The translations under genes and the position numbers were made by a program. From the NCBI GenBank assembly GCA_050084515.1, contig CM114271.1, positions 24,490,001 through 24,554,000 on the forward strand: a DNA stretch of 64,000 nucleotides. Direction: 5' to 3'. Under the pieces are notes generated by a model. That model had not been told where the DNA came from, made no database searches, and saw only the letters and a list, made by a program, of their open reading frames with translations. Positions 1 through 64,000 of the stretch are shown here, piece by piece. The DNA comes from Blasia pusilla. Lineage: Eukaryota. Position 1 is the first letter of the stretch; every line of letters starts with the position of its first letter.

Positions 1-1130
1 AAAATATGGCAATCATACTGCTGCTCACCAGCGTGGTTGTGAGCCTAATGTAGTCACTTACAACACCCTCATAGATCTTTACTCTAAAGCGAGCAAACCG
101 AGGAACTTAGCATGGAAATCTTGATGGCTTACAAGCTAGCGCTTACGGTATCCCGGACTCGGATACTTTCATCACAATGATGGAAACTCTCAGTGAAAAG
201 CCGGGCAAGTACAAGAAGTTGAGAATATGTTCGGAAGATGAAGGAAGTGGGCATGATGTCGAGGGCTTCCAAAGATACAATATCTTGATTGATATGTGGG
301 GCAAAGCGAGGTAACATTGAGAAGCTAAGTTTACGGCACAAGGACTTATTAGATTAGGTTAACCCTGGATCACGTCACTCTTAGAAGCATGATATCTACT
401 TATTTAAGAGTGCATATGTATGATGTTGTGAAAAAAGCTTGATCATTGATACTATGTCCACATTGGGCATCATGATTGACTCTAGCATGAGTGCAATACT
501 CCTTCAACATTGCTCGGGGCTAGAACACCAGGAACATGTGGATGGTCTGCTGAGTGTGCTAGCAAACACGAGACACCCGCTTATGCCTTTGTAATCATCG
601 ATTGGATCTCAAGTGAGGACATCACAACATATTATGAACGCTTCTTTGATTCTTTGCCATCGAAGAGAAGGATGGTAAATTAATTTTCCTTGATGCTTTG
701 ATCATGTTCCTCCACAATCTCGGCCGCAAAGTGGAAGCAGGGTGTGTGTCTGGGACTATCTTTGTTAGCCATGACTTCTTTCCTCAAGTCGTTACCATAC
801 AAACTACACCTAGTCATTGGTTTATGGACTTTCATACCATGTTAGTTGGGAGAGCATTAGTTGCCCTCACAAGGACGTTAGCCACATTTAGGGATGCTAT
901 GATTACGAACTAACTCGGATCAGGTCTTTATTATTCTTGTTTGGGGGGCAAAGGAAGTGGTGCTGGATGTTCAGATCAAACAAGTGTCAAGAGAAGTTGT
1001 ATGCCCTCCGATCTCCTTTCTATGTGAGTGGGATGAACTTGGGTTGCTTTTTTTTTTGCGAAGGGGAACCTTTTCTTGATTGGGTGCAGCGACTTACTCT
1101 GGACTAAGCTACCACTATGGATACAAGTTA
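1..1130 (+). pseudogene. Decayed PPR-SMR protein gene fragment (At1g18900/At1g74750-like), 5' end outside window
   Basis: PPR motif HQRGCEPNVVTYNTLIDLYSKA near 26-91. Smr-domain segments HWFMDFHTMLVGRALVALTRTLATFRDAM (ORF 698-913) and LRSPFYVSGMNLGCF..GEPFLDWVQR (~1006-1092). Multiple stops and frameshifts. Confidence 0.75.
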
Positions 1131-3112
1131 ATGCTACTCCTTGGGTCATCAAGTGACGCTTGAAAAATCATCTTATTTACGTGCTACAAAGTTCACTTTC
1201 CAGACTTGTGAGTGTATCTTCGATCATCTCTCGGTTTGGATTTCCTCATCTCTGTATATATTTTTGAGGGACCAAGTTTTGTCTACCTTTGATTGTGTCC
1301 ACTTCTTTCATGTCCGGTGTGCAAAATAAATTCCCTAGAGTTTATCGATACTACCTTGGAGTGATATTTTCTTATGGAAGATAGACCATCCGTTAAAATA
1401 GTTGTCCTCCTTTCTTAACTGGATGATCTACCTTCCATAAGCAAAGTACTCATGCTACTCGGCGTTTTGGTTTCAAAGCACATATGCTAAATTTCGAGAG
1501 AAGGATATATGGGCAAGTATTCAAGAGAATATTTCTCACCCTCGAAGCTTCAAATTATCTCAGTATATCCTCTTTTAGAGCCTTTTGAAAAGTTCTGCAG
1601 TGAAAGAAGCTTTACATGTTCTTTGACACTCACCAACCATAAAAGGTAGAATCGAGTTTGACTTGAACAACTCGTGTTAGCCAGATTTTTACCTAGCCTA
1701 ATTAGATACTTTCCATACAGCGTAAAAGAAAGAAACTTTCAATTTTAATGAATTTCGTGTCCTTGTTCAGAATTAGAAATGCAATGGACATCCGATTCAA
1801 GATCGTATTCTTCTGAATCGATGCTTATCATAGTTGTCTTTGCACCAACATTGTTGGTGTATGCACACCTTTGGATGTGGAAAGATGTTGGGGTATCTAT
1901 TTGGAAGCTCAAATATGTTGGAGGTTTGTTGAAAAGCAAGCACATGATGGCATGTTAGGAGACGGATCTCGAAGGAAAATTCATTACCAATCAAGTCTAA
2001 GAATATGTTGAGACTCTGGAACTTTCAACATAGTATTGAACCCATATGGTTGTGGGCCATGTGTTTCCACTCTCTGGGCATGTTGGAGGCACAGGCGGCT
2101 TTGTACAGGCATCTGTGACTACCCAATGTCTATTACCAGGGGAGAAATTTGTAGGAGCTCGAGATTAATTTTACGACATTGTGCATGAGGAGTGATTGTG
2201 AAACTTGTTCAGAGTAACTCATGTGGCGGCGGATGAAGTGAGGTGGTGGATTTGTTAAAACTTTAACAAGCGGTAATCCCTCACGAATGTTTTAATGTGA
2301 AACAAAGCATGGTGGTGAAGATACTTAAATTGATCTCAACGCCAACGACTTCTTGTGACTTGGGATTGACTTCGAATGGATTCGTGTTGTAATGCACGAT
2401 TCTACCTACGAGGGATGGGTGCAAGATTTGTGAGAAGGATATCAGGAATCGGAGAAAATCAAGAAAAGCGGGTCGGAAATTTCCAAACGAACTACGACAT
2501 GATTCGATTGGAAAGAGAGAAAGGCAAAAACTCCCAAGATCTACAAAACTCAAAGCGAGAACACTTCAGTTACCGAGAACCGAACACATCAATCGGATTC
2601 AATTAGAACGGAGACGGCTTTGAGATACACAAATATCTACAATTTCAGATTACCTAAAACGGGAGATGTCAAATGCGATTAGGAGAGAGAACAATACGTA
2701 ATCGATGATTACACACATAAGTGAAGACTTCAAGAGGTTGCGTAGAAACCTTGCAATTTCGATTCAATTACAGGCACAAGAGAGAAAATACTATCAGAAA
2801 AATTGACGACTATCGACCTCTCAAACAACTCAACAACATGCGGACGATAGACGACTTTCCAAGTTCCCTTAAAATATTACAATTTGAAGTCAACCACGAG
2901 AGGGAACAGATGTGTGATTGAAGCATGTCGAGAAATCTGTCACTTCGCATTAGTGAGTTACCTTCAAATTCGAGGAAGGAGAGATAGAGTAATGAACAAA
3001 GATAAAGGCAACTTACGGTTTCCAATCCCAAGGAATCAAGAGGAAGAGTGGAAGATCGATGGGGAGAGTGGAGTGAAGGCGAGAGATCGATGGGAGAGGT
3101 GGGTCTTTGGAG

Positions 3113-3296
<184 letters not shown>

Positions 3297-3979
3297 ACTC
3301 ACATGGTCTTCAGTATCAACAATGTGTATCAGGTTTCAACAATGCCGTGTTTGCACTAGAGTTAGCACCCCTGTATCCGAGCCTTCCTTCGTCCAAAAAA
3401 TATTACCAATCTCCCAAAAACGCACCATATCATACTTTCTCCTAAACGAAGCCTCCTTCCCCCTCGCATTGCCTGCCTCATCATCTTTCAACTTCCTTCC
3501 CTCAATCGTCTCGCCCCTTTGTTAGTAGGGTGCGGGGAGCTTACAACGCTGGATATGCAAAGCCTTCAAAACCGAATCGCATCGTGACCAAAAACAGAGC
3601 CAAAGCCTAGGTCCTTGCCACCGCACACTCAACATGTCAAATAAGCCTACAACCACTTGATTGCCACATTGGCATAGAAAAAAATGTGATACTCTAGGTG
3701 CCCATTCACATGGTGCTAAATTGTTGTCCATTCTTTTAGCATCCATAAAAATTTGGTGGAGAGATGACCTAAAAATGTTGACCACATTGAGTTGGTTATA
3801 ATTCCAAGTAGTAAATACCTACCCGTTTGCTTTGCTACATTAAGCATATGAAAAAAAAAATTACACAAAATCCAAACATGCGCATGCCCATGATATAAGT
3901 AAGAAGGCCCAAATAAGTCTTGATGATTAGAGGGGTGGAGGTCACATCGTCAGCAAAAACCCTGCAAGAAATCTCACTC

Positions 3980-5565
3980 GAGAAAAATGGAAGGAGCACT
4001 AGGAACATTACTTGTAAGTTACTCCTCTTCCACTTTCTTGTTCATTTGATGTTCCTTATCCTCCAAAACAAGCCCATAAATCATGAAACTTGATCACACC
4101 ATGCCCTTCACGTTAGGACCCCAGGGGGAAAAAAAATAAAACCCCAAATGCTTCTTGGGGTTTGGGAGTTAAAAATCAAAAACCCTTAGCTCAGGTCTTC
4201 ATTTTTTAATGCAGCATGGAGAATTCTATATAAGATCTACATCGTCCAAGTTCAAGAGGGGCATGACCATCCACAAATTTCCAGGTTTAAGCTCCATCCA
4301 ACGGTGGCATCAAATGATGAGTGGCAAAAAAGGTGAAAAATGGAAGGAGGACTAGGAAAAAGACTTGTAAGTCACTCCTCTTCCACTTTCTCCTTCATTT
4401 GATGATCCTTCTCCTCCAAAACAAGCCCATAAATCATGAAACTTGATCATACCATGCCCTTCATGGTCAGGGCCCCAAGGAAAAAAATAAAACCCCCTCA
4501 ACCAAGAGTCAAAAAAAAAAGAAACGGTTCCTAGATAGCCATCCCAACCCCACGAACACAGGGAAGAAGAAAAAACTTCAAATGATCACTCACACATTGA
4601 ATAAAAAATCGTAATCCCTAAATAAGGACTTTGATTTTTGGTACTAGCATAGAGGGCTATGGGATAGATCCGAACCGTTGCAATTGTGGAGGCATTAAAT
4701 AACAAGGCATGTGCCAACTTTCAAGACCATCCAATGGTTGGAAGAAGAGTCAACACCATAATAACATGAAATTGCAACAAGGATTCGAAACAATCCTACT
4801 TAATGCCCTCTTCCCCCATCATGACAGTTCTTTTTCGACCCTTGCCCCTCAACGAGGGTTCCAAAAACCAAGGAAATTTTCCTACACCTAAATCCCAACC
4901 CCATGAACACAAGGCAAAAGAAAAAACTTCAAATGACCACTCACACATTGAATTAAAAATCGTAAACCCTAAATAAGGACTTTGATTTTTGGTACTAGAA
5001 TGGAAGTTTAAGGGACAGATCTGAACCGTTGAGCGTGTGGAAGAATTTAATGGAAAGGCTTGTGCCAAGTTTCACCACCATCCAATGGTTGGAAGAAGAG
5101 TAAACACTATAATAACATGAAATTGCAACAATGACTTGAGACAATTCTACTCAATGCCATCATCCACTTGCATGACACCTCTTTCTACCCTCCCCTCAAC
5201 CAGAGTCGAAAAAAAAAAACAAGAAAAGGTTCCTAGATAGCCACCCCAACCCCACGAACACAGGGAAGAAGAAAAAACTTCAAATGATCACTCACACATT
5301 GAATAAAAAATCGTAATCCCTAAATAAGGACTTTGATTTTTGGTACTAGCATAGAGGGCTATGGGATAGATCCGAACCGTTGCAATTGTGGAGGCATTAA
5401 ATAACAAGGCATGTGCCAACTTTCAAGACCATCCAATGGTTGGAAGAAGAGTCAACACCATAATAACATGAAATTGCAACAAAGATTCGAAACAATCCTA
5501 CTTAATGCCCTCCTCCCCCATCATGACACCTCTTTTCGACCCTCCCACCTCAACGAGGGGTCGAA
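3980..5565. repeat. Tandem ~350-bp repeats, probably internal to a CACTA element
   Basis: ~3985-4150 resembles ~4340-4500. ~4495-4860 is nearly identical to ~5195-5560 (near-identical ORFs at 4709 and 5411, 702 bp apart), with a diverged copy between them. Confidence 0.85.
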
Positions 5566-5689
5566 TGAGAGAATTAATGCAAAGTCTTGTGCTTACTTTT
5601 ATCACCATCTTATGGTTGGATGAAAATATATCTCCATGTTAACATGAAAATGACACAAGGACTCTGAATAATCCTACTCAAAATGGGAG

Positions 5690-5925
5690 CATGAAATCAT
5701 TTAAACATATGAGTCGTTCTTTATGACTCATCTTTACTAGGCGAGTGAAACAAGTCCGACTGCCGTGACTAGTGGGTATTGAAAACTTCTTTAGTCATAA
5801 GGAGATGACTCAATGAGTTGTACGACCCTAAATTTTATGACTAAACCATTTAAGTACTAATTTGAGTCATTCTTTTGGTGAGTCATTTAAAGTCTAGTCA
5901 TAAAAACCACCCATTTCTTCTAGTG
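5690..5925 (+). mobile_element. CACTA (EnSpm) transposon terminus with subterminal repeats
   Basis: Ends ccatttcttcTAGTG at 5925 (reverse complement CACTAgaagaaatgg). It is preceded by many direct and inverted (t)tatgact / agtcat(aa) motifs. The partner terminus was not found. Confidence 0.7.
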
Positions 5926-6859
5926 TTCCTGCTTGTGAATATAAAGGTGAATCAAGAAAGGAGATAGGAAGGACTTCGTGCTTGGATGAAGCACGTCCAC
6001 CATTCCTCGTACGTGCACGTCCACAAAAGCAGCAAAGTCGACTCCTGGGGCTTTGGGGTCAAGGTGTTGATTCCAGATGATGTAGCACATCTTCAAGATC
6101 TTGTTCGTCAAATAGTAAGAACGAGCGGGATAAAACAGGGTCATCAGATGTTTGCAAAACTGACCAAAGAAGGGCGGAGAGAGTGACGAAGCCTTGTAGC
6201 CGTTCCTGCCTTAGGCGCTCAGACGTGACACAACCGAGTGCTAAAAGATCTTCATGTTTGACGAGCAACTCCGTGTCATACTCGTACTCTGGCGCAGCCG
6301 GGAGCAGATAAGTTGCTCTCCATTCGTCCGCCGTCCAGTGTTGGGGCTGAGCTCGATACCGAAGACCCTTCTTTCGAAATTTGGCGACTGCAAACGCCGA
6401 GCGAAGCTCGCCCAGGAGTTCTCCGGATGTTAGAGTCCATTTGGCTTGAAAGAAAGTTGCCAACGATCGCTCCTCCTGCGCTTCGATCACTCGGTGATGA
6501 CTTGACCGTCGGCATCGCCGCGCATGAGAATGGGTGTGGCGTCTTCGCGAGGCATGTTGCTAGGTCGATCTCGATGGACACCGCGCTTTGGCTCGCTCAC
6601 GCAACCGTGGTGATCCCATCCATGAAAATACCGCTGGGTACGCCAGATCGCTCTTATAGTCCGCTCCCCTTGTCCGTTCTTGGTCGGGCGCGTGGTCAGT
6701 AACAAGAAAGTGGCGCGCCAGCGGCCGCCACGCTTCCCCTTCCTATCTTCTGCGCTTCGCCGCATTTGCCCGCGAAAGCATGGGTCGTCTGGAACCTCGG
6801 TGCCGCTACTTGAAGCACGGTATATCTTCGTAGCCGTGACTTCGCTGAAGCACGGGCGT

Positions 6860-9800
6860 CGCCTACCCCCTTCCTCATGTTTGTCATCCTCGGTTCGGGC
6901 TCATAATACCGGCGCACATGCATTCCATTGACTCGCGTGGGCAGGGATTCTCCCTGTAAGGTTTCTAATTGGAGGGATCCATTATCATAGATGGCCAATA
7001 CCCGGTAGGGTCCCATCCAATTTAATTTTAATTTTCTAGGGAACTTTAGTCGCCGGTTATCATACAATAGCACTAAGTCGCCAACATTGATAGATTGTGG
7101 CCGGAGATGTCGATCGTAACGTTTCTTACGTTCTTTTTGCACTTGGGCTGTCCGTCGTAACGCGAGCATGCGTGCTTCTTCCAACTCCACTAGGGTCTCA
7201 TTCTTGTGTTCGATAACTTTGTCCGCAGCTTCCGTTCTTGTGCCCTCCAATACCCGATAAGTGGGCAACGCCCATTGAATAGGTGTTAAGGGATGTACGC
7301 CATAAGTCAGGAAGAACGGGGTGTATTTTGTCGTCACCTTCTCAAATTGTCGGCGCCCATAATCTTTGGGGCAATTTTTGTGTCCCAATCATAGGAATAG
7401 GTTACCGTTAATCGATTCAATATTCGGCAAATGAGGCCATTCGATTTTTCCGTCAACCCGTTGGCTTTAGGGTTGTAGGGAGTGGTTTTTCGATGCTTAA
7501 TGAGAAAGTGGGAAGTGAGAGACTCAATAGTCTGGTTCAGGAAGTGCGTGCCCCGGTCACTTACTAGTTCCAACGGACAGCCATAACGCATGATAATCAT
7601 TGTATAAAAACTTAGCCATCTGTTGTTGTTTTGTCATCTTTCGTGGCTCTTTGCTTCAACCATCTTAGTACAATAGTCCGTGGGCGATAAGAATATACTT
7701 CCGCCGGGTTTGGCGAGTGGCCGGGGAGATAGGGCCTACGAAGTCAATGCCCCATTTTTCAAAAGGAGCTAGGGGCATGATGGGGACCAAAGGCCACCGC
7801 GTAGTCGCTGTGGGTCGACCTGCTCTTTGGCAGGCATCACAACTCCGAATTACCTACGTCTTTGTACATAGTCGGCCACCAATATCGTGCGGCCAAAATT
7901 TTCTTCACGGTATTTTTTACCGCATAGTGTCCACCGGAATCAGCCATATGCAGAGCTCTTATGACCTGGGGAACCTCTTCAACTTCCAAGCATCTTCGAT
8001 GCTCTTCATCAGCACCTAATTTGAATAAGACCGCCTATCCGATGTAAAAAAACCGCGCGTTCTTCCGTTGTCATCGGGGCAGGAAGTCGCAGAGTCATTA
8101 AAAACCGCAGAATATCCTCATAAAACGATTGGCTCAACCGTTCCTCTGTTATCTGGAACAGATCTTCATCGGGAAAGGTATCATCGATAGATTGGGTGAG
8201 GTCCACGTTTGTCATCCTCAACCGGGAAAGAAAATCGGCATTGGTATGCACCTTGCCGGCACGGGTCACCACATCGAATGTGAATTCTTGTAGCAACAAG
8301 ATCCACCGTGCAATGCGTCCTGACAGGTCGGCTTTCACCATTAAGGGTCTGAGTGCAAAATGATCCACATGAAAGACAAATTCGTACCCTAATAAATAGT
8401 GTCGGAACTTTTTACACGAGAAGACCATGCCTAACGCCTCTCGTTCGGTGGTTGTATATTTATGCTCTGCCGCCGATAATTGTCGGCCGGCGTAGTAAAT
8501 TGGAAAATCATGTTTGTGCTCATCCAATTGGCTGAGCACTACTTTAATGGCAAATGAGGACGTGTCTACATACACGTGGAAGGGTTTGGTCCAATCGGGG
8601 GACCGAAGAACAGGAGCCTTTTGCAATGCGTCTTTTAAGGTGTCGAATGCCACTTGGCACGCTGGTGTCCACTCCCATTCGGTGGTCTTCTTAAGTAATG
8701 CAGTAAGAGCGCCTGCTTTTACCGCGTAATCTTTAATGAACCGTCGATAATACCCGACATATCCCAAGAATCCTCTCAATTCCCGGAGATTAGTGGGTGG
8801 TTCCAATGCGACGATAATATCCACCTTGGCCTTGTCAACCTCAATTCCTTGCGTCGACACTCGGTGTCCCAGCAGAATTCCTTGTTTCATAGCGATATAG
8901 GATTTGTCCGGATGAAGGGACAAATGCACTTCGCGACAGCGTGCGAGTGTTAACTCTAACTTTTCAAGATGCTCGGCCTCCGTGCTAAAGATACAAAAAT
9001 TGTCTAAAAAGATTCCGATGAACTTCCGAAGATACTCCTGGAAGATGGAGATCATCATCCATTGGAAAGTAGCTGGGGCATTGCACAACCCAAAAGGCAT
9101 GCATTACGCGATATGCGAAAGTTCCCCAGTCCGTCGTGAACGTTGTGAGGGGACGATCCTTTTCTCTTATGGATACCTGGTTGTACCCCGAATACGCGTC
9201 CAAAAAGGTCTAACGCTTGTGCCCGGCCACTTTATCCAAAATACTGTCGGTGAAAGGTAGAGGATGGTGGTCTTTTAAGGTGGCCGCATTTAATTTCCGA
9301 TAGTCCTAGCACACTCGGATTTTGCCAGTTTGTTTTTTAGGCACAATTACGATGGGCGACACCCACTCGCTGCTTGACACCGGATAGATTATTCCTGCCT
9401 CGAGACGCTGATCAATCTCGTCCTTGACTAACAATGAGTACTTTGGGTTCAGTCGATATTGTCGCATTCGCACCGGGACCGCGCCTTCTTTAAGATCAAT
9501 TCGGTGTTCACCATATTGTGCGGGAATGCCTCTCATTTCATCCATAGAGTATGCAAAGACATCCAAATACTCAAACAGTAGTCTTTTATATTTTATAAGT
9601 GTGGTAGGAGACAAATCGGCCAAAAGGCGTAGAGATTTTTGATCTGCAATATTGACCTGGACATAGTCCTGCTCCTGAACCATGTTTTCGGTAAACTGGA
9701 AGGTGCTATGACCTAGCTTCTCTTCCTCTCGAGTCGACCTTGGCTTGGAGGGTACTGCCTCCTCATCTATTTCATAACATTCTAAATAATATACATTGGA

Positions 9801-10330
9801 CGAGGACTCAATAGCGGTGGTGTTGTCTTGATCTGACGTATAGCCATCGTCAGTCGGTGGCGTCTCTCCTTGGGGTGGTCGAGATTTCCACGACAACTTG
9901 ATGAGCCGCTTCGAGTCTTGATTTGGTGCCTGGAACGTGAACCATCGCCTTTTCCAATCTGTAGTCACTCTCGCGCCATACAGCCAGGGTCTTCCGATGA
10001 GCAAAGGATAGCCCGTCGCGGTCAGGGGCTGTAAGACTAAGTAGTCCAACATAAACAACACCCCCCCGAGCATGGTCTGAATTTGCGTGAGCTGTCCGAG
10101 GGGTCTCTTCCGGGATTGATCCGCAAACCGCAAGTTCTTGTCTGTGGGCTCGTACACCGTGTACCCTAGGGCCCGAGCTGTTTGCTCCGTCATAATATTG
10201 ATTCCGCTTCCGGAATCAATGGGGACCTTCTTAATAGTATGGCCCTCAATCTCCACCTCCACTTTGGGGGCTCCTAAGTCATGGACTTCGATACGGAATA
10301 GGTCCACCACGTGCACCGGCAGCTGCTTCG
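6860..10330 (-). pseudogene. pol of element A (PR-RT-RH-INT), frameshifted
   Basis: ORFs 9306-10316, 8985-9203, 8009-9100, 7334-7600 and 6696-7388 carry consecutive pol domains. Confidence 0.9.
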
Positions 10331-10364
10331 CTGCCTTCCTGGGTCTTTTGCGGCTGATTTTCCA

Positions 10365-12300
10365 CTACTGCAAGATTTTTCCGTATACTGGGTTATCCAT
10401 TAGCAACTGCAGCAGGGTTATGTTGGCCGGGGTTGACGCCAAGTCCCTCAGTAAATCGTACGCTTCTAGGACCAGTGGTGATGTCGCCATGGCTTGGAGT
10501 GTCGTACTTGGGTTGGCCTTTGCCTTTTCTGGGGTCTGTTTCCCCTCTGGTTCCTGGGTCTCCCGCACTTGAGCACGGACCTGGTCCTCCACATCCTGAT
10601 GGAAGTATTTCGGATGACTTCGGTCAAAGGCCGGGTCCACATTGCCTTTGAGGATGGCCTTTCCGGCCCGTAAGGTGCTCACCGCTTTGTTCTTGGGCTC
10701 CCGAGCTTCGCGCGAAGACGAAGCACCCTTCTTTACCTTTGGGGTCCCTGCGGTTTGACTCTTTGATCTCGTGGTGACCGCCAACACTTTTTCTTGAAAT
10801 TCTTTGGGCCAGTCTGATGGTTTTTTTATTTGGCCCCTTGGGTCGAGTCTTCCTCGCTGATGGTGACTCGCTTTGGTCTCGGGGACACTACTTCTTCCAC
10901 CCGGACCAGTTGTACATTTACATCGTTCTTGGGCTCTGGTTGAGCTGGAGTATTTACATACCGACCAACAAACGTGGGACCTTAGGCTCGGGCATTCCAC
11001 GGCAGTGTGCCCGCCCTTCTTGCAGTTCCCGCATAAGGGATTGAGTCCCACTGGTCGCTTCGGGTTTGGGCAATTATTGGCCCAATGGTCTGCTGCGCCA
11101 CAGTTATAACAACAATTTCTCTTGATGGGTGGCGTGAAGGCCGCCGCACCCATAATCTGTCTCAGGGGTCTCTGTTCCCCATATTCCGGGGATACATACC
11201 ACGTGATCCAGCTTCTTCCAGGGTTTGGGGGTGGCACCGCTTGCACGGCATAGCACCCTTTCCACTGTTCTGGTTCATACCATCCTTCTTCAATAGGGGC
11301 CTCTTCGTGGACCCACCGTAGATCCCGCTGAGCAGGGCATTCTTGTATAGTATGCCCCTGGGTTCCACAACTACTACACCAAACGTTGGGCCTCATCAGC
11401 CCGGGTCGTCTTCTGGGGTCCTTCTGGGCCGCCAGATGTACCTTCAACTCAGCCATTTGTTTACTGAGTTCCTCCATGGCCGATTTTCCGGCCTTCCTTG
11501 CCGTCCCTCTTACCGGACTTTCCGACCGCTGAGGACGACGCTTGGTTCTTGGTCGGGTTTTAGTCTGGTGCTTGGGGGAGCGATGACGCCTGCTCTTCCC
11601 TTTCCTTTTAGCTTTTACCTCTCTGCCCGAAGTCCGAGGACTCGACGCGTAATCCTCTCAGAGGATTCCGTGTCGATGGAGGACGCCGTCTTCGGACGAA
11701 GCACTAGTCTGCGACGCCCTCTTCGTTGGTGACGCCGTCTTCGTGTTCGGCGGGACTTTTCAAGCTTAAATCGACGCCAGCCAGAGGCTGACCGCCTCCA
11801 GGGAATCCCGTTGACCTCTCCGCAATACCGATCCATTTCTTTGGACAATCCGGACACGAACCAATCTACCAATTGGGAGGTAGTCGTGTGTTCTAGCTTA
11901 TTCACGAGGCTCGAACCGTTGGGTATATTCCCGAGAGTTTCCTTCTTTCTTCGCCAGGTCGAAGCTTTGTAAGAAGCCTTGTCCTCGAACTCCAAGTCGC
12001 GGAACTCATGTAGGAAGGATTCCATGACCCTTTTCCAGTCTCCGTGACCTCTGCTCCAAGACCTTCATACCATCGGGCTTGCTCGCTTCTTGAGCAGGCC
12101 CGGGAAGACTCGTAACAAATCCTCCTCCGCCCCTTCCCGTTGGCTTTTGTGACATGGGTGAATTCAAGAATAAAGTTATCCACATCGTCTCGTCGGCCTC
12201 CAAAGAAAGGTGGGGTACCTTAGCGAGTTTTTCTAGTGTTGGCCATGGGCAGCGCTTGCTCTCCGCGGCTCCGGGCTTGATGCTTGAGAAGGAGGAGGTA
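10365..12300 (-). pseudogene. gag of element A with three zinc knuckles
   Basis: CSSCGTQGHTIQEC, CYNCGAADHWANNC and CGNCKKGGHTAVEC in ORF 10365-11477. Retrotrans_gag-like fragments at 11615-12183. Confidence 0.8.
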
Positions 12301-12999
12301 AAGGTGCCGCCCGAGGTGCTCGATCGGCTCCTCGCCCCGACTCTCCAAAGGGGTCCGGGGCGACTCTTTGTCCGATCGCGAACCGGGCGGGGGGACGAGG
12401 GGAAATTTGTCCCTTTCTTTCTTCTTGGTCTTCGCCAGACGAGGACAAAGACTCGGAGACGAACCCGGGGTCTCAAGCCGGTTCTTGCATTCCGCCGCCA
12501 TCGCCCGATCGGCTCATTGCTCTCGAAGAGGGCCGAGAGCCTTCCATAAGTCTCGTGGGGATTTGGCAACTCTTGATCACCCCACGGTGGCGATAGGATA
12601 AGGGTCCATGGATGGAGGTTAACTCATGATTCTTTTACATCTACTGAGGAGAGTGCCTGGTGCTCCCACGCTTCTCGCCAGTTTTCCTCCCATAGACAAA
12701 AGTACCGGTTTTCACCAAGTACAACTATCGTCCATGGGCGGCACCGTTCGTTCGGCGATCGGTTCTTTGACCATTCTAATTAGTTGGCCTATCTTCTCTA
12801 GCACCAATGCAGCAACTGTATTGTTATCTTCAAGCATACATTGTCTTACAGGGGTCGCTAGAGCTAGCCGATGGTCTTTAGTAAGAATTAGAATGTGGGT
12901 TGTCTAGGAGCGAAGCTTCTTTCTCCGTGCCCTGCTTCCCCATGGATCTTTCTCTCCCTTCTCAGCCAAGGATATGATCCCGACATGGCCAAAAGTCTT

Positions 13000-14193
13000 T
13001 GATTATATGTAATGTCTAAGTGTTTCTTATTTACAGTCAATTGTAGAGTTCAATCCCCAAGAGGATCATTGTTGGATGAAAAGAGAGTATAAAGTGATGA
13101 TTATGTTGTAAAAGTGTAATTGATTATGTAATTCAAATGTAGTATTCCAGTATCAGCTTCCGATCCTTCTTAGTACCTAGGTTTTCTTCTTCAATTCTCT
13201 CAAGTGGAGTTTAAAGGACGCTCAAGCAATTTGTTCTCTCATCATCTCGGAACCTCACAGAGACCTCAAGAATAAACTGGCTTCTCCTACTTTCGGAACT
13301 CAATCCGTCGGGGTAGGTTACTCTCTGTCAAACAGATTTCATACAACTTTATATTGATTATTCCATTGATGAGAAAGGTTCGCCTGATTCACTCTTCACT
13401 CGGCAGACCCAAAAAGAATATTGAGACATAAGCATCGCACATCAGAATGAATGAATGAATGCCTTACTACTCCATCAAGAATTGGAAGACTTCAAAGTAT
13501 CTACAAGCTCGAGAGGGTACAACTCTCTTGCTCAGACCATTCCTACAGCATAAGGACTTCATGAGCGAATGATGCTAATAGCTTCTGTCCTGTTTCTTAA
13601 ATATTCTCGAGAGTAGGATTTTTTCTATGATCCGAAGCGTTCTTGATGAAGTTGGTATCTTTTCAATATATGTAACTACCTAGATCTATGGTTCTCTTAG
13701 CTTTTCCTACGATCCCTATGAATCCGCGGTACAAAACTGTCCTAACTACCAATTTGATACAACGGGTAGCGCCCTTTCCTAGTCTAATTGTTTAAAGTAT
13801 GTGTCGTTTCGAATCTCAATCATGCTGAGCTTCGCTGCGCTAATTTTCCGGAGGACGAAGTGCTTCCTTCTTCTTCGTGCTTCGTGCTTCGTTCTTCGTG
13901 CTTCGTGCTTCGTTCAAGAGCGAAGTACTTCGTATATAGAGCTTTGTTGAGCTTCGTTAAACTTTGTTAAGCTTCGCTGAGCTTCGCGTTGATCCTTTAT
14001 ACTTCTTTACAGCTTTTGATTCTCCTCTAAGGCAAATCCTTGATCTTCATCTCTCTGCCTTGTCTTCGGAGCTTGGTGATTCACTTATTCTTCTTCATAA
14101 TAATAGATAATCATAATCAAAATCATAATATACAAGAGTCTTCGTTGAATAAAAGGATATATTCTTCAAGATTACAAAATTGTGGGTATCACA
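13000..14193 (-). repeat. 5' LTR of element A
   Basis: Homologous to 18185-18930 (shared gagttcaatccccaagaggatcattg and terminal aaaattgtgggtatcaca). A degenerate PBS-like sequence lies at ~12977-12995. Left boundary approximate. Confidence 0.75.
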
Positions 14194-17100
14194 CTTTACT
14201 CGCAGCTTCTTCAAAACAACTCGGCTCTTGCTCTTGAAGGATAGTCATCATATATGCATGATGTGTCACAAGGAAATCTTCATTTATGAATCTATGAACT
14301 GGATGTATAACTCTACTTGATCTACGAAGTTGTTGTTCAGAGGTAGATGCCTCTGACACCTGACTCGAGCTATGACTAGTGTCAACAGACTGAATATGTA
14401 CTCTTCCCGTCCATGGACTCACAGATTTAACTGATGAATCTAGGACCTCTCCTAATGCTGCACTAGTAATTGGGGAAGTCGAAGACAATGTTTGTTGGTT
14501 TATAGTCATATTTCCCCCCTCAATAGACAAGTTTAGAGGTGGAATAGGCTCAGATGGAGCATACCATGACTTTAGCTCATCAAAGCCAACATCGCGACTA
14601 ATAATAAGCTACCTAGGGGATGGAATGTAGCACTTATACCCCTTAGTTCCATCAGCATAGCCAATGAAGATACATCTTTCAGACTTGGGGTCTAATTTCT
14701 GACGTCTCTCAGAAGGAACATGGGCATAACGAATACAACCAAATACTTTCAAGAAGGAAAAATCAAGTTTACTTCTTGTGAAGATTTTGAATGGAGTTTT
14801 ATCATGAACTCCTATTGTTGGAGTTCGGTTGATTAAGAAGACTTCACATGCTACAGCCTCTGCCCAATACATCTTGGGCATGTTCTTCTCATTCAGCATA
14901 GCTCGTGCCGCTTCAGCAATATGTTGATTCTTCCTCTCAGCCACTCCATTTTGTTGTGGAGTGTAACGGCAAGTCACTTGACGTTGGATGCCATTCTGAC
15001 GTAAATAGTCATCAAACTCTATTGAAAGATACTCTCCTCCTCCATCACAACACAATTTCAGAATGTGTTGTCCAGTCTGCTTCTCTACTAGAACTCTGAA
15101 TGTTTGGAACATTGAGAATACCTTTGACTTGGCTTTCAGAAAGTATACCCATATATACCTAGAGAAGTCATCAATAAATGAAATAAAGTACTGGCAACCA
15201 CTAAGGCTATGTTGTGATGATGTCCACACATCACTGTGGATCAACTCCAATATCTTGGATGCTCTTCTACCTTGCTTTGGAAAAGGAAATCTAGCTTATT
15301 TTCTAAATTGGCAAGCAAGACATACCTCTAACGTAGCAAGACTCGCTAATTTAGGGAGTCCTATTACTATATTAGATGATGAAAGACTTTATAATCTTTG
15401 AAGATTCACATGTCCAATTATTTTATGCCACACATTTAGATCTGTGACTTGTTGGCCGATTTGACCATACATTGTTGTTTGAATCTCTGGAATAGAAATA
15501 TCTAATTTAAACATTGTGCCAAATCTAGTTCCTTTGGCTATCGTAGTCTCGTCATCCATTGTTTCAATGAAATAATCATCTACGTTAAACTTCATTTGAT
15601 AACCCTGTTCTACTATCTGTCCTACATAGATTTGATTTCTTGCAATGGTAGGAATATAGAGAATATTTCCAAGAGCAAAAAGACCATATGATGCTATTAG
15701 AACTTTACCGATATGCCTGATATGATGTTGAGTGTCATCTTCTGTGAGCACAATTGCATGATCTTTCACCGGCTCCAAACTACTGAACCATTTCGCTTAT
15801 GAGGTCATGTGATTTGATGCATCGGAGTCAATATACCAATCTGCTCTTGAGTCTTTCTTGACCATTGCTCCCATATAATGAGTCATGACGAAGAGATGCT
15901 CCGTTTGTGAATGTTGTTGTTCTTGGTATTGCTCTTGGTGTTGTTGCTCCACATAGTTTTGTTGATGTAAGGCTCATATTCTCATATGTGCCTTCTTCTT
16001 GAAGCAAAACTTTGCATAGTGATCTTTTATCCCACAGTAATTGCAAGATCCAAGGATCCTCTACTGCTGACCTCGACCCCAACGATTTCCACGGTCATCA
16101 CCTTGTGATTGTGTCTGATACTGGTTTGTAGTTGATTGAGTGACGTTATATTGAGTGCCTCTTCCTCCATATGCTTGATATCCACCACGACCATAAAAGT
16201 TTCTACCACGATCCTTGCCTCTATTTGATCCATAATATGCAAATAGCGCACTCTTTTGTAGACTAGACGAGCTACCGCTATCCACTAGGCGCATCTCTTC
16301 ACTAATCAACAGAGGAACTAATTCTTGAAAGATTGGATACTTCTCTATCACAAAGATAGAGATATCAAAGGACTTGTTATCCTTTGGAAGGCCTTGAAGA
16401 GTGAATAAAATCAGATCATCATCTTCTATTCTCACTCCAATGCTATTCAACTGATCAACAATACGTCTGATACTTAAAATATAATCATTGATGCTCTGTG
16501 ATCCTTTCCTCACTTCGTTCAAATGCTGTTTCAATTGAAGCTTTCTGGCCTTTTTAGATGTCTGGAACAACTTTTCCAATGCATCCCAGGTCTCCTCCGG
16601 AGTATCAACATCTTGGATGTGACCTATCATTGGCGAACTGATCGTTATTGAAATGTAGTGGATTACTTGCCTTGCGCGTTTGTTCCAAGCGCGAACATTC
16701 AAGTATGTTGAGTCACCTTCTGGCTTGGCCTCATCACTTGTGACAAGATCCCATAGTTCTTGACCCATGAGAAATTATTTCATGCGAAACTTCCAGACAT
16801 TGTAATTCTGCTTGTTTAGCTTTTCGCATGTGATTGATGTTGAGGAATACTCCATGATAAACGATTTCACTCACAAAAACATAATTTCAGGCTTTCTACT
16901 GCTCTAATTGAAGCATAGAGCACTCCTACATGGAAATCCACATGAAATTTTCCAAAATTGATCAATTGTATGAAAGAACTAGTCGAAATTGGCCTGTAGA
17001 GAGCAAACTGCACAACTTTTCTTCACTAATTGCACTTTCCTACACTGAAATTGGTGTTGCAGGAGCTTAGAGTGTCAAAATCGAGCAATTTTGGGTGCGT

Positions 17101-17685
17101 TGGAAATCTCTCGGAAAGCTCTAAAAGATGGCTAGAACTAGCCTTAGGCATTAATCTAGCCGAAACGGATCCAGACGGCTGAATCGACCGAGAAAGCCCT
17201 AAAAAATACCTCCAAAGTTTTATCATCGTCAAAGCTCCACTTGAAATCTGCACCCACTGAGCTCTAGTAAAATCTCCTTCTCCCAAACTGAAATTGTGCC
17301 TTCTCTTGCCTCTCTTCTCTCTTCCAACACCAAGAATTTCAAGTGATATTCTCCTCCCGCTTTGATATCATGTGGAAAACTGCTAAACGATCATAACTGG
17401 TGGAAAACGGCTCTCACACATCCACACCACCATAGAGAACAAAATTTGCAATGAGAGAATGAGTGGAGGTTGGTCCTCTTCTCAATTATATAGGGTATGT
17501 ACAAGCAACCCTAACCCTACTCTTAACCATAGTCTCGAGTTATACTAACTGTGATTAACTAATCATAGTTAAGATAATCGTGCTTAACTGACTAACCAAG
17601 ATTAAACTTCCCTACTTCGTGTGAGTACCAAATATAACAATTCAGGTGTCTCATGAGCTTGACTGTAACTCAATCTTCAATAACA
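14194..17685 (-). mobile_element. Ty1/Copia LTR retrotransposon, 5' half (LTR, PBS, gag, PR, INT), cut at the RT start by element A
   Basis: gag MGQELW...ARKLQLK (16061-16768). Integrase ELIHSDVW..PQQNGVAERKN..KLDPKSERCIFIGY (14609-15250). Ends at EPSCFEEA. Met-type PBS (tgatatcaaagc) at ~17359-17370. LTR 17371-17685 bounded by TG...CA. Confidence 0.9.
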
Positions 17686-20600
17686 TGTATAGTGACATGG
17701 AGGGGGGCTCTAATTCAGAGTAAGAGCCAAGACTTGGTTGGAGCAGGATTAGTGGAGATGTCGCATGGAGAGTATGCATCTGCCACTATCAGGCCCGCTA
17801 AGAAGGATGTGCATGGCAACTGGATGGATAGGCGGATGTGTGGAGATTACCGCCCTATCAATCGGCAGACGAAGTCCGATAGGTATGCTATGCCCACTCT
17901 TGAGGAGATCTTTGATGCTATTGGGCATGCAAAGGTCTTCATTTTGCTAGATCTTCAAGTCGGATATCATCAAGTGCCTATAAGATTGGAGGACAGGCAG
18001 AAGGCAATATTCTGGGGCATCAATCCTCACGGGAAGGATTTTTTGTACCAGTGGCGGTTCTTACTATTTGGGTTAAAGAACGCCCCGGCTAAGTGTTAGA
18101 GGGTCATGGATAGGATCTTGGCGGGTTTGGATTTTGCTAGGTGTTATATTGATGACGTCGTAGTCTTTAACGCCACGGTTGAGGGTAATGTACAATAAGT
18201 AACAGAATTGATCTTTTTACAATAATTTAATGAGTTCAATCCCCAAGAGGATCATTGTTTGGTGGAAAGAGAGATCAAAATTACAATTCTCTGGTAATAG
18301 TTGTATTCAAGTGGAATAATTTAGATTCAATGTTTTATCAATATCTTCGAATCTTTCTTAGTACCAAGGTTTCTTTTCTCAATTCTCTCTAGTGGAGTTG
18401 ACAGCATGCTCAGGTAGATTTCCTCTCGTCATCAAGAAACCTCATAGAGATTTCAACAAGAAAGTTGGTTCAATCTTTGCTGCTAAGTCTGGACCTCTTT
18501 TGCTTCGCTTGAGGACGAAGCTCTTTCTCTTGATCTGAAGACGAAGCGCTTCATTCTTTGTTCTTGTTCCATGGGCTTCATTCTTCGTGCTTCGATCAAG
18601 AGCGAAGTACTTCTTTCTCTTCTTCTTCATGCTTCGTTCAGGAGCGAAGCACTTCATACACAAGTTCTTAACAGAGCTTCGTTGTCTTTTCGAAGCTTCT
18701 TGCTGGGTCTTTAGACTTCGTTATTGTATTTTCCTCTCCTCTCAAGCAAATCCTTGATTTTCTATCTCTCTGCCTTGTCCTTGGAGCTTCGTGATTCACT
18801 TTAATCTTACTCATTCTTCTCCATAATAATATATAATAATAACCATAATATCAAAATCATAGTGTATATACAAGTCTTCTTTGAATAAAAATATGTAATT
18901 CTTCAAAAGTACAAAATTGTGGGTATCACACGCCCATATTGAGGAGACCGATCAAGGGACGTCCTTTCCAGTTGCATACCAATTGGAGCATGTTGGGGCT
19001 TGGAGCGGTGTTCATCCAACATGACGATGATGGTAGAAAGTTCTTGGTGGCTTATGCTTGTCACTCGAACAACGCTATAGAGGCAAAGTATAGCTCGTAT
19101 GAGGGTGAGTGCTTGGCTGCAGTGTGGGCTGTCGCACATTTCAGGTGTTATCTATTCGACAACCCCTTTACCATCATTACTGATCATCAGCCACTTAAGT
19201 GGTTGATGGAGTCCGATAAGCTTATAGGCAAACTTGCAAAGTGGGCTCTTTTGTTGCAGGATTATGACTTCCAAGTGGTGCATAGAGCTAGAATGCTCAA
19301 CCAGGATGCAAATGGTTTGAGCCGTAACCTATGCCAAAGTTAGAGATGCGATTGGAGCTTGTTGGCATGGAGAGAGTGATGAGAAGTTGGTGCTAGGATG
19401 GCACGCGTCAGCCTATTTGGGCTTGTTGGCTATGGAGAGCCAGATTGCTGAGACTTCGATGGCGAGGTCTGATGGAGAGTCCTTAGATCGAGAGGCCGGT
19501 GAGGAGACGATAGGTAGCCGAGATATTCATGACGATGGAGTAGTCTTGGAGGACCTACATACTAGCAGCGTGGCGAGCATAGTACGTGCTAGAGAGCGGG
19601 ATCGGATCCTACAACCTGCTAGACAGTTCCGGTGGGAGGGAACACATGTGTTGCGAGTGTGGGAGGATGGTAGAGTACGTGAAGTGCCTCATCATTCATT
19701 GAGAGCTCGTTTGGTGCATCATGCCCAAGAGGAGTTGGGTCATTTTGGAGTGAAGCGGACGTATAGCTTGCTCCATATACAATATTGGTGGGGAGGACCT
19801 TTACCTTTGACGGAGCGCCATAGTCGTTATGTATTGGTGATGGTCAAGCACTTCTCGAAGTGGATAGAGTTGGTTGCATTTCGTGACAAAGAGAGTGAGG
19901 GAGTAGCGTATGCCTTCCTAGATCAAGTGTTGAGTCATTACGACGCACTAGTTGAGGTGTTGACAGACCAAGGTACGGAGTTTCGTGCTTGATCACGCCT
20001 TGTGTGATCAGGCGCTAATCGACCACCGCACCACTTTGGGAGATCATCCTCAGGCGGATGGACTAGCGGAGAGGGTTGTGCAGATGGTGAAGAGAGGATT
20101 GCGCAAGTATGGCTTGCAGAGAGGTCACATAGGAGATTGGGACTTTCATTTGCCGTGGTTGGCGATGGGATACAGATTCAGTAGGCAAGTATCATGGTTG
20201 CAAAAAAACGGAGAAGTCCTTCCTTAGGACGAACCAGTTTGGAAATGTCCATGGACATGGGTTCCAAGAGGTGAGACCCATACTTTTAGTCCATGATGGA
20301 AGGCAAGGACTTGATGAAAGGAGCAATGAGGTAGGAGGGAATGGAGGTGGAAGGAAGAGGAAATGGGGGCAGTATAGAACAAGAAGGCAAGTAAGGGGAT
20401 TGAGAAATAAGGGAAAGGTGAGGCCCATACGGACAAGTCCTTCCATAGAACGGACATGAGTCCACAGACATGGACATATCCACGGACACAGACTTTGTCC
20501 AACTTTGTGTAAATATGACTCTCGGCCATAAAGCAACAAGTATGGTGAGAAAGACTCTAAGGATGCCTACCGACTTGTGTCTGTGACATGGATGACAAGA

Positions 20601-21050
20601 AGGCGACTAACGATGGGGCCAAATGAGCACCCGATATTTTTGCTCTTAGCGCTTGAGAGATGTATGTTATGGTAGGTAGGGATAGACGGCTATTTGGAGT
20701 TAGAGGGACCTAACCACCAACTAGAAGAGGGGAGGGGTATACCTCAAGGAGAGAGAGCTTGAGAGCTCATTCTCTCTTTGTTGAACCTCTTAGCATAAGG
20801 CGGCAGAACTATGGTCCTCTTTGCCTTGTGTGTGTGCTTAACCCAATCCTCTAATTAATAGAGTGGGTTTGGTTTGACATGAGAGAGTGCACACCATGAA
20901 GAGCTTGGTGTGAGATGTGATGTGAGATCTACTTATTTTTATTGGAGATATTTTGGTATTTCTTGTCTCGTTGTTTGGATGCCATGAGTTAGCATCGGAT
21001 TGTACGTGTTTGTGTGTATATTTGGTGATAGCGATGTGTATGCGTACGAA
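17686..21050 (+). mobile_element. Ty3/Gypsy element C (RT-RH-INT-PPT-LTR remnant), same family as the DNMT-carrying element E
   Basis: RT YSDME..VEMSHGEYA..KKDVHGNW..RRMCGDYRPINR is nearly identical to ORF 47492-47911. RNase H 18939-19343, integrase 19387-20190. PPT agaggggagggg at ~20727 is followed by an LTR shared with 45900-46110 and 46640-46982. Confidence 0.85.
18185..18930 (-). repeat. Solo/partial LTR of the element-A family inserted in element C
   Basis: Homologous to 13000-14193 but shorter internally. It separates RT (IDDVVVF) from RNase H of element C. Confidence 0.8.
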
Positions 21051-21441
21051 ATCTATATCTTATATAAATATAAATAAATAAATATATATATATACATAGT
21101 GCAATCCCATACACGATCATATGTAACAATAAGGAGGATCATCAAGAAGCGAGATTCCATCATTTTTTTTCATGAAAACTTTACCAAAGTGATATGGGAG
21201 GTATCTCGTGAACCAGCGTCTATCTACATATAAGAGTTTGATGATGAAAAAATTTCAATTAGGAGTCACTCTCGCTCCCCCTCCATCCATTACCTGCAAA
21301 ACTCCCATTCCTCCTTGCTCTACTTGTAGCTCAATAGCCACTGCCACCCTCTAACAAAATTTTCTAACTCTCAACAATGTATTATTACTTAGTTATCCTT
21401 CCAAGAGAGGCGTAATCCATTTTCGTCGGAAGAGCAACCTT

Positions 21442-21795
21442 GCCCTGATACCATTGTAACTCTCAAGCTCACAAAACCACTCTAGTGTTGCTCAAAGGTA
21501 GAATGCCCTTGAAGGCCTCTCCTCTTCCTTTATATGCTTAGAGATAGATACAATGAAGACAAAATAGCTCTACATATCATTATACCACATGTCTTATTCT
21601 CATAACATGAGAGGATCTTCTTTAGACTCTAATGTCCCTACCTCATCTTCCCCAACGTCATCCTTATCTTACTTTTCACCAACCTATGGCCCCACTCTCA
21701 TCTTTATCTCATGTTTCTTGTCTTTTCTCTTTTTGGTTGCTTCTTTCCCACTTATGCGCTACATGTCATAGACTCTAACTTAACTATGACTAACA
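21442..21795 (-). mobile_element. Met-tRNA PBS plus LTR remnant (probably Copia)
   Basis: gccctgatacca at 21442-21453 (minus strand tggtatcagggc), then tgtaac...taaca (21455-21795). Confidence 0.55.
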
Positions 21796-22284
21796 AAGGA
21801 CGATTATAACTATCCTTGGTGATGAGTTGCAAACATTTGATGGAAGTTTGGATTATCCCAAAATAAGAAAATATTATGTTGAAAATACACAACCCAAGGA
21901 GATGCACGGGATATTCCATTCGGCCGAAATAAGCACACAAAACAAGCACCTCGAGAGCTACTCAATAAAACATCTTCCACAACATGACATAGAAGCCATG
22001 ATATCATTTTACCTTTTGACTATAAAATTGGTATAATACACTCCTACATAAGAGGGTATTAAAATTTGCTAGGTGCCACCTTTTTTCCTCTTAGTGAACT
22101 AGTAAAGACTTGTAAGGGACCAAATGATGCACCAATCCCAGTTTAAATGTTATGTTTCAATGTAACTCCCAATTAACATAATATGATCCCAATTAGCGTG
22201 ACCAAAATAATTTTGAGAGATAACTAATGACACACATCAAATGGAAGGAGCAACTACAAAAATTGCATCTTCCAATAAGAATAT

Positions 22285-24449
22285 TCTAGTGTAAGCCCAT
22301 GCGATGCACGCATTTAAACTACATCCAAAAATAATAATTAACTCTCAAAAGGATTAAGTGCCATCTTAATTCAATTTCAAACGATCTTATTGGTTGAAAA
22401 TGCAAGTATCAAAAGGAGAAGAAGTTGAAAAGTGAAGGGGCACTGTCCAATAATAACTTAGAAATGTTAAATACTATTCGGGGCAAATCTGGCCTCTTTT
22501 AGCACCCACCGGGAGACATGGAAGAAATCCGTGAAATTACATATGGACAAGACTGTACTACGCTAAAAATCTCTTGAAAATATATGAGGCAAAATTTTGG
22601 CTGTAATTCGCACCTACGGATTGCCACATGCCCAAATTGACTCGGTGTAGGGGTGTCAAAAATCACACCAGATAGAATCGCCCGGGTGAAAGTTTCAGAC
22701 TCGGGACTAGCCCCGAAGAAGATGGGGGGAGGGGATTTGCAGGAAGACTCATTAAAGAATTTGGAACTACTTTGGGTAAGCAACCCCTCCTATCTATGGC
22801 CAAAAACTGGAAGGAAAAAAAGAATAGGGGGGAATTCGAAACCTCGAAGGGAAACTCTCCTTAGAATACCAAAACGAAGAGATACCCTTTTCTAAACCGG
22901 CAAAAACCTCGCCGTGCCAATTCCGAGTCCCCAATAATCCCCGGATAGGGTGATCTTTGACACCCCTTAATAGACCCGATTATATTTTCCCAGGTGTATA
23001 ATCTCCTTTCTTTTTCCATACGGTGTCGCCATGGACGTCCCAAAATCGTATCCCATGCAGTGCGCGCGAAACCGCTCCTTTAGGTCATCTTTATCCAAAA
23101 TCTTCTTTTATCGAACGGCTCGGGTTCAAAAAATCATTAGTACAGGTTCGCTAGAAACCAAAACTCAATGATGTACAGGCCCGTGCATTGATCGGACACC
23201 TCTCTAGTACGACCGGTCCTTACTTACCCAAAGGGGTGAACACTGAACAGAGCTGGAATAAAGAAGGACGGTGAACTTGTGAAGAAAGAAGATGCACTTC
23301 GAACTTGTGAAGACGCTTCTCTGTCACGGACAGGTTCCAGCCAGAACCGCTGCGCAGGCGAATAGGATCCTAACTACCGCGCTAGGACGTCCGCCAAAAA
23401 GCTGACCTGATTCTGCGATCCCTGCCCCCTTGCCCGTCCCTGCCTGCCCGGTCCGACAGGGGTGTGTCATTACTGTGGGGGAGAGCGGGGGCTGCAACGC
23501 AGAAATCCGGGATTTTAACGCACGGGAAGAGTGCATGAAGGATTTCGCGTCTGCAGAAACCGGCAAGCTGCGGGAGTAGGTGGAAAAGCGTTCGCCTGGT
23601 CTTTCTTTTTCTTTCTTTCTTTCCACGGCATTGAAGTGTCGTTTCTTGTTCTGACACGGATCGGACAGCCTTCGCTCACGACAACGTCGCCGGTCATCAA
23701 CTCCGGAAAGCAGATTGTGTAGCCTTCCCTGCCACGTCCCGAGATCCCCATGCCGGCGACCGGTCTGGTCCTGTGGGCCGGTGTTCTCTGCCTGTTTTGG
23801 CTATCCCGGAGTCCGTTCGAGGAAGATCGTTCAACGGGCCCGGGAACTGACAGCTCAGTCCTCTGGGTCCTCTGCGGAGTCACGGACGCGCGCAGCTCCT
23901 TGTCACGGCCGGGGATGCCGATCCACCGGACCAGTTGGTTTCTCGTTGGAGAACCACGGGGAGATCTTAAGACCGCCGATCTTACATCCGACGGACACCA
24001 CCTGTGCACGACAAGATCGGATGCCAGAGTCGGTGGCCAACGTCGACAGATTCTTGCGGGTTTGCCGTTTCATCTCTCGAGACTCCTCCACCGTCACTTC
24101 GCTTTTTATATGCCCGGACTGCTTCGCGGCGACTCCCCATGGAGCAATTCCATGGTCGCGGGAGCCTTCGGATGTACCATGTGCGACTACGATTTCATGG
24201 ATCTTTGGGAGACCATTTTTTAAAATCCCCATCGCGACTAAACGACGGATACGGGAAGAGACAAGTGATGAAATTATAAGACCGTCGGACCAGTGGGACC
24301 TTCGGCGGCGGACTCCATGGGACGGACTACAATCCCTCCCAAGCACAGAACTCTTGGACCTACGTGTTTTGTCCTTGTATTCTCGCACCATAGGGACACA
24401 AAGTGGGTGTCTATCTGTGTTATTATCTAACTTTTTAAAAAGTATTAGA
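22285..24449 (-). mobile_element. Possible non-autonomous Helitron-like element with GC-rich interior
   Basis: Minus strand begins a|TCtaatactt at 24449 and ends with an imperfect hairpin gcgtgcatcgcatggg followed by ..CTAG at 22285. The base after CTAG is A, not the canonical T. Confidence 0.3.
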
Positions 24450-27400
24450 TACTCTCACTAAAACCTTTTATAATGGCTATCCTAGCCTAACAACCTGGCC
24501 ATTTTGGAGTACAGAGGTTGATTTCGCACAATGTGGCGTTTGTTTCCCGAGGGTTTTTTTTTCTTTAACCCGTAACATCACTAACTATTCGGATCTTTAA
24601 ATTTTAAAGAGTTTGGGCTCATTCTTTACGCCTCTACAATTTCCTGACCATATAGATTATCCTTGTGTCCTATGCACGCAGGAATTAAATATTCTCTTCT
24701 CCACCCGTCGCGGAGGAGATCGCACACTCATTTCCATTTCATTATTTCTTTTGACATGTCAACATATGAGGAATGTGTTTTCAAACACCATCTTATTTTA
24801 GTTGTATACATTTTATTTCCGAAAATTAACAAGGCCGTTTTTGAGACAAATGGAACAATTTTCTTCAAAATTTACCAAGAAATTCCTAATTTTATGCCGA
24901 CTATGGTGCTAGGCTTTCCAATAGGTTTTTAAAATTTCAATCTCCACTTCCTAGCTCTAGAGAAGATTCTCTGTTTTCCTCTACCATAGACATGCATATA
25001 ACATTTATAGAAGAAGGATATAATTATAGCACCTTCATTAACCTATAAGGCTCTTCGAGGTTTTTTTTAATCATAAAGTGAAGGCTAAATATCTGGAAAC
25101 ATGCACCCTTGAATTGAGATGAAGATTCACATAAAATATTCTTCTAATCGAAGAAAACACTACTTAATAAAACTATTAGTGCTACCTAGATCATTCCAAT
25201 CAAAGGTGCACAACTTCTTCATTGCGGATACAAAGATTTTTTCGCCAAAATTTCAAATATTTTTTATGGGTGTAATTATTTAATATTTCATGCATACATT
25301 TGTTTTTCACTTTAAGAAAAAATTAATGAAATGATCATATATATTATTAAAAGAAGATGAGATTTTAGAACCCTTCCTCCATGTGTATAACACGTATTCT
25401 TCTTTTATACTCCTCCAACATTGACAAATATATTGTTAAAGAAAAAAAAACTAAAAAGAGGAGTAAAAAAAAGTTAACAATGAATAAATAGTTTCAATAA
25501 CAATATGATAATTTTTTTACCCTTGCAAATGCTCTACACCTAAGCCTTTTTTTTCGTTTAGATTATCCACGTGTATCTCACACGTTTTTAATAATTCATT
25601 ATGGTTTCCCCTCTCAAGCCGCACACTGGTTTTTTTTACACATTGAGAAATTGCAGGCATTTCCTAAACGACCCCGGGGAAGATTCATCTCTTTGGAAGG
25701 GCTATGCGGAGGTATATCCATCCCTTCCAAGCACGTCACACGTCCTGGTCCCTGACCTAGTATTATTGCCCACACATCCCCATGAGGCAACCGGCTGCGG
25801 AGGTCATGCTCCTAAGAGCCTTGGGACTTGGTAGGTTGAGAGTGCAGCAACCACGATGGGGAACATGGTCGTGGTTTAGGGTGGAAAGCGCTTGAGGAAG
25901 TGGGCCCAGGAAGAGGCCAGGTGTACTATCGTCATACGACAAGGGGCCAATTGACTTCCTCTACTTTGGTAGGGCCCTTCAAGCAACGACTACATGCTTC
26001 TGGCGGGCCCCTATGAAACAACTACATGCTCTGGAACGGAAACAACAAGACACATGGCTCATTCAATTATGCACGGATATCATCGTACGATTGAAACAGT
26101 CGCCGCATCATCATCTTCTGGTGTATGTGAATTTTGAGTAAAATATTTGATTGGAAAATTAACTCCTAAGAATATGATAACCTCTAGACTATGCTCAAGC
26201 AAAAATTAAAAATTTATATGTTGCACTAGCGCATGAAGTAGTAAAGACTAAGGAGATTTAAGTAAGATAATGAGGGGGAATCTCGAAAGAAAATTTGTGA
26301 CATAAGTCATAAGAAAATAAAAAATTATATCCACCAGTGAAAATGTGGGTGTAATATGCACAAGTCCCATTCAAAACAAAACATGATTTTAACATTTGAA
26401 ACTCTGAAGCGTGAGTATGAATTTCTCCTAACCTTTCGTTGTAATTCACTTTGGGATATTTTGATTATGGCCCTTACAAGTACTCAATTTTTGTCTCTCT
26501 TCATCTACCCTATCTATCCACGTGTTTGATAATTAAATTCTCCCCCACCCTCTCAAAGTTTTGAAGATTGATTTCATTTAAAAATACCATCATCATTTTT
26601 TAAAATACGATGATGGTATTTTTGAAACGAAAATTTTATCATTTTCAAGACCATGCTAGGATTCGTCTCTAAAGATATGGCTTAACCAAAATATTAGAAT
26701 TGTCCCCTTGTTATTCCCATGCATTGAATGCACTTATCCCTATGATTACAATGCAACCGGAGTCATCATATATACCACCCTAGGATGAAACCAAGTACCA
26801 TATATTCTACTAGGACATTAAGGGTCATATTGGGGAAGGAAGTTCACACCTACTAAAAGAAGTTAACCCTTCTAAAGAACCTAAGAATGGGGTTTTATAC
26901 AAATCCAACAATGCATTCCAAGGGTAGGCAATGAAGTACTTATAAATCTCATAATATAATGCATAATCCTCATAAACATAAACCTGAAATAGACAACATT
27001 TATTGCCCACACACAATAGAGGTTGTCTCCACACGTGTTTTTTTGGACGAATGGCGTGGCTTCGTATTCTTCCATCATTCTTCCTTTGACGGGTTAATTC
27101 CAATGATCCCTGGGAGATCCGGGGTTACGAGTATTGCTAGCCCGTTAAATTTGAGAATTTCTGATTGATTTAAAAGTTGCCTACGAAAAGCGGCTGGAAT
27201 TTGAGTAGGTCCTTTGTATTTCGTATCTCAAAACCGGTTCAAAATCCGGAATTACCGTTTCCGATTGGACATTCTCGGCGATGGACCGCGTCCCGCGAAA
27301 AAACTCCCCGAACCCTGGTTAATTCGAATTAAGATATTTCACCTCTGCCGAGCACGGTTTCAATTCTAGTAAATTGAATTGCAACTAATTTTCAAGAAGG

Positions 27401-29068
27401 GTGGAAAAATGATTAGGTGTGCCGTCTAAATCAAGACAACAAGATCCTCAAATGAAACTATTTTTGAAGAAAAGTGATTAGACGTGTCACTCTAAGTCAA
27501 GACATGGTGGTACACCTAGATTGGATAACTGTTAATTTTTTTTCAAAATTGATTCCATAACCTGAAAACATAAATATTAAAAAAATACAAACACCCCTAA
27601 CAACAATAATAAATATATTGTCCGTTCGAGTACGATGTTCAGTCTGAGGAAAACACCAGTTTACTATGAGTGTAAGCAGCAGGCTCTGTGTTTGGGGGGG
27701 GGGACCTTCTTTTGGGGCCCGTGACACAAGTCCCAGACCCAGTGACCAACCAATTCCCTCGGAAACAGTCCGTATGACCTCAGGTTCATAACGGTGGCCC
27801 GGGTTCCCAGTGCGAATACAGGTCGTGCGCTCAGTGTACCTTAAAATACGTGGGCCACGTGTGAGACCTCCTGCGTAGGGCCCGCGGTTTCTGTTCTGTA
27901 ACTTCTGTGTCGCTGGCGGCCGATGTCTGCTTTGCACTGATGCATCCCTCTACCGTCCTGCCGTTCTATCCATCTATTTACGCAGACTCAAGACGATGCG
28001 GGGTGATGGCTGCGCAACGACGGACGGGGTCTGTGGAGGAGGAGGAGTCCGTCTTCGGAACGGGAGGGAATTGGGGAGTGTTCGATCACGGGGAGGATTG
28101 CAGGTGGGAGAAATGCGGAAGTCTGGAAGCGAGGAGTGTACGGGGTGTCTGTGTTTTGATTGTGCTTGTTTGATGCTGGTGTGAAGATGATGGGTGTTTC
28201 GGGTGGTGGTGGTTGTTGAATTAGTCACGGGTTTCTTATGCGGAGTGATTTGGGTGTCTGAAACTCGTCGGCTGCAGTGCGGCTCATGGATCGCAGGCGT
28301 CCCTCGTGGTGTTGACCTACCTGCTCGGCGTTTTGGCGTCGAGAAGTTCTTGACGAAGGGAGGAAAGGAAGAATGGCAATTGGATCCGAGCTTCGGGTGG
28401 CTGCTTTTCCGAAACTCGGAAGAGTTCGATGAGTGAAATTGAGGCTCGCGGTTGGCAGAAGAGGAGTTGTTGCGATCCGGAGGTCCGATCATGCGCGATG
28501 AGCTCAGCAAATTTCGCCGGAGAGGAAGTCATGCTTTTCCGTTAGGATGGCGAGGAGGACGAGCTGTTTGATCCCGTCTCCTTTTCTTTTTCTCATTTAC
28601 CGTCTTCTTCGTCATTGAGATGCCGGAGATTGCTTGCTTTGAGCAGTCACAATTAGCACCCACAAAGGGCAGGGCACATCCCGGCGATCGATATCCTGTG
28701 AGTGCTGTGAGAATCTGTCAACTTCGAAGCAGATCTTCGGATGTGTAGAGTTTTTGTTGCTCCTAGTGTGGGAGGTGGGGATTCGTTTGACGAAAGATCG
28801 CCACGACTATTGCCGTTTTTCCGTACTTCGCGACTAGCGTCTGTGGCGCTCGTCTGGGATCCCATGGTTTCGAACTATGGCAGTGATGGGGTGGCGCTGT
28901 TGAAGGCTAGGGAATCGCCACGAGTGTCGGGCGTTAATTGATGAGCCTCCTCGTCTGAACATCAAAACAGGTTGCTCTGTCTGGGGGTTCCTTCGATCCG
29001 GATAAGGTAGAGTTCGCAGTGGCAATCTTTGTCTCCAGAGTTTCGAGGTGCGCCGCTGGTGTCGCCTA

Positions 29069-30793
29069 ATGGGTTACCTTTCATACTGCAGAGGTCGTTC
29101 AGCCGTCTTCACCTGCGATTCATGCAAGCGACCATCGAAGCCAGTGGATGTGAAGGTGTTCAAGTTCAGTGAACTCGAGAATGCCACACGAGGTTTTTCC
29201 GAGAGCAATCTATTGGGCAAAGGAAGCCATTCTTGCGTTTACAGGGGCAACCTGGAGGATGGGAGGGTCGTAGCAGTGAAGAGACCGACGGTTGGGCGCA
29301 GGGCTTTGCAGGATGTGTCTTCCTTCGACAACGAGCTCGAAATCTTGTCCAAGCTACAACACCGGCACTTGGTGAATCTTATTGGTTACTGCAACGAAGA
29401 CTCCGAAAGGCTGCTCGTGGTTGAATTTATGGGTAATGGTACTCTGTATGAGCTTCTTCATTGCAGTTCCGAGCCACTGAGCTGGCCCCTGAGGGTGCAC
29501 ATGGCTCTGCAAGCAGCCAAGGCCTTACTTGCTTTGCATTCCGCTTCTCCTCCCATCATACACCGCGATGTCAAATCTTCCAACATCTTGGTGGATGGAT
29601 CCTGGAATGCGAAAGTTGGAGACCTTGGACTGGCACTCCGTGGTAACCTAGAAGACGTCGTGCGACAAAGAACTCCACCGGCAGGGACGATGGGCTACAT
29701 AGATCCGGAGTACGAGACTCCATCACAGCTCAGCACCAAATCGGACGTCTTCAGTTTCGGGATTCTGCTGCTAGAGATTATGAGTGGGCGAAACGCAATT
29801 GACGTCAGATACAATCCTTCCGGGATTGTCGACTGGGCCGTGCCTCTCATCAAACAAGGAAAAGCGCTTGCGCTGTGTGATCCGACTCTCAATCCCCCTC
29901 AGAACGCCAAGGTGGTGAAACAACTCGCTGCTATCGCTGCCAGATGTGTGAGACTCTCCAGAGATAGGCGTCCGTCGATGGCCGATGTGGTGGAAGGCCT
30001 CCGCACTATTAGAAGAAAATGTCCTACTCCGCGCTTTGGTGGGAAACCGGCGAGGACCACGGCCTCTTCTCAGCCAGTCTTGAAGACTGAACCCACGGAA
30101 AGCCTCAGCGATAGTGGTTCCTCATGCCGATCCCAGAATCTTTCGATCTTCGATGAAGGCAGTATCCTCGACGAGGCGGAGATGTCCCGAGCGGAGTCTC
30201 TCATTAGAAGTCACACCTCAATTAGGAAACGCCTGAGGAATCTTTCCGATTCGTCAAGAGTGTCCGACAGCGAACTATTTCTAACAGCATCTGGCAGGAG
30301 GGGCGAGCTGCAAATTTTCGAACCCAACAGATCTACCTCCAGAGACCCCACGAAAAGAGAAGCGGGTCGGAGTGTCGTTGCTGTGACGCCATCCGCACAG
30401 GCTACAAGAAAGCCCGAAGATTCAGATTATTGCGCGAGGAGGGGAGATTGTACAGCCATCACTTCTGGAGAGAACAGAGTGAACCCTCGACGGACCATCG
30501 TGGGGGAGCGGAAAGCTCTACCGGGACTTTGGGAGATGGAGGAGAGCTCATCCAATGTCGAGGAAAGAACCACCACCGCAGGAGACGATTCGCAACATTC
30601 TGCCATGCAGAGATGCTTGAATTTGAGAGTCTCGACGGAATCCAGTCGTGACGCGAGTTTGGCGATGGGATGTGGGGTAGATGAGAGTAGCCATCACTCA
30701 CCCAAATGTGCAGAGGATGGTTGTCGGCAGCTCACGTACTGTCCAGATGAGAGACAGATGACTCAGATGTACAAAATGCCAATTTCTGCCTAA
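29069..30793 (+). CDS. Receptor-like cytoplasmic Ser/Thr kinase (At1g28390/At3g51990-like), intronless, 574 aa
   Basis: Starts MGYLSYC. Motifs LGKGSHSCVY, VAVKR, HRDVKSSN, DLG, GTMGYIDPEY, KSDVFSFG, RRPSM, then a long Ser-rich tail. The frame is open throughout. Confidence 0.95.
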   Translation: MGYLSYCRGRSAVFTCDSCKRPSKPVDVKVFKFSELENATRGFSESNLLGKGSHSCVYRGNLEDGRVVAVKRPTVGRRALQDVSSFDNELEILSKLQHRHLVNLIGYCNEDSERLLVVEFMGNGTLYELLHCSSEPLSWPLRVHMALQAAKALLALHSASPPIIHRDVKSSNILVDGSWNAKVGDLGLALRGNLEDVVRQRTPPAGTMGYIDPEYETPSQLSTKSDVFSFGILLLEIMSGRNAIDVRYNPSGIVDWAVPLIKQGKALALCDPTLNPPQNAKVVKQLAAIAARCVRLSRDRRPSMADVVEGLRTIRRKCPTPRFGGKPARTTASSQPVLKTEPTESLSDSGSSCRSQNLSIFDEGSILDEAEMSRAESLIRSHTSIRKRLRNLSDSSRVSDSELFLTASGRRGELQIFEPNRSTSRDPTKREAGRSVVAVTPSAQATRKPEDSDYCARRGDCTAITSGENRVNPRRTIVGERKALPGLWEMEESSSNVEERTTTAGDDSQHSAMQRCLNLRVSTESSRDASLAMGCGVDESSHHSPKCAEDGCRQLTYCPDERQMTQMYKMPISA

Positions 30794-33700
30794 TTAAATC
30801 TGTATTCTAGAACCGATGTCGACGGGCCCTAGAGCTCGTTGTACCAAAATCTCCACGGAGAATCGGTTTGTGAGGAGGTTTCCTCCGAGTGCCGAACGAA
30901 ACCTTTCACCTCGGGACACAGCAACATATCGTGGAGCTATTTGAAGCTGCTGGAGGTATTTGAAGCTGCTGTACATAAACCTTTCAGCGAACCCTACTCA
31001 GTCAGAACAGTGAGATTGGTCTGTCAGATCAATTGTATGAGGCAGTTCATTCCAAGTGTAGCGTTTGCTGATGATTCTTTTTATTCCACGGCGTCCGAGT
31101 TTCCCTTTTTCTCTGAACTCACAGTTGCGGGATTCTGCTTCATCAATTTCTTTCGCATCCTACGACTCTTAAGGGTCTAGAGGCCACTTCTTCCTTGCTT
31201 GAATCTGCACGCCTCCTCCTCCCCATGCTCATTATCAGATCTCAGTAAGGAGAGTGCAGTCTCTGCCTTCCCGTTTAAATGCTGCCTATTCCACTAGTGA
31301 AAGCCGATTCGAGTTCTGGACTCGCGCATTTGTTGGTCTTTCAGTCACTTCTGCTCACATAATGAGAAGACCGTGCCCTATTCTATTCCTCTACATTCAA
31401 GAAAGAACGTCTCAGTAGCAAACTCACTCGTCCACGTCTGGTTGTCGCCGATTGCGTTGACTCCCGCTTTTGCTGAACGTCTTGTCCAAAGTTTTGGTGT
31501 GCCGTCGAATATCCTCTGAAACGTGTGCACATTTCTTAATACCGCCATTGATCAGTCATCTGTTTGCCTGCGGCCCATGCGGTAGCGGAAGAAGTTCATA
31601 CGAGAAACTTTTCTGGAATTCTAGTCGCCTCACATCGGAGATACGCTACCGTGTCTCCGATGCTATCCAAAGACTGCGGAAATTGAGGAAAATGTCGGCA
31701 GATCATCAAAAGGAGCATAAGAGACTGGATTCTGTGGCTGGTCATTAAAAGGAGAAAGCCTGAATAAAAGCCGGTGATGAAAACTGAAGAAAAGCTGAAT
31801 TAAAGGTGGTGATTGAAAACCGTGTACAAATGAGCGGGACTCAAATTGTCAGTGGGAGAAGGGCACAACCTGCCCGAGAAGAAAAAGGGGTAGCTCCTAG
31901 GCATACACATATACAATATCAACTCCATCCAGGGAGACATGATTATCATTAAGTGGGCCTCTAGAGATGGCGTCTCCTCGTAGCTTGAGGTGGTGAAAGC
32001 CTCTCCTTAGCTACGTTGCAAAGTTACGTGCAACACGTAACTTTGCCTATAATAAAAATTGCAATCACGAAGAACAACCCAGTTTTCAATTGAAGATGCT
32101 TGTACTCCCAAGGAACTAGTTAAACCTTTCTCCCTTAGTCCCATATATTTCTATCAATAAGGGGGATAAATCGATATCCTTTATGAAGTCGACTATAGAG
32201 ATGAGTCTACTTAACATCTGCCGTTGCTCCTTGTAGTAGTCTCCATTGTGCCACCATTTGGGACAAGGGAGACTTACAAAATTAAACGTTGTGATTGCGC
32301 GAAGTCGTAGTTCTCGATATCTGTACATGCGCCATGAGTTACAATCATGTCTAGCTCAACGCCTTCACCTACCCTCATGAATCTCTTCATGCACTTCTTT
32401 GTTGACTAGTCTAATCGCTCAAGCTGAAGCATAACACTGTAGTAAATCTATGAACGTACTCTTCTTGGCTCACAGATCCGACTGCTATTACAAAATTAAA
32501 AAAAGCACAAGGCAAACTCGCCAATCCTATTTACTCCTCAATAGTTTTGTACACACGAACCTTCAAATTCCGATTAGAAATGGCCGAACTCTAAAACTTT
32601 AAGAAGTTTGGGGAGGTTTTTTCAATTTGAAGTGACCAATTTTTTCCCTACAAATGTACCTCAATTTTGTATAAAGATAAGTCATAAATAAGTAGAGATA
32701 GATGATCCTCTAAAATTAGATTAATCTAACTATTAATTAGAAAATAATCATAAATATTGATAATTATTTATTTTTGTGGTTGGATTCCATAACTGAACGA
32801 GTTAATCTTATATTTTATTAGTGACAAAGATTTGAATAAACACAACCAATAAGAAACATTTTTCTAATAGAAGACCCAAAATATCGTGATAATATCCATA
32901 GAAATGAAAAAATGAAGAAAAAATACAAAACCTCACCACCACGTCGCCCAACGTGGATCTTTGATACCCATAACGAGAATGGCAAGTAAATGTACAAGTC
33001 CCATGTATGGTCATCTCAATCTTTAGGTTGCATAAGAGAACTGTGATTCCAAAATCGGCCACACTCATGAGATGATGGTTCTATTCTGGAGGTTTTCACC
33101 GTGGAACCCGAGAAATGTAGATTCTCCAAATTCTCAAGTGATAAATGGACTTAAAAGCAAGGCACATATGGAAGCATATTATGGCGAGCACTGCAGGCTC
33201 CACGAACCTCTACGGACACTCACCACATTTGTTGCCCCTTCGTTGGAGTTTGGACTAAGCATGTGGGCAATGAGAGGATTCTACTTTTGTTAGTGGACAG
33301 GAAATTTTAGGGATAAAATTTCAACGAGCAAATAATATTCTATTCAAATCTCGGTAATATGAATTCAGTCTTTTCTCCCCTTTTTTTTTCATTGGATACT
33401 TTTCTATTCTTGAATCGAAAAATATTTCATGGTTACTGAAAGGTGAAGGCCATCGTGGGAGCATAACATGCGTGTCACGATGGAGCATCATCGATAATTA
33501 TTAAGGACGGTAGAACTCATGACCTAAAAGACTACGAAATTTCAACCACCTCCTTCCAACTAACCTTCTATTGAAAAGATTGACTATTCGATTTGTCTTT
33601 GCATTTTCTTGCTTATCATCTGTAACTAAAAAAACTCCATTTCTGCATCTTTCGTGTGGGAATCCAAACTCCTTGAAATGGCTCCGTAATTGTCGTCGAT

Positions 33701-34936
33701 GCAGCTGTACTGCCGTGTTTGTGTCCAGCGCATGGATACAGATAGATTTCTTACCGCATAAGTATCCGAATTCCGATTGCAAAACTTCCCAACGATCGGC
33801 ATTTTCAAATTTCAAGTACAGTTTACGCTCCCTATTTGGCAACCGCCAGAGCGCAGACTGGACTTTCCAGCCATACTCGCGGTCGATGCTCGAGCTCTAA
33901 AGTCTAATGTCCATGCGACAGAGCGCAGAGATGACAGAGACGACTCAGCCGAGTAGTTGGCCTCGTGCGGGTCCAACACGCCGACCTGAAAACTTCTGCG
34001 CGTCTGCCATGGCTTTGTGGGCATGAACTGGAGCGGAGCAAGAGTCGCTCGTTCGCCATCCCCAGCATCGTCGGAGGATCGGGTGGAAGCCTCCAAAGCC
34101 TTGCTTATCTGTCGTAGAGAATGTCCGCCGCTGCCATCCCGAGTTCTGATCTAGTAACTACGATAAAATCAAACGAGCAACGATTACCGCGGTTCCTCTC
34201 GGATCCGCCTCGGACTCGCCCTGGAGGCATTGCGTCAGTCGCACTCGTTTCCAACAGCACGAGGTCACTCCGCGGGTAGATCCATGTCTGCAGAATCTGC
34301 GAATTTTTGGAAAACTGGTGCCGAGTATGTCGGAGGGCGGACGAACGGGTACGGAGTCTACAGACTCCAGAGTCCGGAGTTCAGACAGGCGCATTGTACC
34401 GTTGTCTGACCTCCCAACGGATCTAAATGTTCCCCGCAAGACTCGACAAGACGATGATCACCGACCGACACGAGAAGAAAGAGAGCGAGAGGGAATACGA
34501 CCCGTTTAGTGGAGGGAAAGATGGAGTTATCGGTGTTATCGCATCACATTTTTCTCGGTAAGAAAAAGTGCCTCATTTTAATGTTCACTAACTAGTAGTG
34601 CCCGGCCCGGGCGAAAGAAGCCTTCCCTCGAAACCTTCTTTCTCATCTAGTTTAGTTGGATGGAACAAAATCATTAGAAGGCGTAGGTGTAAAAATCATA
34701 GTCAGCCTTAAAAGACAGGTTTGTTCGTGATGCTACTCTATATTATACAAAGAGGGCGGGGTTTGTGAAATCCCTCCTCTCCTCCGGTGTCAACACGTGT
34801 TCATTTTGGTTACACATGGTGATGACGCGTGTAACATAGGAATTAACTTACAATGCGTGCCCACCCTTTCCTCACATGTGATTTTCACACGGTACACGCA
34901 TTATACTAGTAATATTATGAATATCATGGTATTAGG

Positions 34937-37900
34937 TGTCATGCGCATACTCTCCTTGAACGTTAATCTTGTTGTTGCGGAAGCGTGCGTTCAGTAGGTC
35001 ACGCTCTCAACGTTGATCTGCATCCAAACACGCACTCTGGTTAGTCGGGTCTTGGATCAATCAGCGGGCTAACTTTCCGAGTTCTCGTCTCAGTCTCTCA
35101 TCAAGCTCAACCTTCCTTGTTTCGCGGTTTACAACACGGGAAAGTCTCGAAAGACTCGAAACAGACTTTCTAGTCAGTTCAGGAACCTCAAACGGCGTTT
35201 CGCGCCTAGCGGCTCCAACTTTCCAATGGACATCCAATGACTCCCTAACCGAGACTCGTACAAAGTGAATCTCGGGTCATAATCCAATTGTGGCATACAA
35301 AGTCCACTCCCTTGGATTAGGTTTGGGTTTCGAGTTCCAACGCCAAACTCCCGTTCCATGCGTGCCTCTGAGAGGCCGTTTGGTGCTCAAAGTGGGGATT
35401 CGTGTTCCAAGACGTCTTGGAGAGACTCCTCCCTTACCAGTACTTCTGGGAATCTCCGGGGTTCCCTACATTTAGGGAAGGACACCCGGGCCTCTCCAAT
35501 TGGCCCTCAACCCGATTGCTCTCACAGTCTTTTTTGGCTAATATCTCAGTTTGTACTTCTGTGTTTGCTGAGATCTTTCGTCCGTTGGAAGCGTCTCTAG
35601 ATAAGCTTTCCAACGTGCCCTTATTTGTCCCAAACGCATCTTGGGGCTAAAAGTTATGGTCCAAAATACAGTCAAATTCCCCAAACGCTAGTCGTGTTCC
35701 AAAACTGGTTCTCCCTTCTTTGGCAACCAACCTTCCAAGACTCAACTCATCTCAAGTCTTAGCTCGCGTTTGGTCTAGGTTTCCTAGTTGCGACCACTAA
35801 CGCATGAAACGTACTCTGTTCCGTGTTTCGTCTCTTGGACTTTTTCAAGAGACCTTTCCAAAAGCCTCTCCAAAGCGCAAACATCGCAACACGAGTCCAC
35901 TTGAGTTCTGATGTCCGCTCGACCTGACGTTGGACATGCCCTGACGTCCGCGGGGCAGATTAGTCTGTCTTGGGGTTTGTGACTTCAAATGGATGCAAGA
36001 TAGACACATACGTTAGTACATGGTGAAACAAAGGACATAACTTATGACCAGGAAGCTTGGGCCGATAACCCGTTTTAACTATAAATGTTTAGTTGTTGCA
36101 ATAAAGAATGCATGGATTTGGAGATTGATGCTTGTAATTTTGATTTTGAGTTTGGTAGTACATGGCAATGAGTAGTTCTTCATATGCTTAGGATGTAAGT
36201 GAAGGAGGCCAAACAATGAGTATTTGAGGTGAGAGCTTGTATTCGGATAAGGCATCTAGATCAGGACCAAGTGTTGAAGTATCAGAACTCCCCGCCCAAC
36301 CCCGCCGACGTCAGGGCGATTCCATTTGAAGTCTCGCAACCCTTCTTGCGCGTGTTCAAGATCCGCCTCCGCAATCCAAGTCGCCTCTTTCACATGGTAG
36401 CCTTTCCACTTGACCAAGTACTCGTACCTGGCGGCTCCACCTCTGGAACACAGAATGGTCTCCACCTTGAACTCTAGTTCCTCATTTCTGATGACCGATT
36501 GTGGTCTCAACACCATCCTTTGTTCCGGACGCACATTATCTTGAAGACACTTCTTCAATAATGACACATGGAAAGTCAGGTGAATCTTGAACTCGTTTGG
36601 AAACTCCAATGTGTACACATCCTCAAATGGCTTTGCCTTGATCACTGTCGCGCCCCTACTCTCGTTGAACGTCAATCTTTAGTGTTGCGGAAGCGTGCGT
36701 TTAGTAGGTCACGAACTCATGGCCGATCTGCACCTAAACACGCACTCTCGTTAGTCGGGTCTGGGCCAACCGGCGTTCCAACCCACCGAGTCCTCGACTC
36801 GGCGTCTCATCAAGCTCAGCCTTCCTTAGTTCCTGGCTTCCAAAACATGGCAAGTCCTTCAAGACTTGGAACAGACTTCCTGGTTAGTCCAGGGATCTGA
36901 AACGGCACTTGCACGCCTAGCGATCCCAACTGTTCAACGGTCCTCGTGTGAGTTCCGAACCGAGACCCAAGTAATTGAGTCGCGGCGTGAAATCCAAGAG
37001 GGGTGTCTAAAATCGCCTCAATGGACTTGGTGCAGGTTTTCCAACCCAACGCCCAAACTCGCGTTCCGTTCCATGCCCTTGAGCCGCCCCGCGGCGCCCA
37101 AAGTGGGGTTTGGGTTCCAAGCACTCTCGGAGACCTTCCCCCTTACTAGTACTTATGGGGTTCTCCAATAACCCCTCCCCTTTGGGAAAAGAGGTTCGGG
37201 CCCTTCATTGTGGCCCTCAACCCGACTCCACTTACAGTCGTTTTTGGGTTGTATCTCGGCTGCTGCTTATGCGTTTGCAGCGATCTTTGGTGCGTTTGAA
37301 CCGGCTCTCCATAAGCTTTCCAACGCACCCTTATTTGCTTCAAACGCATCTTGGCGCTAAAAGTTATGGCCATAAATACAGTCGGAAACTCTCAAACGCA
37401 AATGGCGTTCCAAATCCGGATCTTTCCTTTGGCAACCCACTTCCTAGACTCGACTTCTTTCAAGTCTCATTCCGCGTTTGGTCCAGGTTTCTGAGTTGCG
37501 ACCATCACATATGAAACGCGACTTCTCGCTCGCGTCTCGTCTCTTGTCTCCTCTTTGAGACAACTCCAACGCGCAAACCATCTTAGCGTGAGCCCGCTAA
37601 TGTTCCGATGTTCCGCTTGGCACTTGTTTGGTCATGAGGGTCGCGACACTCACCCCTCTTTTAGAGGTTGATGCCCTCATCAACGCAAACTTTTATTATG
37701 TCAAGTCTCCTGGGCAGCCTACCCCTTGACATTGAATTGCGTTCTGGTGGCTAACACGCAATTCCTCTTAGTCTCTAGTTGTCGCTTTGCCCCACTTAGA
37801 ATTATTAGCCTCTCATCTTCGATAAGCCTGGACTAGTTCCAAGGAACTAACCTATCAAATAAGCTAACTAAGTGTGCAACCTTAGACTCTTTTGACTCAT

Positions 37901-40900
37901 TACTGTAAACATCACACATGTTTACCTGGTCCACAAATCGTACTACTATTGGGTCGCTCTCGTATTCGACTTAGGCGCGTCATTAAGTTTACTTATGTGG
38001 CCACAAGTAAGATCACCCCAAGCCCCAAGACAGACTTCATCGCCCGCCGACGCTAGGGCGAGCCGAGTGTAATCCAACACAAGGTCCTGTTCTAGGTGCT
38101 TATCCACATACGAGCTCTCACCTCAAATACTCCTTGTCTGTCCTCTTGTCGTACATTCTAAGCCTATGATGAACGACTCATAGCCATGCACTACCACATA
38201 TAAATTGCAATCAACACTGGTATCGAATCTCCAAATCCATACACTCCTTTATTGCAACACTAGCATTCCTAGTTACAACGGCCTTCGGCCCAAGATTCCA
38301 CTGGTTACAAGTCATGTCTCTAGCTTCTCCTCGTACTAACGTATGTGCTTCGCTTGTGTTCGCTTGAAGTCACGCAGCAACTCTTGCGCGTGTTCCAAAT
38401 CTGCCTCCGCAATCCAAGTCGCCTCCTTCACATGGTAGCCCTTCCATTTGACCAAGTATTCATACTTGTTGGCTCGACGCCTCGAACGTAAGATGGTCTC
38501 CACCTCGAACTCCGGCTCCTCGTTTACGATGACCGGGTGCGGTCTCACCACCTGTCTCCGCTCGAAACGTCCATTATCTTGAAGATATTTCTTCAACAAT
38601 GACACATGAAAGGTCGGGTGAATCTTGAACTCGTCCGGCAGCCTCAACGTATACACATCCTCAAACGGGTTTGCCACAATCACATACGGTCCAAAGATAC
38701 TTACTTGATACCTTCGCAGACAACTCTTTCGGAAGAGTGAGATTCTTCACACTCAACCACACTTGTTCTCCAACTTGGAATCGTACTCGGCGCCGACTCT
38801 TGTTAGCATGCTTAACGTACCTCATTTGAGCCTTTGCAAGACTTCGCCTCGCGTTCTCTTTCGTTTCGCATCTCTACCAACAAACTTTTCCGCCGCTTGT
38901 CGTGGTGTTCGTGCCAATGTAGTACCCTTCGAAAGGGCTAGATCAAGAGGCCCTTTCGGCTCGTCCATTTGCCAGGAGAAACGGAGATTCTCTGTTGAGA
39001 ATCTTGGTCGAGTTGTAGCAAGATTCCGCCATGCTCACCACGACCCAATTGCGTTGATCAAGACCGACATAATTCCTCAAGTCTTGATTCACGATAGAGT
39101 TTACCTTTTCATCTTGTCCATCCGTCTGTGGGTGGAAAGCCGTACTAAAACTCAGCTTGGTCTTAAACCTTCTGAACAAGTGCTTCCAGAAAGCACTGGT
39201 AAACTTTGGATCCCGATCTGAAACAATGCTCCTCGGCAAACCATGAGCACGCCACCAGCTATCGAGGAATAGTTGCGCCGTCGTATACGCCGTTGCGGAA
39301 TCCACCGTCGGCACGAATCTCGCCAACTTGCTAAACCGATCAACAATCACAAGTATAGCGTTGTATCCCCCAGATTCCGGAAGACTCGTGATGAAATCCA
39401 TACTCACACTTTGCAAGGGTCCTTCGGGGATCGGCAAGGGATGCAGCAAGCCTTGTTTCTTATCATAAGAGACTCTATTCGCTTGGCAGGTCACACAGGT
39501 CTTCACATATTGAGCAACATCCTCCTTCATGTTGGGCCAAAAGAACCGCTTCGACAGAACAACTAGCGTAGATTTCTCTCCTTTATGTCCTGCCAAGGGT
39601 CCGTCGTGACATTGAGCTAACACCTTGGTTCGCATTTTGCCTTGCCCTGCATAGATCCTACTCTGTTTGAACCTTAGTAAACCGTGCCTCAAACTTATGT
39701 CGGCCACCTTCTCACCCTGCTTCAACTTCCTCAGGTATTCCCCTGCTTGAGCATCCTTCATATATCCTTCACGAATCCTTCTCTCCAGATCTGTTTCCTT
39801 AGGGAACATTGCTCTCAAGACCTGTGTCGTCGATGGCATGTGTTCCTCCTTGCGACTTAACGCATCTGGAATCACATTATCTTTACCTGGCTTGTGGATC
39901 AACTCTACATCCATCAGCGCCAAGGTATCATGCCACCGCAGTTTGTTTGGTTGTACTCGATCCTGGGTCTCAAAATACTTGAGTGATATATTATCGGTGA
40001 ATACTCGAGTCTTGTGGAGCCCTAGATAATGCCGCCACTTCCTCAAGCAATGTACCACCGCGAACAACTCTTTCTCGTGAGTAGGCCATCTCCTTTCAGT
40101 GTCGCTAAGCTCCAACGCGCAAACCATCTTAGCGTGAGCCCGCTAATGTTCCGATGTTCCGCTTGGCACTTGTTTGGTCATGAGGGTCGCGACAATCACA
40201 TACGGTCCAACATACTTGGCTGAAAATTTCCCAGACAATTCCTTCGGAAGGGTGAGATTCTTTACACTCAACCACACTTGTTTCCCGACTTGGACACTCA
40301 CTTGGGGCCTACTTTTGTTAGCATGCTTCAGGTACCTTAGTTGAGCCTTGGCAAGACTTTTCCTCGCTCGCTCTTGTCGTTCCTGCATTTCCACTAACAA
40401 ACATTCCACTGTTGCTTGACGAGTGTGTGTCGATGTAGCGCCCCTCGAAAGAGCCAAGTCAAGAGGCCCTTTTGGTTCTCTTTGATACGCCAGAAGAAAC
40501 GGAGATTCTCTGGTTGCATAATGCTTGGTCGAGTTGTAACAATACTCAGCCATACTTAGCCACTTGGCCCAATCCCTTTGGTCCGCACTCACGTAATTCC
40601 TTAAGTATTGGTTCACGACCGAGTTTACCTTTTTCCGTTTGCCCATCCGTTTGAGGATGGAAGGCCATACTAAAGCTGGGTTTGGTCCGGAACCTCATGA
40701 ATAGATGTTTCCAAAAGGCACTGGTAAAATCCGGATCTCGATCGGACACAATGCTCCTAGGCAATCCGTGAGCTTGCCACCAACTATCCAAGAACAATCG
40801 AGAAGTCGTGTAGGCCGTTGTAGAATCTCTCGTTGGCACAAACCTCCCCAATTTGCTAAACCGATAAACTATCACAAGGATAGCGTTGTATCCCTCAGAT

Positions 40901-43900
40901 TCCGGAAGAGTCGTAATGAAATCCATGCTAATGCTTTGCAAGGGTCCCTCCAGGATTGGCAAAGGACGAAGTAAGCCTTGTTTCTTGGCATAAGAAACTC
41001 TGTTTGCCTGACAGGTCACGCAAGTCTTCACATATTGAGCAACATCTTCCTTCATGTTGGGCCAAAAGAACCTCTTGGCCAAAACAGTAAGAGTGGATTT
41101 CTCCCCTTTTTGTCTCGCCAAAGGTCCATAATGACATTCCACAAACATCTTGGTCCGTAGCTTGCCTTGGCCTACATAGATCATGCTCTGCTTAAAACTT
41201 AGCAAGCCGTGTCTCAAACTTAGATTGGCCGCCTTCTCGCCCCACTTCAACTTCCCAAGCTACTCACTCGTTTGCGCATCCTTCATGTATCCTTCACGAA
41301 TCCTTCTTTCGAGGTCTGTTTCATTAGGGAAAATGGCTCTCAACACTTGTGTCGTCGATGGCATATGTTCATCCCTGCGACTTAACGCATCTGGAATGAC
41401 ATTGTCTTTCCCCGGCTTGTGGGTTAGCTCCACATTTGTCAACGCCAAGGTATCATGCCATGGAAGATGCTTTGGTGTAACGTGATCCTGGGTCTCAAAA
41501 TACTTGAGCAATATGTTATCGGTGAATACTCGAGTCTTGTGAAGTCCTAGATAGTGACGCCACTTCCTCAAGAAATGAACCACTGCGAGCAACTCTTTCT
41601 CATGAGTGGGCCATCTCCTTTCGGTGTCACTAAGATTCTTGCTCTCGTATGCTACATGTCTCCCTTTTGCACCAACATTCCTGCAATCGCAAAATCACTA
41701 GCATCAATGTGCACCTCGAACGGTTGGTCAAACTCTAGCAGCTTCAGAACTGGTTCATGCGAGACGATCTCTTTGACTTGATTGAACGCTTTATCCACTT
41801 CCTCAGTCCATGTTGTGTTGACAAACTTTGCGGTCCAATCTGTGAGAGGTTTCACTATTCCCGAAAAGTGTTTCACGTATGTCCGGTAAAATTGGACCGC
41901 TCCGATGAACCTCCTCATCCCCTTACAGTGGAAGGCGGTTCTCATTCGGCAATCGCGCTTACCTTCTCCATGTCTAAACTCACTCCATCTGCACTAACCA
42001 CATGCCGCAAGAACTTGATCTTCTTCAAACCGAACTCACTCTTATCCGCATTTGCATACAGCTTGTTTGCCCTGAGTTTCTCAAACACCCTCTTGAAATG
42101 TCGAGCGTGCTCCTCTAGTGTTTTCGAATAGATGAGTATGTCATCTATGTAGATGATCACAAACTCATCCGTCTCCTTATGAAAAATGGAGTTCATCAAA
42201 GTGGTGAATGTTGGAGGTGCATTACAAAGACCGAAAGGCATTACCACAAACTCGAACGAACCGTATCTCGTCCTACACTCAGTCTTCTCTACATCCGCTT
42301 CGGCAACCCGAATCTGATAATATCCTCATTTCAGGTCAATCTGGTTGAAATACTTGGCACCTGACAAACGATCAAAGAGGTCATCCATCCTCGAAAGAGG
42401 ATAGTTGTTCCTTATCGTCACTTTATTCAGCGCCCGGTAATCAACACAGAGTCTCAACTTTCCATCCTTCTTCTTCACAAAGAGGACGGGTGCTTCATAA
42501 GGTGACTTGCTAGTTCGGATGTAACCCCTCTCTAGGAGTTCACCCAATTGTTTCTTCAACTCAGCAAGTTCTTCTTGATTCAACCTATATGGTGCCTTTG
42601 AAGGTGGTTGAGATCCAGGTATCACCTCTATCTTATGATCAACTGCCCTATGTGGTGGCAACTCAGTCGGAAGCTCGTTAGTCAACACATCTCCAAATTC
42701 TTTCACAACTCTCTTGAGTGTTTCAGGGATTCCCCTTGAAGCTGAGTACTGATCTCTACATCTTGCGCTTGCATCATCCTCTACTTGTCTCATCAAGCAA
42801 AGGAATCCTTCCTCTAACTCGGCCAAACTCGTCCTCGTGATGGCGTTCACCAACTCCGTCTTTCTAGGAACCTCACGAACCAATCTGACGTCCGTCCGTT
42901 TTCCGTTAACCAAGACGCTCAACCTCAAAGGTCTTTGCCTTAGTTCCACCTCATATGCATCCAAGAATGTGTTCCCCAAGAATCCATTGATTTTTTCCAT
43001 GTCGCTAAGTGTGAAATTATCCTTCAACTCGAATACTCCGCATCCCATAACTAGCCCTAAAACCAGCTCTGAGGTCTGGTGGGACTTGCCTCCCGCGAAT
43101 CCTACCCTAATGGGTTCATCTGCCTTAGTGGTTGGCAATCCCAACATCTTCACGATTCTCGGGCTCAAGAATGAGTGTGAAGCACCTGTATCAACGAGCA
43201 ACATCACATCGCGATTAGCGATCTTGGATCCTAGGTAAACCAAATTGGGCGTTCTCTCGGTGACTTGGAGAGATGCATCTAGATCTCCTGCCGATAAGTG
43301 CTTAGCAGCAAACGCAATCATACTCGATTTACTAACCTTGGGCCTTTCACATTCCTTAGCCATATGCCTGGGTTCCCCACAATTGTAGCAAATCACTTTG
43401 GCGTTTATTGACTTCGGGAACATCGGCCCTCTTGGCTTCGCGTTGAGTTCCACTCGTTTCGCTGCTGGGGCAAGAGACCCTCCGTGGTCGCGCTCACCCC
43501 CATTCCAAACCCTCTTGGATGTCCCTTTGTTTTTTGGTAACTTAGAAAAACTTTTCAGCTCAGAGGGTTTTTGGTTTTGGACTTCATCGTCCCCTATCCA
43601 CTCCGCTAGCCTCAAAAGCTCCGCGCACGTCTCTGGAATGTGAGGCATAAAATAGAGGGCCTTTTTGGCACTCGGTTTGAGTCCACTTAAGAAGATCACC
43701 TTCTTTGTAAACTCACCCGTGGAAAGTGAGCTCATGAGTGCACTTAACTCTCGCACATAAGCACTAAGGGATCCGCTTTGGCGCAACCTCATAAGCTCCA
43801 TGCTATCGCGATACTCTTGATATTCCAGAGGGAATCGGTTACCAATCAACTCCTTCAAATCTTCCCAACTGAAAGTTCTTCCACGGCCCAGATGTTCTTT

Positions 43901-45395
43901 ACGGTGAGTCGTCCACCAGTGGAAGGCGTGATCCTTCAGAAACGTGACCGCTACAGTCACCTTGTCTTACTCATTTCCCTTTTTTGCTTCGAAATAAAGT
44001 TTGAGTTCCATTAGAAACTCGCTCACTTTCCGAGAACGCCCCATTTATCTGAATGGCATTGGCAAATTTGTCTTACAAAGCTTCTTGCCGGAACTAGAGG
44101 CTCCATTCGACTTGAGTTCTACCATCACCCTGCTCTATTCGGCCATCTGGTCCAGCATCACCTTCATCAAACCCCTCATTTGGGTATAAAAGGCAGGGTT
44201 GTTAAGTTTGGAGCCAAAGGCCCCGCGGAAAGATTTGCGTTTGAACCATGCTCTTGACTTGGACTCGGCACTTTGGGAGTTGTAATCTCTACCTCAGGCT
44301 CATGGTCCGTCATTAATTTGTCTCTCGTCTTTTTTGCTTTGACTCGTGGCTTCCTCCGTTCTTCGCCCTTGGTCGCCATTTGTGAGTCCTCCCTTTCTCA
44401 GATCTACTCCTCGTCTCTTGCATTCCTCCTCGAGCGTCGTTGTCGTCTTGCTACCTTGAGTTCTTCTCAAACGTCCAGATCTTCTACGACCACAAGTTCA
44501 CACTCATCAAGGATTTGCTCTAATACCACGTGTCCTCCGCCTACTCTCCTTGAACTTTAATCTTGTTGTTGCGGAAGCGTGTGTTCAGTAGGTCACGCTC
44601 TCAACATTGATCTGCATCCAAACACACACTCTGGTTAGTCAAGTCTTGAATCAATCAGCGCGCTAACTTTCTGAGTTCTTGTCTTGTTCTCTCATCAAGC
44701 TCAACCTTCCTTGTTTCGCGGTTTACAACATGGGAAAGTCTCAAAAGACTCGAGACAGACTTTATAGTCGGTTCAGGAATCTCAAACGGCGTTTCGCGCC
44801 TAGTGGTTCCAACTGTCCCATGGACATCCAATGAGTCCCTAACCGAGACTCCTACAAAGTGAATCTCGGTTCAGAATCTAAGTGTGGCATACAAAGTCCA
44901 CTCCCTTGGATTAAGTTTGGGTTTCAAGTTCCAACGCCAAACTCCCATTCCATACGTGCCTCTGAGACGCCGTTTCGTGCTCAAAGTGGGGATTCGTGTT
45001 CCAAGACATCTTGGAGAGAATCCTCCCTTACTAGTACTTCTGGGAATATCCAGGGTTCCCTACATTCAAGGAAAGACATCCGGGCCTCTCTAAACGTTAT
45101 GGTCCAAAACACATTCAAATTCCCCAAACGTTAGTCGTGTTCCAAAACTGGTTCTCATCTCTTTGGCAACCAACCTTCCAAGACTCAACTCATCTCAAGT
45201 CTTGGCTCGCGTTTGGTCTAGGTTTCCTGGTTGCGACCACTAACGCATGAAACGTAAAACTCTACTCCACGTTTCGTCTCTTCGACTTTTCCAATAGAAC
45301 TTTCCAAAAGCCTCTCCAAAGCGCGAACATTGCAGCGTGAGTCCACTTGAGTTCTGATGTTCCGCTTGGCTCCTATTTGGTGTTGTTTGGCGACA
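34937..45395 (-). mobile_element. Ty3/Gypsy chromovirus D, two LTRs, carrying a nested insertion
   Basis: LTRs 34937-~35920 and 44531-45395 (TG...CA), near-TSD ttagg/ttaga, Met PBS at 44517-44528. gag-PR-RT ORF 42326-43960 (LVDTGAS), RT YIDD at 41942-42247, RH and INT at 40200-41950, chromodomain at 36320-36640. Confidence 0.92.
36646..40194 (-). mobile_element. Nested, internally deleted chromovirus related to D
   Basis: ATCAC TSD at 36641-36645 and 40195-40199. Full 3' LTR 36646-37648, PPT 37649-37660. RH-INT ORF 38943-40127 and chromodomain ORF 38336-38683 (EFEVETIL..YLVKWKGY..ATW). Only ~85 bp of the 5' LTR remains (40110-40194). Confidence 0.92.
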
Positions 45396-45867
45396 TTAGA
45401 AGAGGGTCGCTTCTTCTTTTAGATTTAAAATAATTATGACCTTAACAAGTAGGTATTTGCATAAATTCTTGATGGGGAGGGCCCCACATCCATCATTTTT
45501 TTTCGGAAGTAGAAAGGCCATCCACCTCGACAATTTGATGATGTGTTATCTTGTAGTTCACTTTTTTCTAGAGTCTATTTTTTCTTTTCTTTTTCTATTA
45601 CCGCATTGGAGAGTGGACTTGGATGCTCGTTACATCTGTCATGTCTTTTAGGATAGATCGGTGAGATCTAGTAGAGGGCCTTAGTGAGTAGTGGAGGACA
45701 TGCTTAGTAGGTCGAGGATGACCTGCTGAGGCCTCGGGAAACCTGAGAGAGCAGATTTTCCGTTCGTTTTGGCTCATTTGGAGCCATTTTGAAGAATTTA
45801 CTATTTTAGATAAGTACCATTTTGAGTATATGATTGATTTTTTATTTTTGGTAAGTGGCCATTAATC

Positions 45868-46110
45868 TCCTACATGAGGTCAAGAGCCAAAGAGCTTGGG
45901 AGAGGGGAGGGATATACCTCAAGGAGAGAGAGCTTGAGAACTCATTCTCTCTTTGTTGAACCTCTTGGCATGAGGCAGCAAAGCTATGGTCTTGCTTGCC
46001 TTGTGTGTGTAACCCAAGCCTCTCATTAGGAGAGTGGGTTTTTTTTTATATTGAGAGAGACATTTGAGAGTGCACATATTTGAGAGCTATGGTCTTGAGA
46101 GATTGGATCT
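45868..46110 (+). repeat. PPT plus LTR fragment of the C/E family, inverted relative to element E
   Basis: agaggggagg-gatatacctcaaggagagagagcttgag matches ~20727-20900 directly and 46790-47061 as reverse complement. Confidence 0.8.
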
Positions 46111-46639
46111 TGATTTACAAAGAGAGAATGAGATGAGTGAGAGAGCTTCATGGGGGAGCTCGTTGGTGACTTGCTGGTTTTGTAGGTTGGGGATTATCTT
46201 CCTTGTTCAGCGGTTCATGGGAGTGTTCACCGGAGCCGGAGCCACTCATTTTTTATATTTCCTTTGCCGATTTTTTGTATGGAAGAGTGGCCCGCAGAAG
46301 CGCTGCCCAATTTTTGATAGCGATTGAGTATGGGGGCAAATTTCCCCATGCTTGTGCTCTCGGGAGCAACATATAGCTTGTTGATTTTTATTTTCACAAA
46401 TTTTACATTTTTGTTGGGAGAAATGAACGCGAAAGCCTTGCCAAAATTTATATAGGAGAAAGAAACGTTGGGCTTTACGACAATCCCCGTCAAATTTTAC
46501 TGAAATGTCCGATTCAAAATATTTTTTGACGTTGTCGTAGATCGTGAAGTTGTGCACATGTGCAATTTCGAGTCGTGGGCAAAAATTTATGGTCAATCTT
46601 GCAAAACTGCCATTGCTAAGAAATTTTAGGGTTAAATTG

Positions 46640-49600
46640 TTCAAACCCTAAACCAGCCGCCGTGTCGTGCGCATACACATCTCTACACAACATACATCGC
46701 TGTCACCGAACACACACACAAACACGGACAATCTCATGCTAACTCATGGCATCCAAATACAAAGGCAAGAAGTACCAAAATATCTCCAATAAAGTAAGAT
46801 CCAATCTCTCTCTACACCATCTCTCAAAGGTGTGCACTCTCTCTCATGTCAAACCAAACCCACTCTCCTAATGAGAGTCTTGGGTTACATTCACAAGGCA
46901 AGGGACCATAGCTTTGCCGCCTCATGCCAAGAGGTTCAACAAAGAGAGAATGAGCTCTCAAGATCTCTCTCCTTGAGGTATACCCCTCCCCTCACCCAAG
47001 GTCTCTCCATGGTAACCTATTCTCCCAAGTCACCTCCTTGGCTCTTGACCTGATGTAGGAGGTCAACTTATCCTTGAGCAACTGAAATGCTCGCTCCTGC
47101 TCATCCCCCCAGTGCCACTCGTGATCCACCTTGGTTAGCAAGGTCAGCGGCTTTGCAATCGAACTGAATCCCTTGATATATCATCGATAGAAGTTCGCCA
47201 ATCCCATGAATGCGCTAACATGGCTCACATCTGTAGCGCGTGGAATGCGTGAGATAGCCTCTACCTTTGTTTGATGAACAACAAGGCCCCCTAGGTATAT
47301 CGTATGACCCAAGTACTCAATCTGGTCATAGAAGAACTTGCACTTGCCTGGATGTAGCTTCAGCCCATGTAATTGCAATCGTCAAAACACCTCCTCTAGA
47401 TGTCGCTCATACTCCTCAACCGTGGCGCTAAAGACTACGATGCCATCAATATAACACCTAGCAAAATCCAGACCAGCCAAGATCCTATCCATCACCCTCT
47501 AAAACTCATCCGGGCGTTCTTTAACCCAAATGGTAAGAACCGCCACTCGTACAAACAATCCTTCCCATGAGGATCAATGCCCCAAAATGCCGTCTTTTGC
47601 CTGTCCTCCAATCTGATAGGCAGCTGATGGTATCCGGCTTGCAAATCCAATGAACTAAAAACCTTTGCATGGCCAATCGCATCAAAGATCTCCTCAGGGG
47701 TGGGCATGGCATACCTATAAGACTTCCTTTGCCGATTGATAGGTCGGTAATCCCCACACATCCGCCTATCCGTCCAGTTGCCATGCACATCCTTCTTGGC
47801 GGGCATGACAATGGCATATGCATACTCCCCATGTGACATCTCCACTAGTCTTGCTCCAACCAAGTCCTCACTCCTACTCTGAATCAGATCCCTCTCCATA
47901 TCACTGTACATGTAGGGTTGTCATAAGATAGGCGTATAACTCGACAACTCAATGCAGATCCCCGGTCCCTCCAACGTACCCAAATCCTCCATGCTAAATG
48001 CAAAGAAGCTCCTATAACTCGTGAGGAACTGATATATTCGGCGCTGCTCTCCTCCTGTCAACTTAGGGCCCATACCTGGCTCCCAAGTCTCCATCGTGAC
48101 TACGGTAGGACTCTCCCGAGCGGATATCGGTGGTTGCTATGGTGCAACCGCGTCTTGAACAACAACACTCGACCGCTCTCCTACAGCCAAGTGCAAACTC
48201 TGATCTCATTCACATGCATTGCCGGGAACCACGCTCGATGCTGTGGCTATCATCTCCAGGCGTACCTGCAAAACATCCCAAGAAGTCCAAGGGTGTCTCT
48301 CTCGATCTCCCCTGGTGTGTCGATCTCCTCAGGTCTCGCCCACAGCCACTACCTCCACCGTCTTGGTAGGCATGGGGCTCACCAACGCAACTGCTGTGAT
48401 CTGGTGCGATCTCATCCGACGCTACTCAGCCACTCCCAAGCTGAAGATCCGTGTCAAGCAGTTCACGTCCATCGCCTGACCCAAGACATGGCATCGTGAT
48501 GCCTCTGATACTTACGATACTTCCGTCACTCCTGTGGGAAATCCCATCGCCCGCTCTCTCTCATCGACGTTGGGCTCCACTGACCTCTAAACCTGGTTAT
48601 CCCAAACCAAGCCTGGATTGGCCTCCTTGTGTGCATAGGAAGCAAGAAAACTCACAAACGTGGGAAAGGCTGCCCGCGTCTTGCCTACCATGTTGGCCAC
48701 AGTCAATGGTGGTCGATCATCATGCCTCACTGCCTATGAGCGACGACCTGGATCTAGAATGGAATCCACTAACAAATAGGAGGGGCGCTCCACTCTCGCA
48801 TACGCCCTCCATAACACCGCATAGGGCACCAAGTTGGTCCACCATAGACGCGGGCGATGGGCTCTAGAACCTACACTAGCCGCATCCAAGAACACTGGTG
48901 GGCCGATCCACGCACGCACCTAATGAGCACTCATCATCACCCGTGACCTGGAGTCTCCTAAGATCGGCACATTCTCCAGAATGTAGGCTGGAGAACAAGA
49001 CTGGTGCTCTTGCAACTACCGTAAGACCCTCAACATCTCCCAAAACAACCTGGACCGAGTGTTAGCCAACCCGCTGCCTCGTCCAGCACTCGATTGGCCT
49101 TGACATGGCCAATCGGCAATGACCAAATCAATGGTGCCTAACCGGTCTAAGTCCTGCGCCCCCAGCAACAAAATATCCCTCGGTAGGGAACTCTGGTACC
49201 CGTGTACGGCGCACGCACACAATAAGTCGGGAAAACATAGGCGTAACAGCGCCACATGTCGTAGTGAGACGCTCCTCGCAACATCATCATTCTCCACATA
49301 CAGGTATTGCTGCACTTGTACTCTTGCCTGCAAAACAACAGCTAACCCCGTGCTAATCCCTCCAAAGTGATCTAACATTCAAATACCCTCCTCCGGGGTA
49401 CACCACACAATGGGTGTGGTATCCAAGGGTGTCATCGTAGCACTCCCTGCTACCTCGGGTTCCTCAGGAGGGTGTCATGCTCTGGTTGAAACGCCTCGCT
49501 CCATGCGGTTTGCACGTGCTCATCTGCCAATCGTCGAAGCTCCTCAATCAAGCCCCACAGCGGCACCTCTCCTCCACAAAATGATGCGGTTACCATAACA

Positions 49601-52600
49601 CTCCTCGCCATAGAAATTTTAGGAATGGGAGTATCCTCTGCATAGACATGTCCCTCAATCAAATCACTAGGCCAATTGATGGCATTGCTAAATGCTGCTA
49701 AGGTCGCCATCTCTCCTAGCCGTTGCTCAATCACTGCACATCTGAATCAAACAAGTAATGAGCTAAGGCGCCCATCACATTACTGCCATCATGGTCTGTA
49801 GGACGCTGACTCTTCCCAATAGTCCCGGGAAAACCCCATCAGGTATAACACTGCTCCACCAACCAAGACGTCGTAGGACTCTACATCAGTCACTATCGCC
49901 TTGGCTCGCACCACAGACTCATCTGTAGGATGTCCGAGGAAAATCCTCACCACAACCTCATGTCGGGTGATATACTGTGTGGTACTCGCTCCACCCAAGG
50001 ATGTCTATATCCGGAATGGACAACGCTCCACATCGGCTCTCGTCAAGCCCAATCCTCTCAATGACGCTTTCCCCAACATAAGGGGTTGCGCTCCTGAATC
50101 CAACAAGACGCGTTGCGGACTAAAAGCTCTACCTCCCAGACTCACCAACTAGAAAATCTCTCCAGCAACACAACACCAATAAGCCATGGCACACTCTATC
50201 GCGGGTCTAGTAGGCATCTCTGCCATCCTAGCAGCCGCAAACTGCCATGAATCTCACGTGGATGGACCGAGCATCCGCTCCAAGGGCAGGTCCATCACCT
50301 CCTCTGCAATCACCTCTGAACGTGATGCAAGAACTCCAACTCCACGCTCACATAGCGTAGCGGCCAGCCGAAAAGCCTCGGCGGGCGTATCCCCCAACGT
50401 CATAACATCGGAAGCAGAAAATAATCGAGTGCAGTACACAATGGTGGCCGCCCCCAACAACGTGCTCGACACATGCCCCTCCTGAGCATAAATAATAGGA
50501 GTCGTTGCACTCGCTTCTCCCATGGCCCTCCGTGCTTGCATACCAACAACATCACGAACTCTCTAGGAACTCTGATCAGGACCCATCGATGGGGTCCTCA
50601 TCGCCTCGGACAACGTGAAAGACTGAGGAAGCCTAGTCTATTTCTTGGCTCCCCTTCACTGTGGATCCAACTCTATGGCTGCTCCATGCATCACAATTGC
50701 GGCAACCTCCATCTGGGCAACCCCGCACATCCAACCAGGACCCTCCATATCTCTGGCTGCTCCATATGATGTCGATGCCACGGATGGGGCATCGGGTAAT
50801 CTCAATGTCATAGCAGCAATCTGCTCATGTAGCTGATGTATCTGAGCAACCATCCTAGCCTCACACTTTGCATCTCCCTCAACGCGTCTAGGTGGTAGGA
50901 CTCTACCTCCTCCACGGGCAGCTCTACCACCCTGTCGGGAAACTCCAGCTCCTCATCCCCCAACGCGACCACCTAGTGCATGATCTCTAGGCCCACCTGG
51001 ACTGGCTACTCGCTCTGGCCCTCGGTCCGGACATAACTCAAGATGTAAACTGAAACACCTGGCGCGTGTATTACCATACCTTTAACAATAGTCACACTGA
51101 TAACCTCCTGGTGCACCACCATCTCCTCCTCCATGCAGAGGCACACGTCCATGACCCTAACGAGTGCAATCGCGTTGATGATGGCTCCACCACATGACGA
51201 ACAAGTAATAGTAGGCGGCTGCTACAGAGCCGCATATGAAGGCGCAGGTCTCTGTGGCACGGCCTCCCGATATCCTCCCTGAGCTCGTAGTGCCACAGTC
51301 AACCTATCTCAGAGTCCACGTTGCTGCACAGGTAGTGCAGACAATCGTGACTGCTCTCGCCCAGAACCCATGGTGGCTACACTCTCCTCCGCCATGTTGC
51401 GCTCAATGTTCTCGATGGTCTTGAAAACATCTCTCAACGTACGGGAGGTGTTCATAAGAAGCACCCCCTCCCGCACTCGTGTCCGCAGGGTCCGATCCAA
51501 CATCACATACAATGATTGGATAGCCTGAGCCTCTGTCACCCCTTGAGTGACGTTGATCAACCGGCGCAAGCGAGTGTAAGCCTCACGAAAACTCTCACCG
51601 GGGCGCCTCTGGAAGTCGTGGATGCTCCGCAACTTCTCCGTCCGTACCCTGTGGTACTTGGCCCTCAACTCAGCAAAGAACTCAACCTCAGCGTTGAACG
51701 TGGGACGAACCCGAATAGACGGTGCAACTACTCCCGTGCGAGTGACCCCTCCTAAAACGTCACGAGTGGAAGAGGAAGTAGCCTCTCCTCACTCCTCGTC
51801 CTCATCTGGGAATGGCTCCGTCCATCACACATAATGTGGGTCATAGTAGAGCCTCTACGCCTCGATGTCACGTGCATATCTCTGAGAGAACTCATGGTAA
51901 TCGTCCATGGGTGACCCTCTAAATGTTGGAACATACCGTTCCATGCTTATAACGGGTTGAACTCTCTAGAGTTCCCGGCCTGCTGCGAGTTGCACCAACT
52001 CCTAAACTCTGCTATGAAATCGTGCAACTCAATCGTGCCTACTGCACCTGAAAACCTACGGGGTCCTCTAACTTGATCGTCCATCTCGTACGCCCAACTG
52101 GTAGGACCACTCACAATGTGTGGCGATGTGCTCACAAACTCCTCTACACGCTCCCCCTCGTCTGAAGACGAAAGAGAAGGAGATCGAGGTGGTCACTCAC
52201 GTGGAGACCCTCGAAACCTCGCACCACTCCGGGTAACCCTCTAGAGCTACTCTCAAGTCTACTACCTCGCCTCTCAAAATCCTGAAAGGGCGCCATGATG
52301 GCCCTCATGCCCCTCTCACACGATCACTCTCAACCTCGCGAGTAATTCCTCAATCATTCATCCCAAACATGCGGCACTCGATCTACACTCTCCCTCCCCG
52401 AGACGTGTAACATGCAGCAACAAGCGGCGTGGTGCGGCAAATCGACAAGGCTATCATCTCATCGACAACCTACCCTCAACTTTGGACATCCCACACAGGT
52501 CTATGTCCCCTAAACCACATACATAAATAATGCTCTCAGCTTCCACACACCCAATATCCCCAAATAAACCACCCAAATCCCAGAATCTCTCACACGTGCA

Positions 52601-52780
52601 GGGTAAAGGACCAGAATGGGTAACCTGAACACATGTCGATGTTGCTCCTCAACAACTTCAAATCTTGACCCCAACTTGTTCGTGGAGACAACTCCTCCAA
52701 TCAGCAAGTCAAACTCCTCCCGTACTGACGCTGCTTAAAACTCCTTGATGGACAGTGCGGTTCCAACGGAACGGTGGAGG
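46640..52780 (-). mobile_element. Ty3/Gypsy element E: gag-PR-DNMT-RT, RH/INT deleted, partial 3' LTR
   Basis: gag fragments 51309-52135, protease RVLLDSGAQP at ~50090-50115, DNMT 48435-49390, RT 47070-47950. RT end joins directly to the PPT (46983-46993) and LTR. Confidence 0.85.
48435..49390 (-). pseudogene. C5-cytosine DNA methyltransferase domain embedded in Gypsy pol (in-frame stops)
   Basis: Motif I LDHFGGIS, IV LVIADWPCQG, VI AYILENV (~48969-48989), VIII AHRPRLWWTNL, IX ERERAMGFP, X R.HVLGQAMDVNCL. All lie in the same frame as the downstream RT ORF 47492-47911. Confidence 0.9.
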
Positions 52781-53149
52781 TGCAGTAAGAGGAGAGGAAG
52801 AGAGGAAGAGAGGAGAGAGGAGAGAGGAAACTACCTTCAACCGAAATAGATACTTTTTTTTGAAGAGAGTTTCCGTTGGGTTGAAGAGATGAAACTTTTT
52901 GTGTGAATTTTTTTGCACTTTTTTGTTCATTTATTAAACAATCCCACAGTTTTTTTTTCCTCTTCCATATTTTGGCAACCCCTGTGAGTCCGACGAGTTG
53001 CAAATTGCACAAAATTTACAAAACTGAAAAATCAGTGGAATCATAAGTGTGGAACCAATCACTTTTTCCATCCAAGGTCTGGAAAAAATCTATCATTTGC
53101 CCCGGGCTGAATAGAGTTCAAGCTCACAGTGAAGGTTGAGAAAAAAATA

Positions 53150-56100
53150 AAAGTACAATCTAAAACCTCATTTTGCATCCTCAAAGTGGTTTGTTTAAAA
53201 TACTTGAACTTCTTTGAGGGATGGGGTGGTTGGTGGATTCCTACTCCTACCTCCGACTCTCTTAAAACTACCAAACAACACATAGTACATGTGCTTACAA
53301 GGGAAATACCTTTTGCCACTTGTCTCTCTTTGGACAAAGTCATCACATGAACATGTGGGAAAGCAACACATGTGCACCATATACACCCCTGTGACACTTG
53401 AATTTACAGTGTTGCTCCTGACCCAATACATCCTTCCTATTCCATTGCCACTCAGGACATCTTTCGTGGCGATGATCTCCATTTTTGCCTCCCGAGCTGC
53501 TGCTATTCATTTTGCTCTCTCCACCGTTGGCCTACACATTCTGTTTCTCTTCACCCCATTTATAGACTCAAACAGAAATAATGGATTGAGATCATCCACC
53601 TTCTCCGGGTACATGTTGACATCAATCTTGGGTTGAATACGAAATGCGAAGGTCTCTGTAATGCGAACATGCTCCGAACTTCCCCCGTCTACGAGTCTGA
53701 AACCGGCACTTGTAAGATTGTCCACGCCGTCTTGAGTGCGATTCGTACTGCGGCGATGGGCCAAATCGTGGGGGTATTCCCGGGAGCTCTAATGGCAGCC
53801 GGATAAGACTTCCGGAAAGCGCAAGATTCATTTGGGCAGAAGAAGTACTTCAATTGATCCCCGGTCCTCGTGAAACGATCAAAGGTTTTGAGTCCCCAAA
53901 ACCCAGGCAGCGTGATCGTCGATCCTTTATGATTCTTATTTGGGAAAGTGCCGCATGCTCTCCTAATGCCATCGAGATCTGCCCTGTCAGAGGTGGGTCC
54001 ACGTCTGGTTGCTCCGAGATATATGCCACCGTTTTAGGTTGCAATCCACCTCCATTACCGGAATCCCATATTGTTGAACCACCCCAGTGACAGGATGTTG
54101 CGAACTTCCAGCAACGGAGGGCTTTTGAAATAAAACATTCACTGATTTTGGAGAAGTAACTCCATCACAGATTTGGGACGGGTCCGGGGTCCCCGAATAC
54201 TTGGGCGGTGTAATTTCCTCATCCAAATCAATCACCGGATTTGTTCCTCGATGCTGCCTCTTCACTTGCCTGAAGTCAAGATACTTATCTGGTCTCCACG
54301 AGTCTCGTTCGGACTGCTCTACCACCATCTGTATGGGACGTCTTGAAACCCGCCCACGAATATCCCCACCTATGTGTACGTCTTGCTCGAGTGGAGTTCA
54401 CTACGCACCGGTTGAAGGCCGACATACAATTTTTCATCACCAGATCTCATAGCCGCCCTGACATAGAGCTCGTAGATCGACGGCCCTTTTCCTTTTGTTA
54501 TGCCTTTTGTGAGGAAGATATGAGATGCTGCAGATTGTAGCATTGCTCTTGCCTGGTCTTGTTGGCATGCCTCCACAAGTGAAATTCGTTGGCATGCTTG
54601 TGATGACCTCCAAGAGGAATGAACACTTTCTGCTCCACTTGTGTTGGGGCAAAGGGCATTTTCATGAACGTTCAATCCCTGCAACGACGGCAATGTTAGA
54701 AGGGAACGAAAATAACCCAGGAGTCAAAGAAATAAGCGACCTGTCGGAACCAGACGGGTTGCAGGCTCGAGGCATCCCATGAACGACTCTGCGACACGTC
54801 GGGTCCCGACGTGTTGTAACCTTAAACCCACCTACTGCAACCCGTCGGAACCCGACGGGTTGCAAGGCCGAGGCATCCCATGAACGACTCTGTGACCCGT
54901 CGGGTCCCGAATGGTTGCACACTTGGGACCACACCAAACATCTGGATGCAACCCGTAGGTTTCCGTCGGGTTGCACACTCGGGAAACCCGTCGGTTTCCG
55001 TCGGATTGCACACTCGGGCAACCCGTCGGTTTCCGTCGAGTTGCACACTCGGGCAACCCGTCGCATCCGACACCTTGCTTGGTTTCTTGGGTTTGAATTC
55101 CATATAATTCCCACGCTTCTCACCCTGAGCTACAACTTTACAAACAATTCTCAGCGTGAGCTTGACAAGACAAAATAGTGAACTCACCTGCCCCATGAAG
55201 TTTCCCCATTGTCTCACACGTACAGTCCACCAACTCAACCAAGAGCACGACTCTTTGTACTTCCCCTCAATCGCATGCTTCCTCCACCACCCATGAAGTT
55301 CTTCCTGGCAGTCCATGGCCTGCTTCAAGGTTTTGCTGTCCTTGCAGCGTTGGAGTAGAGTCACATGCTCTGTCCTCTTATTCTCCTTGATGCAAGATTT
55401 GGTGTATCGGATCACAGACTGTTGCCAATGGAAAGCATCCGACCTTTCCCTCTCCGGTTGAACCTCTCCACCCCAGAACACTTCCCGGATAGCAATCCAC
55501 CCAGGTTGTGCATTGTCCGCCATGAACCCATAAATTTCCGGAGGTGGCTTTTTGTTTTCCTTCACCACCTCCAATAAGAGTGACCAACACATCTTCAAAC
55601 TGCCAACGTCTTCTGCCTTTACTTCACACACAAATATAGTTTTGAGTCCCTTCTCCACATGGTCATAAACGTGAGCACCCATCGTCAACCATCCGTTCAG
55701 CACTCTGTAGCAAATATCAAAGTTGACCCAGCTCCCGTAAAGATCTTCCCCTTTCCTCATTCGATCTATTAGATCGAGGCCACTCGAGGGACGTGTGGTT
55801 GACATTTTGAAGACATAGGCCCTGGATCCCTCGCCTCCTTGGCCCATGAACTGCCATCTCTGAATGAATGGAAATCTGGAGTTGGCCTTGATTCTGGCGA
55901 TGGCATCCATTTCGGCCGTCTTTCCATCCAGAACTCGTATCTGACGCAACAAATTCCGGAAGCATTAAGGATCAGCGAGAAATGCGAGATTTTCCCAAAG
56001 TTGTTTCTCCTCAACCGCCGTGATCTCGCCCTGTCCAGGAATTCCAAGCAATTGTTCACAAATTTGTGATGCCGTTGTGAGCTTGATCACCCCGGGCTTT

Positions 56101-56900
56101 GAACGCGGAGAGTTTCTGAAGACCTCGGCTACTTTCTTCGCCACATCCTCCTTGATGTGTCTTTGAATTGCATCGGTCACAGGATGAGTGTGGGAGCCAA
56201 CATGAAGCGCCACCTTGTATACTCGGCGTGGAGCCCAAGTCATGGACAATGAAAAATATGTATGCAGGACACGCTCCAACGAAGGGCGATGCGACAATGA
56301 GGACATCGATGGCCTCCCGGCGGTATTGTGGCACCCACCTCGTATGGAGTTTCTGCATTCTTGGGGGAATTGCGGCGTATTGACTCGCCCGTTTGCGCTC
56401 TAGATACGAGCATGCTGGACTTCTACACTCCAAGGCTCCCACGCATTGGCGGCGGGAGACAATCCAAGGACCATCGGGATGGAAGCACCGGTCCGTTGCG
56501 TACCTGCACCATCGATGACAATCAGACTTTCTGTCCATACCCTTCAGGCGTCCTCCATCCTTCTTTTGAGCAGGAGCAGCAAGTGGAGGCAACTCAAAAA
56601 TGCAATTACCATTGTACGTGGGCTGCAGCTCATTGACAAGAATGTGCTTGAACATTTTCAAGGCGTAGACGAAAGCAAACTATTGCCGATACTCGCAAGA
56701 GAACGAGTAGGCGGACACAGGCCCGATTGGTGTCCAAGCAGATCGCCGAGGTTGATAACATCCGGAATCTCTTGAGGAAGAACAACATTGTTACGAGTGT
56801 GCAAAGTTGGAGTCGAAGCCAGATCTGCAGAGCTTGGAGTTGCAAACGTAGAGCTCGGAGCACTAGGAAATTCTAGACCGTCTACTTGGGAAACAGACGA
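53150..56900 (-). pseudogene. MULE-type DDE transposase with N-terminal GCM/WRKY-like Zn finger and C-terminal SWIM finger, frameshifted; intron 54679-55187
   Basis: N-term RRQCVGALECRSPAC..GACPAY..HVGSHTHP. Catalytic core NFDICY, FMADNA, DAFHWQQS. After splicing (GNFMGQ|gtgagt...gcag|GLNV) comes GAESVH. SWIM CSCDDF..PCKH in ORF 53195-53482. Confidence 0.85.
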
Positions 56901-59900
56901 ATTCAGGGAGGGCCGTAAACTTTGTATTGACCATTTGCTCTGGTAGGAGATTCCATACTTTACGGTGCGAGGTCACTTTGGATGGACCGTCTCACCTATT
57001 ATGTCTTCCGTACCTTCCACCCTAACATCTTTGGATACAAAGATGGTTCCAATTGAAGAAGAAATCAAGCAGACAGAAAATTTTCATCCATTGCTACGAA
57101 AGACTCACGAGCTTGGGGTCGAATGATTTCGATTGAGGAAGGGCATAAGATGACCGCCACAAGTGAGCTTAACATAATTATCCATTCCAAGAAGATTCCT
57201 ACGAGGAGAGGCGAGAATGAGAATGAGAATATTTAATTTATAGTGAATAGGAAACAAATACTCTGATGATTTTTCTTGACAAGATGAATTCGGTGGGGAG
57301 ATTATCGACACAATGGATCAATTTTGTAACACATTCAATTGTGTTGCAATATGTTACCGGATTTGGGAAGCATAGGGTTGCGCATCACTTGGAACCCGTC
57401 GGAGTCCTGGTAACTCAGAAATTACCCGAAGCTTACCGAAGCCTACAACCCGTCGGCATCGGACAGGTTGCACGCTTCTGCTAAACATTGTCGAAGCGAG
57501 CAACCCGTCGCTCTCCGACGACTTGCTGCGATACCGCTCCTTCTTGCTCGAAGATGCCGGAGGCGTGCAAACCGTCTGTTCCCGACGAGTTCCGCGGGTG
57601 CCTCGCCTTTTAGCCCAAAGACGGCGAGGCGTGCAACCCGTCGCCGTCCAACGGGTTGTGCAAGGGCGTCGCCTTGTGGTGCAGCCAGCCAAACTCCGAC
57701 GACTTGCACGGGAAGCCATCGTTCCTAACCCTTGATGAGGGAAGCGTGCAACCCAACAGTCTCCGACGGATTGCCCAAAATACGTCCGTTCCGTCCCAAA
57801 CACGCGGAGGCGCGCCAACATGTCGGTCTCCGGCGGCTTGCGCGGGTACCTCGCGTTGTTTTCGAAGACGACGGAGGCGCTCAACCCGTCGGTCTCGGCG
57901 GGTTGCTCGCCCACGCGTGGCGATTTTCGCAGATTGCGAGGCGTGCAACATGTCGGTCTCGACGGGTTGCGCGGGTACCTCGCGTTCTTTTCCGAAGACG
58001 ACGGAGGCGCTCAACCCGTCGGTCTCCGACGGGTTGCTCGCGCACGTGGTGACGTACCCAGGATGGCGGAGCCAGACAACCTGTCGGACTCCGACGGGTT
58101 GCGATTTTTCACGTCCGGACTTCTGTAACATTCGGCACGTCGCCGTCGAAAGGACGACGGGACCCAACGGTCAGCCCAACGGCTAGAAAAGTATAAATAG
58201 GGCAGAAATCGCTCATTTCCGGTTTCTCATTTCGCGATCTTCATTCCTCACTCCTCACTCTCCCGCGCAGCAGCTGATCAGATATAAAGGGGCATTTCAC
58301 GCGGCGACACATCGCGAGTCGATAGGAGGGAACGAGAGCGAGACGGTTCGACCGAGCAATATCGGGACGATTCGAGCTAACCATCAAGGCGAGACGAGCT
58401 CCCATCTCGACATCAACAAGGCGACTGATCAAGGGATTTGTCGTGGGCATAGGTGGAGGCATTTCCGGCAAAAATGACGAGGAAAAAAACACAATCCAAC
58501 AAGTCTGGGAGCTTCACTCCCAAGTCCATTAGGACTCTGCGTCGACTTCTCTCCCGGCCTCGTTCGCGAATGAAATTAAGCGGCAGGAAATCGAGGAGCG
58601 GAAAGGGAAGCGGAGATGCACAACCAAGTGCTTCTGGCGAGACGTGTTCAAGCGGCGCTAGATAAAGCGAACGAAGAGGCCGGGCGTCGCAGGCCTTGAA
58701 GAAAAGGATCGCCGGCGAAAAGAGAGAAAAGAAGCGCCGGGCGCGTCGGTGAGGAGGCGGAATTGGCTAAAGCGAGGCGGAAAAAGCGATAGCCATTGCG
58801 ATAGCCCAGCCCATCCAACCGCAAGTGTTGAGATGCGGGAAATGTCCCCACGAAGTCGGGGACACAATCAACATAGTGGAATCAACACCGAGTTCAAATC
58901 GATGACGACGAGGTCATGAGGAGATGACGCAGGAGGTCAGCGTGGAGATGGTGGACATGGGGAAGAAACCGGAGAGCGGTCATTTCGACTCCAAGCCGGC
59001 GGAGGACATCGACCTCTATCGGATCGACGAGTTCCCGATCGATTTGCCCCTATCTCAGACAAGTTAGTGGTCAAGAAACCGACTCCATTTTCGGCGGGTA
59101 AGAGAAGTTAGGTTTTTAATTATGTGAATTGCAATTCATTGGGATTTCGGTGTAGCTTATTCCTCTTGTCCCATTCGGCGGGTGGTAAAGCGCAGATGGC
59201 ACTCATGGAGGCCCAACGCCCGAGGATTCCACTCTGCGATTAAGGACAATGGAATACGTCCCAAAATCTGATCCAGCGAGGACATCGCAAAGCTAAAACA
59301 ATCGGCGCATAAAGCATCCCTCGTGGGCGAGTTTTCCTCCCTTCTATGTTCGGCCTTACGGACGAGCATGGAACCCAAGCTCAGTTACCGAGGAGGACTT
59401 GGAAAATCTCGACACATTCTACGGAGGATGCGAGACCAAGACTTGAGAAGGCAAGTTGAGGGCACGGAATTCAGCTGGATGAGGAATCTACATTTCTTCA
59501 TCTCGGGATGGAAATCACGAGTTCATGGCGTGGACCAAGTTTGCGGAGGAGCGCCCCAACTCATTGAGGCACATTTCTGCGTGAAGGCGGTGGTCCTTCA
59601 CCCATACCCTCATCACATGGCGGCGGTGGAGATGGCAATGCATGCCATGAACACGTAAGTATCTTTAACATTTTCGCGGCTCGTCGGACTCGGCGAGTTG
59701 CTCGATTGATGAATGGGTTAGGTTTGTTTAGGCGAAAGCAACTTCGTCGGACTCGGCGGGTTGCTAGAAAACACTGATTTTCGGATGTTTTTAAGATTGA
59801 TTTTCGTCGGACTCGGCGACTTGTTTGATGGAACATAAATTTAACTAGTTTTTGGCCCAAAGCAAACCGTCGGAGTCGACGGGTTGCTGACGAGCCGCCT

Positions 59901-60490
59901 TGTGAGGTTGTTTTTAAGAATGCAACTTCGTCGGACTCGACGAGTTGCTCGAGTAACAGCGAGGTTTAGAAGGTTTTGCCCCAAAGCAACCCGTCGAAGT
60001 CCGACGGGTTGCTTGCCTCAAACCATTTTTGGCGAAATCAACCCGTCGGACTCCGGACGGGTTGATATGGGGAAAAATAGCTTTGAGGCAAGCAACCCGT
60101 CGGACTTCGACGGGTTGCTTTGGGGCAAAAACCTTCTAAACCTGCGATCCTCGAGCAACTTGTCGAGTCCGACGAGTTGCATTCTTAAAAAACAACCTCA
60201 CGAGGCGGCCTATCGAGCAACCCGTCGGACTCCGATGGTTTGCTTTGGACCAAAAACTAGTTAAATCTATGTTCAATCATACAAGTCGTCGGAGTCTGAC
60301 AGTTGCAATCTTAAAAACATCCGAAAGCGTCGCGATCAAAGAACCGTCGGAGTCCGGCGAGTTGCTTACCTGGCATTAGCAAATCTGAATGCAACCCGTC
60401 GGACTCCGACGGGTTGCATCATTTAGCTTGTTGCTAGAATCCGACCCTGAGCTGTGATGACCCGTCGGAGTCCGACGAGTTGCAGGAACC
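54740..60490. repeat. Clusters of the palindrome GCAACCCGTCGGA-N-TCCGACGGGTTGC
   Basis: Perfect copy at 60391-60417. Many variants at 54740-55070, 57370-58130 and 59680-60490, plus copies or half sites at ~52975 and 62372-62450. Confidence 0.95.
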
Positions 60491-62150
60491 CATGTAATTT
60501 CCTGACGGGTTGAGTTTGGATGTGTAGGATTGTATCCGAGGGGAATGTCACCCACCATTGGATCAGGACTGCAATCGGGTGAGGAAGGTGCTTACGACGC
60601 ACCCAGGAGAGTACAGGGGGTTCTTGGGCGATGCCCTCGTCAATCACATGCTTGCAAAGGATGCTCAGATTAAGAAGAAAACTTGGGCAAACAAGTTTAT
60701 TTCTCAAGATGCAGCCATAACCATCCTTTGCTGGTCGAAGATACAGCACAAGAAAAGCGCCTGACTGGAGCCGGAGCGGAGGGAGAAGGTATCTAAGTCG
60801 AGCGCCAAATTCATCAAGCCAGATGTCTGCTGCAACGAAATACACGGCGAGCAAGATGCGGCGATACATCAAGCATTCTCAACCCCGAACTTGGTCCGGA
60901 GTTCTACAAGGAGCTCAAGGCGATTATCAGCGTCGGCGGAAGAGGGATGAAGATCCCATGGTCGGAATGGGGAGAAAGTGTCATTTGGATCGCGTGCATC
61001 GTTTTGCGTTATCCGGGATTAGCGAGTTCAGAGGATACGATCGATGAAAATCGATCTCGAGGGCTCAAAGGCCGGAAGAGGGCGACACACCATCCTCGGG
61101 TGTGTCCGATCTAGTGATCTCGCATTGGCTACGTGAATGGTCGTTCGGGGCGGCGTTGCGGGTAATCGGGAAGTCCGTCTTTGGCCGACGGATGATGCAA
61201 GCGGAGCTCGAGAAGATTAGAGCCCATCCGCCGGAAGCAAACCTTGAAAGTTATGGAGATTACGAGGTTTGGCTCGGCGACATCGGGACAAGCCAACCAA
61301 GAACCAGGATTCAAGACCATGTTCAAGGTTTGCGTCCTCCCTCGGCGAGCTTGACGAAGAAGTAGAGGGTAACAAACGGGATCAAGCGAAAGAAGAAGCG
61401 AGATCTGAGGAGCGACGGCCGATAATGTTCGACTAAAAGCTGCCCAACGGATGGTATTCAGGTACCTCATCGAGTGTAAGAACGCAGGTACGTGGGGAAA
61501 ATTACCGGCATCCTTGAAATTGTGGGCTTCGCCGTCGGATGCAGAGACATTCTCCATGTACGACGTGGAGATGGGTCAGCACATGTCGGATTGGGAGGTG
61601 GAGAATTGCCCCATTTGGCTCGACTTCAACGACCCTGAAGACATCATGGATAAGGACTTACGAGTGCTTCATGATGCAATGGCCTCAGGACAAGACGACA
61701 TCCCCAATTTCGTCCAGCCTGAAGACTTCTTCGTTGTACAATTAGATAGTTTGTACAATTCGCCCCCCGGGAATTTACATGCAAGACAGTACCCCGGTTC
61801 TGGGAGGAAGGGAAAAGTTGCCAGCCCTGATGCAAACGCTCATCAAGCTCTGCTCAAGGCCGGGTGACTTGGTGTTCGACTTAGTGGGCCTTTCAGGGCG
61901 AGTATCGAGGCGCTGGCATAGTGGCAGGAACATTCTCGCCTCGAGGAAGGCAGAAGCGTTTGACCTTTGCAAGGAGGCAAAGCGAATCTGAAAGGCTCGT
62001 TGGGGCGTATAACTCTCCACCGAAGCCGAGAGCTCCGGTTCCAGAGCCACCCTTGGTAGTGACTCCATCATCACTTCCAACGATTCCCAAAATCGGGAGG
62101 GCAAGGCCGAAAGTGATTTTGCAAGAGCTCTCGGACGATGACGAGTGAGT
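58474..62150 (+). pseudogene. Spliced cargo gene: basic N-terminus, ParB/Srx-like motif, N4C/N6A methyltransferase-like C-terminal segment; frameshifted
   Basis: TATAAATA at 58192. GT-AG introns ~59098-59155 and 59655-60527. FFI/DGNHEFMAW at ~59494-59533. REKLPALMQTLIKLCSRPGDLVFDL..HSGRNILA in ORF 61779-61991. Confidence 0.55.
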
Positions 62151-62460
62151 TCAAAGAACTCAACGACCAGCTTGATTTGCGGCGTTTGGAGTAGGGACTT
62201 TTTGATAATTTGGCGAGAAGATTTCATAGAATAGATCAAATGTCTGATTCCAAGCTTTTTCGGATGATATAAAGCAGAAGATTTATTCGATCGATGGTGG
62301 TGCTTGTAAATGTTTGGTGATCATTTTGTCTTTCGAATGTGATCGTCTATGTACTCCACGGTCTTCTACTTTGCAACCCGTCGGATTTCTCCCGCTTGCA
62401 ATTTTCACTTTATGACCATCGCAACCCGTCGGATTTCTCCTCCTTGCAACTTTTTGCTTT

Positions 62461-63720
62461 TTGACCATGGACCCTTTTACCACCTCCAGGCAGCTTTGTC
62501 TGATTCGACAGTTGCCTGATCGGACCCTTTCGGATCGGCGATGGCGGGCTTCTTCCCTTGGCACATTCCCTCAACTCGTAAAGGAAGGCGAGGCTTCTTT
62601 TCTTCTCGACGTGTTGGATTCCTTCTACCTGTGCGGTTGCCATAGTGGTATTACCGGGGGCGGAGCAGATATTGATCTTGGATGGGTGTCACATTGCAGA
62701 GCGTACAAGGTATCTTGCCGAGGAAGGCGGTGGGACTCGAGACAGTTACATGGGACCGTTATGGTGTACCTAGGGGGGCCAAGGCTCTCGGTCGCCAACA
62801 TTTTCGATCCCCGTCTACAACCGGCCGGGAGGAGCCACTTGAATCCCGGGACATTCCTTTGGTACATGCCATCGAGGAGAGTTAGGAGTAAATTTGTAGA
62901 TGACGAGGTGAAGAAATCATAGACTAGGTTCAATGTACATTTCGAGGTTCCTTCGGAGGTAATAAAGGGCGAGATTTTTGAACCCATAAAGGTGTTGGTA
63001 AAAGTTTTCGGAATATGTTTTTGGACTTGTGGAGGTGGTGCAAGAGAAAGGCCCAAAGGCGAGTGTCCAAGAACAAGTCAAGAAGATTGTACAAGGTGAT
63101 AATGCAGCCAAGTCACTCCATTGACCTCAAGCCTAGAGGAGACAAGGGAGATGGTGTAGGCACTAGGGAGTCTCAGGGTATCCAATGAAGGAGATAGAGT
63201 GCTTGATTGTTTGTTGTAGAGGAGGGTTTGAACCAAGGGGTGGATCTGATTGTTAGGGCCAAGAAATGAAGAATAAGGGGCTAAGAAGAGGTCAATGGAG
63301 GCTGAGCTCAAATGCTTGGACTCTTGTGGGCTAGAAGATTCCTCATGGAAGCCTAGAGGACCTCATTTGAAGGCCATAAAGCTTGAGAATCCAAGGGAGA
63401 GATCTATGGAGTTGAGAGGATCCAAGGAGTGATTTGTGGAAGATTTGTGCGAGGTGGAGCTAAGTGGAGGTGTGAGCGAGGGCGGGGCTCGAACCAGATT
63501 GAGAAGAAGCAAGCATGGGAAGAATATAGAGGTAGATCTCACCTTCAAGCATGTCCAAGAGACAGTCGAGCCTATGCCATCAATGTTGCTCAAGAGGCTT
63601 TAGTTAGGGCAGGTTTAGAAGTAGATGAGGTAGAAATTTCAGGCAGTAGATGCCTTGGAGTAGATGCTTAGGGTTGGCATCCGGGTGGTCCTCCAACAAA
63701 AATACCAAGGGCACCTTTGC
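62461..63720 (+). pseudogene. Possible third, unrecognised coding region of the MULE-like element
   Basis: Coding-like + strand ORFs 62461-62922 and 63429-63671 with purine-rich degenerate frames between them. No motif recognised. Confidence 0.3.
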
Positions 63721-64000
63721 TTTTTTGTTGACCGAGATGGGGAGATGTTAAGAAACTTAGGCTCACATGGAGAGTGATGGAAAAATGTTTGTAGTGGTCT
63801 TATGATGTCTACTTTTTTTTCGCCCCAAGGAAAAAGGAGGTTTTTTTAGGGCCAAATGTGGACCACTACCTACTCTCTTCTAAAGATTTCATGGATTTGA
63901 AAGCAAACAAAAATTTCAAATATGTCATAAAGTTTTGAAGAGAGGAGGCGGATTTGGCCCTTTTTTTTGAAGAGAGACTCTCCTCTCTTCCTCTCTTAAA

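Follow-up and report, generated by a model that had tools for sequence, protein, structure and literature searches.

Retrotransposons that carry their hosts' own silencing enzyme pose a paradox known since 2018. Gypsy-type elements of this kind were first described in a green alga, Klebsormidium nitens, as KnitGypsy-Dnmt3 (de Mendoza et al. 2018, PMC5890265), and the same paper presents SymbioDIRS-Dnmt3 of Symbiodinium as the only retroelement DNA methyltransferase (DNMT) with demonstrated de novo CG methylation. In the sole activity test of the Gypsy type, carried out in yeast, the KnitGypsy-Dnmt3 domain produced no methylation; the authors call this result inconclusive and point out that human DNMT3B was likewise without effect there (PMC5890265). 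A 2025 paper notes that retrotransposons harbour DNMT3 members, 'as previously reported in streptophytes' (PMC12344493). On Gypsy-DNMT3 elements themselves we found only de Mendoza et al. and a 2026 preprint mentioning 'streptophytes (Gypsy-DNMT3)', although supplements may list bryophyte copies.

Here we analysed a 64,000-nucleotide stretch of the Blasia pusilla genome, hereafter the window, in which an earlier note had placed an LTR retrotransposon at 47070..50200 with a DNMT inside pol, citing the Klebsormidium and dinoflagellate precedents that PMC5890265 indeed describes. An element lies there, but tblastn and RNA-read alignment show a larger remnant on the minus strand, from the start of gag homology at ~52084 to the end of RT homology at ~47066 (Table 1). 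With a probability of roughly 0.95, we read it as a decayed, 3′-truncated copy of a Ty3/Gypsy-type family whose first open reading frame (ORF1) encodes gag, protease and a DNMT3-type methyltransferase.

Table 1 Features of the window related to the DNMT-bearing remnant
Feature	Position in window	Strand	Basis or remark
Gag region	51186..52084	−	tblastn; Marchantia protein P0106 residues 4-307 colinear 52084->51186, 40-59% identity
Aspartic protease (PR), one in-frame stop	49789..50150	−	DSG at 50100-50092
PR-DNMT linker, without known domain	49450..49746	−	frameshift before the DNMT frame in the window copy
DNMT3-type C5 methyltransferase domain	48389..49378	−	motifs I-X ordered; 6 in-frame stops (5 TAG, 1 TAA)
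C-terminal tail of gag-PR-DNMT ORF	48140..48388	−	two more TGA stops, 48331 and 48208
Conserved in-frame stop, TAG CAA CCA	48131..48139	−	aligned stop in 53/53 junctions
RT ORF start and RT domain	47067..48136	−	TGA at 47923; frameshift near 47500; ends before RNase H
TIR element with long inverted arms	45865..47066	.	inverted repeats I1-I3, 45891-46117 / 46790-47004
Second family fragment, RT-RH-INT only, DNMT missing upstream	17683..20194	+	tblastn with P0108, P0125 and L059 ORF2

The individual parts of the remnant are recognizable to different degrees. The gag region gave only a weak Retrotrans_gag match (PF03732, E 0.0042, under the cut-off; ORF 51309-51788), and a Pfam search of the window protease piece returned no match, while the protease segment of a relative (P0127) aligned to 50121-49795 by tblastn. 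The DSG motif lies upstream of the DNMT in a different frame; two 1-base differences (49468 and 49473), found in most RNA reads from other copies, coincide with the frame change in the window. The tail of ORF1 bears an HPW..W motif common to relatives. As first described, the DNMT lies between the DSG motif and RT and in frame with RT, its frame running on into an RVT_1 match at 47920-47492, and the window RT reads YIDG at the YxDD box.

The copy ends within RT. RNA-read loose ends place the end of RT homology at 47063-47085, where it abuts, and is ended by, the TIR element; the outer ends of that element are approximate. It is foreign to the retroelement, and a short relative of it occurs at 20726-21037. 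Below 47066 we found no RNase H or integrase homology on the minus strand up to an unrelated chromovirus, and the 3′ half is therefore missing rather than displaced. Apart from the DNMT, the copy keeps gag, protease and RT only, without RNase H and without integrase. Within the window, the second family fragment shares 86.7% nucleotide identity with 47414-47913. When BLAST was used to compare 44000-56500 with itself, and 52050-54800 with both the whole window and 19900-24000, it gave no partner repeat that could serve as an LTR or split repeat; no target-site duplication was found for this copy, and the sole tRNA-Met-type primer-binding-site pattern fell in the neighbouring chromovirus (44517-44528). 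Its label as a Ty3/Gypsy-type LTR retrotransposon draws on the gene order and termini of relatives. The remnant sits in a nest of other transposable elements, and a true chromovirus (38339-45381) adjoins it. With nine unexpected stops, two frameshifts and an RT cut off by the TIR element, the copy is as dead as the earlier note had judged: a functionless relic, of worth only as a pointer to its family.

We next consider the DNMT domain. All six motifs quoted in the earlier note (FGGIS, WPCQ, ENV, HRPRLWW, ERAMGFP and LGQAMD) are present in canonical order in the minus-strand frame from 49378. A stop-read-through translation of 48389-49378, with X at the six stops (P0001), matched PF00145 with E 1.4e-9 and 38.3 bits, where the gathering cut-off is 22; by itself, the longest piece free of stops scored 28 bits. 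A phmmer search of P0001 against PDB sequences gave 34 matches at E<=0.01, of which the top 29 were DNMT3A, DNMT3B or DNMT3C and the five weakest were plant DRM-type methyltransferases; the best, DNMT3A, reached E 6.8e-12 with query residues 52-313 aligned. We also made an AF2 model, not of the window copy but of a natural homologue (P0143), with a mean pLDDT of 62.3, that is, moderate confidence. In Foldseek all 35 matches listed were DNMT3 (best E 5.4e-14), with a target TM of 0.57-0.64 against catalytic-domain chains and lower values against longer chains. With DNMT3A/B/C as the closest solved relatives by both sequence and fold, and a motif order that is not rearranged, unlike that of DRM, the window domain is, as judged from sequence and model, of the DNMT3 type that had been proposed for it.

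Selection appears to have acted on this domain. Among 20 aligned family domains sharing 34-65% identity, the catalytic motifs are near-invariant, and family lineages hardly vary in the PCQ cysteine, in ENV or in the SAM-binding signature of motif I; the window reads ADWPCQ where relatives have AGWPCQ. In alignments of diverged ORF1 pairs, DNMT segments are 36-59% identical, versus 17-32% for gag and 35-46% for the protease. Because the DNMT is more identical than gag in these pairs and keeps its catalytic motifs, these comparisons indicate that the domain is under constraint. In relatives, Pfam detected nothing in ORF1 beyond CCHC, protease and DNMT, and the N-terminal PWWP and ADD readers that host DNMT3 carries are absent. 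Flanked by protease and RT, the window domain does not have the make-up of a multi-exon cellular DNMT3 gene. In the DNMT tree, from which rows <200 aa were excluded (Calypogeia_c, Closterium), the family forms a distinct clade, with the window copy inside a bryophyte group (support 100/99).

The same architecture recurs well beyond this locus. The order gag-PR-DNMT-RT-RH-INT is found in uninterrupted metagenome ORFs: P0136 is a single ORF of 2324 aa (CCHC 515, PR 787-878, DNMT 969-1266, RT 1415-1569, RH 1632-1760, INT 1887-2055), and L059 consists of a 1369-aa ORF1 with protease and DNMT, a TAG, and a 1047-aa ORF2 encoding RT-RH-INT-PHD, all in one frame. In both, the DDE integrase (rve) follows RNase H, and Marchantia P0106 is colinear with the window over 52084->48272. 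A metagenome scan yielded 265 encoding stretches, of which 80 were kept, and 459 clusters (50% identity) matched the DNMT profile at E<=1e-30. Annotated Marchantia polymorpha proteins account for 14 of the 32 'longer' matches, the rest including Calypogeia, Sphagnum and Closterium; no mention of six Marchantia gene identifiers of the family was found in the literature. The earlier note had named two observations that would speak against it, the lack of a PF00145 match and family copies without the domain; PF00145 matches, as given above, and other copies keep the DNMT. Its remark that such elements are not standard in land-plant Gypsy lineages understates their range, since M. polymorpha, Calypogeia fissa and Sphagnum each carry the family in multiple copies, and the window's own host transcribes it. 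By sequence, Gypsy-DNMT3 elements are common in land plants, among them M. polymorpha, a genetic model.

Lineages differ in several respects. In a large sister group the DNMT sits between RNase H and integrase, so whatever the domain does, it need not lie upstream of RT to do it. A search with the type B domain gave 95 relatives, none named Klebsormidium, and no named K. nitens protein came up among the other homologues either. Some lineages (L059, L055, P0126, P0130) carry a C-terminal PHD finger on the integrase, at residues 990-1034 of L059 ORF2; the host integrase fragment aligns only up to residue 828 of that ORF, short of the PHD finger. Complete split direct repeats of the form A-internal-B-A-B, together with TG..CA termini and target duplications of 4 bp, were present in two of 21 related loci (L045, L049), a variant in one (L046), and an A pair cut by the locus end in one (L004); none were seen in the other 17.

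Between DNMT and RT, an in-frame stop was found in all 53 junctions (41 TAG, 12 TAA), and annotated Marchantia and Calypogeia proteins terminate at the same point. The window stop fits UAG CAR YYA, a leaky-stop motif described in PMC3542737, in frame between two conserved ORFs. Exact CAR YYA occurs in 8 of the 53 junctions, from at least four diverged lineages, the window included; lineages other than that of the window read TAG CAG TTA, TAG CAA TCA or TAG CAA CTA, in every case in frame and with a long ORF on either side. In 43 junctions the sequence is CAA CCC, the reading of the largest subfamily, which departs from YYA at the last base. The junction carries no stop in type A relatives that are more distant (P0136, P0125, P0127). 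Conservation and context suggest that the junction stop is occasionally read through. Because this conserved stop separates DNMT from RT, the DNMT would belong to the abundant gag-PR product rather than to the readthrough pol. The first description of a DNMT inside pol is thus imprecise, since the domain sits in the upstream, non-readthrough gag-PR-DNMT ORF and RT-RH-INT follows beyond the stop.

We then examined transcription using raw-read RNA runs that share the host species label. At >=85% likeness, 2908, 2660 and 3253 reads were placed, covering 30/30 bins, and the first mate was ~10-50 times commoner on the plus strand than on the minus strand. These reads show sense transcription of other copies in the host. 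Only 8, 12 and 4 reads matched the window locus at >=99%, so the window copy is at most weakly transcribed. When the differences between reads and window were sorted by type of substitution or indel, none stood out in a way assignable to the window copy, because the reads derive from many decayed copies.

Taken together, the explanation we favor, and consider probable, is a decayed Gypsy-DNMT3 copy from a family expressed across a putative leaky stop; to it we add self-methylation with less confidence. In intact relatives, ORF1 ends at the conserved UAG in its TMV-type context, with RT, RNase H and DDE integrase following in frame; the DNMT would be made with every Gag-PR molecule, and RT-RH-INT only through occasional readthrough. 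Gag-PR-DNMT might then be packaged into the virus-like particle, where the protease could free the DNMT to methylate the element's new double-stranded cDNA, or its fresh insertion, de novo and probably at CG. This path from packaging through release to self-methylation is suggested by the position of the DNMT, and we advance it tentatively, at less than even odds. A broader proposal is more doubtful: an ancient streptophyte Gypsy lineage, transcribed in living bryophytes, with split repeats, an integrase-borne reader and a Gag-level DNMT3, encoded upstream of a leaky UAG of plant-virus type, that would be active on the element's own cDNA or on the host genome. If it were true, part of the de novo methylation capacity of bryophytes would be transposon-encoded, which is genetically testable in Marchantia.

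Several alternatives to self-methylation were weighed. The enzyme might instead act on the host, methylating flanking DNA or competing transposons, or imitating gene-body CG methylation where the element inserts. The Gag-level abundance predicted from the stop placement would suit such a role, as would the CpG observed/expected ratios of 0.28-0.59 in relatives and 0.72 in the window copy versus 0.83 in the window, a strong depletion that points to long-term CG methylation of family sequences. However, such depletion is expected of any silenced plant transposon and does not tell which enzyme is responsible, and we regard a host target as unlikely. That the domain is a non-catalytic, DNMT3L-like module, directing silencing or integration through contacts with host DNMT3, chromatin or DNA, would accord with the inactivity of KnitGypsy-Dnmt3 in yeast (PMC5890265) and with the chromatin-targeting lifestyle suggested by the PHD reader on relatives' integrase. 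Yet a structural module needs none of the catalytic residues kept near-invariant in the family, and the yeast assay was negative for human DNMT3B too, which leaves this option distinctly improbable. An RNA target, either the element's genomic RNA or a tRNA primer, was raised by the authors of PMC5890265 for a LINE-borne DNMT, and packaging would bring enzyme and RNA together in the particle, but in sequence and fold the domain resembles the DNA methyltransferases of the DNMT3 type rather than DNMT2, making it very unlikely. Finally, a one-off capture, in which a single retrotransposon copy acquired a host DNMT3 fragment or had one nested beside it, might be imagined from a fragmentary copy in a transposon nest with no definable LTRs, but is contradicted by the same gene order in other copies (the uninterrupted P0136 and L059, the metagenome stretches and the M. 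polymorpha proteins), the distinct DNMT clade with its bryophyte group and the missing PWWP/ADD, and is barely credible.

What the family adds to the question of Gypsy-borne DNMTs is tractability, through its abundance in land plants, its sense transcription in the host and a DNMT upstream of a conserved putative leaky stop; natural intact ORFs are available to assay, together with a model plant. The arrangement also makes a stoichiometric prediction, that the DNMT should be roughly as abundant as Gag and much more so than RT and integrase.

Among known systems, KnitGypsy-Dnmt3 is similar in having a non-rearranged DNMT3-type domain with conserved catalytic residues in a Gypsy-type polyprotein (PMC5890265), a likeness drawn from its description rather than its sequence. 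Its repeats follow the DIRS-like layout A-coding-B-A-B (PMC5890265), the same as in L045 and L049. Its host is an alga, whereas the present family inhabits land plants, with bryophyte relatives, and the accessible part of PMC5890265 makes no mention of a leaky stop or a PHD finger for it. SymbioDIRS-Dnmt3 shares a retrotransposon-borne DNMT3 in one ORF with RT, and split direct repeats, but is a DIRS element of dinoflagellates with a tyrosine recombinase, acquired independently according to its authors (PMC5890265), whereas the present family has a DDE integrase (rve). The catalytic domain of animal DNMT3A/3B/3C is the best match in sequence and fold, with motif order I-X over ~320 aa; identity is only ~20-22%, however, and the family DNMT lacks PWWP/ADD and is embedded in a gag-PR polyprotein. 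Plant DRM differs in its rearranged motif order, and the DRM2 match is weak (E 0.006). The window stop conforms to the tobamovirus leaky-stop signal of type I (UAG CAR YYA; Firth & Brierley 2012, PMC3542737), although the third codon of the main subfamily is CCC, not YYA; the viral signal serves an RNA virus replicase, whereas the putative signal of the family lies at a retrotransposon gag-pro/pol boundary. Lastly, chromoviruses likewise fuse a chromatin reader to the integrase C-terminus, but theirs is a chromodomain, where lineages of the present family carry a PHD finger.

The methyltransferase (DNMT) domain of the window copy contains all six cytosine-5 motifs named in the earlier note, in canonical order and in a minus-strand frame. 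Its read-through translation, scored with X at the 6 in-frame stops of the domain, matched PF00145 at 38.3 bits against a cut-off of 22. A sequence search of the PDB returned 34 matches at E ≤ 0.01, the top 29 being DNMT3A/B/C (best E 6.8e-12, with an alignment spanning nearly the whole domain) and the 5 weakest being DRM-type enzymes (E ~0.006–0.007). The natural, intact homologue P0143 was modelled with AlphaFold from a 19-sequence alignment; the mean pLDDT was 62.3, with 70–89 in the core. With this model, Foldseek found solely DNMT3A/B/C chains among the 35 matches listed (best E among these 5.4e-14; target TM 0.57–0.64 for catalytic-domain chains). The DNMT3-type identity proposed from the motifs thus stands, on sequence matches as well as on predicted fold.

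The copy itself is an inert relic, as the same note had judged. The frame running from 49378 to 47495 holds 10 stops, namely 6 in the DNMT domain, 2 in the tail, 1 in the reverse transcriptase (RT) and a TAG that is conserved in relatives, so that 9 are unexpected. The protease–linker part and the distal RT lie in other frames, and the RT has YIDG at the YxDD box. RT homology ends abutting a terminal-inverted-repeat (TIR) element; homology searches found no RNase H (RH) or integrase (INT) after this RT, and no split repeats of the kind seen in complete relatives were found in the window. Another fragment of this family lies elsewhere in the window.

Features of the window and of two complete relatives
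Feature	Position	Strand	Remarks
gag homology	from ~52084	-	Marchantia P0106 colinear 52084->48272; weak Retrotrans_gag match
Aspartic protease (PR)	DSG 50100-50092	-	motif
PR–DNMT linker, ~100 residues	between PR and DNMT	-	without known domain
Methyltransferase domain, complete	49378-48389	-	motifs and PF00145
Tail, ~80 residues	after DNMT domain	-	
TAG	48139-48137	-	conserved stop
RT	DNMT frame down to ~47500, other frame onward to ~47066	-	
Second fragment of the family	17683-20194	+	RT-RH-INT only; 86.7% identical to window RT
TIR element, ~1.2 kb	45865-47066		arms ~230 nt (45891-46117 / 46790-47004); segments 94%, 88%, 79% complementary
MITE-like relative of TIR element, ~310 nt	20726-21037		
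Chromovirus	34936-45381	-	gag-PR-RT-RH-INT-chromodomain
Chromovirus LTRs	44530-45381 / 34936-35919		~91% identical
PBS-like site	44517-44528		
Second RH-INT-chromo block	39000-40100 vs 40600-41700		inside chromovirus
Palindromic-unit arrays	54736-55063, 57426-58102, 59661-59952		units ~35-65 nt, GCAACCCGTCGG...CCGACGGGTTGC type
ORFs of 380 and 144 aa	54822-55964, 55965-56399	-	no Pfam match
Kinase ORF, 595 aa	29006-30790	+	uninterrupted; Pkinase E 9e-39
Two further retroelements	8012-11657, 14192-16774	-	one Gypsy-type, one Copia-type
L045, complete relative	5856-15059 of locus		repeat A 337 nt, 90.8% identical; B 115 nt, 93.9% identical
L049, complete relative	1676-10805 of locus		repeat A 342 nt, 92% identical; B 113 nt, 93.8% identical

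Several neighbours deserve mention in their own right. The TIR element and its MITE-like relative each adjoin a fragment of the DNMT-bearing Gypsy family. The second block in the chromovirus means nesting or internal duplication. The palindromic arrays, one pair of which is inverted in orientation, are found at the termini of the two long ORFs and also outside them, and look like subterminal repeats of a DNA transposon. The host belongs to the streptophytes; the nearest Atlas clusters of the kinase ORF, the sole clear host gene in the scanned part of the window, are streptophyte kinases. Of the two further retroelements, the Gypsy-type copy has long open frames for a CCHC gag, a protease and an RT-RNase H, and the Copia-type copy has gag_2, Pol_BBD and rve; both are without a methyltransferase.

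A search with the domain for proteins of near its length gave 101 matches (best identity 62–63%), among them proteins of Calypogeia fissa, Sphagnum troendelagicum, Marchantia paleacea and M. polymorpha. A search for longer proteins gave 32, of which 14 were from M. polymorpha (960–1333 aa) and the remainder from Closterium, Calypogeia and two species of Sphagnum. Among clusters formed at 50% identity, a DNMT-domain profile matched 459 with E ≤ 1e-30 and 1908 with E ≤ 1e-10, and a scan of metagenome contigs yielded 396 pattern matches, 265 of them encoding a relative; 80 loci were kept. Pfam resolved the relatives into two arrangements. Type A, CCHC-PR-DNMT-RT-RH-INT, is the order of the window copy, of P0125, P0127 and Marchantia P0108, and of P0136, where it forms a single 2324-aa ORF. 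Type B, RT-RH-DNMT-INT-PHD, is a large and diverse group (95 matches, many with ORFs of 1900–3000 aa). A related DNMT domain therefore occupies two polyprotein positions, upstream of RT in type A and flanked by RNase H and integrase in type B; the module has thus moved within the element lineage. Separately, a PHD finger was seen at the integrase C-terminus in both arrangements (P0126, P0130, P0131 and the 95-match set; ORF2 of loci L059 and L055).

The possibility, raised beforehand, that the domain was a host fragment captured once is contradicted by these relatives with the same order, by the 459 profile clusters and by a supported bryophyte clade. In a midpoint-rooted tree of 38 DNMT domains (two rows shorter than 200 aa were dropped), the window copy falls near the base of a clade with Marchantia, Calypogeia and Sphagnum copies (support 100/99), outside which lie type B copies and type A copies lacking the conserved stop. 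Since the root is a midpoint only, we draw no direction of change from this tree. Its branching does not mirror host relationships, in that copies of Sphagnum and Marchantia group together and leave out those of Calypogeia, a liverwort; this points to old paralogous lineages or between-host transfer.

Across 20 aligned domains, family members are 34–65% identical to the window domain, and motif I, AGWPCQ, ENV, GSxAHRxRxxWTNL, ERExAMG and LGQAMD are near-invariant. Sliding windows over an alignment of nine sequences of the first ORF, restricted to pairs below 60% overall identity, gave 36–59% identity for DNMT, 17–32% for gag and 35–46% for protease. As read from these sequences, the DNMT domain has long been kept by selection, a pattern that is silent on catalysis.

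In close relatives, ~65–70 residues separate the DNMT domain from the end of the first ORF, and the RT sequence downstream keeps that frame. Counting all loci that hold this junction, a stop is present in 53 of 53 (52 loci and the window; 41 TAG, 12 TAA); three extra rows of the alignment are secondary ones, and the stop is seen in the primary row of each locus concerned. The next two codons are CAA CCC at 43 junctions and TAA CCC at 2. CAA CCA (3 junctions, the window among them), CAA CTA (2), CAG TTA (2) and CAA TCA (1) fit UAG_CAR_YYA, given in a passage of Firth & Brierley 2012 (PMC3542737) as the efficient-readthrough consensus of tobamoviruses and other plant viruses. Annotated proteins share this end point (Marchantia P0106, P0107 and P0111; Calypogeia P0103), and type A copies that are more distantly related (P0125, P0127, P0136) lack the stop. 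In the window's lineage, the DNMT is thus part of the gag-PR ORF and would be made at Gag level, and production of RT-RH-INT would need stop readthrough.

Raw RNA reads from three runs that share the host's species label were aligned to 46900-52300 at ≥85% likeness; 2908, 2660 and 3253 reads were placed, of which 8, 12 and 4 aligned at ≥99% and the majority at 85–95%. Coverage extended over 30 of 30 bins, DNMT included, at a depth of ~24–65 on the dominant strand; the very high depth in the first bin suggests that the TIR element belongs to a high-copy family. First mates lay on the plus strand ~10–50 times more often than on the minus strand, which, given usual stranded libraries, means minus-strand RNA, sense to the element. 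The majority of reads carried single-base indels relative to the window at its two frame-change places, and at the one DNMT stop that coincides with a listed variant row nearly all reads had another letter. In the same alignment, DNA contigs of run X1 yielded 119,226 pieces. The RNA is therefore derived from other copies, members of a high-copy family whose frames are open where the window copy is broken; transcription of the window locus itself is weak at most.

Domain family, polyprotein position, long conservation, conserved stop and family transcription, each observed or computed here, are the basis for a model in which Gag-PR-DNMT would be the main translation product and be packaged, the protease would free the DNMT, and the enzyme would methylate new double-stranded cDNA or a fresh insertion. 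We give this model a probability of roughly 35%. Of the main rivals, an enzyme directed at the host is unlikely, a non-catalytic module somewhat less probable still and an RNA methyltransferase very improbable. In the only experiment published on a DNMT3 carried by a Gypsy element, the domain from Klebsormidium nitens produced no methylation in yeast, a result considered inconclusive; CG methylation was seen solely with dinoflagellate DIRS-borne enzymes (PMC5890265). The remnant has a CpG observed/expected ratio of 0.72, compared with 0.83 for the whole window and 0.28–0.59 for related loci. Such depletion shows that these sequences have been CG-methylated over a long period and does not tell which enzyme was responsible.

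Elements of this kind are already known (de Mendoza et al. 2018, PMC5890265), and passages of a 2025 paper (PMC12344493) and a 2026 preprint mention 'streptophytes (Gypsy-DNMT3)'. The searchable literature text turned up no account of copies in bryophytes, of the gene models in Marchantia, of the putatively leaky stop or of the PHD-bearing integrase; supplements may cover some of these. An internal-repeat search of 21 related loci revealed the order A1-internal-B1-A2-B2 in L045 and L049, an A pair cut by the locus end in L004 and a variant arrangement in L046, with neither repeat seen in the other 17. Both complete copies start with TGTCATG, end with ACA, are flanked by 4-bp direct duplications and have a purine-rich tract before B1. 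Their B1–A2 joint resembles two element termini end to end, with 2–4 bases between, as a circular-form junction would; both copies have these split repeats although an integrase of the DDE type is encoded. In the relevant passages of PMC5890265, DIRS elements are described as 'A-coding region-B-A-B' and the repeats of the K. nitens Gypsy-Dnmt3 as having the same structure. The split-repeat arrangement of L045 and L049, compared with that description as layout and not as sequence, is the strongest link seen here between the Klebsormidium element and the family in bryophytes.

Follow-up and report, generated by a model that had tools for sequence, protein, structure and literature searches.

A probable decayed Mutator-like transposon of Blasia pusilla with a divergent accessory gene and a methyltransferase-like stretch

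Introduction

The second genes described in plant Mutator-like elements (MULEs) are mudrB, VANC of the VANDAL elements and Ulp1-type genes, and IS256 forms the bacterial arm of the wider Mutator superfamily; we know of no description of internal palindrome arrays as a feature of MuDR. In En/Spm (CACTA) elements, the accessory protein TnpA binds subterminal 12-bp repeats, which occur in either orientation close to the ends of the element.

Algal transposons provide the closest precedents for the locus studied here, and our comparison rests on the published descriptions of their accessory genes, as given in the accessible parts of two reports. A brown algal Sola1 element (Sola1-1_Ec32 of Ectocarpus) carries ParB-like and DNA methyltransferase domains in one accessory gene, whose strand is opposite to that of the transposase (PMC12477816). 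In red algal transposons, the PF01555 methylase domain and the ParB-like domain reside in different accessory genes, as in the Bostrychia Plavaka cassette of PAG2 and PAG3; the ParB-like gene adjoins tandem arrays of inverted repeats, and homologues of the accessory genes are reported in Chondrus crispus Mutator elements, in Zisupton and in Fanzor-encoding elements (bioRxiv 10.1101/2025.02.11.637652). Green algal cases are cited in the same literature (PMC12477816; bioRxiv 10.1101/2025.02.11.637652). The suggestion of an earlier note that the locus represents an undescribed family therefore stands in part: our literature search, within the accessible text of its sources, found no report of such accessory genes in bryophyte or other land-plant MULEs, but ParB-like and methylase accessory genes as such are already described in algal transposons.

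Results

The window, i.e. the whole 64-kb stretch of Blasia pusilla DNA that was analysed, contains a divergent, head-to-head gene pair, as the earlier note had described: the open reading frames of a transposase gene run on the minus strand (56679-53198), and a spliced second gene, the accessory gene, runs on the plus strand from an ATG at 58924 to 62148. Both genes are broken by stops and frameshifts in the examined copy. We regard the locus as probably the decayed copy of a Mutator/IS256-type autonomous DNA transposon that moves by cut-and-paste and carries a member of a rare accessory family and a degenerate or truncated methyltransferase-like module. Both genes and a family of palindromes would form a single mobile unit with a core at 52,975-62,468 and a possible full extent of 52,798-63,997, and the plant lineage to which the transposon would belong has affinity to bryophytes. 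The region consists of a patchwork of transposon fragments.

The transposase gene (53198-56679, minus strand) is predicted to encode a Cys/His-rich N-terminus (exon 56679-56410), an RNase-H-like DDE core (56399 to about 55190), an exon with the putative third catalytic residue (54723-54373) and a SWIM-like C-terminus (exon 53506-53198). Seven homologues were found (best E 4.2e-65, 45% identity); in tblastn, residues 160-234 of P0001 align to 56637-56410 and residues 307-647 to 56216-55194 in a different frame, and an in-frame stop lies at 55965-55967. An AlphaFold2 model of the core (pLDDT 75-92) has as its best five Foldseek matches ISCth4 transposase in every case (E 2e-4 to 4.9e-3), and VIA-align gives a Z of 8.3 for ISCth4 (rmsd 11.7 Å); as this score lies within 1 Z unit of those of retroviral integrase cores, the model shows a DDE core but does not firmly place it in the Mutator clade. 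The nearest ESM Atlas clusters are MULE (0.93, 0.93, 0.92); none of the nine family members matches Pfam MULE or Transposase_mut, even at E 10. The modelled fold and the homologues thus bear out the DDE transposase proposed earlier, whereas its SWIM domain is backed by a PF04434 signal (E 0.0057) that stays below the Pfam cut-off (16.6 vs. 19.6 bits), and the proposed “GCM-like” zinc finger has no match in Pfam, the sole resource checked for it.

The repeat unit is a 27-nt palindrome of two 12-nt arms and a 3-nt spacer, present in about 27 copies. Within the window, the 12-mer half-site (at most one mismatch) has 33 matches against 0.21 expected, and the full palindrome core (at most three mismatches) has 28 against 1.28 expected; all 33 half-sites lie within 52990-62432, which we count in favour of one unit and which confirms the repeat family common to both genes, and 27 of the 28 cores lie within 54741-62432. 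The units form five separate clusters over 9.5 kb, reaching into both genes, with no units elsewhere across the 54 kb of flanks. They occupy the transposase intron (seven units, 54736-55064, including 3.3 tandem copies of a 35-nt repeat at 54948-55063), the region between the divergent genes (ten units with a period of ~64-66 nt, 57391-58170) and intron 2 of the accessory gene (59656-60527), which is full of them and holds a 548-nt inverted duplication at 59779-60326 (self-match 87.7% over 559 columns); further units lie 3' of both genes. The outermost units on both sides are inward-facing half-sites: a degenerate left unit (52975-53004) and two right units (a 48-nt repeat in two copies, 62373-62468) each retain the inner arm alone. 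The left unit shows no hairpin folding (z -0.29), and its 16-nt inverted match to 62370-62385 (15/16) scores within the shuffle range. Self-comparison found no second element copy and no further member of the palindrome family elsewhere in the window. Taken together, a unit of Mutator-superfamily type with a divergently transcribed second gene and element-specific repeats is supported.

The terminal inverted match noticed earlier is also present: a candidate left arm (52798-52817, plus strand) and a candidate right arm (63978-63997, minus strand; the window stops three bases after it) match at 20/20 positions, and these are the only two sites for the sequence at up to three mismatches in the window. 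As an element end, this match is weak. Both arms are of low complexity, homopurine or homopyrimidine, and the window holds 10 tracts of this kind that are 18 nt or longer; the left arm sits within a 44-nt homopurine tract (52787-52830). The match has no inward extension, and the AAA after the right arm, i.e. the three bases left, fits no target-site duplication ending at 52797.

Three-frame reading, in-phase GT-AG junctions and collinear tblastn matches of the Riccia protein P0009, in two frames, define the broken accessory gene (58924-62148, plus strand). Its exons (58924-59062, 59156-59655, 60528-61327 and 61440-62148) are separated by in-phase GT-AG introns at 59063-59155, 59656-60527 and probably 61328-61439, and its stop lies at 62146-62148; it is interrupted by in-frame TGA codons at 59269 and 60762 and by frameshifts at about 60797-60947, about 61100, 61746-61811 and 61951-61990. 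Just two relatives of the protein (P0008 and P0009) were found among 1.84 billion representative proteins, one of them the Riccia sorocarpa hypothetical protein KAL3687003.1, and no bacterial relative was found. The window holds three collinear matches to the family. A conserved central domain (61436-61723, plus strand) matches P0008 (E 9.7e-5) and P0009 (E 5.4e-4) by phmmer against the whole protein library, and gives tblastn E values of 7e-11 and 1.6e-11. By sequence comparison, the accessory gene is a member of a rare, unannotated family that is also found in the liverwort Riccia sorocarpa.

Downstream of this domain, a METHYLTRANSFERASE-like stretch of ~50 residues (61812-61961, plus strand) resembles the AdoMet-binding motifs X-I-II(-III) of beta-class N6A/N4C DNA methyltransferases. 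The similarity falls under the Pfam threshold but is consistent across searches: PF01555 at E 0.023 (model positions 168-193 of 221); DNA methyltransferases as three of three PHROG matches (E 0.0043, 0.016 and 0.29); M.RsrI (E 1.4) and a precorrin-6Y methylase (E 0.1); and annotated methyltransferases in 45 of 60 weak tblastn matches to phages, drawn by even sampling. An hhalign comparison with three phage PF01555 enzymes gave a probability of 92.6, a value that is inflated because the enzymes were picked as best matches of the same piece. No catalytic half was recognised in the accessory protein, so the methyltransferase-like module is degenerate or truncated as it stands. Neither P0008 nor P0009 matches methyltransferase families, and the stretch is undetectable in both; a three-sequence profile of the C-terminal region had a Rossmann dehydrogenase as its sole PDB match (E 0.54), and hhalign of the homologue C-termini with the phage enzymes gave probabilities of 7.3 and 1.7. 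The amino-methyltransferase likeness proposed earlier therefore applies to the stretch at 61812-61961 and not to the remainder of the protein. For the examined copy, the probable ancestor of this stretch is a beta-class N6-adenine/N4-cytosine DNA methyltransferase, of which it would represent the AdoMet-binding half.

Discussion

We propose that in intact copies the palindromes would be bound by a dimeric element-encoded protein, with predicted sites in the arrays of the shared promoter region and of both genes' introns and in the inward half-sites at both ends. The accessory protein, at slightly better than even chances, is favoured as the binder over the transposase zinc finger, whose chances we put a little below even. 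Binding would mark the element's own DNA and tie its interior to its ends; it may also recruit the methyltransferase-like module to that DNA for putative methylation. Such a role would resemble, by analogy, the one proposed for ParB-like accessory proteins and inverted-repeat arrays of red algal transposons.

A fuller version of the earlier note's reading would have a ParB-like N-terminus joined to an entire beta-class N6A/N4C methyltransferase that came from bacteria or phages; the protein would bind its own transposon and methylate it, whether for self-marking or for anti-silencing. The methyltransferase-like stretch agrees with this proposal, a ParB-like binder would fit the palindrome arrays, and the algal elements supply precedents in their accessible descriptions (PMC12477816; bioRxiv 10.1101/2025.02.11.637652). 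However, no ParB signal emerged from exon 1 or from exon 2 read through its stop in Pfam (at E 10), PHROGs, NCBIfam, PDB sequences or phage and plasmid tblastn (at E 10), and bacterial relatives are missing from the search results. A motif like (D/N/S)-x-P-P does lie upstream of the AdoMet stretch, and its positional counterpart in the homologues is D-W-P-F or D-L-P-T, which hhalign pairs with the phage catalytic motif IV at low probability; but the distance is 13 residues, whereas motif IV precedes motif X by more than 100 residues in beta-class enzymes (three aligned phage enzymes), so motifs V-VIII are missing or unrecognisable. The nearest ESM Atlas clusters of the P0008 C-terminus are MT-A70 (0.88, 0.87, 0.85), which we treat as a lead only, and structure prediction for the Riccia homologue reached a pLDDT of just 33.7. 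We consider the complete fusion unlikely.

Somewhat less improbable, though still doubtful, is that the stretch is a gene fragment captured as Pack-MULEs do, or that the resemblance arose by chance; the accessory protein would then be a non-enzymatic MURB-like helper specific to its lineage, and the transposase zinc finger would bind the palindromes. The stretch is seen in the examined copy only, where its frame is not that of the conserved domain, while the homologues end without it and match no methyltransferase family; gene-fragment capture and varied accessory proteins are known for MULEs from the accessible parts of two reports (PMC6431247, PMC12973397). Yet the stretch runs straight on from the family-conserved region, one frameshift would join the frames, the enrichment of methyltransferases among its phage matches makes pure chance unlikely, and the homologue gene models may be truncated (P0008 comes from a 1741-nt contig). 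The least probable of these accounts, which we give only a small chance, treats the two genes as having nothing to do with each other: a remnant of a Mutator-like element would adjoin a gene that belongs to the host or to a different element, and the palindromes would be a locally amplified satellite or miniature element. The mosaic character of the region, the weak terminal match and the likeness of the 548-nt hairpin of palindrome units to a nested foldback insertion speak for it; the confinement of five clusters to 9.5 kb that include both genes, and the inward-facing half-sites on both sides, argue against it.

As a probable decayed two-gene Mutator-like transposon, the locus can be set beside several known systems. 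With MuDR and plant MULEs that carry a second gene, as described in the accessible text of PMC12973397, it shares two genes per element, a lineage-specific accessory protein and a transposase with a predicted DDE core and SWIM-type C-terminus; in contrast to them, its transposase escapes the Pfam MULE models, its accessory protein comes from another family and long terminal inverted repeats are absent. The modelled catalytic core finds its best structural match in the IS256-family ISCth4 (PDB 6xgx, 6xg8, 6xgw; Foldseek E 2e-4, probability 1.00), but at 14-20% identity, a TM-score of about 0.23 and a large rmsd, and ISCth4 is a bacterial insertion sequence without an accessory gene. The short motifs repeated near the element ends, with their putative binding, are analogous to those of En/Spm, which belongs to another superfamily, whereas the Blasia pusilla motifs are true palindromes and also internal. 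The algal transposons, in their accessible descriptions, and our element have in common an accessory gene and a transposase on opposite strands (PMC12477816), a methylase signature of the bacterial N6A/N4C type, arrays of inverted-repeat units beside the accessory gene and mostly degenerate copies. Unlike those transposons, the Blasia pusilla element has no ParB signal and no SET or 2OG domain, retains only the AdoMet half of the methylase in recognisable form, resides in a land-plant-like genome and has its arrays within introns and in the promoter region that the two genes share.

Arrangement and extent of the element

The interpretation of this stretch as a Mutator-like element carrying a second gene and its own repeats was right: a transposase gene, present as a chain of minus-strand ORFs at 53.2–56.7 kb, lies head-to-head with a divergent, spliced, plus-strand accessory gene at 58.9–62.15 kb. 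The repeats shared by the two genes are the strongest part of the earlier observation. Their unit, 27 nt long, is a palindrome whose 12-nt arms flank a 3-nt spacer, and it folds as single-stranded DNA at −17 to −18 kcal/mol (z −8). All 33 occurrences of its half-site at up to one mismatch fall within 52990–62432, against 0.21 expected, and 27 of the 28 occurrences of the palindrome core at up to three mismatches fall within 54741–62432, against 1.28 expected. The units form arrays in a transposase intron (54736–55064), between the genes (57391–58170, with a period of about 64–66 nt), in intron 2 of the accessory gene (59676–60499), and just 3′ of the accessory gene (62373–62468); a single degenerate unit lies 3′ of the transposase gene at 52975. 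As the outermost units on both sides retain the inner arm only, the intact arms face each other. Putative cis-acting binding sites belonging to a single mobile unit explain this pattern better than a genome-wide satellite would. A search of metagenome contigs with the palindrome pattern was empty.

Within accessory intron 2, palindrome units make up a 548-nt inverted duplication (59779–60326; 87.7% self-complementary); if transcribed, it would yield a long hairpin RNA that could feed small-RNA silencing of the element. The motif TATAAATA (58194–58201) follows the last intergenic palindrome unit at a distance of ~25 nt and precedes the accessory ATG by ~720 nt.

The terminal inverted match that the earlier note had proposed exists: 52798–52817 and 63978–63997 agree at 20 of 20 positions in inverted orientation, and the two arms are the sole matches in 64 kb at up to three mismatches. 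The match is of low complexity and lacks inward extension; of the ten tracts in the window that are homopurine or homopyrimidine over 18 nt or more, the terminal pair alone matches. Only 3 bases of the window remain beyond the right arm, and they do not match any target-site duplication of 9–11 bp. A search for longer terminal repeats beside the outermost units gave one 16-nt match, within the range of shuffled sequence. The element covers at least 52,975–62,468 and perhaps 52,798–63,997.

The surrounding DNA is eukaryotic and plant-like, with many transposon remains. To the left of the element lie Gypsy- and Copia-type reverse transcriptase, integrase and gag ORFs and one protein kinase ORF. 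Fragments of LTR retrotransposons (reverse transcriptase/RNase H, protease, gag with zinc knuckle, integrase, and Copia-type gag) occupy 8012–11657 (−), 14612–16774 (−), 19321–19989 (+) and 38946–43966 (−); two duplicated integrase-bearing segments, 38673–40109 and 40189–41634, are 80% identical. The kinase ORF, a 595-residue open frame at 29006–30790 (+) (Pkinase, E = 9e-39), is the sole clearly non-transposon gene seen in the window, and a 182-nt homopurine tract at 3114–3295 is nearly all (GA)n microsatellite. Immediately left of the element, ORFs at 49789–52192 (−) resemble retrotransposon gag by eye; the single one scanned there (51312–51788, −) has no Pfam match at E = 0.001, and no matching long terminal repeat for these ORFs is present in the window. 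Across 52900–62600, 6–40% of sampled 31-mers also occur in public DNA runs, representing five organism codes and air metagenomes; 15 public-run rows share part of the element stretch (largest share 0.40 of sampled 31-mers), and no RNA run sharing it is listed.

A Mutator-like transposase

The 380-residue ORF at 54822–55964 has seven relatives in a collection of 5.8 billion proteins (best E = 4.2e-65, 45% identity). One relative, the 660-residue protein P0001, aligns in two frames, its residues 160–234 with 56637–56410 and its residues 307–647 with 56216–55194; because the latter alignment crosses an in-frame stop at 55965–55967, the gene is broken. Profile searches did not place the family: none of its nine members matches Pfam MULE or Transposase_mut (PF10551, PF00872), even at E = 10; none of 20 ORFs matches the MULE model at E = 0.1; and four relatives have no Pfam match at E = 0.01. 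A profile search of viral contigs with the transposase alignment was also empty.

An AlphaFold2 model built from the nine-sequence alignment has a mean pLDDT of 61.6, with block means of 75–92 over residues 50–250, and the strand and helix order of its core is that of an RNase-H-like fold. In a Foldseek search of the PDB, ranks 1–5 were all chains of the IS256-family transposase ISCth4 (E = 2e-4 to 4.9e-3), followed by generic RNase-H folds at E = 0.025 and above; VIA-align likewise placed ISCth4 first (Z 8.3, rmsd 11.7 Å), with retroviral integrase cores within one Z unit. The modelled RNase-H-like DDE core appears closest to Mutator/IS256-type transposases, with a tie to integrase cores in VIA-align. 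In bacteria, the Mutator superfamily is represented by the IS256 branch. In the ESM Atlas, the ORF lies nearest MULE clusters (0.93, 0.93 and 0.92), which serves as a lead only, and the features common to the ORF and those clusters (151–158 of 256) are below the same-family norm.

The exon at 53506–53198 carries a C-x-C ... C-x-H pattern, and the SWIM finger model PF04434 matches at E = 0.0057 and 16.6 bits, below its 19.6 cut-off; a pattern in the exon at 54723–54373 is presumably the motif that surrounds the third catalytic residue in MULEs. The Cys/His-rich N-terminal stretch is conserved with P0001 and has no Pfam match to a WRKY/GCM1-type zinc finger. We regard the protein as a putative, Mutator-superfamily-like transposase and not as a demonstrated member.

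A rare accessory family

The accessory reading frame begins at the ATG at 58924. Exon 1 runs to 59062, where it meets the donor GTTAGT; exon 2 spans 59156–59655 with GTAAGT at its end; and exon 3, from 60528, directly follows AG in phase. A third intron at 61328–61439 is likely, as it joins two frames in phase. The gene is broken by TGA codons at 59269 and 60762 and by frameshifts between 60797 and 60947, near 61100, within 61746–61811 and within 61951–61990. Homology confirms the shift near 61100: P0009, a relative of the accessory protein, matches 60875–60904, then 61102–61278 in another frame, then 61436–61723 in the first frame, all collinear.

When 1.84 billion representatives were scanned in full by HMMER with a 152-residue ORF of this gene, two proteins emerged, P0008 (E = 9.7e-5) and P0009 (E = 5.4e-4), the latter annotated in the liverwort Riccia sorocarpa as hypothetical protein R1sor_013312; a profile built from the two retrieved just those two proteins. 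With the same ORF, the “longer” search returned none of 144 candidates and metagenome contigs gave nothing; with the accessory alignment, viral contigs and genome contigs were both empty. The accessory family is real, rare and unannotated. Other results were set aside: legumain, matched by the 152-residue ORF in the PDB (E = 0.0037), was taken as a chance hit, the AlphaFold2 model of the Riccia homologue was unusable (pLDDT 33.7), and a sigma-70 promoter scan is irrelevant to a eukaryote.

A ParB-like N-terminus, which the earlier note had assigned to this protein, finds no support in our searches. No match to the ParB/Srx N-terminal domain (PF02195) or its arginine-rich box came from exon 1, the exon 2 pieces or P0012 (exon 2 translated past its stop, with X at that codon) in Pfam at E = 10; accessory pieces matched no ParB in PDB sequences, PHROGs or NCBIfam; and tblastn at E = 10 found zero matches among all phage and plasmid records. 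By eye, exon 2 shows a pattern loosely like the ParB/Srx core. A reading of exon 2 as a frameshift chain that would yield a ParB-like motif was dropped, because the exon is better explained by one frame that runs open for 165 codons apart from one TGA and has splice sites in phase.

The C-terminal region of the accessory protein

Support for METHYLTRANSFERASE exists and is narrow, coming from a 73-residue piece at 61770–61988 with methyltransferase-like sequence. This piece aligns with model positions 168–193 of 221 of PF01555 at E = 0.023 and 15.1 bits, below the gathering threshold of 26.7; its three PHROG matches are all “DNA methyltransferase” families (E = 0.0043, 0.016 and 0.29); and its PDB matches, precorrin-6Y methylase (E = 0.1) and M.RsrI (E = 1.4), fall on the same residues. 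By tblastn against phages, the piece matches 156 records, all weakly (best E = 0.02). When 60 rows were taken at even intervals through the ranking, 45 proved to lie in genes annotated as DNA or adenine methyltransferases or type III modification subunits, the other 15 being two “DNA polymerase” entries, five hypothetical or unnamed proteins and eight unannotated records; 25 of the best 30 rows are methyltransferases. Three of the phage enzymes belong unambiguously to PF01555 (E = 1e-24 to 1e-30), and hhalign aligns the piece with them over 49 columns at 35% identity with probability 92.6, a value inflated because the enzymes had been picked as matches to the piece. The aligned part comprises a conserved proline-lysine stretch, a glycine-rich loop and the following strand. 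By its sequence, the region at 61812–61961 carries AdoMet-binding motifs X and I, with the glycine pattern altered; for this region, tblastn against a 3.5-kb subject gave E = 2e-5 to 1e-4.

Considerable evidence points the other way. The catalytic part of such an enzyme was not recovered. In the beta-class order, as in the phage enzymes compared, the catalytic motif stands far upstream of the AdoMet stretch; we found no motif IV, (D/S/N)PP(Y/F/W), and no motifs V–VIII well upstream of motif X. The accessory gene has only N-S-P-P-G, 13 residues before the AdoMet-like stretch, and an HMM from the three phage enzymes matched no other accessory-gene piece. At the corresponding place, the homologues have D-W-P-F and D-L-P-T, which hhalign pairs with the phage catalytic motif at probability 7.3 and 1.7. 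The peptide Y-N-S-P-P is encoded twice, in different frames, flanking the AdoMet-like stretch (61754–61768 and 62008–62022), with four of five codons differing at synonymous positions; a copy after the AdoMet motifs would suit the gamma-type motif order, and one before them the beta-type.

The homologues themselves match no methyltransferase family. P0008 and P0009 have no Pfam match to MT-A70 (PF05063) at E = 0.1, and P0008 has one irrelevant match to phages (E = 7). A search for PF05063 in one phage record and in control genomes found it in none of them. The three ESM Atlas clusters with names nearest to P0008 residues 295–454 are MT-A70 (0.85–0.88), a lead only, and a three-sequence profile of the region has a Rossmann dehydrogenase as its sole PDB match (E = 0.54). 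The claim of an amino-methyltransferase-like cargo gene is only partly supported. We consider it probable that the C-terminus of the accessory family descends from an amino-methyltransferase and, in our reading, it is truncated or degenerate in the Blasia copy.

Discussion

The earlier observation is largely right, and the Blasia copy, a dead member of a rare family, falls short of demonstrating a new mechanism. Because the copy is dead and its enzyme part fragmentary, what it offers at present is a lead to a rare transposon family of bryophytes and to the unannotated accessory protein of that family.

It is conceivable, although we think it unlikely, that in intact members of these land-plant Mutator-like transposons the accessory protein would bind the element's own palindrome arrays and lay N6-adenine or N4-cytosine methylation on them. 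If true, the element would possess a device, bacterial or phage in ancestry, for marking itself or countering silencing. Such a device would parallel in land plants the ParB/methylase accessory genes of algae, and might share a relationship with the N4-cytosine methyltransferases found in liverwort sperm; the Marchantia N4-methyltransferase preprint does not mention a ParB or transposon origin. Reports of transposons with their own DNA-modifying enzyme and binding-site arrays are recent and confined to algae. A land-plant case would carry the idea into the group of organisms whose silencing of transposons is understood best, and would also supply a short, well-defined palindrome as a testable target. 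The literature listings searched contained no report of such accessory genes in bryophyte or land-plant MULEs.

Several known systems bear comparison. The 21.5-kb Sola1-1_Ec32 family of Ectocarpus encodes, on the other strand from its transposase, a protein that combines a ParB-like with a DNA methyltransferase domain (PMC12477816). In the Plavaka elements of Bostrychia, PAG2 combines PF01555 with SET, and PAG3 combines a ParB-like domain (HHpred E = 0.29) with a 2OG oxygenase and is adjoined by tandem inverted-repeat arrays; homologues are reported from Zisupton, from Fanzor-encoding elements and from the Mutator elements of Chondrus crispus (bioRxiv 10.1101/2025.02.11.637652). From algae and chytrids, Iyer and colleagues described adenine methyltransferases that are linked to ParB and come from phages (PMC4738411). 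The likeness between the Blasia element and the algal transposons with ParB-like or PF01555 accessory genes lies in an accessory gene beside the transposase together with arrays of inverted-repeat units; the Blasia element is a land-plant variant of the kind recently described in algae.

Follow-up and report, generated by a model that had tools for sequence, protein, structure and literature searches.

A CpG-dense palindromic motif confined to non-coding parts of a decayed Mutator/IS256-type transposon

Described motif clusters and the present locus

In the available part of PMC5735166, VANC21 motifs are described as tandem repeats in introns, in intergenic stretches and in non-coding terminal sequence within a single MULE family, where their density matters, and the VANC proteins as carrying the domains DUF1985 and DUF287. 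For TnpA and the AtMu1c transposase, binding takes place at clusters of their cognate motifs and leads to family-specific hypomethylation and activation; this regulation needs high motif density, and the binder may be the transposase itself (bioRxiv 10.64898/2026.08.24.746577, in the portion accessible). The subterminal motifs of Muta1, a MULE of Aedes, are repeated and, like its palindromic motif at the termini, are bound by the transposase, with more motif copies giving better binding and the palindromic pattern being of importance (PMC5499845, available text).

In this study, a palindromic motif was analysed in a window, the whole stretch of Blasia pusilla DNA under examination (64,000 nucleotides). 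A preliminary description of the locus had compared the motif with the VANC targets. This comparison holds for the anatomy, with tandem motif arrays in introns, in intergenic stretches and in non-coding terminal sequence; the VANC targets of VANDAL21 and VANDAL6 likewise have a dense tandem motif in their non-coding parts and motif-free coding regions, as far as the available text goes (PMC5735166). The likeness is one of sequence anatomy here, whereas binding and hypomethylation are features of the VANC targets. According to the same partial source, the VANC motif is 9 bp long, AT-rich and in one orientation (PMC5735166), whereas the motif here is a CpG-dense palindrome of 27 bp. With respect to the protein the comparison failed, as neither DUF1985 nor DUF287 was found in the + strand ORFs of at least 35 aa or in the minus-strand ORFs; a further difference from the VANDALs is that Pfam MULE models do not detect the transposase of this element.

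The half-site of the motif shares a CCGTCG core, maybe by chance, with the TnpA(Spm1) motif CCVTCGCAAA. In the accessible portion of the same report, the AtMu1c and TnpA clusters are situated at termini or TIRs (bioRxiv 10.64898/2026.08.24.746577), whereas here the large arrays occupy internal positions, in the promoter region and in introns, with only 1–2 sites at the termini. Muta1 resembles this locus in having a repeated motif with a palindromic pattern, binding by the MULE transposase being a feature of Muta1; its motifs are 10–12 bp long, are located in the TIRs and have a role in cleavage and excision, and the available text describes no internal intronic arrays, unlike the present case (PMC5499845). 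A ParB-like protein acting on the sites in the manner of parS had also been suggested. Palindromic sites could in principle load a dimeric protein, as in parS/ParB; however, this is a eukaryotic nuclear transposon, no ParB N-terminal domain was detected in its ORFs, and the search for ParB-family Pfam matches in them at E values up to 1 was negative, contrary to the suggestion.

Copy number, confinement and conservation of the motif

Scanning of the window with the half-site GCAACCCGTCGGA gave 10 exact matches, 23 matches at ≤1 mismatch (0.05 expected) and 44 at ≤2 mismatches, all 44 inside 52900–62500 and none in the other 54 kb. At ≤3 mismatches, 63 matches were within 52900–62500 and 16 outside, the latter figure being at chance level. 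The full 27-mer had 9 matches at ≤3 mismatches, compared with 0 in each of 100 shuffles. When half-sites were paired, with dyads defined as two half-sites having ≤7 mismatches in total, 31 dyads were obtained in the window scan, all within the element and distributed over five clusters. The earlier impression of dozens of palindrome copies or half-sites is borne out by these counts. The element and clusters are as follows.

52862..62449, no strand: probable extent of the element (~9.6 kb), containing all dyads and half-sites; ends tentative
52975..53001, no strand: cluster A, a single dyad, situated in the transposase 3′ UTR
54736..55078, no strand: cluster B, 8 dyads; two copies of a 101-bp unit followed by 3.3 copies of a 35-bp unit
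57391..58102, no strand: cluster C, 11 dyads and one lone half-site; period ~65 bp
59676..60513, no strand: cluster D, 10 dyads (≤7 mismatches) and ~4 more degenerate ones
62373..62468, no strand: cluster E, 1 dyad; a 48-bp unit twice

The dyad consists of a 13-nt half-site, a 1-nt centre and a second 13-nt half-site, and contains 4 CpGs and 4 CHG cytosines. Of the 31 dyads, 24 have a centre gap of 1 nt, 6 have none and 1 has a gap of 2 nt, and the perfect 27-mer is present as a single copy only (60391–60417). In the arrays, one dyad occurs per 35–67 bp, with 31–42% of the bases within dyads. None of the 44 half-sites falls inside homolog-mapped exon (1839 bp), in agreement with the absence from exons noted previously. 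All motif and conservation figures are derived from one copy of the element, itself dead.

The conserved unit is the motif, not the spacer. Identity between clusters was 0.74 for the motif and 0.29 for the flanks, as compared with 0.30 for random sequence, and the corresponding values within clusters were 0.76 and 0.40; the five separate clusters have the motif in common and nothing else. Alignment of the 11 units of array C placed 6 of 6 invariant and 9 of 9 near-invariant columns in the motif. Within the half-site, positions 1–5 (the GCAAC arm) showed conservation of 0.82–0.97. Changes were least frequent at CpG positions (25 of 248, 10.1%), the counts for CHG-context positions, other C/G positions and A/T positions being 28 of 124 (22.6%), 27 of 186 and 43 of 248, respectively, with changes over tandem copies representing non-independent events. 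The CpG observed/expected ratio (o/e) was 1.11–1.38 in the arrays, where values above 1 in part merely reflect motif composition, 0.72–0.75 in the transposase exons and 0.79 in the rest of the window.

Genes, introns and ends of the element

This is a plant transposon of the Mutator/IS256 type, invisible to Pfam and present here as a dead copy; its genes and related features are as follows.

53195..57187, minus strand: transposase gene of the Mutator/IS256 superfamily, decayed copy (homolog mapping and fold)
54679..55187, minus strand: transposase intron, GTGAGT...CAG, filled by cluster B (colinearity with homolog P0012)
58475..62148, plus strand: orphan-family gene or genes, broken across several frames (ORFs)
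59655..60527, plus strand: putative intron, GTAAGT...TAG, filled by cluster D (splice signals and open frames)
59720..60386, no strand: large palindrome (667 bp) of two ~333-bp arms, centre 60053, centred on a dyad

Homolog P0012 mapped by tblastn to 56637–56395, 56216–55194, 54654–54457 and 53410–53273, and a CxC...CxH stretch of the transposase aligned with its residues 968–1014 at 45% identity. The nearest clusters in the protein atlas were MULE/ZSWIM1-3 RNaseH-like (0.94). With the model of the transposase core (pLDDT 77.9), the top 5 PDB matches were the ISCth4 transposase, which we take to be a member of IS256 (E 3.9e-6 to 7e-4), followed by Hermes; the predicted structure points to a DDE transposase core of the RNase H-like type, akin to that of IS256/MuDR, and the IS256 and Mutator superfamilies are linked. 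Searches with Pfam MULE (PF10551) and Transposase_mut (PF00872) gave no match in the window ORFs or in nine relatives (P0001, P0003 and P0007–P0013), and the SWIM match of the transposase was weak (E 0.0057; 16.6 bits, under the cut-off of 19.6). An in-frame stop (TAA) is situated at 55962–55964, and the DNA-binding domain is scattered across three frames. The N-terminal Cys/His-rich module, ending in H-x-H-P, is conserved and found in 5 of 5 full-length relatives. This is the part of the proposed GCM-like domain that stood; the structure model of the module (pLDDT 45.6) was too poor to establish a WRKY-GCM1/FAR1-type zinc-finger fold, and Pfam and PDB sequence searches gave no match.

Residues 610 and 619 of P0012 map to 55194 and 54654, so that 540 bp is skipped; the transposase intron, previously said to be filled by the motif, is thus confirmed by homolog colinearity and carries cluster B, the CpG o/e of which was 1.11 (computed on 54683–55187, four bases short of the intron). 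A second small putative intron of this gene, at about 56945–57108, is motif-free. Cluster C, a 0.7-kb array with GC of 0.62 and CpG o/e of 1.37, fills the space between two divergent TATA boxes, located by reading at ~57235–57245 on the minus strand and at ~58193 on the plus strand (TATAAATA), and its 11 dyads agree with the motif-filled divergent promoter region described before.

For the plus-strand gene, a search of 1.84 billion representatives gave no more than 2 relatives, P0007 (E 9.7e-5) and P0008 (E 5.4e-4); both map to 61436–61672, and a Pfam scan of the two gave no family. No Pfam family was above threshold in any + strand ORF of at least 35 aa, and the region 61746–61988 gave a weak match to N6_N4_Mtase (E 0.029). 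Cluster D does lie where a cargo-gene intron had been proposed, the intron itself being putative, as judged from open frames and the signals GTAAGT...TAG; frame 0 of 59568–59654 could be joined to 60528–60761 in phase 0. The period of cluster D is ~62 bp (124/125-bp double units) and its CpG o/e, computed on the 59657–60527 block, is 1.38. Self-inverted BLAST of the large palindrome gave 82.9% over 683 columns, and RNA of the putative intron folded into one long hairpin of −564.7 kcal/mol, compared with −277.8 kcal/mol in shuffles (z −38.7). Such a long hairpin was found in cluster D only, clusters B and C having nothing past unit-level palindromes (61–65%).

The left limit of the motif domain is 52975, or 52872 if a further half-site with 3 mismatches near cluster A (52872–52884) is counted, instead of 54740 as first reported. 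A minus-strand AATAAA is located at 52930, past cluster A. At the other side, the copies or half-sites reported from a spacer before ORF3 proved to belong to a tandem repeat of two 48-bp units, in both of which an exact left half-site precedes TTTCTCC..CTTGCAA; this repeat, cluster E, is probably the right terminal region of the element. The outermost half-sites of the two ends are inverted relative to each other, the ends show gapped inverted similarity (a GA-rich stretch and the half-site), and in one tentative register the T-rich flanking 9-mers match at 7 of 9 positions. CpG o/e falls to 0.51 in the block 52700–53190, which straddles the tentative left end, and in 62471–64000, beyond the right end. 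The Mutator (MULE) superfamily is defined by TIRs and a 9–11-bp target-site duplication (TSD). The best local alignment of the two ends was not above shuffles, giving no significant TIR, and a search at the ends for an exact TSD with a clean TIR was negative. The window is repeat-rich, and outside the element it holds no dyad and no half-site at ≤2 mismatches.

Candidate function of the arrays

The arrays are quite possibly family-specific binding sites for an element-encoded protein, the reading we favour, drawn from sequence and analogy. We infer that the dyad would be the recognition site of a sequence-specific DNA-binding protein of the element, the most probable candidate being the transposase, as a dimer, via its conserved N-terminal domain rich in Cys and His; a less probable binder would be the orphan + strand protein. 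The single inverted sites near both ends would mark the ends for transposition, and the dense internal arrays, lying both between the divergent promoters and within each transcription unit's large intron, would bring numerous protein molecules to elements of this family and to no others. The recruited protein may then act by trans-activation or by protection from silencing, as do the AtMu1c transposase, TnpA and VANC at motif clusters. Binding by a strict dimer would be weakened, because 105 of the 403 pair positions in the dyads are asymmetric and the gap is not 1 nt in 7 of the 31, and the end-recognition part of the proposal is weak because no significant TIR or TSD was found.

An unlikely alternative is a neutral, self-propagating palindromic minisatellite, in which a hairpin-prone 27-bp unit would have arisen once, spread by slippage, unequal exchange and hairpin-templated repair, and survived only where reading frames stay unbroken, with no protein reading it. 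The arrays are tandem (periods of 35, 64/130, 124/125 and 48 bp), purifying selection alone would give the exclusion from exons, the half-sites decay independently (the 105 changes being one-sided), and a comparison of the two arms of the D palindrome shows similar decay in motif and spacer (84.1% of motif and 80.7% of spacer columns kept; Fisher p 0.48). However, simple tandem duplication would copy the spacer along with the motif, yet flank identities are 0.29–0.40 as against 0.74–0.76 for the motif. Palindrome-restoring double changes numbered 6, compared with 3.4 expected, and without an excess hairpin-templated correction is not evident. The conservation of CpG positions above all others also runs counter to what neutral decay would produce in methylated plant repeats. 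Insertion of a separate short foldback or MITE-type element carrying the palindrome, nested here and unrelated to the proteins of its host element, is very unlikely: cluster D is foldback-like, but no TSD was seen on reading at the borders of its palindrome, the five clusters have five different unit structures, no copy is present in the other 54 kb of the repeat-rich window, and a scan of metagenome contigs for the motif gave a single, unrelated palindrome only.

It is rather improbable, and compatible with protein binding rather than exclusive of it, that the arrays, above all the 667-bp intronic palindrome, are a trigger or target of silencing, giving dsRNA from the element transcript, out of which the host would make small RNAs directed at the family, in the way of a Mu killer-like inverted duplication. 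The single long hairpin of intron D, with arms 82.9% complementary, is consistent with this, as is the better folding of arrays B and C than of shuffles (z −4.3 and −6.0, respectively), and RdDM acts on VANDAL non-coding regions (PMC10398659, available part). The long hairpin is, however, limited to cluster D, and motif conservation across clusters and the end sites would be left unexplained. Those end sites, together with the intron arrays, also count against host transcription factor sites captured by the element as an enhancer, the least probable explanation. CCGAC, which is the DRE/CRT core of plants, occurs in the half-site, and array C is placed exactly between the TATA boxes, but the conserved unit of 13 nt with its GCAAC arm is far longer than the DRE core.

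If the arrays are neutral, they are an ordinary internal minisatellite. Sequence-specific recognition of transposons by their own proteins at dense motif clusters has up to now been worked out for VANC, TnpA and AtMu1, all in Arabidopsis. If binding by an element-encoded protein is true, this locus would add a second plant lineage and the strategy would be a general one, arising repeatedly, here with another set of proteins and with a motif that is long, CpG-dense and palindromic. The dyad would then also offer a direct test of the methylation sensitivity of recognition, because each has four CpGs and four CHG cytosines. A fuller proposal, which we regard as doubtful, is a VANC-independent system of self-recognition and anti-silencing in a Pfam-invisible Mutator lineage of plants, in which a dimeric CpG-reading protein (the transposase Cys-rich domain or the orphan + strand protein, with its degenerate methyltransferase-like motifs) would act on the CpG-dense palindrome arrays in the promoter region and introns and keep them unmethylated, and which the host may counter via the 667-bp intronic hairpin. 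With the same arrays also forming a long intronic hairpin, the element would be a compact case of the contest between anti-silencing and RNA-directed silencing.

Occurrence of the palindromic motif

In this window, the full 27-mer of the CG-rich palindrome (two 13-nt half-sites and a short centre gap) was found in 9 copies at up to 3 mismatches and in none of 100 dinucleotide-preserving shuffles, while the half-site at up to 1 mismatch was present in 23 copies against 0.05 expected. The occurrence of the palindrome is real and far above chance, bearing out the repeats noted in the preliminary description. Within the window the motif did not occur apart from the element, the case named as refuting in the preliminary description: at a tolerance of 2 mismatches, the half-site was present 44 times, always inside the element at 52.9–62.5 kb and never in the remaining 54 kb. 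At 3 mismatches, 63 half-sites fell inside the element range and 16, the chance level, outside.

The half-sites paired into 31 dyads, all inside the element, with a centre gap of 1 nt in 24 dyads, 0 nt in 6 and 2 nt in the remaining one; only a single copy among them was a perfect 27-mer. Five clusters, A to E, were distinguished.

Clusters of the palindromic motif in the window
52975–53001, cluster A: 1 dyad
54736–55078, cluster B: 8 dyads
57391–58102, cluster C: 11 dyads
59676–60513, cluster D: 10 dyads and approximately 4 more degenerate ones
62373–62468, cluster E: two half-site units

Scanning of metagenome contigs with CAACCCGTCGGNNNNCGACGGGTTG gave one locus (L001), which carried a single palindrome without an array and was judged unrelated. 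Among sequencing runs, 15 contained part of the stretch, none of them half or more and none listed as RNA; these small shares, some from air metagenomes, do not enter the evidence. The motif strings were absent from the searched literature, save for matches whose titles and opening abstract lines were unrelated.

The transposon and its genes

The motif-bearing stretch is one transposon, with a transposase gene on the minus strand and one or two orphan-family genes on the plus strand. Searches for its ends found no significant terminal inverted repeat or exact target-site duplication. The ends were tentatively set at 52862 and 62449 (approximately 9.6 kb), a register with gapped inverted similarity, flanking T-rich 9-mers agreeing at 7 of 9 positions, and a CpG observed/expected ratio dropping to 0.51 at or beyond both ends. 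If this register is right, the ORF to the right of cluster E ("ORF3" of the preliminary description), which has no recognisable family, lies outside the element; ORFs right of 62416 had no match in Pfam. Neither a low-complexity GA-rich inverted match of 20 nt nor a 17-nt direct repeat with 11.1 kb between its copies was accepted as the ends. Microsatellite-like GA-rich stretches occur at 52788–52829, 52853–52869 and 63960–63997 (the window stops at 64000); they form a perfect inverted match of 20 nt, with 11.2 kb between its two parts, beside the perfect 17-nt direct repeat CTTTTTTTTGAAGAGAG.

Five full-length relatives of the transposase were found, and the relative P0012 (1050 aa) mapped colinearly to 56637–56395, 56216–55194, 54654–54457 and 53410–53273. 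No Pfam model recognised the transposase ORFs of the window or their relatives, including the ORFs of the 3′ half of the gene, and the family profile (A4) had no match among PDB sequences. The transposase was filed under the Mutator/IS256 superfamily, as a lineage invisible to Pfam, because its core adjoined MULE/ZSWIM1-3 RNase H-like clusters in the protein atlas (0.94), the AlphaFold core model (pLDDT 77.9) had ISCth4 transposase structures as its five best PDB matches (E = 3.9e-6 to 7e-4), with Hermes next, and there was a weak match to a SWIM finger at the C-terminal end. ISCth4 is a member of IS256, the bacterial family related to Mutator.

An in-frame TAA interrupts the core at 55962–55964, and the N-terminal Cys/His-rich domain (56243–56637, minus strand) was read over three frames, its middle piece matching residues 244–264 of the relative P0009 (E = 4e-4). 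Either this is a dead copy or small indels are present in the assembly; a deletion in the DNA-binding domain was rejected, the domain being spread over the three frames instead. In four relatives on short contigs (P0001, P0009, P0010 and P0011), the conserved RQWG motif is in each case followed directly by "...IRLV..." and shortly afterwards by the end of the protein. A common intron, placed where the intron with cluster B lies, is probable in these four; P0012 runs uninterrupted across this position.

The plus-strand protein had only two relatives (P0007 and P0008; E = 9.7e-5 and 5.4e-4) among 1.84 billion representatives, both without a Pfam family, and the plus-strand ORF at 61409–61864 had no match among longer proteins in a word-index search. 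The sole functional hints came from 61746–61988 (plus strand), where N6_N4_Mtase matched below threshold (E = 0.029) and PDB sequences gave weak methylase-like matches only (precorrin-6y methylase, E = 0.12; M.RsrI, E = 1.8). This plant transposon may encode here an orphan methyltransferase-like protein, perhaps an inactivated one. Towards the C-terminus of P0007 and P0008, a degenerate stretch resembling (D/S)PP(Y/W) was seen by eye.

The window is repeat-rich, with retrotransposon genes of the gypsy and copia types besides an intact kinase ORF. Since the protein-atlas clusters closest to this kinase were all Streptophyta (0.99), the host is a plant. The kinase ORF (29006–30790, plus strand) encodes a 595-aa single-exon protein kinase (Pkinase/PK_Tyr_Ser-Thr) and is surrounded by repeats. 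A chromodomain-bearing gypsy-type region at 36259–43966 (minus strand) has integrase and RNase H ORFs in two sets (38946–40142 and 40549–41694), suggesting a nested or duplicated element. Among retrotransposon pieces (RVT_1, 47495–47920; weak gag, 51312–51788), an ORF at 49019–49378 (minus strand) matched C-5 cytosine DNA methylase (PF00145, E = 1.8e-6) and could be a gene fragment or a repeat-borne methylase. No Rfam match and no tRNAs were found.

Non-coding placement and constraint

None of the 44 half-sites fell within the 1839 bp of homolog-mapped exon, and ORFs running through the arrays had no Pfam family. Cluster B lies inside a 540-bp interruption between P0012 residues 610 and 619; this colinear interruption and its GTGAGT...CAG borders confirm the transposase intron. 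A small putative first intron of the same gene is motif-free. Cluster C occupies the space between a minus-strand TATA box (approximately 57240) and a plus-strand TATAAATA (approximately 58193), upstream of both divergent genes. Cluster D lies between GTAAGT at 59655 and TAG at 60527, a putative intron judging from splice signals and reading frames. At the termini, clusters A and E occupy non-coding DNA, and the outermost half-site of one is inverted relative to that of the other.

The constraint tests gave three results, not all in agreement, and all their counts over tandem copies exaggerate how many independent events there were. Between clusters, the 26 motif positions were 74% identical versus 29% for the 18-nt flanks (random level, 30%), and within clusters the values were 76% and 40%; in an 11-unit alignment of array C, all invariant or near-invariant columns fell in the motif. 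Since motif identity was high and the flanks were at the random level between clusters, spacer sequence has turned over around a motif that was itself preserved or regenerated. In methylated plant repeats, CpGs should decay fastest. The four CpG positions of the half-site were the least changed (25/248, 10.1%; 12 transitions) and its two CHG-context positions the most changed (28/124, 22.6%; 20 transitions). Such CpG retention could reflect selection on the bases concerned or a low level of CG methylation. The CpG observed/expected ratio was 1.11–1.38 in the arrays versus 0.72–0.75 in the transposase exons, partly restating the composition of the motif itself. The third result speaks against constraint: between the two arms of the large palindrome of cluster D, motif columns (84.1%) were not better conserved than spacer columns (80.7%; Fisher p = 0.48). 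Nothing thus points to constraint after the inverted duplication took place, as expected if that part of the history belongs to a dead copy.

Candidate binding sites and alternatives

The constraint pattern, together with an anatomy matching three experimentally studied systems, makes the arrays candidate binding sites for an element-encoded protein, our favoured reading, held at a little under an even chance. Plain tandem duplication of neutral DNA would keep spacer and motif alike; a neutral palindromic minisatellite is an unlikely account of arrays with turned-over spacers, the similar conservation of both column classes in the cluster D arms notwithstanding. Sites for a host factor are very improbable.

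Two further alternatives concern folding. The segment 59720–60386 is a single palindrome that has a dyad at its centre and arms of approximately 333 bp (self-complementarity, 82.9% across 683 columns), and the cluster D intron as RNA gave −564.7 kcal/mol versus −277.8 in shuffles (z = −38.7); arrays B and C formed unit-level hairpins only (z = −4.3 and −6.0), without long-range symmetry. A hairpin triggering small RNAs is compatible with the binding-site explanation and, as the explanation itself, is rather improbable. One-sided changes occurred at 105 of 403 dyad pair positions, and palindrome-keeping double changes, tested as a sign of hairpin selection, numbered 6 versus 3.4 expected, so that the hairpin as such shows no sign of selection. 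Nested foldback or MITE insertions would also yield inverted structures of this kind, and with no target-site duplication seen at the borders of the D palindrome they appear more improbable still.

As to which protein would bind, the transposase is the most likely reader of the arrays, through the Cys/His-rich N-terminal module common to all five full-length relatives. Of the "GCM-like" domain proposed earlier, a conserved zinc-finger-like module exists; the GCM fold is not established, the N-terminal domain model having a pLDDT of only 45.6 and the DNA-binding domain ORF no match in Pfam or PDB sequences. Two leads are the similarity of the GCM binding site, ACCCGCAT, to ACCCGTCG of the half-site, and the start of the maize TnpA motif, which is likewise CCGAC. 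The alternative of a ParB-like reader was unsupported, as a ParB domain, or any family above threshold, was found in none of the ORFs.

The three known systems are closely alike in anatomy to the arrays described here. The suggested VANDAL analogy is apt in this respect: VANC21 motifs in VANDAL21 likewise lie in introns, intergenic and terminal non-coding regions, with binding decided by their density (PMC5735166). The VANC domains named there (DUF1985/DUF287) were not found in the ORFs of the element. TnpA and the AtMu1c transposase bind clustered cognate motifs, leading to hypomethylation and activation (bioRxiv 10.64898/2026.08.24.746577), and the Muta1 transposase binds both a palindromic motif at the terminus and repeated motifs in subterminal position (PMC5499845). 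In a literature search for palindromic motif arrays in MULEs, the Muta1 and VANC work came nearest.

In the binding-site reading, the terminal sites would serve end recognition, and the dense internal arrays would recruit the protein, in a family-specific manner, to the promoter region that the genes share and to both large introns, for protection from silencing or for trans-activation. That transposons carry dense clusters of cognate motifs in their non-coding DNA is already known; new are the long CpG-dense palindromic form of the motif, the internal array placement combined with a Mutator lineage without VANC, and the intronic hairpin made of the same arrays in cluster D.

Follow-up and report, generated by a model that had tools for sequence, protein, structure and literature searches.

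Results

A methylase-like reading frame in a repeat of Blasia pusilla

The stretch of DNA analysed here, the window, comprises 64,000 nucleotides of a Blasia pusilla contig (CM114271.1, assembly GCA_050084515.1) and is repeat-rich eukaryotic DNA with remains of Ty3/gypsy and copia elements, a protein kinase ORF and other elements. An ATG-started ORF of 70 aa lies at positions 61779–61991 of the plus strand, in frame B, and closes with a TGA stop codon. Within it, the stretch REKLPALMQTLIKLCSRPGDLVFDLVGLSGRVSRRWHSGRNILASRKAEAFDLCKEAKRI (61809–61988, plus strand) can be likened to enzymes of the N6_N4_Mtase family, PF01555, at motif X, at motif I in degenerate form, at the 'GRN' of motif II and at the last helix. 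Frame B as a whole, translated from 61746 to 61991 on the plus strand, ends in GGREKLPALMQTLIKLCSRPGDLVFDLVGLSGRVSRRWHSGRNILASRKAEAFDLCKEAKRI followed by the stop.

The initial annotation had read this peptide as a SAM-binding segment of a beta-class N4C/N6A methyltransferase interrupted by an apparent local frameshift. The quoted peptide is present in a single frame within the 70-aa ORF, and since its flanks run uninterrupted in frame B, the SAM-binding part can be read without a frameshift; the bracketed residues 'ASIEA' derive from a different frame, SGPFRASIEALA, which ends at a stop. A frame change does occur further upstream. The frame A stretch LDSLYNSPPGNLHARQYP (61742–61796, plus strand) lies immediately before the methylase-like part, and frame A, whose whole extent is 61409–61867, passes into frame B by a +1 change at about 61793–61797. 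Upstream of a junction described below, the frame A ORF at 61409–61733 (plus strand) contains 'PIWLDF' at 61611–61628, which agrees with the position of about 61610 given earlier, and has no methylase likeness. The residues Y-N-S-P-P occur twice, at 61757–61771 in frame A and at 62008–62022 in frame C, about 250 nt apart, which may be coincidental or may record a small internal duplication.

Arrays of a palindromic motif, CAACCCGTCGG...CCGACGGGTTG, flank the methylase-like block, and two 48-nt units in which CAACCCGTCGG recurs are found at 62373–62468. The motif is about 27 nt long and has the form GCAACCCGTCGG-NNN-CCGACGGGTTGC. With at most one mismatch, the window contains 40 instances of its 11-nt core where 0.84 are expected, and 36 of the 40 fall within 52990–62432, in clusters at 54750–55064, 57392–58101, 59863–60512 and 62374–62432. 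These arrays may belong to a DNA transposon, as subterminal repeats or as repeats that bind protein. A search for terminal inverted repeats of the carrier element returned only the hairpin motif. A TATA-like sequence, 'TATAAATA', stands at about 58193, after the array at 57.4–58.1 kb. The same motif makes up a palindromic insertion at 59733–60387, with a self-inverted match of 87.7% over 559 nt at 59779–60326; contigs of other organisms (X2 and X5) skip 59733 to 60387, so the insertion is peculiar to this copy or to a few copies. Inside the window, no further copy of the methylase-like segment was found, and only the hairpin-motif arrays recur.

Likeness to PF01555 lies below significance in every search

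PF01555 or beta-class DNA methylases rank first or alone in Pfam, PHROGs, a protein atlas and tblastn, always below significance. The family proposed for the resemblance in the initial annotation was thus the right one. The best Pfam match of the ORF is PF01555, with E = 0.029 and 14.8 bits over profile positions 168–193 of 221, against a Pfam gathering cut-off of 26.7 bits for this family. Reading the upstream frame A through raised the score to 15.1 bits (E = 0.023) and still left it below the cut-off. At E ≤ 10, Pfam returned only PF01555 and DUF4661 and no Dam-type family, and NCBIfam gave no match for the read-through peptide, frame C or frame A. In PHROGs only three families were returned, all described as 'DNA methyltransferase', with E-values from 0.0051 to 0.35 (0.0051, 0.012 and 0.11 among them). 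Of 30 feature matches in the protein atlas, 26 belonged to the PF01555 set with scores of 0.90–0.93, which is borderline by the tool's own calibration: 4–10 of every 100 shuffled proteins reach 0.9, and one third obtain ten matches to the same family. The PF01555 clusters shared 168 and 166 features with the ORF, below the tool's mark of 170. All of these methods read the same ~50 residues, and they therefore amount to one observation rather than to independent lines of evidence.

As a control, we scanned with Pfam all 124 stop-to-stop ORFs of 72–92 aa in the window. Six of them matched a family at E ≤ 0.05: the methylase-like ORF, one probably real RVT_1 and four chance matches. The four, found among the 123 other ORFs, were to Nudix_N, Phage_mat-A, GntR and DUF1433, and their E-values (0.013–0.026) were all better than that of the PF01555 match. 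Because the window holds 1352 stop-to-stop ORFs of at least 30 aa, about 39 equally good matches to some family are expected in it; the corresponding figure for PF01555 alone is about 0.0016 (0.029/24736 × 1352).

These figures cut both ways for the reading that the likeness is due to chance, that is, that a frame open by chance in decaying repeat DNA, or a piece of an unrelated lineage-specific repeat protein, carries a pattern, 'P..L...LI...S.PGD.V.D...G.SG....GR', that happens to mimic the core of a class I methylase. The better E-values of the four control ORFs favour it, as do E-values of 0.005–8 throughout our searches, atlas scores near the level of shuffled proteins and feature counts below the tool's mark. 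Against it stand the low expectation for this one family and the fact that the same family came first in four kinds of search, whereas the controls were not confirmed by a second method. None of six control ORFs gave any PHROGs family, including all four with equally good chance matches in Pfam, and the control ORF with the GntR match had zero plasmid matches at E ≤ 10 in tblastn.

The matches fall on the C-terminal part of real beta-class enzymes

Searched with tblastn at E ≤ 10, phage genomes yielded 159 records and plasmids 42, with E-values between 0.4 and 8. Of the 40 phage matches listed, 33 lay on annotated DNA methylases, from phages of Gordonia, Bacteroides and Escherichia, and 7 elsewhere; of the 40 plasmid matches listed, 38 were DNA methyltransferases. 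Three matched proteins that we checked (L001, L002 and L003; 224, 240 and 360 aa) are true PF01555 members, scoring 107.5, 86.8 and 159.1 bits. In all three the match covered the C-terminal part with motifs X, I and II (residues 155–213 of 224, 169–213 of 240 and 277–321 of 360). Alignment to these enzymes shows the order X-I-II with the motif X helix in the C-terminal part, and a three-way alignment with two real PF01555 enzymes is collinear over about 70–80 residues at 32% and 36% identity. Features shared with beta-class enzymes (M.RsrI, 1eg2, and the three proteins above) are the motif X helix P-A-L..T-L-I, 'RPGDLV.D', 'G.SG', 'GRN' and a last helix ending in 'AKRI', after which the ORF ends. 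Its stop codon falls at the position that corresponds to the enzymes' end. That diverse real enzymes are all matched in this C-terminal region and in a constant order, and that the matches extend on either side of the residues originally noticed, up to a stop codon where the enzymes end, argues against chance.

Comparison with PDB chains was less specific. M.RsrI was matched over residues 226–276 with E = 1.8, and a precorrin methylase, two light-harvesting proteins and a helicase equalled or beat its score; equal scores for chains that are not methylases count in favour of the chance reading. The top match was the precorrin-6y methylase 3njr (E = 0.12–0.13), aligned across motif I.

The catalytic half is missing and motif I is degenerate

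Where beta-class enzymes have D-P-F-x-G-S-G-T-T, motif I of the segment reads D-L-V-G-L-S-G-R-V; the D, the S and the second G are kept, and the P, the F, the first G and the TT are lost. The catalytic motif IV, (D/S/N)PP(Y/F/W), expected far upstream of motif X, was not found, and TSPPY is absent from every frame read. Frame A and five other upstream ORFs gave no PF01555 signal in Pfam at E ≤ 10, and the frame A ORF at 61409–61733 had no usable match in the atlas (recognition 1951). This upstream frame is thus not protein-like to the atlas, a point in favour of chance.

Two candidates for motif IV were rejected. 'PIWLDF/NDPED', the former part of which had been offered as the nearest catalytic candidate, is ruled out because frame A holds no PF01555 signal. 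'NSPPG', in the frame A stretch LDSLYNSPPGNLHARQYP, lies 17 aa before motif X; in BLASTP against the 360-aa PF01555 enzyme, LDSLYNSPPGNLHARQYP aligns with 'VWSYPPVQYYAGKHPC' and 'NSPPG' with the 'YPP' therein. 'VWSYPPVQYYAGKHPC' stands immediately before motif X and is non-catalytic; the DPPY of that enzyme is at residues 35–38. The suspicion that the domain is degenerate and devoid of DPPY/SPPY is in accord with these results. Membership of PF01555 itself was not borne out: unlike the beta-class enzymes, the segment stays below the family cut-off, has lost the first Gly, 'DPF' and 'TT' of motif I, lacks the (D/S)PPY half and the target-recognition region, measures 70 aa as an ORF against the 224–360 aa of real enzymes, and sits in a eukaryotic repeat.

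A single-sequence AlphaFold2 model of the window copy had a pLDDT of 60.2 and predicted a strand in place of the helix expected after motif I. Foldseek returned no PDB match at E ≤ 0.001 and no methylase among the matches listed. On the Rossmann methyltransferase fold, a model of such low confidence is too weak to count either way.

The carrier is a many-copy, diverged and transcribed repeat

Alignment of public sequencing runs placed 59500–63500 in a repeat whose copies are many and diverged. One DNA run contributed 25,395 contig pieces in identity classes from above 99% down to below 90%, and two other organisms were represented at lower depth. In the window copy a junction is present at 61733–61742: contigs of two other organisms agree with it as far as 61733, or from 61742 onward, and diverge beyond, which means that the sequence preceding the block in other copies is absent from the window. 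At this point 102 and 114 letters are unmatched in two X2 records (12 and 13) and 209 in an X5 record (21), and one contig of other organisms joins 60416 to 61742. The 30 letters listed on either side of the extra sequence in the junction contigs are open in frame A; together with the at least 102 and 114 additional letters, this indicates that sequence is missing at the junction.

In the raw reads of one RNA run (X17), which bears the same species label as the DNA run above, the depth was 18.6–33.3 in the bins of 61778–62179 and 0–3 in the bins upstream, with first mates on the minus strand. The tail past the stop codon (61992–62179, plus strand) is still covered by RNA reads from diverged copies. 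Most of the X17 reads are partial matches from such copies, the share running into unlike sequence being 0.78, and some skip 61899–61958, inside the supposed fold.

Read as codons, the changes that prevail in other copies replace L by S at 61819, K by E at 61845, H by Q at 61919 and A by L at 61956–7. Among the variants listed, these changes bring the peptide no nearer to PF01555 and do not repair motif I, 4 of 13 variants in these frames fall at third codon positions, and none alters the stop codon of the 70-aa ORF; 231 further variants exist. No reverse transcriptase or integrase was found near the segment on either strand of 57–64 kb among ORFs of at least 110 aa.

Searches for relatives

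With phmmer, frame B found no relative and no plant protein among 1.84 billion protein representatives. Four matches at E ≤ 0.001 were judged to be due to chance; of the three inspected (P0001, P0002 and P0004), two plainly consist of tandem repeats, and the third protein is long and repetitive. Word-index searches for longer protein relatives returned none for frame B or frame A. In metagenome contigs, a protein-pattern scan gave 593 stretches, none of them confirmed, and an exact 24-mer scan gave 0 matches. This absence of relatives from the protein representatives, two word-index searches and two metagenome scans is in line with chance. For another element of the window, the same libraries hold relatives of only 59–67% identity; Blasia thus seems to be poorly represented in them, and the negative result is a weak one.

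Other elements in the window

On the plus strand at 29006–30790, an uninterrupted ORF of 595 aa contains a protein kinase domain (PK_Tyr_Ser-Thr, E = 6.3e-42) and is probably a host gene among the repeats. On the minus strand at 53100–56700 lie ORFs of 380, 207 and 144 aa without any Pfam match, the 380-aa ORF running into a hairpin-motif array. By eye they resemble a Mutator-like transposase with a SWIM-type Cys/His stretch (53195–53506).

A decayed LTR-type retroelement at 47184–51788 of the minus strand has, between its protease-like stretch and its reverse transcriptase, a piece of a C5 cytosine DNA methylase. The parts of the element, all on the minus strand, are gag (51312–51788, E = 0.0042), the protease-like stretch 'LLDSGAQPLMLGK' (50008–50148), PF00145 (49019–49378, E = 1.8e-6), in which the motif I 'FGGIS' and 'PCQG' are visible, and RVT_1 (47495–47920 and 47184–47381). 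Ten longer relatives with 48–67% identity were found, and the three that we read all have the same protease-like stretch followed by the methylase; one of them is a protein named by its source as from Sphagnum troendelagicum. The element lies 12 kb from the methylase-like ORF, on the other strand, and is a different element. It is probably of a known kind, since a transposon-borne 'Gypsy-DNMT3' of streptophytes is cited as previously described in the available part of one report (10.64898/2026.05.21.726589).

Discussion

The segment at 61779–61991 is not a working, transposon-borne methylase. The window copy cannot methylate DNA because the (D/S)PPY catalytic half and the target-recognition region are missing and residues of motif I are lost, and, to judge from the sequence, no likely reading would have this copy methylate DNA. 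The likeness to PF01555 is too weak to tell an old, dead gene fragment from chance.

The reading we favour, tentatively and at a little under an even chance, is that the segment is the dead remnant of part of a beta-class DNA amino-methylase gene of prokaryotic or viral type, carried as a passenger in the repeat. Only its C-terminal SAM-binding piece would remain, with the motif X helix, motif I in degenerate form, the 'GR' from motif II and the final helix, and the likeness would be due to descent. The relic would ride inside a many-copy, diverged repeat of a bryophyte-type plant genome, and the fragment may have been picked up, or left behind, by that repeat; any peptide made from it would presumably have no enzymatic role. 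Repeats and transposons of plants can carry gene fragments, as in Pack-MULE-type capture. The segment shares with such captures that it is a short, partial, non-functional gene piece in a transcribed many-copy repeat, and differs from them in that no parent gene was found for it.

A chance resemblance, for and against which the searches and controls have been weighed above, is a serious competitor to which we attach substantial probability, also short of even.

It is improbable that the window contains the damaged copy of an element which, where intact, codes for a complete and working beta-class N4C/N6A methylase. The junction at 61733/61742, where contigs of other organisms have further sequence that is open in frame A over the letters listed, speaks for this reading, as do the RNA reads from diverged copies that cover 61778–62179 on the expected strand. 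Adenine methylases borne by retroelements are known in other eukaryotes, according to the available part of one report (10.64898/2026.05.21.726589). On the other side, no similar protein was found among the 1.84 billion representatives, though relatives of another window element are present there; motif I is already degenerate, and the majority changes listed for other copies leave it so. The same report, in the part available, gives DAM elements as absent from Streptophyta.

Those DAM domains belong to DIRS and LTR retrotransposons and are described, again in the available part of that source (10.64898/2026.05.21.726589), as lying in pol ORFs beside a reverse transcriptase or tyrosine integrase. 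As there presented, they have in common with the segment the concept of a mobile element with a prokaryote-type DNA amino-methylase; the segment differs in having no adjoining reverse transcriptase or recombinase and no Dam-type Pfam match. A DIRS-type MT domain is accordingly rejected, there being no such enzyme nearby among ORFs of at least 110 aa within 57–64 kb and the family being a different one.

The initial annotation had also raised the prospect of a transposon-borne relative of the 4mC methylase of Marchantia. MpDN4MT1a/b, in the portion of their description available (10.1101/2021.02.12.428880), are complete, sperm-expressed host genes for 4mC methylases and contain TSPPY. On that account they share with the segment the plant-lineage setting and the prokaryote-type arrangement of amino-methylase motifs, whereas the segment has no TSPPY in the frames read and phmmer gave no plant protein for it, from a library that may lack DN4MT1. 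The proposed kinship is not supported: neither a plant relative nor any other was found among the 1.84 billion representatives.

That the repeat captured a fragment of some other class I SAM-dependent methylase, for example a host enzyme acting on small molecules or RNA, is very unlikely: precorrin-6y methylase 3njr is the best PDB match and is aligned over motif I, but in Pfam, PHROGs, the atlas and tblastn it is the DNA amino-methylases that come first, with no other methylase family given, and phmmer found no plant protein.

By itself, a catalytically empty, sub-threshold fragment of 70 aa changes nothing; it is a pointer toward collecting the repeat family and any longer copies. If the likeness reflects descent, as in the relic reading that we prefer, the segment would be a further trace of bacterial or viral DNA-methylase genes in the plant lineage, here borne by a repeat, and would bear on how 4mC and 6mA enzymes arrived in eukaryotes. 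There is only a slight likelihood that the repeat family descends from a mobile element that once carried a complete beta-class N4C/N6A methylase, which some undeleted copies perhaps still carry. If true, this would place a transposon-borne amino-methylase in Streptophyta, where such elements are reported to be absent, and would suggest a possible route of entry for genes like Marchantia DN4MT1.
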